The notes under the pieces were generated by a model. That model did not search any database. It worked only from the letters and a program-made list of their open reading frames with translations, and was not told the origin of the DNA. 47,627 nt of DNA from Hyphomicrobiales bacterium. Lineage in GTDB: Bacteria > Pseudomonadota > Alphaproteobacteria > Rhizobiales > Aestuariivirgaceae. Location of the stretch: positions 1 through 47,627 of the forward strand of contig JANXRO010000205.1 of assembly GCA_025356765.1 (NCBI GenBank), written 5' to 3'. The translations under genes and the position numbers were made by a program. How positions within the stretch are numbered: the first letter of the stretch is position 1; each line of letters starts with the position of its first letter. Positions 1-47,627 of this stretch are shown here, piece after piece.

Positions 1-867
1 GCCTTGGCCGTGCCTTTTATCTTCGGGGCTCTCGTCGGAATAGGGCTTTTGTTGCAAAGCTCAGCTTGGATGGGACCCCATGGCAACCCCGTGCAGCTGG
101 TTTTGGGCGTTGGCATGGCCTGCGCTGTGACAGCGCTGCCCATATTGGTGCTTCTGCTGGAGCGATTGGGGATTTTACGTCAGCCTTTGGGCCAGCGGGT
201 GCTGCGCTATGCCAGCCTTGACGATATTGCCATTTGGGCTGTTTTGGCGGCCATTTTGCTGGATTGGAACAGATTGGAACGGCAAGTACTATTTTTCATT
301 GCACTCGTTCCAGTGACGTTTGCTTATCGCCGATTGATGCAACGGATTGCGGAAGATGATCGCTGGTTTGTGGCCCTCATTTGGGTGGCGGCGTGTGGAT
401 TTGCGGCCGACTGGGCGGGATTGCATTTCATGGTTGGAGCGTTTCTTGCAGGCGTGGTGACCGACCGATCTTGGTTCACTTTGGAACGGCTTGATCAATT
501 TCGAACTATGCTTCTGGTGGCGGTGATGCCGGTTTTCTTTCTCTCCACCGGCCTTCGTACGCAATGGGACATGGGCGGCATTTGGGTTTGGGGCGCAGCC
601 TTTGCAATGTTGGCCGCAGCAGTTGGCGGAAAACTGCTAGGCGTTCAACTTGCCGGGCGATTGTTGAACTGGCGAAAAGACGAAGCCTTCGTCATTGGAT
701 GGCTGTTGCAAACCAAGGCATTGATTATGATAATTTTTGCCAACATTTTGCTTGACCGTGAGATCATTGCGCCAAGCCTGTTTACAGCGCTGTTACTCAT
801 GGCAGTGTTGAGCACGTTGCTGACAACTCCCATGGTGCGCCGAAAGCTTTCAAAACTCGAGGCTTAG
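1..867 (+). CDS. Cation:proton antiporter (CPA2/Na+/H+ exchanger family), 5'-truncated by window edge
   Basis: Multi-TM protein with AVTALPILV, ASLDDIAIW, GAFLAG and PVFFLSTGL motifs; frame is open from base 1. Confidence 0.85.
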   Translation, partial: ALAVPFIFGALVGIGLLLQSSAWMGPHGNPVQLVLGVGMACAVTALPILVLLLERLGILRQPLGQRVLRYASLDDIAIWAVLAAILLDWNRLERQVLFFIALVPVTFAYRRLMQRIAEDDRWFVALIWVAACGFAADWAGLHFMVGAFLAGVVTDRSWFTLERLDQFRTMLLVAVMPVFFLSTGLRTQWDMGGIWVWGAAFAMLAAAVGGKLLGVQLAGRLLNWRKDEAFVIGWLLQTKALIMIIFANILLDREIIAPSLFTALLLMAVLSTLLTTPMVRRKLSKLEA

Positions 868-1010
868 GTGTTGGTTTAAATCAACAGCGTTTCTTAGAGA
901 AAATTTAATAACTATGCTTTTGAGAAGCTGACTGAGCGCGGTTTGGCCGACAATTTACTTGGTCTTAAGAGGTATGGAGTAAACCACCTCGAGCCGTGTT
1001 GGAGGAATTG

Positions 1011-1466
1011 ATGAACAGACGAAATATAACTTGGGGCGGAACTGTGGCTGCGATTGCAGCCGTTGCAGGCGTTGTGACCAGCGCCCCGGCCTTAGCCGAT
1101 GATACTGGCGATGTTTTAGGCGCCATTGAAGATTTTCGCAAAGCCATGATTGCGGGCGATGGAGCCCATCTGCTTGAGTTATCGCATGATGACATGAGTT
1201 TTGGCCACGCTGGCGGCGTTGTGCAGACCAAAGTTGAGTTTGTTAAAACCGTTGTAGATAAAACCGAAGTGTTCCACACAATTAAGCTTTATGATCATTG
1301 GATCAAAGTTTCAGGCGATCTTGCAATTGCGCGCCACACTTTTGATGCCTTCATTCTTTACCAAGGCAAAGATCAAAATTTCTTGCTGAACATCGTTCAA
1401 GTTTGGAAAAAGCAAGATGGCCGTTGGCGCTTGTTTGTGCGCCAAGCCTATAAGCTGCCAACCTAA
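1011..1466 (+). CDS. Secreted NTF2-like / DUF4440 family protein
   Basis: GGAGG RBS before ATG 1011; N-terminal RR, hydrophobic stretch and ALA site; SFGHAGGVVQTK and QVWKKQDGRWRLFVRQA are typical of the family. Confidence 0.75.
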   Translation: MNRRNITWGGTVAAIAAVAGVVTSAPALADDTGDVLGAIEDFRKAMIAGDGAHLLELSHDDMSFGHAGGVVQTKVEFVKTVVDKTEVFHTIKLYDHWIKVSGDLAIARHTFDAFILYQGKDQNFLLNIVQVWKKQDGRWRLFVRQAYKLPT

Positions 1467-1492
1467 ACGCAGCGTTCAATCTAATATTTCTG

Positions 1493-1528
1493 AAAGCTTG
1501 GTAAATCGCGAATTTGCCAAGCTTTTTT
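1493..1528. terminator. Intrinsic terminator between convergent genes
   Basis: AAAGCTTGGTAAAT-cgcga-ATTTGCCAAGCTTT hairpin followed by T run. Confidence 0.75.
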
Positions 1529-2198
1529 ATTTTGTGCCCACCATTTGTGGGTTTGAATATTTCAATTGAATTTTTTCAAGCGACACCATTGCTGCGTGGC
1601 CGTTGCCAGCTTGGGTTACAAAAGCGATGGCACTGACTGGAATAAGAGCAGGCATCACACCTTCGGGAATATTCTCGTTTATTGTGATTTTGAAAATACC
1701 GGACTTGATTTGATCTTCATTCCATTCAATTGTTTTTTTTAATTCGCCAATTTGAATATCAATTCGCGCAGTGGATTGAAGCGTTTTTACGACATGACCT
1801 TCAAGTTCAATCACAACATAGGGGCCAAAGGCGGATCCGGGCTTATCAACCACAATATTGGCTTTTGCGCTGGCAGAACCTTCGCGCTTTCCCCCATCTG
1901 CATTGGCCGACATGGGTGCCAGCACCCAAGAAAGATTGCTGGTTGTTTCGGGTGCCTGTAACGCTGGCTTCACATCGGCGGATGGAGTGGTTTTCAATGG
2001 CAGCGCCGCCACGACTGTGGGGATTGAATTTGGCGTCTTGGCGTTAACAGCTATTTTTTGCGCGTGAACTGTTTTCTGGGGTTTGTGTTTCAGGTGAACG
2101 GGTGGCGCTTTGTCAAAAATCAACGGCAAATCGGCCGCAAAACTTACGTTCGCAGTGCACAAACAACACAACCAAGTAAAAACTACTACGCGAAACAT
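1527..2198 (-). CDS. Hypothetical exported protein
   Basis: 223-aa ORF; signal-peptide-like N-terminus (..VSFA/AD), Pro/Lys/Thr-rich linker, beta-rich C-terminal half. Confidence 0.6.
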   Translation of the reverse strand: MFRVVVFTWLCCLCTANVSFAADLPLIFDKAPPVHLKHKPQKTVHAQKIAVNAKTPNSIPTVVAALPLKTTPSADVKPALQAPETTSNLSWVLAPMSANADGGKREGSASAKANIVVDKPGSAFGPYVVIELEGHVVKTLQSTARIDIQIGELKKTIEWNEDQIKSGIFKITINENIPEGVMPALIPVSAIAFVTQAGNGHAAMVSLEKIQLKYSNPQMVGTK

Positions 2199-2242
2199 AG
2201 ATCACCGACATCGATTTTTTAACGAATCAGCCAACGCAATTC

Positions 2243-2258
2243 GTTAACAAACCGTAAA
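2243..2258 (-). promoter_or_regulatory. Candidate CtrA box (1 mismatch)
   Basis: Minus strand TTTA-cggtttg-TTAAC versus consensus TTAA-N7-TTAAC; GANTC at 2224-2228. Confidence 0.4.
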
Positions 2259-2286
2259 TGAGCGGGGTGAACTGTTCAATCGGCAA

Positions 2287-2997
2287 TTATGTGGTTTCCA
2301 CAATTTTCATTTCTACGAGGGCAATCAAGTGTTTTGGCACAATCTGCAGAAACTGAATGTTCCAACTCTCAGATTTATGCTGTGGGCGAAGAATTTTGTA
2401 TGACGTTGTTCCCGTGGCTTTCAAAACAAAGGTGTTCAAGCCGAAAATGATCCCTTTGCCGATGGCCTTTAAGCCAGCCTCTTTGCCTGTCCAATAATGC
2501 AAAAAGCCAGAATTTTGCTCTGCTTCTGGCAAACTTGCCAAAGCCTCTGCCTCTTCAGGTGTGAAATGTCGTTTGGCCAAGGCCACAATGTTTTCAACTT
2601 TGCGCAACCGTTCGATATCAATGCCAATGGCGTTTTGCCAACTGGCGCAAGCAATGGCGGTTGTGCCACTTGATGAGAATGACAAGTGGAGCCCCGGTGC
2701 ATCTGTACACGTGGGCTTTGTGTCGCGTTGATGGACCATAGCCAGATCGGACGGTGGAACGCTGGTGGATAACATATTGGCGAGAAAAAGCCGTTGGAAG
2801 CAGCGGCGCGCCACGAAATGGCGAAATTCGACGTGATCAGAAACCGAGGCAGCCTTTTCTTTTTCCTCAGCTGAAAGAAAATTCAGAAACTCAGCTTCTG
2901 ACAATGAGTCATCATCGGTAAAGGATGCAATATTTGGGCCTTCTTTAGACAGCGTATGCCAAATGATGTGTTGTTGTGGCAAAATATTACGATTCAT
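2287..2997 (-). CDS. Sfp-type 4'-phosphopantetheinyl transferase
   Basis: IGIDIE and WTGKEAGLKAIGKG motifs; start placed at ATG 2997 because the longer ORF would overlap dctP. Confidence 0.85.
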   Translation of the reverse strand: MNRNILPQQHIIWHTLSKEGPNIASFTDDDSLSEAEFLNFLSAEEKEKAASVSDHVEFRHFVARRCFQRLFLANMLSTSVPPSDLAMVHQRDTKPTCTDAPGLHLSFSSSGTTAIACASWQNAIGIDIERLRKVENIVALAKRHFTPEEAEALASLPEAEQNSGFLHYWTGKEAGLKAIGKGIIFGLNTFVLKATGTTSYKILRPQHKSESWNIQFLQIVPKHLIALVEMKIVETT

Positions 2998-3169
2998 AAA
3001 CCAAATAATTTGAATAAGCCTAGAAAGCCTAAATTTTGCGGCTTTGCAACCAAAAGCAAACCGCATTTTAACTGGTGACCCATTACAACACATAGCGAAA
3101 AGAAATCGTGCTTCGTATCGTTGGGAAATCCATCGTCGCAGCTTTGGGCCAGAGACAATAGGTAGTTTT

Positions 3170-4150
3170 ATGAAAAACATAGCTTCATCGATCCCCGCAT
3201 TCTTGCTTTTGGCACCACTGACGGGGGCCGCTTCTGCCGCTGAAATGTGGGATATGCCAACAGCTTATCCGGCCTCGAATTTTCAAACCATTAATGCTCA
3301 AGAATTCAGTGTCTGCGTCAGCAAAGGCACCAATGGTGATATTACCATTATGCTTCATCCCAACGGATCGCTGTTCAAAGGCAATGACATCAAGCGCGCT
3401 GTTCAAACAGGGCAGACACAAATTGGCGAACGATTGCTATCGTCCCATGAAAATGAAAATCCAGTATTTGGCACAGATTCCATTCCCTTCATTGCGACAA
3501 CTTATGAAGACTCTGTGAACCTATACAAAGCTGCGCGGCCAGAGCTTGATCGCGTTTTAGAAGGGCAGGGCCTGAAGCTGCTCTATTCCGTGCCTTGGCC
3601 GCCGAATGGAATGTTCTTCAAGAAGGACGTGCAATCTGTAAGTGACATGGCTGGCATTAAAGTGCGCGCTTATAACAAAGAAAGTGCTCGGATTGCGGCT
3701 TTAACGGGCATGACACCAGTGTCGCTGGAAGCTGCTGAAATTAGCCAAGGCATGGCTGCTGGTGTGATCAATTCATTGATGACATCATCTGTGACCGGCA
3801 AAGACAGTCGCGTGTGGGAACAGCTCAATCACTTTTATCAAGTGAAAGCTTGGATGCCCCGTAACTCTGTAATTATTAACAAGGCGGTATGGTCTGGCCT
3901 TTCTAAGGACAAGCAAGACGTTATTTTGAAATGCTCTGCTGATGCAGAAGCGGCCGGATTGGAAAAATCAAAGGCTGCTGATGCAGAGGCCATCGAAGCT
4001 TTGAAAAGCAATGGCATGCAGGTGTTAGCGCCTTCAGATAAACTTGCCAGTGAGCTGAGCAAAATTGGCCAGACGATTGCCAAGGAATGGGCAGTCAATG
4101 CTGGTGCCGCGGGCAGCTCTATTATGGCTGGCTATAAAAAGTCGAACTGA
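3170..4150 (+). CDS. dctP: TRAP transporter substrate-binding protein
   Basis: Signal peptide; WDMPTAYPASNFQT, LHPNGSLFKG and KVRAYN (conserved Arg) motifs; start at ATG 3170. Confidence 0.9.
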   Translation: MKNIASSIPAFLLLAPLTGAASAAEMWDMPTAYPASNFQTINAQEFSVCVSKGTNGDITIMLHPNGSLFKGNDIKRAVQTGQTQIGERLLSSHENENPVFGTDSIPFIATTYEDSVNLYKAARPELDRVLEGQGLKLLYSVPWPPNGMFFKKDVQSVSDMAGIKVRAYNKESARIAALTGMTPVSLEAAEISQGMAAGVINSLMTSSVTGKDSRVWEQLNHFYQVKAWMPRNSVIINKAVWSGLSKDKQDVILKCSADAEAAGLEKSKAADAEAIEALKSNGMQVLAPSDKLASELSKIGQTIAKEWAVNAGAAGSSIMAGYKKSN

Positions 4151-4192
4151 TAAATTTCTACGTATCAGTACTATCGAAAAATTTCTGGAAAA

Positions 4193-4756
4193 ATGATGTC
4201 AACCGTTGTGCCTCAAAATAATATCGAAAGCCAACGCTCTGGTTCTTCGACTTTGCATGGGCGCGTTTTGGATAAGGCTTATCTTTGGGCCGGCTATGCT
4301 GCGGCCAGTTGTATATGTCTTATTCTCGTTGTCACATTGACACAGATTGTAACGCGGTATCTTGGCATCGATCTGCGCGGCCTTTCAAGCTATGCGGGTT
4401 ATTTGATGGCAGCATCGACGTTTCTAGGCCTGGCCCACGCTTTAAGCCGCGGAGCGCATATTCGCATCGAGACAATTTCAAAGTTGTTTGGCGCTCGGCA
4501 AAAATACATTGATCTTTTTTCCTATGCGACAGGAGCCGTCATCGCAAGTTGGTTTGCTTATTATTGCTGCAACATGGTCTTCACAACATTCATATTGCAA
4601 GATGTCAGTACCGATCTGGATGCAACGCCATTGTGGATTCCGCAAGCAACAATGGCCTTTGGCACGGCACTTTTTGCCATCGCAATGCTTGATAATTTTC
4701 TGACTTTGTTGCTTACGGGCAAATATCGTTTTCAACCTAGTGTTCAATCGGTTTAG
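4193..4756 (+). CDS. dctQ: TRAP transporter small permease
   Basis: About 4 TM; LSRGAHIRIE and TPLWIPQ motifs. Confidence 0.9.
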   Translation: MMSTVVPQNNIESQRSGSSTLHGRVLDKAYLWAGYAAASCICLILVVTLTQIVTRYLGIDLRGLSSYAGYLMAASTFLGLAHALSRGAHIRIETISKLFGARQKYIDLFSYATGAVIASWFAYYCCNMVFTTFILQDVSTDLDATPLWIPQATMAFGTALFAIAMLDNFLTLLLTGKYRFQPSVQSV

Positions 4757-4771
4757 GCAGGAACGCTGGCT

Positions 4772-6082
4772 ATGGACCCCATCGTCACAATCACATTGCT
4801 GCTTGCACTGATGTTTGCATTGTTGGCGGCAGGAGTTTGGATTGCACCTGTCTTAATGGCAGTGGCGGCAATCGCCATTGATGTGATTGCCGGAAGGCCC
4901 GCTGGATTTTCAATTGCTACAACCGCATGGTCTGGCGCTTCATCATGGATGCTAACGGCACTTCCAATGTTTATTTGGATGGGCGATATTCTGTTTCAAT
5001 CGCGCCTTTCAGAGGATCTGTTTAAAGGATTATCGCCGTTGATGCGGCGCATTCCAGGGGGGCTGCTTCATACAAATGTTTTAGGGTGCACGCTTGTTGC
5101 AGCTGTTTCAGGCTCTTCGGTGGCTACGCTGACGACAGTTGGTAAAATGACAATTCCAGAATTGCGCAAACGGGGTTATCCCGAACATCTGATTGTAAGC
5201 ACATTGGCAGGGCCAGCGACATTGGGGCTTATGATCCCACCTTCGATTATTATGATTGTTTATGGCGCTTTAACAAACGAGTCCATTGCAGCCATAAACA
5301 TTGCTGGCATTTTACCAGGCCTTGTTTTGGCGGCCATGTTTTCAGGTTATGTGGCACTGGTATCGCTTTTTATGAAAAGTCAGATGCCAGCGCAGGAAGC
5401 GCGGGTGAGTTGGCGGCAGAAGTTGATTGGTGCGCGCGCCCTTATTCCAATTGTTGTTTTGCTCAGCTTGGTTATTGGAACGATGATGTTTGGCATTGCC
5501 ACGGCCACTGAAGCCGCTGCAGTGGGTGTTTTGGGTGCACTGATTTTGGCTTTTCTGCAAGGCACTTTGAATTCAAAAATGTTTGTCGATAGCTTGATGA
5601 GTGCAACACGAACTTCGGTGATGATCTCTCTCATCTTGGTGGCGGCTGGCTCTCTTTCCCTTGCTATGGGCTATCTGCGTTTGCCAGAAATGCTGGCCCA
5701 GTGGGTGGATGGCCTTCACCTTTCTGCCTTTTGGCTTTTGATGGGCCTGTTGGTTCTTTATACAATTCTGGGTCATTTTTTGGATGGCATTTCATGTGTC
5801 GCGCTGACCATTGCGATTGTGGAACCCATGGTGCGTCATGCTGGCATTGATATGGTTTGGTTTGGAATTTTCATGGTGCTCGTGGTTGAAATGGCGCAGA
5901 TCACGCCACCTGTCGGTTTTAACCTGACGGTGCTTCAGTCAATGACTGGCAATGACATGTTCAAAGTAGGTTGGTGGTCTATGCCGATGCATGGCGTGAT
6001 GTTGGTGATGGTGTTCATTCTCATCGCCTTCCCCGAACTTGCGATGTGGTTACCCCATCATATGATTCCTGTGCGGGCTTAA
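4772..6082 (+). CDS. dctM: TRAP transporter large permease
   Basis: ALPMFIWMG, AVSGSSVAT, LGLMIPPS and QITPPVGFNL motifs. Confidence 0.93.
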   Translation: MDPIVTITLLLALMFALLAAGVWIAPVLMAVAAIAIDVIAGRPAGFSIATTAWSGASSWMLTALPMFIWMGDILFQSRLSEDLFKGLSPLMRRIPGGLLHTNVLGCTLVAAVSGSSVATLTTVGKMTIPELRKRGYPEHLIVSTLAGPATLGLMIPPSIIMIVYGALTNESIAAINIAGILPGLVLAAMFSGYVALVSLFMKSQMPAQEARVSWRQKLIGARALIPIVVLLSLVIGTMMFGIATATEAAAVGVLGALILAFLQGTLNSKMFVDSLMSATRTSVMISLILVAAGSLSLAMGYLRLPEMLAQWVDGLHLSAFWLLMGLLVLYTILGHFLDGISCVALTIAIVEPMVRHAGIDMVWFGIFMVLVVEMAQITPPVGFNLTVLQSMTGNDMFKVGWWSMPMHGVMLVMVFILIAFPELAMWLPHHMIPVRA

Positions 6083-6122
6083 GCGATCACATAAACTTTT
6101 TACGATCGCATTTGTTTCAAAT

Positions 6123-6156
6123 AAAAAAAGGCCCCGGTTTTTGCCGGGGCCTTTTT
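6123..6156. terminator. Bidirectional intrinsic terminator
   Basis: A7-GGCCCCGG-tttttg-CCGGGGCC-T5 between convergent dctM and response regulator. Confidence 0.9.
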
Positions 6157-6169
6157 GATGAAGTATAGA

Positions 6170-6637
6170 CTAGGCCGCAGAGCGCTGGCATTCTGGTGGC
6201 AATGAGACAATCTCCACCCAATAATGGCCAACCGTCTTTACGATGTCTACCAACTTGTCGAATGAAACCGGCTTACAGATAAACGAATTCACGCCGAGAT
6301 TATAAGTTTTGATAATATCTTCTTCGGCTTTGGATGTGGTGAGAATGATAATCGGAATTCGGTGAAGTTCCGGATCTGCTTTGATTTCTTTCAGAACAGT
6401 GCGGCCATCTTTGCGTGGCATGTTTAGATCAAGAAGGATGAAGCCCGGATAGGGTTGGCCCTTCAAATGTTCCCATTTTCCTTCACGCCGCAAATATTCG
6501 AGAAGCTGAACTCCATCTTCAACAAAATCAATTGGGTTATTCAGTTTCGATGCCTCAAATGCATCTTTAATCATCATCCGATCATCGGCATCGTCGTCTG
6601 CAACAGCAATGCGAACTGGAAAACTGCTACGTATCAT
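6170..6637 (-). CDS. Single-domain response regulator (Rcp1-like)
   Basis: ADDD acidic pocket, ILLDLNMPRKDG, ILTTS, LGVNSFICKP; 4-bp overlap with the kinase gene. Confidence 0.9.
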   Translation of the reverse strand: MIRSSFPVRIAVADDDADDRMMIKDAFEASKLNNPIDFVEDGVQLLEYLRREGKWEHLKGQPYPGFILLDLNMPRKDGRTVLKEIKADPELHRIPIIILTTSKAEEDIIKTYNLGVNSFICKPVSFDKLVDIVKTVGHYWVEIVSLPPECQRSAA

Positions 6638-8640
6638 GCTGGTGCACCTTTTCTATTTTGTTCAATGGGTAGGGTTACATAAAACTTTGCGCCAATATTA
6701 AGTTGGCCATCGGCGTTGATTGTTCCGCCATGTCGCTCAATAATTTTTCTTACAGTGGCAAGGCCAATGCCGGTGCCTTCATATTCAGTTCGGCTGTGTA
6801 AGCGCTGGAATATGGTGAAAATTTTGTCTTTGAACTCATTGTCAAAGCCAATGCCATTATCGGCAAAGACAATATTGGTGTGTGCGACTCCACTGACCGA
6901 ATCCTGGGCGGGCACAAATTCAGAGCTGATCGTAATAACGGGCAGCACATCTGCTTTGCGGAACTTCAATGCGTTGCCCAAAAGGTTTTGCAACAACTGA
7001 CGCATTTGCATCGGTTCGCATTCAATTGTTGGCAAATCGTCAAAGTTTATGGTGGCTTTTGTTTCTTCAATCCGGATTTGGAGATCTGAGAGAACTTCTC
7101 CAAGTACTTTACTCAGCGAAATTTTTTGAAAATCTTTCGCGCCAGTTGTCACACGTGAGTATGAAAGCAAATCATTGATCAGCGTGCGCATGCGGCCCGC
7201 GGCATTTTGCATGCGGTCTACAAACATCTTGCCGTCGTCTGGCAGGATTGAGGAATATTTGTTGACCAAGCGTTCGCCGAAAGCTTCGATTTTGCGCAAA
7301 GGTTCTTGCAAATCATGTGAAGCCACATAAGCAAAGTCTGCCAACTCGCGGTTTGAGTGTTCAAGCTTCTGGGTATATTGCAACATCGTAGCCGCATTGC
7401 GCTCTACTTCGGTGATGTCTTCATAGGTGGCGATTGTGCCGCCATCACTCATTGGTTCATTCATCACCGCGATTACACGGCCATCTTTCAGATATTGTTT
7501 GATAACGCTGCGGCGTGCGAGTTGGCTCGGGTCGTTGCGTTGGGCCAAAGCGCGATCAGCTTCTTCCGTTGTATAGTTCCCCAAGCTTACTGAGTATTGC
7601 ATAATTTCGCGAAGTGAGATGCCGGGCTTGACCACATCTGCCGAAAATCCATAAATTTCCAAATAGCGTTTGTTGACCACAATCAACTTTTGATCTTTGT
7701 CGAACATGCAAAGACCCTGCACCATGTTGCTCAACGCGGTGTCGAAATGCAAATTTCGCGCGTGAAGCTGTCGCGAAATGCGCAACATTTCAATTTCGCG
7801 CAATTTGATTTCCGTAATATCAGAGCGTGTTCCAACGATACCACCATCATTGGTGCGTTTTTCAGTGATAAGAAGCCAACGCCCGTCGGCCAGTTGAACC
7901 TGATAAGGTTCAACGGGATTGCGATGTTTGTCCAAGCGCCATTTCACGTATTGCTCTTGCGTCATTCCATTCAGAATAAACGCGCCGCGCGCGGTGGACT
8001 TGCGCAGAATTTCTTCTTTTTCAGCACCGGGCATAATAACATCGGCAGCCAGCGGGCTGTAGTCGAGATATTTGCGGTTATAGAGAACCATCCGATCGTT
8101 GGCGTCATATAATGCAAAACCATCTGCCATAACGTCAAGCGCATGCATCAAGCGCGAGCGGGATTGCTCTGCTATCATTTCATATTGGGTGTTGAGGTCA
8201 ATGCCTGTGGAAGCGCTGTCAATTTGGCGCGCTGTTTCTACGGCGGTTCCGTTGGGAAGTCTGCGGCGGCGAATTTCAACCATGCTGCCGCTTGGCGCTG
8301 TGTAACGGAAGGAATATGCTGTGCCCGGTTGCAGGCGTTCTATAATTCTATCGATTTTTCCAGTGACGTCTTCATCAGGAACATTCAGGCGTTGAAATGT
8401 GATCTGCATAAGCTTTTGCAGCTGGGTTCCTGTTGGCATATCTGAAGTTCGATAGCCGCAAAGTGATTTATAAAGATCGTTGCATGCCAACAGCCGCAAC
8501 TGAGAATCAAACAAGGCCAGTCCTACATCGGCACCTGCAAACAGATCATTTATTCCGGCACTGGCGTTTTCCGATGTCATTTCGGTAAGAACATTTTCTG
8601 CGCCTTTGAGAATTGGCGTCGCATTGCTATTGATTTTCAC
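6634..8640 (-). CDS. Soluble multi-PAS histidine kinase (Cph1-like HisKA/HATPase core)
   Basis: Three PAS-fold-like repeats (GLALFD, GFALYD, GLCMFD); FAYVASHDLQEPLRKI H-box; NLLGNALKF, DNGIGF and GTGIGL boxes; start uncertain. Confidence 0.9.
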   Translation of the reverse strand: MKINSNATPILKGAENVLTEMTSENASAGINDLFAGADVGLALFDSQLRLLACNDLYKSLCGYRTSDMPTGTQLQKLMQITFQRLNVPDEDVTGKIDRIIERLQPGTAYSFRYTAPSGSMVEIRRRRLPNGTAVETARQIDSASTGIDLNTQYEMIAEQSRSRLMHALDVMADGFALYDANDRMVLYNRKYLDYSPLAADVIMPGAEKEEILRKSTARGAFILNGMTQEQYVKWRLDKHRNPVEPYQVQLADGRWLLITEKRTNDGGIVGTRSDITEIKLREIEMLRISRQLHARNLHFDTALSNMVQGLCMFDKDQKLIVVNKRYLEIYGFSADVVKPGISLREIMQYSVSLGNYTTEEADRALAQRNDPSQLARRSVIKQYLKDGRVIAVMNEPMSDGGTIATYEDITEVERNAATMLQYTQKLEHSNRELADFAYVASHDLQEPLRKIEAFGERLVNKYSSILPDDGKMFVDRMQNAAGRMRTLINDLLSYSRVTTGAKDFQKISLSKVLGEVLSDLQIRIEETKATINFDDLPTIECEPMQMRQLLQNLLGNALKFRKADVLPVITISSEFVPAQDSVSGVAHTNIVFADNGIGFDNEFKDKIFTIFQRLHSRTEYEGTGIGLATVRKIIERHGGTINADGQLNIGAKFYVTLPIEQNRKGAPA

Positions 8641-8784
8641 AAAAAGTCCCCAAATTTTACAGTGTGCTTAGCCGAAAAAAATAAATGAAGGGTGAAGGGC
8701 ATTAAGACCTTCTTGCTGTTAGCGTTTTCGTAGTTTTAACGAATTTGCCCGATAAGACGATCAGTGAAGATGGGTTTTACCGTA

Positions 8785-8822
8785 TTGGGTTCTATCCTGA
8801 ATGTTGGGTTCTATCCTGAATG
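8785..8822. repeat. Perfect 2 x 19-bp tandem direct repeat
   Basis: TTGGGTTCTATCCTGAATG at 8785-8803 and 8804-8822. Confidence 0.95.
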
Positions 8823-8851
8823 TTTGTATGCGTTAATGTGGAACGGAAAAT

Positions 8852-9838
8852 ATGCTCTCGAGTTTAGAACGAACACTTGCTTGTTGGCTTTTGGCAGGTG
8901 CAATTTTGGCAGGATTTTTAGTGCCAGGATTGTCGGAGATTTTTGAACCCTATAAGCTTGAAAGCTTGTTCATTCTCATTGTTATGTCTTTGTTGCCCAT
9001 GGGCCGCATGGATGTCGACGCTGTATTTACCCTCGACTCAAAAGTTTGGAAAATTGTGTTGTGGCAATTGCTGGGATTGCCGGCATTGGTTGTTGCCGCC
9101 GCACATTTAGCGCGGATTGATATGACAATTACCAAGCTGATGGTGATCACGGCATCGGCTGGTTCACTTTTTGCTTCTCCTACCTTTGCTGAGCTGCTTC
9201 AGGTTAACAAACAAAGAGCGCTTCAATGTATGGTTTTATCGACATTCCTGATGCCACTTTCATACTTTGTATTTTTTACGCTCGTTCTTCATACGAAAGT
9301 AAATTTGGATTTCGCAGACTATGTTGATCGATGCCTGACCTTTTTGATCATGCCGCTGGGCTTGTTCTTGGTCTATATGGGTATCTCTACAAGTTTGCCG
9401 CGCAAAATTGCCGATACCATTGAAAGTGTTTCACGGCGTTCCACAATCATTGCACTTGTCATATTTGGCATTGGCGTTGTGGGCCCTGCGCGTGACCTTA
9501 TGCACACCGATTTTAATCACTTTTTGCTTTATCTGGTGATCGTGAATGCCTTGGGCATTGGCATGGCCTATCTGACTATTGTTGTGATGTTTCGCCAAGG
9601 CATCAACGATGCGATGACAGCAAGCATAGTTAGCGGTTTTCGCAACGTAGGTTTGGGCATGGTTTTGCTCACTGGAGTTTCAGGCGTTCACACCGCCCAA
9701 TATGTTGGCGTGTCGCAGATACCGATATTTTTGGCCCCATTGGCGTTGAGTTTGTTGATGCGCAAGCAACGCAACAGTTCATTTGCTCGTGTGAACCAAT
9801 CTCTCGACGAATTGGGTTCAAAACAAATTGCCGCTTAA
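8852..9838 (+). CDS. Membrane transporter, bile acid:sodium symporter/BART-like
   Basis: About 10 hydrophobic segments; GFRNVGL near the C-terminus resembles the ASBT-family GxxN motif. Confidence 0.55.
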   Translation: MLSSLERTLACWLLAGAILAGFLVPGLSEIFEPYKLESLFILIVMSLLPMGRMDVDAVFTLDSKVWKIVLWQLLGLPALVVAAAHLARIDMTITKLMVITASAGSLFASPTFAELLQVNKQRALQCMVLSTFLMPLSYFVFFTLVLHTKVNLDFADYVDRCLTFLIMPLGLFLVYMGISTSLPRKIADTIESVSRRSTIIALVIFGIGVVGPARDLMHTDFNHFLLYLVIVNALGIGMAYLTIVVMFRQGINDAMTASIVSGFRNVGLGMVLLTGVSGVHTAQYVGVSQIPIFLAPLALSLLMRKQRNSSFARVNQSLDELGSKQIAA

Positions 9839-9866
9839 CTTTGCGGCGAACTTTGCCGATTTCGAC

Positions 9867-9944
9867 GTTAACCTTCTATTGACTCCAACTTACAACTGCA
9901 AGGTGATCTTGACCCAATTTAACGCCAATTAACAATTGCTTAGG
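9867..9944. promoter_or_regulatory. Two candidate CtrA boxes upstream of the acylation operon
   Basis: TTAA-ccttcta-TTGAC (9868-9883, overlapping GACTC) and TTAA-caattgc-TTAGG (9929-9944). Confidence 0.45.
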
Positions 9945-9998
9945 CCGGAGCATGTTAATTTTCAGGCACAGTAAGTGGCGTAAATTGGGGCGGCTATC

Positions 9999-11249
9999 GT
10001 GAGTTTGAGTTTAGACAGTGGTGCGAACGACGCAGATGAACTTGTGCGTGCATTGCGTTTTGCGTCAACTGCGGCAAAGCAGCTTCCCGCTGCTAAAGCG
10101 CTCGATGTTGTGGGTGCTGCACCTTTTGGCACGCAAGCTCAAAAATTGAAAAAAGCTGTCGGTCAAATTTTTTATGGTTTGGCATTTGGCGCAGCGTTTG
10201 TGGCAAGCATGGCTGGCATTTATTATGGCAACCAAGTCTATGGGCCAGAGATGTATGGCCAAAATGGAATGGCACCCGCCGCTGAAGCCCATGCAGCCAA
10301 CAAGAATTATGCAGTTTTCGACCTAAATTTAAATGTTCGTGCACTGCGTGAAGAACAACTGAAACGTATGACGAAGACGCCGGAACTTATCATTCTTGGC
10401 GCCAGCCAATGGCAAGAGGGCCACAAAGAATTATTGAAGGGCATGGACGTTTATAATGCTCATATTCATCGCGATTATTGGGAAGATCCACTTGGCATGG
10501 TGGAGCTTCTTGTGCGTTACAATAAGCTTCCCAAAAAGCTTATAATTGCTATTCGCGATAAGCAGTTTACGCCAGTGGATGCGCGTAAAGACTGGCTTTG
10601 GGAGCCAGGCATTCCGGCATACCGGGCCATGACACAGCGTCTTGGAATTGAAACTGAAAGTTATTGGAAGACAGCGCCCTACCATCGTTTGCAAGCACTC
10701 ATTTCGTTGCCAATGCTATTTGAGAATTTTACACGCTGGTATAATGCCGCTGAACACCCCGGGCCAACCACCGCCACACAATTGGAAAATATGGATTTGA
10801 TCATGCCTGATGGCTCGATCGAATGGTCGAAATTCAAAAGAAATAATGTGTTCACGCCACAACGCACAGCGAATGAAGTTGATGCTTTGGTGAAAGCAAA
10901 TTTAAGCAGCCCCTTGTTGATTGATCCTCAAGGTGTTGCTGCCTACGAAGCGCTGTTTACATTTTTAAAAAAACAAGGCGTTCAGGTCTATCTCACCAAC
11001 CCGCCCTACAATCCGGCTTTCTATGATAGAATTGTGGGAACATCATATGCCGAAGGTGTTGGTCGTGTTGAAGCCCTGACACAAAAGTTTTCAACTGAAT
11101 ATGGATTTCCTATTTTCGGAAATTTCAACCCGCACAAAGTGGGCTGCACATCAGACATGTATATCGACGCAGAACATTCAAGCCCACAATGTTTGCAGAA
11201 GGTGTTTGACCAGTTCCTGGCTCTTGATGGCGTGAGAAAGTCAAGCTGA
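9999..11249 (+). CDS. Membrane-anchored SGNH-like acyltransferase (DltD/AlgJ-like)
   Basis: Single N-terminal TM; IILGASQ (GxS nucleophile), NPPYNP and YIDAEH (DxxH); TGATG coupling to MBOAT; start uncertain. Confidence 0.7.
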   Translation: MSLSLDSGANDADELVRALRFASTAAKQLPAAKALDVVGAAPFGTQAQKLKKAVGQIFYGLAFGAAFVASMAGIYYGNQVYGPEMYGQNGMAPAAEAHAANKNYAVFDLNLNVRALREEQLKRMTKTPELIILGASQWQEGHKELLKGMDVYNAHIHRDYWEDPLGMVELLVRYNKLPKKLIIAIRDKQFTPVDARKDWLWEPGIPAYRAMTQRLGIETESYWKTAPYHRLQALISLPMLFENFTRWYNAAEHPGPTTATQLENMDLIMPDGSIEWSKFKRNNVFTPQRTANEVDALVKANLSSPLLIDPQGVAAYEALFTFLKKQGVQVYLTNPPYNPAFYDRIVGTSYAEGVGRVEALTQKFSTEYGFPIFGNFNPHKVGCTSDMYIDAEHSSPQCLQKVFDQFLALDGVRKSS

Positions 11250-12760
11250 TGTCATTTACTTCATTGCAATTCATTTTTGGATTCGTGCCTGTGGCTTATA
11301 TCGGCTTTGTTCTTGCCCACCGTTTTGGTGGCCCAAAGCAAGCGATCAATTTGTTGGCAACCATTTCATTGGTTTTTTACGCAATGTGGGGCTTGCCTTT
11401 GTTGGCAATCTTGTTGTTGTCCATGATTTTCAATTTTACAATGGGCAACGTGATTGCGAATTTAAGCAGCAATCCAAAGATGGCGAAAAACCTTCTCGCC
11501 GGCGGCGTTATCGCTAATTTAGGCATGCTTGGTTATTTGAAATATAGTAACTTCTTCATTGATGTGGCCAACCAGTTCTCTGGCGGCGGCATTGACCATC
11601 TAAGTATTGTTGCTCCGCTCGGCGTATCATTCTTTACCTTCGTACAGATTGGCTTTTTGATCGATGCGTCAAATGGAAAATTGATGCCGCACAACTTTTC
11701 GCGTTACATTGTTTTCTCGGCATTTTTCCCTTGTGTCACCGCAGGACCGCTGGTGATGCAACGTGAAATGATGGATCAGTTGAGTGATCCGAAATTTCCG
11801 GCCTTGGACATGCGCCGCGTGTTTATCGGCATCACCATGTTTGCCATGGGGCTTTGCAAAAAAGTTCTGCTTGCCGACAGCATTGCACCTTTTGCTGATA
11901 GTGTTTTTGGCGGCGCACAACATGGTTTGGCGATTGATGCTGGCACATCTTGGATTGGTGCTCTGAGCTATACGCTGCAATTGTATTTTGATTTCTCTGG
12001 CTATTCAGACATGGCCATTGGTTTGGGCACAATTTTTGGAATTAAACTTCCACTCAATTTTGACTCGCCACTTAAATCGACAAATATTTCCGAATTTTGG
12101 CGTCGTTGGCATATGACGATGACACGTTTTTTCACCGCATATATTTATTCAGGACTAGCAATGCACGGTATGCGCAGCGGAATGCGCTGGAAGCTCAATC
12201 GATTTGGCCGCTTTTTTCTTGCAGCCGCAGCGCCCTCTATTCTGACGTTCCTGTTTGCAGGAATTTGGCACGGCGCGGGTTGGACGTTCGTTATCTATGG
12301 CCTGATGCATGGCCTTGCCATTGCAATATTTTTGGCTTGGCGTGAATTTTCCGGAATTAAACTTCCGTCGCCTTTGGCGTGGTTGACTACAACTGTTACC
12401 GTGGTTTGTGGTTTGGTGATGTTTCGATCGTCTGACGTGCCGACGGCATTAAAAATGTTTGGCAACATGACTGCCTTGGGCAGTTCGGCCAGCACAGGCC
12501 CAGCACTGACAATTGATAGCGCGCAGGCATTGTCGATGATTGTGGTGATGGGTGCAATAGCGCTGTTGTTGCCAAACACACAACAATTTTTACACCGCGA
12601 ATGGCCAGTGATTGATTCGATGCCAGAGGAGACACCTTTGGCTGCCGGCCTTCTTGCATGGACACCAAAATTAAGTTCCGCACTTTTGACCGCTTTGGTT
12701 TTGACTGCGGGAATTGCTTCAATCGGATCCAGTTCGGGGTTCCTCTATTACAAATTCTAA
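11249..12760 (+). CDS. MBOAT O-acyltransferase (AlgI/DltB/PatA family)
   Basis: PLGVSFFTF, QLYFDFSGYSDMAIG, EFWRRWHMT, GIWHGAGW (catalytic His); C-terminal FLYYKF. Confidence 0.93.
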   Translation: MSFTSLQFIFGFVPVAYIGFVLAHRFGGPKQAINLLATISLVFYAMWGLPLLAILLLSMIFNFTMGNVIANLSSNPKMAKNLLAGGVIANLGMLGYLKYSNFFIDVANQFSGGGIDHLSIVAPLGVSFFTFVQIGFLIDASNGKLMPHNFSRYIVFSAFFPCVTAGPLVMQREMMDQLSDPKFPALDMRRVFIGITMFAMGLCKKVLLADSIAPFADSVFGGAQHGLAIDAGTSWIGALSYTLQLYFDFSGYSDMAIGLGTIFGIKLPLNFDSPLKSTNISEFWRRWHMTMTRFFTAYIYSGLAMHGMRSGMRWKLNRFGRFFLAAAAPSILTFLFAGIWHGAGWTFVIYGLMHGLAIAIFLAWREFSGIKLPSPLAWLTTTVTVVCGLVMFRSSDVPTALKMFGNMTALGSSASTGPALTIDSAQALSMIVVMGAIALLLPNTQQFLHREWPVIDSMPEETPLAAGLLAWTPKLSSALLTALVLTAGIASIGSSSGFLYYKF

Positions 12761-12775
12761 AAGGGAGAAAAAAAT

Positions 12776-13987
12776 ATGAACACCTATAACCATAATTTCA
12801 GCGAGTTCGTTTTGGATTTGCCACGCGAAGTAGACCGCGAAGTGGCCGGCGACATTGAAAAAGAGTCAGTTTTTGTTTCTCCTTTTATTGAGAGAATTCA
12901 TGTGAGCGAAGATGGCAAAACAGCTCGTGTTGTTGTGCGCCCTGGTGCTGATCTTGATGAAACTAAAGAAAAAACTGAACGTTTCCTGGCTGTGATGGTT
13001 CGCCAGATTACAGGTTTTGAAATTAAGGTTTTCGTTGAAACAAAACGTAAAGATACTGGGCCATATCAGATTGGCGTAAACGACGAACTCGTTAAGCGCG
13101 GCTGGATGCACGATTATGGCAAAGGCCAGGTGGCCTATAGTGGCCCCGTGTTAAAATTGGCCAAGTTGATCAATGACAAAGCTGGCGAACTTTATAAAGA
13201 TGCATTTGCTGCCAAGGAATCGCATTTTCCGGCAATGATTGATGCAGATACGCTGCACAAATGTGGCTATTTCGACTCCCACCCGAATGCCGTGACTTTT
13301 GTTGGCAATGTGATTGAAGACTTTGATGCCATCGAAGAGTTTCGCCGTGCCAATTCTTGCTCTGAAGGCGCATTAATGCCGCAGCAAGATCACATTCACA
13401 TCGACGGAATGTGTCTCAATCCGGCTGCGTGTTTTCCGTGCTATCCAACGTTGACCGGCCAATCTTTTGATGAAGGCCAATGTTTCACTTGGCTGGGCCG
13501 CGTGTTCCGTTACGAATCACGCAACATCAATGGCCTTGATCGCCTTTATGAATTCAACGTGCGTGAATTGGTGTTTGTGGGCGACGAGGATTATGTGCGC
13601 AGCGTGCGTGCCAAGGCTTTGCCGGTTGTTGAACAACTTGCTGCATTCATGGATATTGATTGCCAAGTGCAAACTGCAACGGACCCATTTTTCGCCACGG
13701 TTTCTGCTGCCAAAAAGTTTTGGCAGGCCTCGCAGGAAGTGAAAAATGAAATCAAGATTCCGGCCTTGGGCAATGATGGAAGTGTCAAGCAGCTCGCTTG
13801 TGGCTCGATCAACCTCCACGGCAATTTCTTTGGCAAGCGTTTTGGCTTCACATGCAAGAACGGCGAGCCGGCCCAAACAGGCTGCGTGGGCTTGGGCATT
13901 GAACGCTGGGTACTTGCCGCATTTACACAACACGGTTTTGATGAAAGTCGCTGGCCTGAAGCCGTGCGCAACATAATTTTTGCTTAA
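12776..13987 (+). CDS. Amino acid:[carrier protein] ligase-like protein, homolog of methanogen-type zinc-dependent SerRS
   Basis: Class II motif 2 (VFRYES..RLYEFNVRELVFVG), motif 3 (GCVGLGIERW), PAACFPCYP and ATDPFF; GGGAGA RBS; ACP gene directly downstream. Confidence 0.85.
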   Translation: MNTYNHNFSEFVLDLPREVDREVAGDIEKESVFVSPFIERIHVSEDGKTARVVVRPGADLDETKEKTERFLAVMVRQITGFEIKVFVETKRKDTGPYQIGVNDELVKRGWMHDYGKGQVAYSGPVLKLAKLINDKAGELYKDAFAAKESHFPAMIDADTLHKCGYFDSHPNAVTFVGNVIEDFDAIEEFRRANSCSEGALMPQQDHIHIDGMCLNPAACFPCYPTLTGQSFDEGQCFTWLGRVFRYESRNINGLDRLYEFNVRELVFVGDEDYVRSVRAKALPVVEQLAAFMDIDCQVQTATDPFFATVSAAKKFWQASQEVKNEIKIPALGNDGSVKQLACGSINLHGNFFGKRFGFTCKNGEPAQTGCVGLGIERWVLAAFTQHGFDESRWPEAVRNIIFA

Positions 13988-14015
13988 AAATTTTTGATTT
14001 AACAGGAGAGAAAAA

Positions 14016-14279
14016 ATGCAACTTTATAACCTTGTCGGAAAAGTTCTTGATGTTGAGCCTTCACTGCTCAACGATGAATCAAATGCGCAAAACACGCCAA
14101 AATGGGATTCACTGCGCCACATTGAAGTGCTTTTCGCAATTGAAAATGCATTCCATGTGCGCTTCACAATGCCTGAAATTTCTGGCCTTCGGAAGCTTGG
14201 CGACATTCGCAAACTTTTAGCAACGAAGAACGTGATTCTGAACGCTGAAGTTCCAGAAGAAACACGAAAATTCGCTTAA
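14016..14279 (+). CDS. Acyl/aminoacyl carrier protein
   Basis: 87 aa; WDSLRHIEVLFAIENAF phosphopantetheine-attachment motif; AGGAGA RBS. Confidence 0.9.
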   Translation: MQLYNLVGKVLDVEPSLLNDESNAQNTPKWDSLRHIEVLFAIENAFHVRFTMPEISGLRKLGDIRKLLATKNVILNAEVPEETRKFA

Positions 14280-14312
14280 CCGAAGTCTGACGAATAGATT
14301 TTCATCAACACA

Positions 14313-16409
14313 ATGCATGGTCACATGAACACAGGTTCTACCATAAAAGTTTTAATCGTCGATGATGATGAGGATGATCTCTATCTCATCACAGACGCTT
14401 TGAAACAGGTTGTGAACAACCGTTACGACATTACAACAGCGTCATCAGCGCTGTTGGCAATGCGGGAATTGTCGCTGAACTCTTTCGATGTCATTTTCAG
14501 CGACTATCGGTTGGGTGCAGTGACGGGCATCGACTTCATCAATGGTGTTCGTAGCGCTGGTATTGATACGCCGATAATCTTGCTGACGGGTATTTCGGAT
14601 CAGTTGGTTGACAACGCTGCATTGAAGGCTGGTTCATCAGATTTCATTTCGAAAACGTCGCTCAATCCTGATGTTTTGGATCGGTCGGTGCGATATTCTT
14701 TGGCCCATGGCAATCGCCAGCGGTTGTTGCAGAGTATTCTGAAAAATACTAAATCTGCCATTGCTGTGATGAACCAAGACGGTTCTGAAAGCTTAGCCAA
14801 TCGACAAATGTCACAATTTGCTCAACTCGCTTTTGGTGATGTTGCTGATAGCAAGCGCAAGCTGATTGAAATTGCGTTTGCCTCAGAGAAACAGGATATA
14901 TTTTTGGGTGAAATGGTGTTGGAGCGCCATGTTACAAAGCTTGCTGATGGAAGTTCCATTCTTACGCTGCATGATGTGACAGACCGGGTAAATGATTTGC
15001 GCGCGCGCGAGCAGGCGGAGGAACGCATTCGCGCAATTGCGGTGAGAGATACATTGACGAACTTGCCCAACCGCATGGCATTTAACAGTGTGATGGACGA
15101 TTGCTTGCAACACGCAAGGGAGAACGGAACCAAACTGGCGGTTTTGTTGTTTGATTTTAACCGATTTAAAGAGGTGAATGATCTTTTTGGCCACGCTGCA
15201 GGCGACCATATTCTTATTCAAGGTGCCAGTCATTTGCGTTCGACATTGGGAGAAGGCGAATTTTGTGCACGCCTTGGTGGCGACGAATTTGTTCTGATTA
15301 AGCAAAATGCTGAACACGATAGCGCATTGGATTTGGCACAACGCATCTCAACAAGCTTGGCCATGACCGTACAATGGGAAGACAAGGTTATTGAAACCAG
15401 CGTAACTGTTGGTGTGGCGCTTTATCCCCAGCACGGCAAGAACCGCCAAGAGTTGCTGGGCAATGCAGATCTTGCGATGTATCGCGGCAAATCTGAAATT
15501 GACCGTTCTATATGCGTGTTTGATGCCAGCATGGATCAACTTATTCGCTATCGCCGTGCGCTGGGGCATGATTTGCGTCATGCTATTCAAGACGATCAAT
15601 TGAGCTTGGCCCTGCAACCGCAATTTATTACTGCATCAGGGCAATTAGCAGGATTTGAAGCTCTGTTACGCTGGCACAGCCCAACCCGTGGCCCTGTTTC
15701 TGCCGCTGAGTTTATTCCAATTGCTGAAGAAAACGGTTTGATCATTGAAATTGATCGATGGGTGTTGCGGCGCGGCTGCAAACTTTTATCTGTCTATGAT
15801 TGGTTGCCGCGCATGGCGGTGAATGTATCAGCAAGAGCAATTTGTCAGCCAACGATTGTGGCTGATATTCGCGCCGCGTTGGTCGATCATGGCATTTCAC
15901 CCAAACGGCTTGAGTTGGAAATTACAGAAACTGCGCTTATTCTAGATTTGAATCGCGCCCTTCATAATTTGCGACAAATTAAAGCACTCGGCATTTCTAT
16001 TGCCATGGATGATTTTGGAATTGGCTATTCATCTTTGTCGTTGCTGAATTCATTCCCGTTTGATCGGATTAAGGTCGACGGATCGTTTATCCAACTTACA
16101 GGCTCTAACGATCGTTCAGACGCAATCTTCAAAGCTGTTGTTGGATTGGGCACTGCTCTCAGCGTTCCAGTTTTAGCTGAAGGTGTTGAGACTGCTTTAC
16201 AGCACCAATTTGCGAAGGCTTCGGGCTGTGATGAACTGCAGGGGTATCATTTTGGACGGCCTGTGCAAGAAGTTCAAATTGCAAAGATGCACGCCGATTT
16301 GGACGGCCAGTTATCGCTTGAGAATATAAAAGCTTGGCAACAGCGGTTGAAATTAACACAATCCACAACTGCACAAAAAGCACCAATGGCGGTTGGACAA
16401 CACGCCTAA
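14313..16409 (+). CDS. REC-GGDEF-EAL c-di-GMP signalling protein
   Basis: IVDDDEDD..DYRLG receiver; RLGGDEF; FEALLRW; DDFGIGYSS; EGVET; start may be ATG 14325. Confidence 0.92.
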   Translation: MHGHMNTGSTIKVLIVDDDEDDLYLITDALKQVVNNRYDITTASSALLAMRELSLNSFDVIFSDYRLGAVTGIDFINGVRSAGIDTPIILLTGISDQLVDNAALKAGSSDFISKTSLNPDVLDRSVRYSLAHGNRQRLLQSILKNTKSAIAVMNQDGSESLANRQMSQFAQLAFGDVADSKRKLIEIAFASEKQDIFLGEMVLERHVTKLADGSSILTLHDVTDRVNDLRAREQAEERIRAIAVRDTLTNLPNRMAFNSVMDDCLQHARENGTKLAVLLFDFNRFKEVNDLFGHAAGDHILIQGASHLRSTLGEGEFCARLGGDEFVLIKQNAEHDSALDLAQRISTSLAMTVQWEDKVIETSVTVGVALYPQHGKNRQELLGNADLAMYRGKSEIDRSICVFDASMDQLIRYRRALGHDLRHAIQDDQLSLALQPQFITASGQLAGFEALLRWHSPTRGPVSAAEFIPIAEENGLIIEIDRWVLRRGCKLLSVYDWLPRMAVNVSARAICQPTIVADIRAALVDHGISPKRLELEITETALILDLNRALHNLRQIKALGISIAMDDFGIGYSSLSLLNSFPFDRIKVDGSFIQLTGSNDRSDAIFKAVVGLGTALSVPVLAEGVETALQHQFAKASGCDELQGYHFGRPVQEVQIAKMHADLDGQLSLENIKAWQQRLKLTQSTTAQKAPMAVGQHA

Positions 16410-17749
16410 TCAGCTTTTTTTGGCAGATTCATCAACACGTCTTCGCGCAATTTTGAAACGGCATTGGCATGCCCGTCGAAGCCTTCATAGGTTGCTAAAA
16501 CATGGGCTTGCTTTGCAAGATCTGGATAACCCTTGCTGGTGACATAGGCAATTGAAGTGCGTTTCATAAAATCAAAAACAGAAATGGCCGACGATGTTTT
16601 TGCCCAGCCACTTGTTGGCAAGCAATGATTGGGACCGATCACATAATTGCCCAGCGTGCTTGGTGTATGTTCGCCCAAAAGAATTTCACCGGCATGTTCA
16701 AGCCTGCCTAAATATTGGAAGGGCTCTTTTGACAAAACTTCCAAATGTTCTGGGGCATATTCATTGCAAAATGCAATTGCGTCGGCTTCATCGCGGGCCA
16801 AAACGATGCCGCCCATCGAGCCAGACAAAACTGTGCTTGAATAACCCACGCGCAATGCGCTCATGTGCTTCCAATATTCGGGAATTGCAGCCAAGGCTTC
16901 TTCTGCAACGTGTCTGTTCCATGTCACAAGATAGGCTGAACTATCAGGGCCATGTTCGGCTTCTACGAGAAGATCAAGAGCCGCGAGTTTTCCGCTTACG
17001 CTATCGTCGGCCAAGATGATCACTTCACTTGGCCCCGCGGGTGTGCCTGTATCTATGATATGCGAAAGCAAACGCTTGGCGGCACCCACCCAAGGGCTTC
17101 CAGGGCCCACCACTTTGGTGGCCTTGGAGATTGTCTGCGTGCCATATGCAACAGCCGCAATGCCTTGTGCGCCGCCGGCTTTATAAACCTTGCTTACACC
17201 AGCCATGCGGGCTGCCACCAATGTGGCATCATCAATCTGCCCGTTGGGGCCGGGCGGGGTTATGATACAAATATCTTTCACACCAGCTACTTGTGCTGGA
17301 ATTGTGAGCATCAGTGCAGCCGACGGAAACGCGCCCTTGCCACGCGGAACATAACACGCAACCGAGGGAATGGGTGAAGCACGATCGCCACCGAATGCGC
17401 CGGGCCTGATTTCATGCAGCCACATTTTTTCCGGCATTTGTTCTTGATGGAACTTACGGATTGATCCTGCTGCAAATTCCAACGCTTCACGCACTTCTGG
17501 AGCAAGAGTTTTTTCTGCGGCGGCAAAATCTGCCTCGGTGGCTGCAATGTTGCCAGACTCTACGGGGGCCTTGTCAAATTCTCTTGCAAATCGTGCCAAG
17601 GCTTCATCACCTTCGACGCGCACGGCCTCTATAATGGGATTAACTTTGGCTTCAAACGAGGAAAGATCTGTTTCCGTGCGCTGCTGCAATTTAGTGCGCT
17701 CGGCAACAGAAAGATTGGCCAATTGATGAAAGTTGATCAAGGGGGTCAC
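16406..17749 (-). CDS. Histidinol dehydrogenase homolog (non-canonical Zn ligands)
   Basis: GGAQGIAAVAYGT, VGPGS, PAGPSE, APEHL; EAEH and LGNY in place of QAEH and GDY; GTG start with AGGA RBS. Confidence 0.85.
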   Translation of the reverse strand: MTPLINFHQLANLSVAERTKLQQRTETDLSSFEAKVNPIIEAVRVEGDEALARFAREFDKAPVESGNIAATEADFAAAEKTLAPEVREALEFAAGSIRKFHQEQMPEKMWLHEIRPGAFGGDRASPIPSVACYVPRGKGAFPSAALMLTIPAQVAGVKDICIITPPGPNGQIDDATLVAARMAGVSKVYKAGGAQGIAAVAYGTQTISKATKVVGPGSPWVGAAKRLLSHIIDTGTPAGPSEVIILADDSVSGKLAALDLLVEAEHGPDSSAYLVTWNRHVAEEALAAIPEYWKHMSALRVGYSSTVLSGSMGGIVLARDEADAIAFCNEYAPEHLEVLSKEPFQYLGRLEHAGEILLGEHTPSTLGNYVIGPNHCLPTSGWAKTSSAISVFDFMKRTSIAYVTSKGYPDLAKQAHVLATYEGFDGHANAVSKLREDVLMNLPKKAD

Positions 17750-17815
17750 TGCGGTTTCCTGTCTTTTGGAAGATGAGCACCTAGCCGCATCGGACAGGTT
17801 TTTCAATGTCGCTTG

Positions 17816-19711
17816 TTAACGCAGTGCCAGCTTTGTAACTTCCTCGAACACGCTGACGGATTGTGCCGGACAGCCATCAAGCGGTGAAGAGCAGTAAAGC
17901 CTTTTCCACGTATAGCCTTTTTGGGACAATAGAGCCAACTGATGCAACTGGGTTGAGCCATTGGCAACCACAGCACAGCGCTTTTCGGGGCCAATAAAAA
18001 GCAGGCCTAAAAACCGTTGATTGGGATTTGACCATTTTATGGGCTCGCCATGTTCATCAAACCAACTGGCTTCAACAAAGCCCAGCTTTTCGTTGCCGCT
18101 GAGAATGCGATCACTCTGAAAAAGATTTAACCGTTGGCGCAGCGCAAACAAATTGCTGATATGGGCGGCAAGTTCCTGATCTCGGTTTTTCCAATTCAAC
18201 CATGTGGTGGAATTGTCTTGGGCATAAGCGTTGTTATTGCCTTTTTGAGTGCGGCCAAATTCGTCGCCCGCCGTTAACATTGGTGTTCCGCGCGAAAGAA
18301 AAAGCGTGGCAAGCAACGCCTCTACGTTGCCGCCGATAAATGTGACTTCGCCATTTTTGCCATCACGATTATCTTCGCCATTGGCCAAATTATTCTTTTC
18401 AGAATAGAGCGTCAGGTCTTTCATCGTAAAACCATCATGGGCCGCTATAAAATTAATGCCGCGCGACGGTTTAGAAAAAATGTCGGCTGATCCCGCGATG
18501 CGCGTTGCCAAATTATTTACAGAAAATTGATCGCCGCGCCAGAAGCGCCTTATATCATCTCGAAATTTGTCATTCCATTCTTGCCAGCGCGGCGGAAAGT
18601 TGCCGAGTTGATAACCGCCGGGGCCAATGTCCCATGGTTCTGCAATCATAATGCAGGTTGAAAGAACGTCGTCATTTTCAATGGCCTTGAAAAGAGGAGC
18701 ATCAGCATGAAAACCATCGGGCTGTCTGCCCATGATGCTTGCGAGATCAAATCGAAATCCATCAACACCTGCTTTTAAAACCCAATGGCGCAATGATGCG
18801 ATGACCAGCTCGACCACATTTGGGTGGTTTAATGCCAAGGTGTTGCCGCAGCCTGTGTCGTTGATCAACTCGCCATTGGCTTGGGCATAGTAGGTGCAAT
18901 TGTCGAGGCCGCGAAAACAAAGCGTTGGGCCGAATTGATCGCTTTCTCCAGTATGATTGAGAACCACATCCATGATGACGCGAAAATCATGTTGATGCAG
19001 TGTAGCAATTGTTTCACGTAACATATTGAAACCGTGAGGTTCTATCTTCGCTTCAAGGGCTGTGAATTGAATGGGGTTATAGCCCCAGGCATTTGTTAGT
19101 TTGTGCGGTTGCAAATGGCGTTCGTCAATCCATGCGGTGATTGGCATCAACTCAATTGTGTCAACGCCTAGTGTTTTGAGGTGTTCAATGATGACAGGTT
19201 CTTGCAACGCTGAAATTGTGCCGCGCTTTTTTGGTGGCACTTGCGGATGCAATTTACTGAATGCCTTGACGGGCAATTCATAAATAAATTCTGGTTTGCG
19301 ATATGACGGCCTGACAACATCTGACCATAGATTTTCAACCACGCATTTTGGCACGCATAGAGCTGTGTCAACGCCACGCTGGCTCAACCGATCGTCATAG
19401 ACAAAAGGGCCATCAAGTGTTGCGGCTAGCGGATCAACTAACAGTTTTGAAACATCAAAGCGATGGCCCTGAGTTGGTTGCCACGGCCCATCGGCGCGCA
19501 AACCATAGCGTGTTCCGGCGGATATATTTTCAACCCACGCAAAATGAATATCACCGCTGCGTTCAGTCAGCTCAATGCGGCGGGTTTCCTTCTCAGCATC
19601 GAAAATGCAGATGAAAATTTTCGTGGCATATTTGGAAAAGACAGCAACATTTGCGCCGTCTTTACCCAAAGTCACTCCTAAGGGTGATGGTTGTCCAGTT
19701 TTCTTAGGCAT
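17816..19711 (-). CDS. glgX: Glycogen debranching enzyme
   Basis: WGYNP, DVVLNHT, DGFRFDLA, AEPWD, AHDGFT, NNNAYAQDN. Confidence 0.93.
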   Translation of the reverse strand: MPKKTGQPSPLGVTLGKDGANVAVFSKYATKIFICIFDAEKETRRIELTERSGDIHFAWVENISAGTRYGLRADGPWQPTQGHRFDVSKLLVDPLAATLDGPFVYDDRLSQRGVDTALCVPKCVVENLWSDVVRPSYRKPEFIYELPVKAFSKLHPQVPPKKRGTISALQEPVIIEHLKTLGVDTIELMPITAWIDERHLQPHKLTNAWGYNPIQFTALEAKIEPHGFNMLRETIATLHQHDFRVIMDVVLNHTGESDQFGPTLCFRGLDNCTYYAQANGELINDTGCGNTLALNHPNVVELVIASLRHWVLKAGVDGFRFDLASIMGRQPDGFHADAPLFKAIENDDVLSTCIMIAEPWDIGPGGYQLGNFPPRWQEWNDKFRDDIRRFWRGDQFSVNNLATRIAGSADIFSKPSRGINFIAAHDGFTMKDLTLYSEKNNLANGEDNRDGKNGEVTFIGGNVEALLATLFLSRGTPMLTAGDEFGRTQKGNNNAYAQDNSTTWLNWKNRDQELAAHISNLFALRQRLNLFQSDRILSGNEKLGFVEASWFDEHGEPIKWSNPNQRFLGLLFIGPEKRCAVVANGSTQLHQLALLSQKGYTWKRLYCSSPLDGCPAQSVSVFEEVTKLALR

Positions 19712-19718
19712 GTGCGTG

Positions 19719-22759
<3,041 letters not shown>

Positions 22760-22760
22760 G

Positions 22761-24023
22761 TCAGACCAATTGATCAATCATCGGCTGGGTGATTAAACAA
22801 ATGCCTTTTTCGCTGCGGCGGAAACGTTTGGCATCCAACACAGGGTCTTGGCCCACGATCAGCCCTTCAGGAATTTGCACACTTGAATCGATGATTACTT
22901 TTGTCAGGCTGGCATTGCGGCCAATTTCAACATTGGGCAAAATGACAGCATCTTCCAAACTGGAAAATGAATTCACTCTGACATTGGTGAAAAGCAAAGC
23001 CCGTTTGATCGACGCGCCTGAAACAATGCAGCCACCAGAAACCAATGACGCGATGGCACTGCCGCGACGGCCTTCAAGATCGTGGACGAATTTTGCTGGT
23101 GGTGTCACTTCGCCATACGTCCAGATTGGCCAATCACGATCATAAAGATCCAATGCGGGCAACGTATCCGTCAAATCAATATTGGCTTCCCAATAGGCGT
23201 CAATGGTTCCGGCATCACGCCAATAGGCATGCTTTTCCAAAGGCGAGCGCACGCAAGATTTCGAGAACCGATGCGCCACAGCTTTGCCGCTTTTTACAAC
23301 ATAGGGAATGATGTCTTTGCCAAAGTCGCGCGATGAATTTGGGTCTGCCGCATCACGGCGTAGCAAGCCGGCCAAAAATTTCGTTTCAAAAACATAAATA
23401 CCCATGGAAGCCAATGCTATGTCTGGGTTGCCGGGAATGGCTGGTGGATCTTTGGGTTTTTCCACAAATGCCGTAATGACGTCGTGTTCATCGACGGCTA
23501 AAACACCAAAGCCTGTGGCTTCCATGCGCGGAACTTCCAGCACACCGATTGTTACATCGGCTGCAGAATCCACATGCTGTTGCAACATTGGTTCATAGTC
23601 TTGCTTATAAATGTGATCGCCAGCAAGGATGACGATATATTTAACATTATAAGTCTCGATGATATCTAGGTTTTGATAAACCGCATCTGCGGTTCCAGCA
23701 TACCATTGATCTTCAGAAACGCGTTGGCTTGCGGGGAGAATATCAAAACTTTCATTACGCTCTGTGCGAAAGAAGTTCCAACCGCGCGTCAAATGGCGAA
23801 TTAAACTGTGGGCCTTATATTGAGTAGCAACACCGATGCGCCGAATGCCTGAGTTCATCGCATTGGAAAGTGCAAAATCAATAATGCGCGATTTGCCACC
23901 AAAAGGCACGGCTGGTTTTGCACGTCTGTCGGTTAATTCCATCAGGCGGCTTCCCCGGCCTCCGGCCAAAACATAAGCCATTGTATCTCTGGCCAGTGGG
24001 CCTGACTTTTTTTGTTCACTCAT
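22761..24023 (-). CDS. glgC: Glucose-1-phosphate adenylyltransferase
   Basis: [31 protein letters not shown]. Confidence 0.97.
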
Positions 24024-24044
24024 AACAACACTCCCGGACGTTTA

Positions 24045-26237
24045 TTATTTTTCGAATCTGAACATCACTGTGGCCAAGGGTGGAAGTGTAATCAAAGCAG
24101 ATGCAGGTTTTCCGTGCGAAGGTTCTTTTGTGCCTTCAATTTTTCCCTGATTTCCTTTGCCTGTCCCCCAATAAGTTTCAGCGTCGCTGTTAAAGACTTC
24201 ACACCAAGTTCCATGCTTTGGCAAGGGCAGGCGGTAATTTTCGCGCACAACAGATGTGAAATTTGAAATCGCCACCACTGGGCTCTGGCCATCGCCTGAA
24301 TGACGCACCCAAGCAAACACCGAGTTTTCAGCATCATCACCAATCAACCATTCAAAACCCTCTGGCTCGCAATCACGCGCATAAAGTGCTGGGGAAGATT
24401 GATAGAGATGGTTTAAATCACGCAACATGGTTTGCATGCCTTTATGCGGGCCATGCTGCAGCAAATTCCAATCAAGCGATTGCGTGTGGTTCCATTCTGT
24501 CCACGGGGCCATTTCTTGGCCCATGAATAAAAGCTTCTTTCCAGGATAGGCCCACATAAAGGCCAAATACGCGCGCAAGGTTGCAAATTTCTGCCAATCA
24601 TCGCCCGACATTTTTGCCAGCAGTGAGCCTTTTCCATGCACCACTTCATCATGCGAAAGCGGCAAAACGAAATTTTCGGTGAAGGCGTAAAGCAAACCAA
24701 ACGTCAGATCATTGTGGTGGTGTTTGCGATAAACTCCCTCACGCTGCATATATTGCAACGTGTCGTGCATGAAGCCCATGTTCCATTTGAAACCAAAGCC
24801 AAGGCCGCCCACGCTTGTTGGTTTTGAAACGCCTGGGAAGGCTGTCGACTCTTCGGCGATGGTCATAATGCCGGGGTGTTGGCCATAGGTTTCGTGGTTC
24901 ATGCGTTGAAGGAAGGCAATGGCTTCCAAATTTTCACGACCACCAAATTGGTTGGGGATCCATTCGCCCTCTTTGCGGCTGTAATCCAGATAGAGCATCG
25001 AGGCTACGGCATCCACGCGCAAACCATCTAAATGATAACGTTCAAGCCAGAACAATGCATTGTTCAACAGAAAACTTTGCACTTCTTTGCGGCCGAAATT
25101 ATAGATCGCGGTGTTCCAATCGGGGTGGAAACCTTGGCGCGGATCAGCATGTTCATAAAGTGCTGTGCCATCAAAGTTTGAAAGGCCGTGTTGATCTGTT
25201 GGAAAATGCGCTGGCACCCAATCTAAAATAATGCCGATGCCAGCGGCATGGGCTTTATCAACAAAATCAGCAAATCCTTCCGGGTCGCCAAAACGTGATG
25301 TTGGCGCAAACAAGCCTGTGGGTTGATAGCCCCACGATGGATCATAAGGATGTTCGCTTACCGGCAACAATTCGATGTGGGTGAAGCCCATGTCTTTGAC
25401 ATAGGCTACAAGCTGGTCAGCCAGCTCGGCATAAGTTAAGAACTTGTCGCCTTCATTTTTGCGCCAAGAGCCTAAGTGCACTTCATAAATGCTGATGGGC
25501 ACGCGGCGTTTGTCTGGCGCCACACGGGCTTTTAAATAGTCAGCATCTGTCCACTTAAAATGATCAGTGCGGGTGATGCGAGAGGCCGTGTTGGGGCGCA
25601 GTTCTGCGGCAAAACCATAGGGATCGGACTTCAGATGAAGGCCATCGTGAACGTCGATAATTTCATATTTATAGCCTTGGCCCAACTTCGCGCCCGGCAC
25701 GAAAATTTCCCACACACCAACGTCCATGCGTTTGCGCATGACGTGCAGGCGGCCATCCCATTGGTTAAAATCACCCACCACCGAAACGCGTTTTGCATTT
25801 GGTGCCCACACAGCAAAATGAACACCAGCAACGCCATCCATCGTTAAAGGATGTGCACCCAACTTATCATAAAGCTTAAGGTGATTGCCCTCGGCCATAA
25901 AATAATCATCTTGGGGGCCAAGCACCGGCCCTATTGAATAAGCATCAAGCACCGTCCATGAGCCGGTAGAATTGGCGCATTGATATTGAATGGTTTGTTG
26001 CTGGGAAGCTTTTACTTTGCCTTCAAAAAAGCCCGCTTTGTGCACGCGTGTAAGTTCGCCCAATGGCTTGCCATCTTGTGATTGCGCTTGAACAGTTTCA
26101 GCACCAGGAATAAAGGCGCGTGCCACAAATGATTTGCCCACCGGATGCAAACCCAATACAGAAAATGGGTTATCGTGCCTGCCATTTACAATGGCTTCGA
26201 TTTCGGGGCCGCTCGTTTTCCACTTCGGTTCGGCCAT
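24045..26237 (-). CDS. glgB: 1,4-alpha-glucan branching enzyme
   Basis: FAVWAPNA, YEVHLGSW, SWGYQ, GLRVDAVASM, AEEST, LSHDEVVHGK. Confidence 0.97.
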   Translation of the reverse strand: MAEPKWKTSGPEIEAIVNGRHDNPFSVLGLHPVGKSFVARAFIPGAETVQAQSQDGKPLGELTRVHKAGFFEGKVKASQQQTIQYQCANSTGSWTVLDAYSIGPVLGPQDDYFMAEGNHLKLYDKLGAHPLTMDGVAGVHFAVWAPNAKRVSVVGDFNQWDGRLHVMRKRMDVGVWEIFVPGAKLGQGYKYEIIDVHDGLHLKSDPYGFAAELRPNTASRITRTDHFKWTDADYLKARVAPDKRRVPISIYEVHLGSWRKNEGDKFLTYAELADQLVAYVKDMGFTHIELLPVSEHPYDPSWGYQPTGLFAPTSRFGDPEGFADFVDKAHAAGIGIILDWVPAHFPTDQHGLSNFDGTALYEHADPRQGFHPDWNTAIYNFGRKEVQSFLLNNALFWLERYHLDGLRVDAVASMLYLDYSRKEGEWIPNQFGGRENLEAIAFLQRMNHETYGQHPGIMTIAEESTAFPGVSKPTSVGGLGFGFKWNMGFMHDTLQYMQREGVYRKHHHNDLTFGLLYAFTENFVLPLSHDEVVHGKGSLLAKMSGDDWQKFATLRAYLAFMWAYPGKKLLFMGQEMAPWTEWNHTQSLDWNLLQHGPHKGMQTMLRDLNHLYQSSPALYARDCEPEGFEWLIGDDAENSVFAWVRHSGDGQSPVVAISNFTSVVRENYRLPLPKHGTWCEVFNSDAETYWGTGKGNQGKIEGTKEPSHGKPASALITLPPLATVMFRFEK

Positions 26238-26250
26238 TTCCGTTCAACCC

Positions 26251-28674
26251 TTAGCCCGCAGGCACTTTCCAAATATCACGCGCATATTCACGTATCGTAC
26301 GGTCTGATGAGAACCAGCCCATGTGAACGCTATTCTGAATCGCTTGATGCGTCCAGTCCCTTTGCGTAGCCCACAACGCATCAACCTTGCGCTGCGTTGC
26401 AGCATAGCTGTCAAAGTCAGAACCGACCATGAACCAATCACCGTTGTAAATTGAATCTACAATCGGACGATAAAGATTAACGTCACCATCGCTGAATTCA
26501 CCCAATGATAAAGCCTGCAAAACGGCTTTTAGTTTTGTGGAACTATCAACAATTGCACGGCCATCAATGCCCTTGGCGCGGCGTGCCTCAACTTCATCTG
26601 CTGTTAAACCAAAAATGAATATGTTGTCGGCACCCACGTGTTCGCGCATTTCAACATTGGCACCATCCAATGTTCCAATCGTCAGCGCACCATTCAACGC
26701 GAACTTCATATTGCCTGTGCCAGAAGCTTCCATGCCCGCAGTTGAAATTTGTTCAGAAAGATCAGTGGCAGGCACAATCACCTCAGCCAAGCTGACGTTA
26801 TAGTTTGCCATGAAAACAACTTTCAATGCGCCTTTTATGCTGGCGTCGTTGTTCACCACGTTGGCCACATCGTTGATCAATTTAATAATCAGTTTTGCCT
26901 GGAAGTAAGATGCCGCAGCTTTACCCGCAAATATTTTAACTCGCGGCGCAAATTTCGTGCCGGGATTTGCTTTCATAATTTGATAAAGCGAAATCGTTTC
27001 CAAAATATTCAAAAGCTGGCGTTTATATTCATGCAACCGCTTCACTTGCACGTCGAACATGGCGGTTGGATCAACATCAATATCGTTGGTTTTTTTAATC
27101 AGTGCAGCGAGTGTTTTTTTATTATTCAACTTGATGTCAGCAAACTTTTTCATAAAAGCGGCCTCGCCCGATTTGGGGCCAGCCCGTGACAGCAGTTCAG
27201 CATTATCAAGAGACTCTGGCCCTGCTGCTTGCGTTAACAGTTTTGAAAGTTCGGGATTAACGCCGCGCAACCAGCGACGTGGCGTAATGCCGTTGGTTTT
27301 GTTGTTGATGCGGTTTGGATAAAGTGCGTGCAAATCTTTAAACACGTTTTTCTTCATCAGTTCGGTATGCAAAGCTGAAACCCCGTTCACGCTGTGTGAA
27401 CCCGCAAATGCCAATTGTGCCATGCGTACACGTTTTGCGCCGTGTTCATCGATCAATGAAACTGAAGCCACATATTCGGGGGTCGAACCCATCATGTTGC
27501 GGGCACGAACAATCATCTGATCATTGATGGCATAAATGATTTGCAAGTGACGCGGCAACATGCGTTCGAATAATTGCAACGGCCAACTTTCCAAAGCTTC
27601 AGAAAGCAGCGTATGGTTTGTATAGCTCATTACACCTTGGGTAATTTCCCAAGCTTTGCTCCATGCCACTTTATGATCATCCACCAAAAGGCGCATCAAT
27701 TCGGCAATGGCAATGGCAGGATGTGAATCATTAATTTGAACCGCAGCTTTTTCTGTCAGGTTCAATACATCTGGATATTGCTGCAAATGGCGTCGGATGA
27801 TGTCTTGCAATGATGCTGACGAGAAGAAATATTCTTGGCGCAAACGCAGTTCTTGGCCCGCGGGTGTTGAGTCCGATGGATAAAGCACGCGCGTAATAGT
27901 TTCGGCGCGGGTTTGCCCTGAAAGGGCGCCAGCAAAATCGCCGCGATTAAATTGTTCGAGTTGCAAAGGATCAACCGGGCGTGCCGACCACAGGCGCAGC
28001 GTATTCACACGCTTGGCGCGCCAGCCCACCATGGGAACATCAAAGGCCGTTGCCAGCATCACTTCATCAGGCTGCCACTTTCCATGGGGCATTCCATCTG
28101 CATCTTTTTCGGCGGTGGCCACGCCGCCGAACTGAATTTTATAGGCGGCTTCACGTCTGGCAAATTCCCATGGGTTGCCGTTCACCAACCAATCTTCTGG
28201 CGCTTCAACCTGCCAACCGTCTTTAATAAGCTGGCGGAACAAGCCGTTGTTATATCGAATGCCATAGCCATAAGCAGGAATGTTCAAGCTGGCCATGCTT
28301 TCCATGAAACATGCGGCCAAGCGACCAAGGCCGCCATTGCCCAAAGCTGCGTCAGGCTCCAGCATTTCAGCGAGATTAAGATCAACACCAAGGTTTTTAA
28401 GCGCAGCCTCATAGTTTTGGGTGATGTCGAGGTTGCTCAACGCATCGCGCAGCAATCGACCGATCAAAAATTCGAGTGAAAGATAATAGACGCGCTTGGC
28501 TTGGGCCTTATAGGCTTCTCGTGTTGACTCCATCCAGCGATCAATAATCTGGTCGCGTAATGTTAAAATAACTGCATTCAACCAATCATGGGGCTTAGCT
28601 GCCGGTTGGTCTTTGCCGATGGAATATTTTAGCTTTGCAACGATATCAGTTTGAAGTTTTTCGATTGTGTTCAT
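26251..28674 (-). CDS. glgP: Glycogen/maltodextrin phosphorylase
   Basis: LGNGGLGRLAACF, KRLHEYKRQ, EASGTGNMKF. Confidence 0.97.
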   Translation of the reverse strand: MNTIEKLQTDIVAKLKYSIGKDQPAAKPHDWLNAVILTLRDQIIDRWMESTREAYKAQAKRVYYLSLEFLIGRLLRDALSNLDITQNYEAALKNLGVDLNLAEMLEPDAALGNGGLGRLAACFMESMASLNIPAYGYGIRYNNGLFRQLIKDGWQVEAPEDWLVNGNPWEFARREAAYKIQFGGVATAEKDADGMPHGKWQPDEVMLATAFDVPMVGWRAKRVNTLRLWSARPVDPLQLEQFNRGDFAGALSGQTRAETITRVLYPSDSTPAGQELRLRQEYFFSSASLQDIIRRHLQQYPDVLNLTEKAAVQINDSHPAIAIAELMRLLVDDHKVAWSKAWEITQGVMSYTNHTLLSEALESWPLQLFERMLPRHLQIIYAINDQMIVRARNMMGSTPEYVASVSLIDEHGAKRVRMAQLAFAGSHSVNGVSALHTELMKKNVFKDLHALYPNRINNKTNGITPRRWLRGVNPELSKLLTQAAGPESLDNAELLSRAGPKSGEAAFMKKFADIKLNNKKTLAALIKKTNDIDVDPTAMFDVQVKRLHEYKRQLLNILETISLYQIMKANPGTKFAPRVKIFAGKAAASYFQAKLIIKLINDVANVVNNDASIKGALKVVFMANYNVSLAEVIVPATDLSEQISTAGMEASGTGNMKFALNGALTIGTLDGANVEMREHVGADNIFIFGLTADEVEARRAKGIDGRAIVDSSTKLKAVLQALSLGEFSDGDVNLYRPIVDSIYNGDWFMVGSDFDSYAATQRKVDALWATQRDWTHQAIQNSVHMGWFSSDRTIREYARDIWKVPAG

Positions 28675-28808
28675 GCGTGAAAGAAGCCTGCCGATTTGCG
28701 CTATTGCGAGATTGAATTATCAAGTGAAAGATTCGCCAGCGTAAATCAAGTGGTAATCCACCCTCTAAAAAGCTTGGCCAGATGTGCCTAAAATTAGTGC
28801 ATTTCGTA

Positions 28809-29735
28809 TCAGTCGTTCATGCCCCGCTGAAGCGCCTTGATGCGTTGGGCCAAAGAAATAACATTCGCCATGGCTCCTGATTTCTTGGGCGCATGCGCTG
28901 GGCCAGGCACTACTTTGTCTGCGCCAGTGCTGTTGGCCAGCATTGCATCAAGTTCTTCTAATTCACGCTGAATGGCTTTTGCGCTTGCTTCGGTTTCATC
29001 GAATTGATTTTGCAAATTCGCATGAAGTGTTTCGGTTTCCAACGCCACCGAAGTTTCTGGTGGTGGAGCAATTTTCTGTTCTGTTTGCCTTGTCATATCT
29101 GCAGAAATTGATGTGAGTTCAGCCACGCGTTGCATCAAACGATTTTCCGGGGTTGGTGCAACCACAACCGAAGTTGGTTGTTTCAAATTTAATGCGGTGC
29201 GCAATTCTTCATTTAAATTGCCAACCAGCGCATTTTTATCACGCAGATTAATGCTGAGTTGCCGGAAAGAGTCTTGAAGTTTGGTCAATTCGGTTTCCTT
29301 GCGGCCCGCCTCTGCCATCAAGTTTTCGATGGTCTGATTTGAAGCCAACAAATCTGATTGATAGACTTCGAGTTGATTTTTCACGCTCGATAATTCATCT
29401 TCTCGCTGTTTCAAGGCATCATCTTTGCCTTCCAAGTCTTGCAGTAAAGATTGAACGCGATTGCGGTTGCGCGACACTTCGGCCATTTGCTCTGTCATCC
29501 GCGCTTTTATGTCGTCTAATCGAAGTTCAAGCTTCCTTGCCATTACGGCATGTTCAGCACGTAACCGGTCACGATCAGCCTGCAGTTCCAGCATGGCAAC
29601 GGGTACTTGCTTTGCGCTCCGCCTTGCGCCCGCACGGGCGGCAACGTTCCAGAAAACACGCCCGAACAAAAGAAAAAATACAAAGGTTAGGGCTGAACCC
29701 AGCGCTAAAACCATAAGGGTCTCGATTTGAGACAT
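28809..29735 (-). CDS. Membrane-anchored coiled-coil protein
   Basis: N-terminal TM then long heptad-rich region; start at ATG 29735. Confidence 0.7.
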   Translation of the reverse strand: MSQIETLMVLALGSALTFVFFLLFGRVFWNVAARAGARRSAKQVPVAMLELQADRDRLRAEHAVMARKLELRLDDIKARMTEQMAEVSRNRNRVQSLLQDLEGKDDALKQREDELSSVKNQLEVYQSDLLASNQTIENLMAEAGRKETELTKLQDSFRQLSINLRDKNALVGNLNEELRTALNLKQPTSVVVAPTPENRLMQRVAELTSISADMTRQTEQKIAPPPETSVALETETLHANLQNQFDETEASAKAIQRELEELDAMLANSTGADKVVPGPAHAPKKSGAMANVISLAQRIKALQRGMND

Positions 29736-29903
29736 TACACCACCTACATTTGTCCACGCACGTTCTTGCAACTTCGCAAAGCAAGAAGTGTTCCAGACTG
29801 GTGTTGTTAACCTATTTCAACGCGGTTTGCGATGGCGGATGGGCATTTTTTGAAATTAATTTATGCCCATCGCACAGGAGATATCGTTCAGGCAATATCT
29901 CGG

Positions 29904-30503
29904 TCAGAACGGATTCCAAGTATTGCGCGGCGTATATTTCAAATACCCAATATTTGCGCCAAGCCTTGCGCCAACCCCGGTGCGGATGGGTGCTAAGGTA
30001 ATATCGTCTTTACGTTGAAAATTCACGCCCAAACCGCCCACAAGGTAGGCAGAACCTTCAACGCCGCCAAAGCGCGTATAAAGATCTTCTGGCGATTGTG
30101 AATTATAGACCAGCGTTAAAGTGCGTGAGCCATTGCCGCCAAAATCAAAGCCAACTGATGGGCCTTGCCAGAAAATGTGCTTTTTGACACCGTTCTTATA
30201 ATAGATGGTGCCTTCACCATAGCGCAGGCCGCCTATAAATGCGCCAGAACCCTCTTCGCCCACGATGTAGGCCGTTGGCTGACCCTGTGATTGAAAGACA
30301 TATTCAACGGCTTCTGCAATGCCGCGCGATGTTTTGCCAAAGAATTGGTGGCCTTGGGCAATAATTTCATCGGGCGTATAGGTGTTTGAAGACTGTGGTG
30401 CCTTTGAAATAGAACCCGGATAAATCGTTTTCGCCATTGCCGGAACTGCGCCAGCACTTAAAGCCAACACCAATGCAATTTTTGAAATTGTTTTAAAAAT
30501 CAT
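29904..30503 (-). CDS. eipA: Envelope integrity protein EipA (DUF1134)
   Basis: GEEGSGAFIGGLRYGEG, WQGPSVGFDFG, PIRTGVGARLG, TWNPF; signal peptide from ATG 30503; near chpT. Confidence 0.88.
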   Translation of the reverse strand: MIFKTISKIALVLALSAGAVPAMAKTIYPGSISKAPQSSNTYTPDEIIAQGHQFFGKTSRGIAEAVEYVFQSQGQPTAYIVGEEGSGAFIGGLRYGEGTIYYKNGVKKHIFWQGPSVGFDFGGNGSRTLTLVYNSQSPEDLYTRFGGVEGSAYLVGGLGVNFQRKDDITLAPIRTGVGARLGANIGYLKYTPRNTWNPF

Positions 30504-30627
30504 AGATTTTACCTCATTCACAAGCCCCGAAATATAAACGCCGAATAGGGCGCCAACAGGGCAAAAATCCGTCCGAGACGTGGTTTTGTCATGGATGGCT
30601 TTCAACTTGGTTAATGGATTACAAATA

Positions 30628-31407
30628 TTAGGACTTGCCGCGTGCAATGAAAGCGCCGTTGGCGAAGGAATGATCGACTTTGCCATATAAAAACGCATCG
30701 TCTGTGGGTTGCGTTACGCTGCCGCCAGCGGCGCAAAGAACGGCATGGCCAGCGGCTGTGTCCCATTCCATTGTGCGACCAAAACGTGGATAAAGATCGG
30801 CCATGCCCGACGCGATGCGGCAGAATTTGAGCGACGATCCGGCGTTTATCAATTTTTCAACTTTTGTTTGAGCGATAAAGTTTTCGGTGTCTTTGTCTAA
30901 ATGCGAACGGCTTGCCAAAACTGTGGCACCTGTTGTGGGCAGGGCGCGCGCTGATATCTCAGTGAACGATGCGGCGTTGAAAGGCTGATCAACAAGAAGG
31001 TTTGTCTGAAACGCACCCACGCCAATTTGACCAATATAAAGTTCACCCAAAGCTGGGGCATAAACCACACCCATGATGGGATGGCATTTTTCGATCAATC
31101 CAATATTCACGGTGAATTCGCCATTGCGTGAGATAAATTCTTTGGTGCCGTCTAGTGGGTCCACCAGATAAAAAGCGTCGCCGATTTTAGTTTGTTTGCC
31201 CGCTGCCATTTGTTCTTCAGCGACTACGGGCAATGCATTGCCCAGCCGTTTCAATATAATTGCTTCAGCAACTTCGTCTGCGGCGGTGACAGGAGACTGA
31301 TCGGATTTCAATTCAGATTTAAAATCCGAGTTGTAAATTTCCATAATCGCTTTGCCTGCATCATGGGCAATTTGGGCGAGATTCAAAAGCTGTGCTGAGG
31401 GAGTCAT
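30628..31407 (-). CDS. cysQ: 3'(2'),5'-bisphosphate nucleotidase
   Basis: SPVTAAD, VDPLDGTKEF, GSSLKF, TMEWDTAAG. Confidence 0.93.
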   Translation of the reverse strand: MTPSAQLLNLAQIAHDAGKAIMEIYNSDFKSELKSDQSPVTAADEVAEAIILKRLGNALPVVAEEQMAAGKQTKIGDAFYLVDPLDGTKEFISRNGEFTVNIGLIEKCHPIMGVVYAPALGELYIGQIGVGAFQTNLLVDQPFNAASFTEISARALPTTGATVLASRSHLDKDTENFIAQTKVEKLINAGSSLKFCRIASGMADLYPRFGRTMEWDTAAGHAVLCAAGGSVTQPTDDAFLYGKVDHSFANGAFIARGKS

Positions 31408-31505
31408 AGACACTCTCATCATCGCAAAGCTGTGTTTCGTCAATCAGGAAAACTTTTGCGAAGTTTGTTATAGAGAAGTTACACGAATCACTTTTGGGGC
31501 TTGCC

Positions 31506-32162
31506 ATGACCGGACATTTGCGACTTTCTGACCTTGATCTTGCGGCCTTGCTGTGTTCGCGCGTTTGCCATGATGTCATTTCACCTGTTGGTGCCATTGC
31601 CAATGGATTGGAGTTGATGGACGATCCTGAAACGGATGCAGAAATGAAAGCTACGGCTTTTGATATGATTAAATCTTCAGCCAAAACAGCAACAGCAAAA
31701 TTGAAATTTTGTCGCATTGCCTTTGGTGCTGCGGGGTCTGCTGGCTCTTTGATTGATATGACAGAGGCAGGTGAAGTTGCGCGCGGTTTTGTGGGTGAAG
31801 AAAAAGTGAAGTTGGAATGGCTGGCACCACGTGAAAACCGCCCAAAGCAAGAAGTGAAGCTTCTTTTGAATATGTTGTTGTTGGCAATTGCGGGTATCCC
31901 GCGCGGTGGCGTGGTGACAGTTGCCGTTGAGGGGCGGAATTTTTCTGTGAAGGCAACAGGTGAACGCGCTAAAATTAACGAAGGCTTGGCTTCTGCATTG
32001 GCTGGCACAGCTGACCAAGCATCGTTTGATGCGCGCTTAATCCAACCCTATTATGCGCGTGTTTTGGCGCAGGCAGCCGGATTGAACATCGCCATGGTAA
32101 TGGAAACTGCCGATACAGTTGCCGTTACTGCTGTGCCACTTGAAGAAACAGCAGCGGCTTAA
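31506..32162 (+). CDS. chpT: Histidine phosphotransferase ChpT
   Basis: LLCSRVCHDVISPVGAIANGLEL, FCRIAFGAAGSAG, IQPYY. Confidence 0.93.
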   Translation: MTGHLRLSDLDLAALLCSRVCHDVISPVGAIANGLELMDDPETDAEMKATAFDMIKSSAKTATAKLKFCRIAFGAAGSAGSLIDMTEAGEVARGFVGEEKVKLEWLAPRENRPKQEVKLLLNMLLLAIAGIPRGGVVTVAVEGRNFSVKATGERAKINEGLASALAGTADQASFDARLIQPYYARVLAQAAGLNIAMVMETADTVAVTAVPLEETAAA

Positions 32163-32307
32163 TTCAATTTTTACGCATTAAAAAAAGCTGTTCTTAACGA
32201 TCCGATCAAGCAGTGTGAATTTAATAAAATTTTACTACAACGCGTAAGCGGTTGTGCAGGGTTGTAAGGCTATCGGTTTCCCAACAAGAAAATAGGGAAG
32301 TCGTTAA

Positions 32308-35300
32308 ATGTCGATAATAAATGCGCCGGCCAATGGTGGAACCGTCTATGGATCGGTTGCCGCAGACCAGATTATTGGAAGTGCAAAGAATGATATTCTT
32401 TTTGGCCTTGCTGGCGATGATATAATCAATGGTGGCGACGGCGATGATGTGATTTCTGGCGGCAGTGGTGCTGACCATCTTGATGGTGGAACAGGGATAA
32501 ACACAGTAACGTTTGCAGATGCGACAGCTGGTGTAACTTTAGCATTTGCGAATACCGACGTTTATGGAATTGGCGGCCAATTTACAAATCACGCTACGGG
32601 CGGCATCGGAGGTGATGCTGCTGGTGACACATATACCAACTTCCAAATTTTTATCGGCACCAGTTTTGACGACCACGTCTATGGCGCAGACACGCCAATG
32701 ACGTATTATCTTGGCGCAGGCAATGATGTGTTTGATAACAGCTATTATTCAGTGACTGTTGACACGATTTACGCTGGCGCTGGCAATGATGTGGTTTGGA
32801 GTGGTGCTGGAAATGACTATCTGGACGGGGGCACTGGCAATGACCAACTTTTTGGCGAATTGGGTGATGACACTTTAGTCGGTGGCCAAGGTGCAGACAA
32901 TTTGGATGGTGGCGAAGGCATTGATACAGCCGATTATTCTGCTTCAAATGCCGCTGTAAATGTTAGTCTTTCCACGGGCCAAGGCCATGGCGGAGATGCT
33001 GAGGGTGATACTCTCGTTTCAATCGAAAACTTAACCGGATCAGCCTTCAACGACATTTTGACTGGCGATGCTGGCAACAACGTGATTGTTGGCGGCGCAG
33101 GCGATGATGTTATTTCCGGCGGTGCAGGTGCAGATAAGCTCGATGGCGGCGCTGGCGTTGATACAGTTACATTTGCCAATGCAAAAGCAGGCGTTACTTT
33201 GGCTTTCACTGCCATGGATGAACATGGCATTGGTGATGAATTTGCCAACCACGCCGCTGGCGGCATTGCAGGTGATGCGACTGGCGATACATATGCCAAT
33301 TTTGAGGTGTTCATCGGCTCTGCATTTGACGACAAGGTTGGCGGTGCAGCTACAGCGATGACTTATCATTTGGGTGCTGGCAACGATGTTTTCGACAATG
33401 TAGAAACGCAAAATGTTGTCGACACGGTTTATGGCGATGAAGGTAATGATACAATCTGGACAGGCGCTGGTAACGACTATCTGAACGGCGGCACAGGCGA
33501 TGACAAGCTGTTTGGTGAAAACGGCAATGACATATTGGTTGGCGGCCAAGGTGCTGATGCACTGAACGGCGGCGACGGTATCGACACCGCGGATTATTCC
33601 GCTTCGGCTGCGGGTGTAAATGTTAGCCTGCTAACAGGCCAAGGCCATGGTGGCGATGCTGAAGGCGACACATTGGTATTGATTGAAAACCTGACAGGTT
33701 CAAACTTTAACGATACTTTGATCGGCGATGCAGGCAACAATGTTCTTATTGCTGGTGCTGGCGATGACGTGCTTGTTGGCGGCGCTGGTGCCGATGTTCT
33801 TAACGGCGGCGATGGCATTGACACAGCTGATTATTCAACGTCTTCGGCTGCAGTGAATGTCAATCTGGAAACAGGCGTGGCCCACGGTGGTGATGCTGAA
33901 GGCGACACACTAATCAGCATTGAAAATCTTGTTGGTTCAAAATTTGATGACGTGTTGGTCGGCGATGCCAACGTGAATAAAATTTACGGCGGTGATGGCA
34001 ATGATACAATCACTGGCGGCCATAATGATGATTTCATGTATGGCGGAAATGGCAATGACACCTTCTTGGTGGAATGGTCTTATCATGGCGACACATATGA
34101 TGGTGGTGATGGCATTGACACGTTTAATGCCGATGTTCCTGTTCTCAACGGCTATAAGCAAGAAATTGATTTGGCCACGGGCACCAACAATTGGGAAGAC
34201 CATTTCATCAGCATTGAAAACCTGGTTGGCAGCGCCAACGACGACAAGTTCTGGGGCACAGATGGTGTTAACGTGTTCTGGGGCCGCAATGGCAATGATT
34301 TGCTTGATGGCCGCGGCGGCGACGATAAGCTTTACGGTGAAAGTGGTGATGATACGCTTTTAGGTGGAGCTGGCAACGATTTGTTGGATGGCGGCACAGG
34401 CAACGACATTCTGGTTGGCGGAATAGGCGCTGATATCTTGATCGGCGGTGCTGGCATTGACGTGGCAGATTATTCGACATCTTCGGCCGCGGTCAATGTG
34501 AACTTGAACACAGGCACAGGCTTCGGCGGCGATGCTGAGGGCGATACACTTTCGCAGATTGAAAATCTTATCGGTTCAAAATTCAATGACACTTTGACAG
34601 GCGATGCAGGCAACAACACGATTGATGGTGGTGCTGGCAATGATGTGATTGTGGGCAGTAAAGGCAACGATACGTTGATTGGTGGTGCTGGCAACGACAC
34701 TGTTGATTATTCAGCAAGCTCTGCTTGCATGACGGTTAATTTGGGGCTTGGAACTGCAACTGGTTGTGGTGGCAAGGCAGACACGCTGCAATCTATCGAA
34801 AATGTTGTGGGCTCAATTTATGCCGACTTTATCACTGGTGATGCAGCAGCAAATAATTTGTTCGGTGGCGCAGGCAACGACCATTTTTACGGATCTGGCG
34901 GTGGTGATCATTATGACGGTGGCGCTGGTTCAGATTGGATCGACTATCGTTCATCACTCGTTGCTGTAAACGTAAACCTTATGACGGGAATTGGCCAAGG
35001 TGGCCTGGCCCAGGGTGATACCTATACCAGCATCGAAAATATCAAAGGTTCGGCTGGCGATGATACGCTTATTGGCGATAACAATGCCAACGTGATTTAT
35101 GGTTATGCTGGCAAAGATCACATCGAAGGCGGCGGCGGCAATGATGTGATTTATTCTGGCGGTGGCGGCGACTATATTGATGGCGGGGCTGGCATTGACA
35201 CATTGAGCTATTCAGATTCTTGGAGCAAGGTTGTGGTCAACCTCACTACCGGCATTGGCCAAGGCGGAGCTGCGGCATTTGACACAATCTTGAATATTGA

Positions 35301-36090
35301 AAACTTGGTTGGTTCTAAATTTGATGACGTGTTGACAGGAGATGCTGGCAACAACACATTGAATGGTGGTGCTGGCAAAGACATATTGCACGGTGGTGCA
35401 GGCGCTGATTTGCTGATCGGTGGATCAGGTGCCGACGTGCTTGATGGTGGCGATGGTGTTGATACGGCAAGTTATTCCAACGCACACACAGGCGTTACTT
35501 TAAGCCTGCTGACGGGTGGAACCATAAATGCTGATGCCAGCCAAAATGGCATTCAACCTGTGGTCAGCACAATATGTTGCCCCGATGACTTGCTTGCAAA
35601 TGGCGATGGCGCAGCACCAGTTGATGGAAGCTATACAGCTGTCAACGGTGTAACTGATGCGACTGGAGATACCTACATTGGCATTGAGAACGTGCTGGGT
35701 TCAGCCTTCAATGACAAAATTACTGGCGATGCTGGCGACAACCGCTTAAACGGTGGTGCAGGCAATGACATTCTCAATGGCGGCGGCGGCAATGACATGT
35801 TGATCGGTGGCATTGGCAATGACTTGCTGACAGGCGGAGCAGGCGCTGACGTGTTTCAATTCAGCGCTGATTTTGGCAATGACACAATTACAGATTTTTG
35901 GTTTGGCCTTGGTCGCACTGATCGTGTGCAATTGATTGGCACAGATATTCATAGCTGGGCTGATGTTTTGTCTCATATCAACGATACTGCCAACGGTTTG
36001 GTATTAAGCGTTGATGCGGGGCATGACTCGATCACTTTTGCCGGCTTGCATCTTAACCAACTGGTTGCTGACGACTTCTTGTTTGCCTAA
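32308..36090 (+). CDS. Large RTX-type calcium-binding repeat protein (likely T1SS-secreted)
   Basis: Dozens of GGxGxDxLx nonamers plus GDAEGDTLxxIENLxGS units; C-terminal GNDTITDF..LVADDFLFA; no Sec signal. Confidence 0.9.
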   Translation: MSIINAPANGGTVYGSVAADQIIGSAKNDILFGLAGDDIINGGDGDDVISGGSGADHLDGGTGINTVTFADATAGVTLAFANTDVYGIGGQFTNHATGGIGGDAAGDTYTNFQIFIGTSFDDHVYGADTPMTYYLGAGNDVFDNSYYSVTVDTIYAGAGNDVVWSGAGNDYLDGGTGNDQLFGELGDDTLVGGQGADNLDGGEGIDTADYSASNAAVNVSLSTGQGHGGDAEGDTLVSIENLTGSAFNDILTGDAGNNVIVGGAGDDVISGGAGADKLDGGAGVDTVTFANAKAGVTLAFTAMDEHGIGDEFANHAAGGIAGDATGDTYANFEVFIGSAFDDKVGGAATAMTYHLGAGNDVFDNVETQNVVDTVYGDEGNDTIWTGAGNDYLNGGTGDDKLFGENGNDILVGGQGADALNGGDGIDTADYSASAAGVNVSLLTGQGHGGDAEGDTLVLIENLTGSNFNDTLIGDAGNNVLIAGAGDDVLVGGAGADVLNGGDGIDTADYSTSSAAVNVNLETGVAHGGDAEGDTLISIENLVGSKFDDVLVGDANVNKIYGGDGNDTITGGHNDDFMYGGNGNDTFLVEWSYHGDTYDGGDGIDTFNADVPVLNGYKQEIDLATGTNNWEDHFISIENLVGSANDDKFWGTDGVNVFWGRNGNDLLDGRGGDDKLYGESGDDTLLGGAGNDLLDGGTGNDILVGGIGADILIGGAGIDVADYSTSSAAVNVNLNTGTGFGGDAEGDTLSQIENLIGSKFNDTLTGDAGNNTIDGGAGNDVIVGSKGNDTLIGGAGNDTVDYSASSACMTVNLGLGTATGCGGKADTLQSIENVVGSIYADFITGDAAANNLFGGAGNDHFYGSGGGDHYDGGAGSDWIDYRSSLVAVNVNLMTGIGQGGLAQGDTYTSIENIKGSAGDDTLIGDNNANVIYGYAGKDHIEGGGGNDVIYSGGGGDYIDGGAGIDTLSYSDSWSKVVVNLTTGIGQGGAAAFDTILNIENLVGSKFDDVLTGDAGNNTLNGGAGKDILHGGAGADLLIGGSGADVLDGGDGVDTASYSNAHTGVTLSLLTGGTINADASQNGIQPVVSTICCPDDLLANGDGAAPVDGSYTAVNGVTDATGDTYIGIENVLGSAFNDKITGDAGDNRLNGGAGNDILNGGGGNDMLIGGIGNDLLTGGAGADVFQFSADFGNDTITDFWFGLGRTDRVQLIGTDIHSWADVLSHINDTANGLVLSVDAGHDSITFAGLHLNQLVADDFLFA
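32440..33759 (+). repeat. Two diverged 660-bp (220-aa) modules inside the RTX gene
   Basis: GDDVISGG..GVTLAF..NHAxGGI..MTYxLGAGNDVFDN.. begins at 32440 and again at 33100. Confidence 0.85.
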
Positions 36091-36092
36091 TT

Positions 36093-36731
36093 TTAGTTGG
36101 ATTTTGTGCTGACCAACATTGGCTGGCGGGCAGGTTGAAGGCTTTCCCAAGCGGTTGCCGAATATTGCGATTGGCGCTTGAGAAATGTGTAGCCAGTGTT
36201 GTCCCACCGCAAAATCTCGTTGCGGCGATTGTCGAGAATGTAGTCACCTTTATCAGTGACCACAGTCAGCACGGCGTGGCCTTCTCCGGCTTCGTCTAAC
36301 ACAACGGTGATCAACAAAACGTCAGGGCTAAATCCCATGCCAACCAGATAGCGTTTTTTGAGCAACACAAAATCTTCGCAATCGCCAGCATTGGTCGGAT
36401 AAGTCCAGAAGTCGGCAGTTCCATAAAGTTCCATGTCTGACACCGGGCGAATTTTTGTCTGCACATATGTGTTCACTTGCGCAATCATGGTCCACTTTTC
36501 CGTGGTAAGGTTCAGTTTTTCCTTTGAACCGTTGGCAAAGCGACATTCATCTTGGCCGCGGCCACAAAACTTAACATAACCAACCGGTGGAAGAGTTTTG
36601 CCAAAAACGTCTGCACTGGCTTGGTTGTGGGTTGGTAAAGCGAATTTGCCAGACTGTTCAGCCTCAGCAAATTTGCTGAACGCTAAAACCATCCAAATCA
36701 CACTCAGAAACGCAACACACCGGTACAACAT
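36093..36731 (-). CDS. Bacterial transglutaminase-like cysteine peptidase (BTLCP, C93/LapG family)
   Basis: Signal peptide; GDCEDF, GHAVL, ILDN catalytic triad. Confidence 0.92.
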   Translation of the reverse strand: MLYRCVAFLSVIWMVLAFSKFAEAEQSGKFALPTHNQASADVFGKTLPPVGYVKFCGRGQDECRFANGSKEKLNLTTEKWTMIAQVNTYVQTKIRPVSDMELYGTADFWTYPTNAGDCEDFVLLKKRYLVGMGFSPDVLLITVVLDEAGEGHAVLTVVTDKGDYILDNRRNEILRWDNTGYTFLKRQSQYSATAWESLQPARQPMLVSTKSN

Positions 36732-36775
36732 AGTTAAAAAAATTAACCAATGATTGTGGCGGAGTCTACGATAGA

Positions 36776-36792
36776 GTTAATAGTTGGTTAAC
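36776..36792. promoter_or_regulatory. Perfect CtrA box
   Basis: GTTAA-tagttgg-TTAAC matches TTAA-N7-TTAAC on both strands; 45 bp upstream of BTLCP; GAGTC at 36762. Confidence 0.75.
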
Positions 36793-36810
36793 GGCGGCGG
36801 GCCGACGTTT

Positions 36811-37995
36811 TTATTGCAGGGCCTTGTCTGTCAATGTTTTGAGAAACGCGACAATTGAACTTATTTCAGCCTCTGTTAAGCGCGGCTGTTCACCTGGTTT
36901 GCGATCATAGGGAACTTCACTGGTGTTAACGTTGGCTTGCGCCGCAAGTTTTGTGTCATCAAATTTTTGTATTTTGCCGTCGGACAGTTTTGGATACCAC
37001 TGCTCTGGATTTGTATCGCGCCTGACATAGAAGGCAACCGCGTCTTTCAGGTCATTGAATTTGCCATTATGAAAATATGGCGCGGTTAATTCAATGTTGC
37101 GCAGTGTTGGAACTTTGAAAGCGCCGCAGAATGACGCAAGATCAGCGCCAGCGGGCAACAGGGTTTGCAAGCCTTCACGTTGGCACAGGCCCTCATCAAA
37201 AATAGCAGAATTTGCATTTGCTGGAATTTCAGAATTCCGGGGAACTCCCAAATTGTCGTAGGTGAAATCGGTGAACAGCCAATCTTTTGGATTTTGCGAC
37301 TTAACATCTCCAACATGACAGCTGATGCAATTTCCTTTTTGTGGGTCTTTGAAAAGCTCAAAGCCAGCCGTCTCTTGGGCTGTGAGTTGGGCTTTGCCTT
37401 GCAAATAATTATCGAACTTTGATGTGAAAGGAGCAAATGTTTCGCTGCTTTCAAATGCTGCAATGGCTGTTCCAATATTGCTCATAACGAGTGTTGCATC
37501 GCCGCCCGCGGCTTTTCCAAAAACAGATTCATATTGGGAAAAGTTTGGGCCGCTGCGCAATTTGGTGGCAATCATTTCCATGCCTGTGTTGTTCATTTCC
37601 AGGGGATTGAGTAAGGGGCCGTGAACTTGATCTGCCAGAGTGTTGGCGCGTCCGTCCCAAAAAAGGCCACCTGTTGGCGTATATTCCATCTCACCCTTTT
37701 CGTTTTTCGCGGCGGCAATCGAAAATGGTGGGCTGAATGCCATATACATAATTGTGGGCACGTTGCGGTTACCATGTTTGTCGGCCGTGCTGCCTTGCGC
37801 AACTGCTGTAACCGCAGAGCCAGAATTGCCTGTGAAGGCCAAAGTGGCTGAATGGCAAGACGCGCAAGATTGGCCGGGCGGATTTGAAAGCGATGAATCG
37901 TTGAACAAATCTTTGCCAAGCTGTTGAAGCGCAGTCAGCGGTTCTGCCGAACAGGATGTTGCGAAACAAAAAATTGCAAATGAAGCAATTTGCAT
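36811..37995 (-). CDS. Di-heme cytochrome c peroxidase / MauG superfamily protein
   Basis: CASCH and CISCH; FWDGRA; FKVPTLRN..PYFHNG; signal peptide from ATG 37995. Confidence 0.9.
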   Translation of the reverse strand: MQIASFAIFCFATSCSAEPLTALQQLGKDLFNDSSLSNPPGQSCASCHSATLAFTGNSGSAVTAVAQGSTADKHGNRNVPTIMYMAFSPPFSIAAAKNEKGEMEYTPTGGLFWDGRANTLADQVHGPLLNPLEMNNTGMEMIATKLRSGPNFSQYESVFGKAAGGDATLVMSNIGTAIAAFESSETFAPFTSKFDNYLQGKAQLTAQETAGFELFKDPQKGNCISCHVGDVKSQNPKDWLFTDFTYDNLGVPRNSEIPANANSAIFDEGLCQREGLQTLLPAGADLASFCGAFKVPTLRNIELTAPYFHNGKFNDLKDAVAFYVRRDTNPEQWYPKLSDGKIQKFDDTKLAAQANVNTSEVPYDRKPGEQPRLTEAEISSIVAFLKTLTDKALQ

Positions 37996-38027
37996 GCGGA
38001 GTTTGTTTGGGTGGCGCAAAATTATCA

Positions 38028-38068
38028 AAATCCTTATATCCGACTAATTTAGTCGTATATAAGGATTT
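38028..38068. promoter_or_regulatory. 41-bp near-perfect palindrome, IscR/Rrf2-like operator
   Basis: AAATCCTTATATcCGACTAA-t-TTAGTCGtATATAAGGATTT; one mismatched pair. Confidence 0.6.
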
Positions 38069-38087
38069 CGAATTGGTCAAGCCTTTT

Positions 38088-38121
38088 AAAATAGAAAAGT
38101 CCGGTGTTTCCACCGGACTTT
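38088..38121 (-). terminator. Intrinsic terminator downstream of ctrA
   Basis: AAAGTCCGGTG-tttc-CACCGGACTTT stem with T-rich tail on the minus strand. Confidence 0.8.
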
Positions 38122-38187
38122 AAATCTCGAGCACGATCAACTTCATTTTTGATGTGGAGTGATCGTGCAGGGTGACCTGCAATTCTA

Positions 38188-38910
38188 TCAGGCGATCTTC
38201 AGCATCTCTTCTTCGTCCATTCCGCCCATGGAAGGTGCGCCTTCGCGCAGCACATAACCACGACCCCAAACGGTTTCGATGAAATTTTTGCCTTCTGCAG
38301 CATTGGCCAATTTCTTGCGCAGCTTACAGATAAACACGTCAATGATTTTCAACTCAGGCTCATCCATGCCGCCGTAAAGATGGTTGAGGAACATTTCTTT
38401 TGTGAGCGTTGTGCCTTTGCGTAAGGACAATAGTTCCAGCATTTGATATTCTTTGCCGGTGAGATGAACACGTTGGCCGCCCACTTCCACGGTTTTTGTA
38501 TCAAGATTGACCAGCAATTCGCCGGTGAGAATAACCGATTGAGCGTGGCCCTTGGAACGACGAACCACTGCGTGAATGCGTGCAACAAGCTCATCCTTGT
38601 GGAAGGGTTTGGTCATATAATCATCGGCACCAAAGCCCAGGCCCTTCACTTTGTCTTCAATACCAGCAAGGCCTGAAAGAATAAGGATTGGGGTGCCCAC
38701 TTTGGACACGCGCAAGGATTTCAACACTTCATAACCAGACATATCTGGCAAGTTGAGATCGAGCAGAATGATGTCGTAATCATAGAGCTTGCCCAAATCC
38801 ACGCCTTCTTCGCCAAGGTCCGTGGTGTAAACGTTGAAGCCTTCTGACTTCAGCATCAGCTCTATGCTTTGTGCTGTCGCCGTATCGTCTTCAATCAACA
38901 ATACCCGCAT
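38188..38910 (-). CDS. ctrA: Cell-cycle master regulator CtrA
   Basis: [38 protein letters not shown]; [25 protein letters not shown]. Confidence 0.98.
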
Positions 38911-39308
38911 CTTAATCCCCTTCATCTTTCGATTCCGATCAATGCGGAATCTTTCATTCACTTCGCAGCTGAACAGACTACGAAAAATTAACCCTGATCA
39001 TTAAGATACGCTTAGAAAGGTTAACAAAACCTAAGCTGAAAACACACATTTTTAATAAGTACACCACTACCTATGGTAGGTTTTCAGAAAATACCGCTAT
39101 ATCTTGTGGTTGGTTGCTTTAACGATTTGAACTTAAACAAAACACCGACAAACAAGAGCAAGTTTACTTGGTCTTAAACCCGTTCGTTCATCATGCAGAG
39201 CAAGCGAACGATTTCCAACACCTAGTTGATTCGGGGAATCGTGAACAGAGTCGTTAATTGAGTAAGGGCGAATGTTTCGCCAAGTAAGTAGCGTTGAGTG
39301 AGGTTATG

Positions 39309-39704
39309 ATGCGTTCAAGAGAAAGTCTTTTAAGGCTGAACCGTTTTCGGGTTGAAGATTGTCGCCGACAAGTTGCCGATATGGATTTGATGATTCAAGA
39401 TTTGATGCGAAAGCATGATGATCTTGATAACCATGTGAAGTTCGAAGAACAACGAACTGGCGTTACTGATCCCAACAATGTGAACTATTCCATGGCCGCC
39501 AAATCTGTTCGCACGCGCCGTGATAATATTTTAAAAACCGTTGGTGAATTGCGCGATCAACATGAAGCGATGATTGAACGCCTGAAAGATGCTGAAGCCG
39601 ATTTGCGCAAAATTGAAATGTTGGTGGAAAAAGAAACACCAGCCGTAAAATCGCCGATTGTTGCCGCACCCGCTATGATGGCTGGTGTTGTGATGGCACG
39701 CTAG
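39309..39704 (+). CDS. FliJ-like coiled-coil protein divergent from ctrA
   Basis: MRSRESLLRLNRFRVE..RRQVA..AAK..RRDN resembles the FliJ-annotated gene next to ctrA in Rhizobiales; GAGG RBS. Confidence 0.75.
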   Translation: MRSRESLLRLNRFRVEDCRRQVADMDLMIQDLMRKHDDLDNHVKFEEQRTGVTDPNNVNYSMAAKSVRTRRDNILKTVGELRDQHEAMIERLKDAEADLRKIEMLVEKETPAVKSPIVAAPAMMAGVVMAR

Positions 39705-39731
39705 TTGCCCACACGAGATTGAATTCAAGGC

Positions 39732-40451
39732 TCACGCTTTTGGTGCGTGGGCCTTTAGTTTTTCGTAGTAGGGCAGGGCCTGGTCGGCAATCTTTTGCAA
39801 GGCAATTGGCAATTCTATTTTTTTTGAAATGGGCGCATCAAACTGCATTGAGCCCCACGCGGCATTATACCAATGCGTTGCCCAAATGCCGTCAAAGGGT
39901 TTTGGGCCTTTAGGCCAGCTTAACATCGTATCTTGAAAAGATATGCCCAAAGCATGGCACAGATGTTCAAAACTTTTGCGTGGGTTTGCAAGATGAAAAT
40001 CTGCGTCAACAACTGGCGGCGCAGAGCCTAAGTGATTTGCGACCAGATCGAATATTTCTGCCTGCTCTAAAAATCCAATCGCGTGCAATGAAACTTCATC
40101 GTGTTTTTTAGCATAGCTGGCCAGAACTTTCTCAGGTGAACGAATGAGAAAAGCGTTTTGAAGTTTTAAAATAAATCCGCGATCAAACTGTGGCAGCATG
40201 TGATGGGTCATGTGCTTTTGATAGAAAATGGGTTTGGCAGCAGGTGCTGTGCAGATGGTTTCAACCTTGTGCCAATCACATTCCATGGCGCCTAATATTT
40301 CTTCGCGCATGGGGTGGGCAAGGCCTGTGGTTTTTAAATATGCGCCGTAAAACGGTTCGTCCCATGCCACGCAATCGGAACGATTCCCAAAAGCATACAT
40401 CATGGCCGTGGAGATGTTGCGGGGGCCAGACCACATGGCAATGTTTGTCAT
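39732..40451 (-). CDS. Sulfotransferase-like P-loop protein (BCAT-associated family)
   Basis: IAMWSGPRNISTAMMY, DEPFY, YQKHMTHH, DGIWATHWY. Confidence 0.8.
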   Translation of the reverse strand: MTNIAMWSGPRNISTAMMYAFGNRSDCVAWDEPFYGAYLKTTGLAHPMREEILGAMECDWHKVETICTAPAAKPIFYQKHMTHHMLPQFDRGFILKLQNAFLIRSPEKVLASYAKKHDEVSLHAIGFLEQAEIFDLVANHLGSAPPVVDADFHLANPRKSFEHLCHALGISFQDTMLSWPKGPKPFDGIWATHWYNAAWGSMQFDAPISKKIELPIALQKIADQALPYYEKLKAHAPKA

Positions 40452-41398
40452 AGACTGCGTGTCGCCTCTGCTTTTGCCAATTTTTTATAAGCCTCGCTCA
40501 AGCGCATCGTGATTGGCCCGGCCCCGACCCATTCCTCAGTTGACATGGGGTGCCGCACGGGTCTGCCATCAATGATGCGCACCGGCGTTGCGCCTGCAAA
40601 AGTGCCAGTTACAAAGGCTTCATCTGCGCCGTAAACATCATAAAGCGAGAACTGCCTTTCGAAAACGGGAATTGAAAGCTCTGTACACAGACGAATTATC
40701 ACGCTGCGGGTAATGCCCGGAATGCAATATTGCCCGCTTGATGTCCAGACTTGGCCGCGCCGAACAATAAAGAAATGTGTTGAATTACACGTCGCCACAA
40801 AGCCCAGCGGGTCTAACATCAGGGCTTCATCAGCACCTGCATTTGCAGCCTGAATACAAGCGGTTATGCAGTTTAGTTTAGAATGTGAATTAAGTTTTTG
40901 ATCTTGCACATCTGGCGCACCTCGGCGGACGTTCACCGTGTGCAAACTAAGCCCGCGAGTCATTTGATCAGCGCTTGGTTGTTTATATTCAGGAATAATC
41001 ACAATTGTTGCTGGCGAGATCGTTACACGTGGATCTTGATAGGGCGTTGATTTTACACCGCGCGTTACCATCAGCCTAATGTGCACGCCATCATGCATGG
41101 CATTTGCATCAATGCAATCAAACAGGCGCTTCACCAATTCATTTGGTGTGAGGCCAATATCCATGAAGATTGCTTTGGCACCTTCATAAAGCCTTTCGAT
41201 GTGTTGATACAAAAACGGCACACCGCCGTTCACCAAACGCAACCCTTCCCACACGCCATCACCTAAAATGAAGCCTGAATCAAAAACCGAAACCATGGCT
41301 TTTTCGCGCGGCAAATTTTTGCCATTGACCGAAATCAAAATCGACGCGTTGCGTGGGTTTTGGGAAATATCGTGAAGCGATTGTGAAGTGTTTTGCAT
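40448..41398 (-). CDS. Class IV PLP aminotransferase (BCAT/D-amino acid aminotransferase-like)
   Basis: SVFDSGFILGDGVWEG, NSHSKLN, PGITR, ADEAFVTGT. Confidence 0.9.
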   Translation of the reverse strand: MQNTSQSLHDISQNPRNASILISVNGKNLPREKAMVSVFDSGFILGDGVWEGLRLVNGGVPFLYQHIERLYEGAKAIFMDIGLTPNELVKRLFDCIDANAMHDGVHIRLMVTRGVKSTPYQDPRVTISPATIVIIPEYKQPSADQMTRGLSLHTVNVRRGAPDVQDQKLNSHSKLNCITACIQAANAGADEALMLDPLGFVATCNSTHFFIVRRGQVWTSSGQYCIPGITRSVIIRLCTELSIPVFERQFSLYDVYGADEAFVTGTFAGATPVRIIDGRPVRHPMSTEEWVGAGPITMRLSEAYKKLAKAEATRSL

Positions 41399-41477
41399 GG
41401 CCCTTTATGCGATGACAAAAGAAAAGATGAAAGGGGCATTGTGTCTGAGTTCAGTACTCGATATTCTTCATTAGGTA

Positions 41478-41626
41478 AGGTGCCGGTGAGAGCTGGAGAA
41501 TCGGGAATGCGATGAAAAATCGCAACGTGCCCAACGCTGTAAGGTGGACGATGCAACGATTGCCACTTGCCAATATCGGCAGGGAAGGTGTTGCAAAGGT
41601 TGAAGCCGAAGTCAGAAGACCGGCCT
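41478..41626 (+). ncRNA. Cobalamin riboswitch
   Basis: AGGTG..CGGGAATGCGATGAAAAATCGCAACGTGCCCAACGCTGTAA..GCCACT..GGGAAGGT..AAGTCAGAAGACCGGCCT B12-box pattern directly upstream of bluB. Confidence 0.9.
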
Positions 41627-41668
41627 TGCATCATAGTTTTTGCGCGTGGAAGCGCTGAAGCGTTGTGA

Positions 41669-42382
<714 letters not shown>

Positions 42383-42396
42383 TTGAGATCCAAAAC

Positions 42397-42426
42397 AAAA
42401 AACGCGAAGCTTTCGCATCGCGTTTT
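42397..42426. terminator. Bidirectional terminator between bluB and sciP
   Basis: AAAACGCGA-agctttcgca-TCGCGTTTT hairpin. Confidence 0.65.
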
Positions 42427-42444
42427 CTGAATATCAAAACTTGA

Positions 42445-42720
42445 CTAGTGTCGGTATTGTTGAATGCGCGTGGTGCGCAAGCCAGCAAGGCCGTGTTTTT
42501 CAATCGAACGCTGCCAGCCCAGATATTCTTCAACTGTTAGGGTATAACGGCTGCACGCCTCTTCGAGAGACAGTAAACCGCCCCGGACGGCAGCAACAAC
42601 TTCCGCTTTGCGTCGGATAACCCAGCGATGGGATCCTGGCGGCGGAAGATCGGCTATCGTCAAGGGACTGCCATCGGGCCCGATGACGTAATTGACGCGT
42701 GGACGCAACTGACCATTCAT
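42445..42720 (-). CDS. sciP: CtrA inhibitor SciP (DUF1153)
   Basis: YVIGPDGSPLTIADLPP..RWVIRRKAEVVAAVRGGLL..GLRTTRIQQYR. Confidence 0.95.
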   Translation of the reverse strand: MNGQLRPRVNYVIGPDGSPLTIADLPPPGSHRWVIRRKAEVVAAVRGGLLSLEEACSRYTLTVEEYLGWQRSIEKHGLAGLRTTRIQQYRH

Positions 42721-42793
42721 ATACGCATACTCACAAACTGACCTTGAGAAGGGCAAAGGCCCCTCGCACAATCTCAACTTGCCATCAGACCCT

Positions 42794-42809
42794 TTAAGAA
42801 TGAGCTAAA
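42794..42809. promoter_or_regulatory. Candidate CtrA box upstream of sciP
   Basis: TTAA-gaatgag-CTAAA; sciP is a known CtrA target in Caulobacter. Confidence 0.45.
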
Positions 42810-42900
42810 TGGAAATGAACAAATTGCAAAGACTTGTGCGTTTATGCCTCAATTCGATACAAAAGCGGGGGTGCTTGAAAGATTTTTGTAAAAAGCCCAT

Positions 42901-44133
42901 GTGAAGCCCATGAATTCTAACCCCCATATCGAGCCCCGCGTGATCGAACTGGTCCATCAGGCGATGGCGTTGGAAGGCGATCCTGCCCAACACCGTATTG
43001 TTTGTGCGATGTCTGGCGGCGTGGATTCATCTGTGGCGGCGGCTTTGTTGAAACTTGCTGGATATGATGTTGTGGGAATTACGCTGCAACTTTATGACCA
43101 TGGCGAGGCCATTAGGCGCAAAGGTGCTTGTTGTGCTGGTCAAGACATCCACGATGCCAGGCGGGTTGCTGCGGCACTGGATATTCCACATTATGTTTTG
43201 GATTTTGAATCGCGCTTTAAAGAAAGCGTCATTGATGATTTCGTTGAAGGCTATTTGCAGGGTGCAACTCCCATTCCGTGCGTGCGGTGCAATCAGACTG
43301 TGAAATTTGCTGATCTTTTGACGCGGTCGGCCGATCTCAATGCTTCTGCTATGGTAACGGGTCATTATGTGGAAAGCCGCCTTCGTGCCGAAACAACACA
43401 TCGCGATTTGTTCACACCCGCAGACATGGCGCGCGATCAAAGTTATTTTCTTTTTGCCACCACACAAAAGCAGTTGGATTATTTGCGCTTTCCTCTCGGT
43501 CTTTTGACCAAGCCTGAAATTCGCATCATTGCGGAGCAACTTGGATTGATCGTGGCTGACAAGCCCGACAGCCAAGACATTTGTTTTGTGCCAGAGGGAA
43601 ATTATGCTGATGTTATTTTGAAAATCAGGCCTGATGCGGCGCAAGCCGGAGAAATTGTCCATCTTGATGGGCGCATCTTGGGCCGCCACCAAGGTATCAT
43701 CCATTACACCATTGGCCAACGCAAAGGCCTTGGCATTGGGGGCGGTGAAGTTCTTTTCGTCATCAAGCTTGATGCAGCAAACAGCCAAGTGATTGTTGGG
43801 CCGCGAGAGGCATTAAAACAAAATGAGATTCTGATAGCAGATGTGAATTGGCTTGGCGCTTTGCCGATTTCACGAGAGCCACAAAAAATCTTTGCTCGCA
43901 TTCGGTCTACGCGCGCGCCCGTTGCGGCCAGCATTTGCCTTGAAAACGGTGATGTGGTTGTTGCAGTCGAGCACGGTGAATATGGAATCTCGCCCGGCCA
44001 AGCTTGTGTTTTTTACGAAGGCTTAGGTGCTGGTCAGCGTGTGTTGGGCGGCGGTTTCATAAAAATCGAAAAAACCGCTTTAGTGCGTGTGGCTTTTACC
44101 CGTTCGGCTGCCGCAGGTTCCGTTTCTGCTTGA
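42901..44133 (+). CDS. mnmA: tRNA 2-thiouridylase
   Basis: [45 protein letters not shown]. Confidence 0.96.
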
Positions 44134-44173
44134 TTTAGCGGCGCTTTGTAACCTAAGTGCGACATGAATTGGA

Positions 44174-44824
44174 GTGGATATGCAAAACCAAAGCCAGCTA
44201 GAGAAAATGGACGAAAACGACGTTCGCGCAGCTTATCGTCGCTGGGCACCTGTTTATGACGCAACATTTGGACGGCTGGTGAAGGCTGGAATGCGCCAAG
44301 CGACCAAACAGGCCAATAATTATTCAGGCAAATTGCTTGACGTTGGTGTTGGCACAGGTTTGGCGTTGCCACATTATGGGCCGCAACTCAGCGTTACGGG
44401 TGTTGATCTATCTGGCGAGATGCTCGAACGCGCCAAAACCCGCGTGAAAAAGGCGCGCAGTGCAAACATTGAAGCACTGCTTGAGATGGATGCTTCTCAT
44501 TTGAAGTTTGCTGACGAGACTTTTGATATTGTGATGGCAACTTATGTGCTGACCGTGGTGCCAGACCCTGTAAAAGTTGTGGAAGAGCTGGCCCGCGTGA
44601 CCAAGCCGGGCGGCACTGTTATTATTGTCAATCATTTCAGCGTTGAAAATGGGTTGCGCGGCGCCATTGAAAAAGGGTTTGCAAAACATGCAACGAAACT
44701 GGGGTGGCGGCCAGAATTTCCGCTTGATACGCTTCTGGTTTGCGAGAGGCTACGGTTGGTTTCCATCCGTCCTGTAAAGCCTTTGGGCTTTTTTACATTG
44801 CTTGAATTCAAACGTATGGCTTGA
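44174..44824 (+). CDS. pmtA: SAM-dependent phospholipid N-methyltransferase (Rhodobacter PmtA type)
   Basis: AYRRWAPVYDATFG, LDVGVGTG, LGWRPEF; adjacent to pcs. Confidence 0.75.
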   Translation: MDMQNQSQLEKMDENDVRAAYRRWAPVYDATFGRLVKAGMRQATKQANNYSGKLLDVGVGTGLALPHYGPQLSVTGVDLSGEMLERAKTRVKKARSANIEALLEMDASHLKFADETFDIVMATYVLTVVPDPVKVVEELARVTKPGGTVIIVNHFSVENGLRGAIEKGFAKHATKLGWRPEFPLDTLLVCERLRLVSIRPVKPLGFFTLLEFKRMA

Positions 44825-44870
44825 TTGCGTCTAACCGCAAGCTTCCATATAGTGGAGGGCAGGAGAACCT

Positions 44871-45671
44871 ATGGCTAAGCTTCAATTAAAACCGAATATT
44901 GAACACGAATTAAAAAAAGGTATGGCTTGGTCGGTTCACGCCTTCACCACAAGTGGCATTGTTCTGGGATTTCTGGCGCTGGTTTCAGTTCTCAAAAATG
45001 ATGCCGTGGCGGCTTTCATGTGGCTGGGGCTTGCATTATTTGTTGATGGCGTTGACGGAACTTTAGCAAGACGCGCGCGCGTTTCTGAATATACCCCGAA
45101 TTTTGATGGCGCATCGCTGGATTTGGTGATCGACTTTTTTACTTATGTCGCTGTGCCAGCCTTAATGATTTATTGGTTTAATATGGTGCCTGCGCCTTTT
45201 CTTTTTTCAGCTTCAACTTGGAGTTTGATTTGCGCGGCGTTGATTATGGCAGTTTCCTGCTACACGTTTGCGAATGTTGGTATGAAGTCATTTGATTATT
45301 ATTTTGTAGGCTTTCCGGCGATTTGGAATGTGGTGGTGCTCTATTTCTATTTGTTCAACACGGGTTGGCTGGTCAATCTGATTACAATTTTGGCACTGAG
45401 TGTGTTGACGTTCGTGCCCATTAAATTTGTGCATCCATTGCGGGTAACGCTTTGGCGCAATATCACAATTCCCATGACAGTGCTGTGGGCGGCGTTGACT
45501 TTGAGTTTGGTGATCTCTGGCCGCAACCCTGATTATTCCGATTGGATTTATAAGATTCAATTGGGGCTATTTGCTTTGGCTTCGCTTTATTTTGCAGGCA
45601 TTTCCTTGTGGCGCACATTCGTGTTGGGCGATAAAGGCCAAGCTGAAGAAGAAGCCGCCGCCGAGGCTTGA
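44871..45671 (+). CDS. pcs: Phosphatidylcholine synthase
   Basis: VHAFTTSG, DGVDGTLARR..LDLVID CDP-alcohol motif, FVGFPAIWN, KFVHPLRV. Confidence 0.88.
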   Translation: MAKLQLKPNIEHELKKGMAWSVHAFTTSGIVLGFLALVSVLKNDAVAAFMWLGLALFVDGVDGTLARRARVSEYTPNFDGASLDLVIDFFTYVAVPALMIYWFNMVPAPFLFSASTWSLICAALIMAVSCYTFANVGMKSFDYYFVGFPAIWNVVVLYFYLFNTGWLVNLITILALSVLTFVPIKFVHPLRVTLWRNITIPMTVLWAALTLSLVISGRNPDYSDWIYKIQLGLFALASLYFAGISLWRTFVLGDKGQAEEEAAAEA

Positions 45672-45707
45672 CTTTCATTGCGTTTGGAAACTATACGCTT
45701 GCCACGT

Positions 45708-45784
45708 GGCGAGGTAGCTCAGTTGGTTAGAGCACGGGAATCATAATCCTGGGGTCGGGGGTTCAACTCCCTCTCTCGCCACCA
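45708..45784 (+). tRNA. tRNA-Met (CAT), elongator type
   Basis: 77-nt cloverleaf; GGCGAGG/TCTCGCC acceptor stem with paired G1-C72, CAT anticodon, GTTCAAC T-loop, encoded CCA. Confidence 0.93.
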
Positions 45785-45852
45785 ACTCCTTTCAAATCTT
45801 GCATCTGGGCGTGAAGGCATTCATTATCATTTTGTGATCATGGATTTTTATT

Positions 45853-46824
45853 ATGCTTGAAACAAATAGACATAACTTGCCAGCGCGCAATGCTGGAACG
45901 CCACTTACACTCGAGTGGTTTGAAAATGTTCAGGTGAACACTTCTGCCGCTGAACGGCGTGCGGCAAGCCTTGCCACGCGGCGCAGCGTGAAAAAAGAAT
46001 ATCAGGCGGCATGGTTGGTGAAGGCCTTGCAATGCATTGATCTGACAACGCTGTCTGGCGATGATACGGCCCAACGCGTGCATCGCCTGTGCGCCAAAGC
46101 CATGCGGCCTTTGCGTGATGATATTGTTGAAAAGCTGGGCTTGGCTGCAATGCCCCATGTGGGGGCAGTTTGTGTTTATGCATCCATGGTTCCCCATGCG
46201 GTAAAAGCGTTGCGTGGATCGGGCATTCCTGTTGCTTCCGTGGCCACTGGCTTTCCTTCTGGGTTAACGCCGCTTCCACTTCGGCTGGCAGAGATTAAAT
46301 ATGCCGTTGAAGAGGGTGCTGAAGAAATTGATATTGTTATTCATCGTGCTCAAGTTTTGGATCAAGATTGGTCTGCACTTTATGATGAGGTGAGCGCTAT
46401 GCGCGAAGCTTGTGGCGCTGCACATATGAAAGCAATTTTGGCCACGGGCGAATTGAAAACGTTGCGCAATGTTTATAAGGCCTCGATGGTTGCGATGCAG
46501 GCGGGTGCCGATTTTATCAAAACCTCGACTGGCAAAGAAGATGTGAATGCCACAATACCCGTAAGCCTTACGATGCTTCGTGCATTGCGCGATTATGGCG
46601 AACACACCGACCAGCAGATTGGCTTTAAGCCAGCGGGCGGTTTGAAGACTGCAAAGGATGCCATGAACTGGTTGATCCTTATGAAAGAGGAATTGGGCCG
46701 TCCTTGGTTGGAACCTGATTTATTTCGTATTGGCGCATCTTCTATGCTGGCCGATATTGAACGCCAGCTCGAATATTTTATCACGGGCCGTTATGCGGCT
46801 CTTTCGCATCACGCGCTTGCTTAA
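45853..46824 (+). CDS. deoC: Deoxyribose-phosphate aldolase (long type)
   Basis: IDLTTLSGDD, VATGFP, EIDIVI, FIKTSTGK, GFKPAGG, RIGASS. Confidence 0.95.
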   Translation: MLETNRHNLPARNAGTPLTLEWFENVQVNTSAAERRAASLATRRSVKKEYQAAWLVKALQCIDLTTLSGDDTAQRVHRLCAKAMRPLRDDIVEKLGLAAMPHVGAVCVYASMVPHAVKALRGSGIPVASVATGFPSGLTPLPLRLAEIKYAVEEGAEEIDIVIHRAQVLDQDWSALYDEVSAMREACGAAHMKAILATGELKTLRNVYKASMVAMQAGADFIKTSTGKEDVNATIPVSLTMLRALRDYGEHTDQQIGFKPAGGLKTAKDAMNWLILMKEELGRPWLEPDLFRIGASSMLADIERQLEYFITGRYAALSHHALA

Positions 46825-46833
46825 GGAATTTAC

Positions 46834-47627
46834 ATGCCCACAGTTTCAGATGTTCTTAACACCATGGATTATGGCCCTTCGCCTGAAGCAAATGGCCATG
46901 TAAAAGATTGGCTTTCCAAACACGCTTCGGGGTTTGGCCATTATATTGGTGGAACTTTTGGTGCGCCTTCTGCCAAACGCATTGATGTGTTTAACCCTGC
47001 CAACGGCGAAGTTTTGGCCAGCGTTGCCAATGGTACGGCCAAGGATGTGGATGTGGCGGTGACTGCCGCCCGCAAGGCTTTTAAAACGTGGTCTAAACTT
47101 TCAGGTTTTGCGCGGGCCAAACATCTTTACGCTTTGGCGCGGCATATTCAAAAGCGCGAGCGGTTTCTTTCAGTTCTTGAAACTATGGACAATGGCAAAA
47201 CTATTCGTGAAAGCCGCGATATTGATATTCCATTGGTGGCAAGGCATTTTTATCATCACGCAGGCTGGGCGCAGTTGGTTGAAACTGAATTTGAAGGCTA
47301 TGGCCCGGTTGGTGTGTGTGGCCAAATTATCCCATGGAATTTTCCATTATTGATGCTGGCATGGAAAATTGCACCAGCCCTAGCGGCGGGCAATACAGTG
47401 GTGTTGAAACCTGCAGAATTTACGCCGCTGACAGCTTTGGCTTTTGCTGAGATTTGTTCAGAAGCGGGCTTGCCGCCCGGTGTTGTGAACATTGTCACAG
47501 GTGATGGTGAAACGGGTGCCGCGTTGGTTGCGCATAAAGATGTGAACAAGATTGCGTTCACAGGGTCTACCGAAGTGGGCAAATTGATACGCGCCCAGAC
47601 TGCGGGTTCAGGTAAAAAGCTTTCGCT
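46834..47627 (+). CDS. Aldehyde dehydrogenase (ALDH16-like N-terminus), truncated by window end
   Basis: Not in the ORF track because it has no stop; reads MPTVSDVLNTMDYGPSPE..IIPWNFPLLMLAWKIAPALAAGNTVVLKPAE..AFTGSTEVG. Confidence 0.9.
   Translation, partial: MPTVSDVLNTMDYGPSPEANGHVKDWLSKHASGFGHYIGGTFGAPSAKRIDVFNPANGEVLASVANGTAKDVDVAVTAARKAFKTWSKLSGFARAKHLYALARHIQKRERFLSVLETMDNGKTIRESRDIDIPLVARHFYHHAGWAQLVETEFEGYGPVGVCGQIIPWNFPLLMLAWKIAPALAAGNTVVLKPAEFTPLTALAFAEICSEAGLPPGVVNIVTGDGETGAALVAHKDVNKIAFTGSTEVGKLIRAQTAGSGKKLS

What the first reader, a model, noticed from the sequence alone, without database searches (positions are those of the whole stretch)
9999..14279. Dlt-like envelope aminoacylation operon driven by a SerRS-paralog amino acid:carrier-protein ligase instead of DltA
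Seen: four tightly packed co-oriented genes (TGATG overlap, then 15- and 28-bp gaps). They encode a TM-anchored GxS/DxxH protein, an MBOAT with catalytic His and terminal FLYYKF, a class II aaRS-like protein with Cys/Glu/Cys zinc-site motifs, and a DSL-motif ACP. Established: the Dlt pathway uses an adenylation enzyme (DltA), carrier (DltC), MBOAT (DltB), Tyr motif (DltX) and SGNH-like transferase (DltD). Separately, homologs of methanogen-type SerRS in Bradyrhizobium and Agrobacterium load Gly/Ala/Ser on carrier proteins, and their downstream pathway is unclear. Inference: this operon joins the two. The ligase would load a small (L- or achiral) amino acid on the ACP, and the MBOAT/SGNH pair would move it across the inner membrane onto a periplasmic or surface polymer (LPS, EPS, glucan or peptidoglycan). 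I know of no characterised system with this architecture but could not search.
Basis: partly seen in the sequence, partly recalled or inferred. Interest (0 to 1): 0.92.

Follow-up and report, generated by a model that had tools for sequence, protein, structure and literature searches.

The report
Serine-loading Dlt-like envelope acylation cassette
Four tightly linked genes, conserved in many mostly uncultured Alphaproteobacteria, encode a seryl-tRNA-synthetase relative, a carrier protein and a membrane acyltransferase pair that likely pass an amino acid, probably L-serine, across the inner membrane onto a still unidentified cell-envelope molecule, which would give this branch of orphan synthetase-like enzymes a physiological job.

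Summary
Observation confirmed. The genes encode a DltD-fold SGNH protein, an MBOAT ending FLYYKF, a zinc-site SerRS-like ligase and a carrier protein (ACP). In 151 related loci, those with enough flank carry the ACP in 144 of 147, the MBOAT in 128 of 132 and the SGNH gene in 112 of 114. A normal serS lies elsewhere.

New here: serine is the likely cargo. Four related genomes keep SGNH, MBOAT and ACP but lack the ligase; beside the module they carry a stand-alone adenylation protein with EntF's serine code. Three other genomes carry a second serA next to the cassette.

Against: nothing is shown biochemically, the acceptor is unknown, one lineage keeps ligase and ACP without the MBOAT, and one ligase-bearing genome also has the adenylation protein. 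The ligase keeps a remnant of the tRNA-binding domain, so it is a sister of the Bll0957 type, not a member.

No paper describing it was found. This scan reported the same operon twice before on other DNA. New variant of a known kind; interest 0.72.

The parts
9999..11249 (+). Membrane-anchored SGNH-fold transferase, DltD-like; predicted triad S136/D390/H393; invariant C383 and C398 (likely a periplasmic disulfide)
   Evidence: Invariant columns in 47 sequences. AlphaFold2 model, mean pLDDT 87.7. Foldseek top 10 rows are all DltD chains, best E 1.9e-5, TM about 0.4. VIA-align: DltD Z 12.9, rmsd 4.4, 255 residues aligned, tied with other SGNH proteins (best Z 14.0, 172 aligned). Weak DUF1574 hit below cut-off.
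11249..12760 (+). MBOAT with catalytic-type His341 and the C-terminal acyl-shuttle motif F498-L-Y500-Y-K-F503
   Evidence: Pfam MBOAT; DltB model 173 bits, cut-off 375; invariant columns; Tyr at motif position 3 in 126 of 127 complete C-termini; motif defined as FXYXXF in PMC12148441 (passages).
12776..13987 (+). Amino acid:carrier-protein ligase of a roughly 400-residue subfamily: SerRS-like core, zinc triad C219/E264/C370, G372, carrier-recognition helix 307-323, and a 95-residue remnant of the SerRS N-terminal domain
   Evidence: The helix aligns with the stretch that differs between Bll0957 and the engineered 4h2w enzyme. P0126 is an ACP-ligase fusion at 47% identity.
14016..14279 (+). Carrier protein (ACP) with predicted phosphopantetheine site Ser32
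   Evidence: Weak ACP hits below cut-off; S32 invariant in 43 sequences; present in 80 of 80 genome loci.
8852..9838 (+). Bile acid:sodium symporter-like membrane protein; fused to the SGNH protein in some relatives
   Evidence: Atlas hits at 0.96 to SBF clusters; about 8 hydrophobic helices; in 46 of 51 long genome loci; fusions in L057-L059, L202, L216-L219, L250-L253.
6634..8640 (-). Cytoplasmic histidine kinase with three PAS_7 domains
   Evidence: Pfam; no hydrophobic helix; 51 of 51 long genome loci; 28 of 30 SGNH-bearing family genomes and 1 of the 120 others.
6170..6637 (-). Single-domain response regulator
   Evidence: Pfam; 50 of 51 long genome loci.
14313..16409 (+). REC-GGDEF-EAL output protein, 33 bp after the ACP; the output part is a kinase in other lineages
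   Evidence: Pfam; GGDEF and EAL-type motifs present; REC-kinase versions in L041 and L062.
2287..3180 (-). Sfp/HetI-type phosphopantetheinyl transferase (true start probably near 2997); loosely linked candidate activator of the ACP
   Evidence: close homologues in L220, L223, L233; other PPTases directly behind the ACP in L057 and L133.
3044..6082 (+). TRAP transporter DctP-DctQ-DctM; loosely linked
   Evidence: Pfam; a DctM match in 50 of 178 loci, on either side of the cassette.

Best explanation
The cassette is likely a Dlt-like relay that would move an amino acid, probably L-serine, from the cytoplasm onto an unidentified extracytoplasmic envelope molecule. Inferred steps: (1) a PPTase primes Ser32 of the ACP; (2) the ligase binds the amino acid at its zinc site, adenylates it with ATP and forms a thioester on the ACP (about 0.9); (3) the ACP docks on the MBOAT, and His341 passes the group to Tyr500 of the MBOAT's own periplasmic tail; (4) Ser136 of the SGNH protein takes it over and esterifies a hydroxyl of the acceptor (steps 3 and 4 about 0.8). 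Serine as cargo is about 0.7. The acceptor is most likely a general envelope glycan or glycolipid (lipopolysaccharide, exopolysaccharide or peptidoglycan), which would gain a free amino group. The linked kinase, regulator and c-di-GMP enzyme likely couple this to a surface or biofilm state. Shown: the genes, motifs, folds, linkage, the ligase-less variant and the extra serA copies. Not shown: any chemistry.
For: Linkage (loci counted if the flank was long enough or the gene was seen): genome loci ACP 80 of 80, MBOAT 74 of 76, SGNH 71 of 72; metagenome loci 64 of 67, 54 of 56, 41 of 42; with ligases under 62% identity, MBOAT 25 of 26 and SGNH 20 of 20. All catalytic residues invariant. ACP-ligase fusion P0126. 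Loader replacement: G790, G816, G837, G849 keep SGNH, MBOAT and ACP in tandem, have no ligase match (0 of 4; 99% complete), and are the only 4 of 150 family genomes with an 84-100% orthologue of a stand-alone adenylation protein, which lies beside the module. Its pocket residues are identical to EntF's at the code positions, and PMC3795760 gives that code as serine (passage). serA lies by the cassette in 5 of 178 loci; in 3 of the 4 such genomes checked it is a second copy; serC-serA follow the ACP directly in L058 and L187. G372 matches the Gly of SerRS, not the Ala of the Bll0957 glycine ligase. MBOAT-ACP prediction: weak support, 0.46 against best control 0.00; that mark was reached by 116 of 157 solved and 2 of 215 mismatched pairs, but at 0.60 or under by only 18 solved pairs and both mismatches; runs agree in at least 95% of contacts, partner pLDDT at least 77; it may reflect likeness to DltB-DltC.
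Against: No biochemical data. No polymer genes are conserved beside the cassette. One clade (L039, L043, L186) keeps kinase, regulator, ligase, ACP and GGDEF-EAL but has lost the symporter, SGNH and MBOAT genes; its dN/dS of 0.16-0.23 largely overlaps that of 14 MBOAT-linked pairs of similar dS (median 0.11, maximum 0.195), so the ligase looks still constrained or the loss is recent. G1170 has both the ligase and a 58% orthologue of the adenylation protein on another contig, and the four ligase-less genomes are one genus, so the replacement is one event. G956 has a ligase with its core deleted and no such orthologue, yet a second serA. The ligase has Val262 where M. barkeri SerRS has Arg353 (its role in binding the serine hydroxyl is recalled). 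In a distant clade of these ligases only 2 of 15 regions hold an MBOAT.
Confidence: 0.6

Rival explanations
1. Same relay, but the cargo is alanine, glycine or another small amino acid.
For: Characterised aa:CP ligases load Gly or Ala (PMC5370406 passage); Val262 replaces the SerRS arginine; the pocket residues H169, N215, F220 and V262 are particular to this clade.
Against: Serine-code adenylation protein in the ligase-less variant; second serA copies beside the cassette.
Confidence: 0.17
2. The relay makes or tags a small periplasmic or diffusible molecule that is taken up by the symporter-like protein or the TRAP system and read by the PAS kinase, so the whole locus is a signalling circuit.
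For: Kinase in 51 of 51 long genome loci and 28 of 30 cassette genomes, in several gene orders and with exchangeable outputs; symporter-SGNH fusions; no polymer genes nearby.
Against: The most distant cassettes lack the kinase in the fetched flank (L134, L136, L144, L174). Described MBOAT-SGNH pairs acylate envelope polymers (PMC12148441 passages).
Confidence: 0.12
3. Ligase and ACP act in the cytoplasm, for example reporting amino-acid supply to the kinase, while the MBOAT-SGNH pair uses acyl-CoA like PatAB.
For: The L039/L043/L186 clade keeps ligase and ACP without MBOAT or SGNH; PMC12148441 states that other MBOAT-SGNH pathways lack a carrier protein.
Against: Where the ligase is lost, the ACP stays directly behind the MBOAT (L216-L219); in L136 the ACP sits between SGNH and MBOAT; distant cassettes keep all four genes without the kinase.
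Confidence: 0.07
4. The ligase is a second, atypical seryl-tRNA synthetase or uses tRNA as acceptor.
For: Residues about 37-100 align with M. kandleri SerRS 124-190; Foldseek ranks methanogen SerRS first; Atlas lead to tRNA_bind_4 at 0.76 (lead only); many relatives are annotated seryl-tRNA synthetase.
Against: Canonical serS present; gene found in only 26 of 150 family genomes; the N-terminal domain is short and mildly acidic (mean net charge -2.7 in 127 sequences); the carrier-recognition helix is of the aa:CP type; ACP fusion.
Confidence: 0.03

Closest known systems
DltXABCD D-alanylation of teichoic acids (also dlt genes of Dickeya and Pectobacterium)
   Same: Carrier-protein thioester donor, MBOAT with catalytic His, FXYXXF tyrosine shuttle, membrane-anchored DltD-fold transferase (PMC12148441 passages).
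   Different: Loader is a class II synthetase paralogue, not DltA; the shuttle motif is fused to the MBOAT, with no DltX; cargo is probably L-serine; no TagF-type gene in this genome; linked signalling and symporter genes.
PatA/PatB, AlgI/AlgJ and WssH/WssI MBOAT-SGNH acetyltransferases
   Same: MBOAT with its own C-terminal tyrosine motif, paired with an anchored SGNH protein.
   Different: PatA uses acetyl-CoA and these pathways have no carrier protein; here a ligase and ACP are in the operon, and the SGNH model is closer in extent to DltD (255 aligned) than to PatB (172 aligned).
Amino acid:carrier-protein ligases Bll0957 and Atu2573 (PRK07080)
   Same: SerRS-like core, Cys/Glu/Cys zinc site, carrier-recognition helix, carrier gene in the operon.
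   Different: About 400 against about 310 residues; keeps a remnant N-terminal domain; about 26% identity in the structural match; different pocket; different neighbours. Their role is called unknown in PMC9437257 section 12.
Methanogen-type seryl-tRNA synthetase
   Same: Fold, zinc site, Gly after the third zinc ligand, part of the N-terminal domain and linker.
   Different: About 120 residues shorter at the N-terminus; lacks Arg353; has an aa:CP-type helix; far below the family cut-offs.

Membership tests
aa:CP ligase (Bll0957 type, PRK07080) | SerRS-like class II core with Cys/Glu/Cys zinc site | tested here: met
   C219, E264, C370 align with the Bll0957 and SerRS ligands and are invariant
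aa:CP ligase (Bll0957 type, PRK07080) | Carrier protein encoded in the same operon | tested here: met
   80 of 80 genome loci; fusion P0126
aa:CP ligase (Bll0957 type, PRK07080) | Carrier-recognition helix in place of the SerRS loop | tested here: met
   Residues 307-323 align without gaps to the stretch exchanged in 4h2w; Q317, K323, E325 conserved
aa:CP ligase (Bll0957 type, PRK07080) | tRNA-binding domain lost | tested here: not met
   A 95-residue folded domain remains and aligns in part with M. kandleri SerRS 124-190
aa:CP ligase (Bll0957 type, PRK07080) | NCBIfam cut-off of 357 bits | tested here: not met
   159.8 bits
aa:CP ligase (Bll0957 type, PRK07080) | Loads an amino acid on phosphopantetheine and does not charge tRNA | not testable with these tools
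   Needs an assay
Methanogen-type SerRS | Full N-terminal tRNA-binding domain, about 510-520 residues overall | tested here: not met
   403 residues; 146 bits against 611 and 115 against 490
Methanogen-type SerRS | Arg353 in motif 2 | tested here: not met
   Val262 in 126 of 128 MBOAT-linked ligases, two gaps; numbering derived from the printed alignment, role recalled
Dlt pathway | DltA-type adenylation enzyme | tested here: not met
   None in the cassette; an adenylation protein appears only in the ligase-less variant
Dlt pathway | DltB orthologue | tested here: not met
   173 bits against 375; longer protein with its own tail motif
Dlt pathway | Separate DltX microprotein bearing FXYXXF | tested here: not met
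   Motif is at the MBOAT C-terminus in 127 complete sequences
Dlt pathway | Membrane-anchored DltD-fold transferase with Ser/Asp/His | tested here: met
   by fold, not by sequence (one search found no significant match)
Dlt pathway | D-alanine transferred to teichoic acid | not testable with these tools
   No TagF-family gene found in this 90% complete genome; cargo evidence points to serine
MBOAT-SGNH acyl-tyrosine relay (PatAB type) | MBOAT His plus C-terminal FXYXXF, paired with an SGNH gene | tested here: met
MBOAT-SGNH acyl-tyrosine relay (PatAB type) | Acyl-CoA donor, no carrier protein | tested here: inconclusive
   A carrier gene is always present and the MBOAT-ACP prediction gave weak support; the donor was not assayed

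The most novel reading that the evidence does not exclude
Gram-negative bacteria have an undescribed pathway that esterifies L-serine onto the cell envelope, fed interchangeably by a tRNA-synthetase paralogue or an NRPS serine adenylation protein, supplied by a dedicated serA and wired to a c-di-GMP or kinase circuit that senses or controls the modification. The ligase would also be an evolutionary intermediate between methanogen SerRS and the short aa:CP ligases.
Probability: 0.4. Interest if true: 0.85.

Novelty: new variant of a known kind. Interest (0 to 1): 0.72.

Why it matters
[quoted passage not shown] This cassette would give one branch of those ligases a pathway, add a second carrier-fed aminoacyl relay, and predict a specific new envelope modification (seryl ester) that can be tested with four purified proteins. 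It would also show two unrelated adenylating folds feeding the same carrier.

Tried and rejected
Relaxed selection after MBOAT loss: suggested, not upheld by the dS-matched control. Cyclic beta-1,2-glucan as acceptor: a synthase-like gene is in this genome but in 0 of 5 other cassette genomes. MdoG-type glucan: 1 of 5. Teichoic-acid-like polymer: no TagF family match here. Glycogen genes next door (17816-28674): not conserved neighbours. Sequence search of the SGNH protein against solved structures: nothing significant. Pfam tRNA_bind_4 was not matched by any of 17 ligases. Promoter and terminator scan: no excess over shuffles (16 against 11.7, 12 against 11.2). Expression: no RNA holder listed. 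MBOAT and SGNH searches in the two MBOAT-less genomes found nothing, but these assemblies are only 2.0 and 2.6 Mb. The primary aa:CP ligase paper and the Dlt mechanism paper were not held. A words search of earlier scan notes for the serine and replacement idea returned nothing. PMC11279074 had no hits for my terms.


Full report
Observation. The four ORFs, the overlap and the gaps are as described. GC content is level with the rest of the window. The closest ligases (95-97%) come from assemblies named Aestuariivirga sp. or Hyphomicrobiales. The genome is 90% complete and has a canonical serS above the family cut-off; the four proteins have no second copy.

SGNH protein (9999-11249). It has one hydrophobic helix at 57-75. 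In 47 sequences G134-A135-S136, D390, H393, C383 and C398 are invariant. Sequence searches of solved structures found nothing. The AlphaFold2 model (pLDDT 87.7) has DltD chains in all top 10 Foldseek rows (best E 1.9e-5). VIA-align places it in the SGNH fold; DltD is tied in Z (12.9, rmsd 4.4) but aligns over the most residues (255).

MBOAT (11249-12760). Pfam MBOAT, well below the DltB cut-off. H341 and F498, Y500, Y501 are invariant in 46 sequences. Of 127 complete C-termini, 126 have Tyr at position 3 of the hexapeptide. PMC12148441 (passages) shows this tyrosine is acylated in PatA and passes the group to the SGNH serine.

Ligase (12776-13987). Best solved relatives are Bll0957 and methanogen SerRS. 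The zinc triad is invariant. The helix 307-323 aligns without gaps to the stretch that differs between Bll0957 and the engineered enzyme 4h2w, which was crystallised with a foreign carrier protein; SerRS differs there. Unlike Bll0957 it keeps about 95 N-terminal residues that align in part with M. kandleri SerRS and are mildly acidic. This type is widespread (277 representatives at E up to 1e-30) and includes an ACP fusion (P0126) and fusions to GNAT and BtrH-like domains. The MBOAT-linked clade has its own pocket: H169 in 128 of 128 and V262 in 126 of 128, against F and M in 15 distant long ligases and mostly in 11 short ones.

Linkage. I fetched 80 genome loci (best 80 of 89) and 71 metagenome loci; they form 116 clusters at 95% ligase identity. 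Counting loci with enough flank or with the gene seen: ACP 80 of 80 and 64 of 67, MBOAT 74 of 76 and 54 of 56, SGNH 71 of 72 and 41 of 42 (profiles were built from the genome loci). In 150 family genomes the full-length ligase occurs in 26, all of which have the SGNH gene; 4 more have the SGNH gene only; 5 have just a short ligase. The SGNH gene was found in 8 of 300 order genomes and strongly in 2 of 400 class genomes. In a distant clade from the phylum sample, 10 of 15 regions had an ACP match and 2 of 15 an MBOAT with an FIYFQF tail. The cassette is thus accessory and patchy.

Among genome loci with 6.5 kb on both sides, the PAS kinase is in 51 of 51, the regulator in 50, a REC-output protein in 49 and the symporter-like gene in 46; among metagenome loci the counts are 11, 12, 10 and 9 of 18 (two of the kinase misses are genes cut by the locus edge). 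Gene order and output domain vary. The symporter is fused to the SGNH protein in several lineages. The kinase is in 28 of 30 SGNH-bearing family genomes and in 1 of the other 120. A PPTase lies at 2287-3180, and other PPTases directly follow the ACP in L057 and L133.

Why serine. First, four genomes of one genus keep symporter-SGNH, MBOAT and ACP in tandem with no ligase anywhere. Beside the signalling genes each has a 734-residue stand-alone adenylation protein without carrier domain, found at 84-100% identity in only these 4 of 150 genomes. Its pocket matches EntF at the code positions, and PMC3795760 (passage) gives that code as serine. Second, serA lies within the fetched flank in 5 of 178 loci, in L058 and L187 as serC-serA directly after the ACP and in L064 as a different serA type directly after it. 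In three of four genomes checked it is an additional copy; in L058's genome it is the only one found. Third, G372 is the SerRS residue, not the Ala of the glycine ligase (that this position governs specificity is recalled, not read).

Results against. The replacement is a single event, and G1170 holds both the ligase and a 58% orthologue of the adenylation protein, the latter beside glycosyltransferase and sugar-modifying genes at a contig end. G956 has an in-frame deletion of ligase residues about 117-351 and no such orthologue; this may be decay or misassembly. One clade of three loci lacks symporter, SGNH and MBOAT yet keeps an intact ligase and ACP, with dN/dS not clearly above matched pairs. 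Val262 replaces Arg353 of M. barkeri SerRS. The MBOAT-ACP prediction gave only weak support: 0.46 against best control 0.00, a range reached by 18 of 157 solved pairs and by both passing mismatches of 215, with run agreement of at least 95% and partner pLDDT of at least 77; it may reflect DltB-DltC. No acceptor was identified: neither glucan system is general and no TagF family gene was found.

Mechanism. Most likely the ligase loads serine on the holo-ACP, the MBOAT moves it to Tyr500 on the periplasmic face, and the SGNH protein esterifies an envelope hydroxyl. Like dlt and patAB the cassette stands apart from polymer genes, which suits a general acceptor (inference). Dlt genes of Dickeya are reported to confer peptide resistance, probably through lipopolysaccharide (PMC5541007 passage), so that is one candidate. 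All chemical steps are inferred. I give the whole account 0.6.

Literature and novelty. Full-text searches (listings and abstract starts seen) returned no paper joining an aa:CP ligase to an MBOAT or describing seryl transfer by an MBOAT. The library holds open-licence papers only. The primary aa:CP ligase paper and the 2023 Dlt mechanism paper, whose genome survey and supplements might list such clusters, could not be read. The one supplement of PMC12148441 had no hit for tRNA, carrier or ligase. I saw passages of PMC12148441, PMC5370406, PMC8892547, PMC3795760 and PMC5541007, and passages plus section 12 of PMC9437257. Earlier notes of this scan describe the same operon in two other genomes and carrier-fed MBOAT-SGNH modules with other loaders; these are unchecked AI notes and I do not count them as support.

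Verdict. Real, conserved and probably functional. It works like Dlt but is not a member of it, and the ligase works like an aa:CP ligase but fails two membership features of the Bll0957 type. New variant of a known kind; interest 0.72.

Noticed in passing
L216-L219 (G790, G816, G837, G849): Cassette without the ligase; a stand-alone adenylation protein with the serine code and a decayed condensation-like N-terminus lies beside the signalling genes.
   Followed up: yes
L039, L043, L186: One clade has lost the symporter, SGNH and MBOAT genes but keeps kinase, regulator, ligase, ACP and REC-GGDEF-EAL.
   Followed up: partly
L250:6304-6801: Ligase with an in-frame deletion of most of the catalytic core; the rest of the cassette is intact and a second serA lies nearby. 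Decay or misassembly.
   Followed up: partly
L136:3952-8200: Order SGNH, ACP, MBOAT, ATP-grasp protein, ligase: the ATP-grasp enzyme might extend or modify the cargo.
   Followed up: no
L113-L127: A distant clade of long ligases with ACP, often next to an unannotated protein of about 370 residues or a GNAT; two regions have an MBOAT and an SGNH-like gene in other orders.
   Followed up: partly
P0126, P0167, P0176, P0132: Ligase fusions to an ACP, a BtrH-like domain and a GNAT; a 43% relative is from Leptospira ellisii (context not seen).
   Followed up: no
L265:1-14102 (G1170): The serine-code adenylation orthologue sits beside glycosyltransferase, sugar epimerase, GNAT and methyltransferase genes, a possible hint at a polysaccharide acceptor.
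   Followed up: partly
L235:7952-10692 (G771): A distant SGNH gene with an MBOAT ending FLYFEF, next to acyl-CoA dehydrogenase-like genes; no ligase or ACP match in the region.
   Followed up: no
window 32308-36731: A 1260-residue RTX-repeat protein (23 repeat stretches) converging on a BTLCP (LapG-like) protease gene.
   Followed up: no
window 16406-17806: A histidinol dehydrogenase-family gene converging on the REC-GGDEF-EAL gene, outside any his operon; perhaps a paralogue with another substrate.
   Followed up: no
window 39732-41398: A sulfotransferase-domain gene overlapping a class IV aminotransferase gene.
   Followed up: no
window 17816-28674: A block of six large - strand genes that looks like the glycogen operon; only the first was checked by Pfam.
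   Followed up: no
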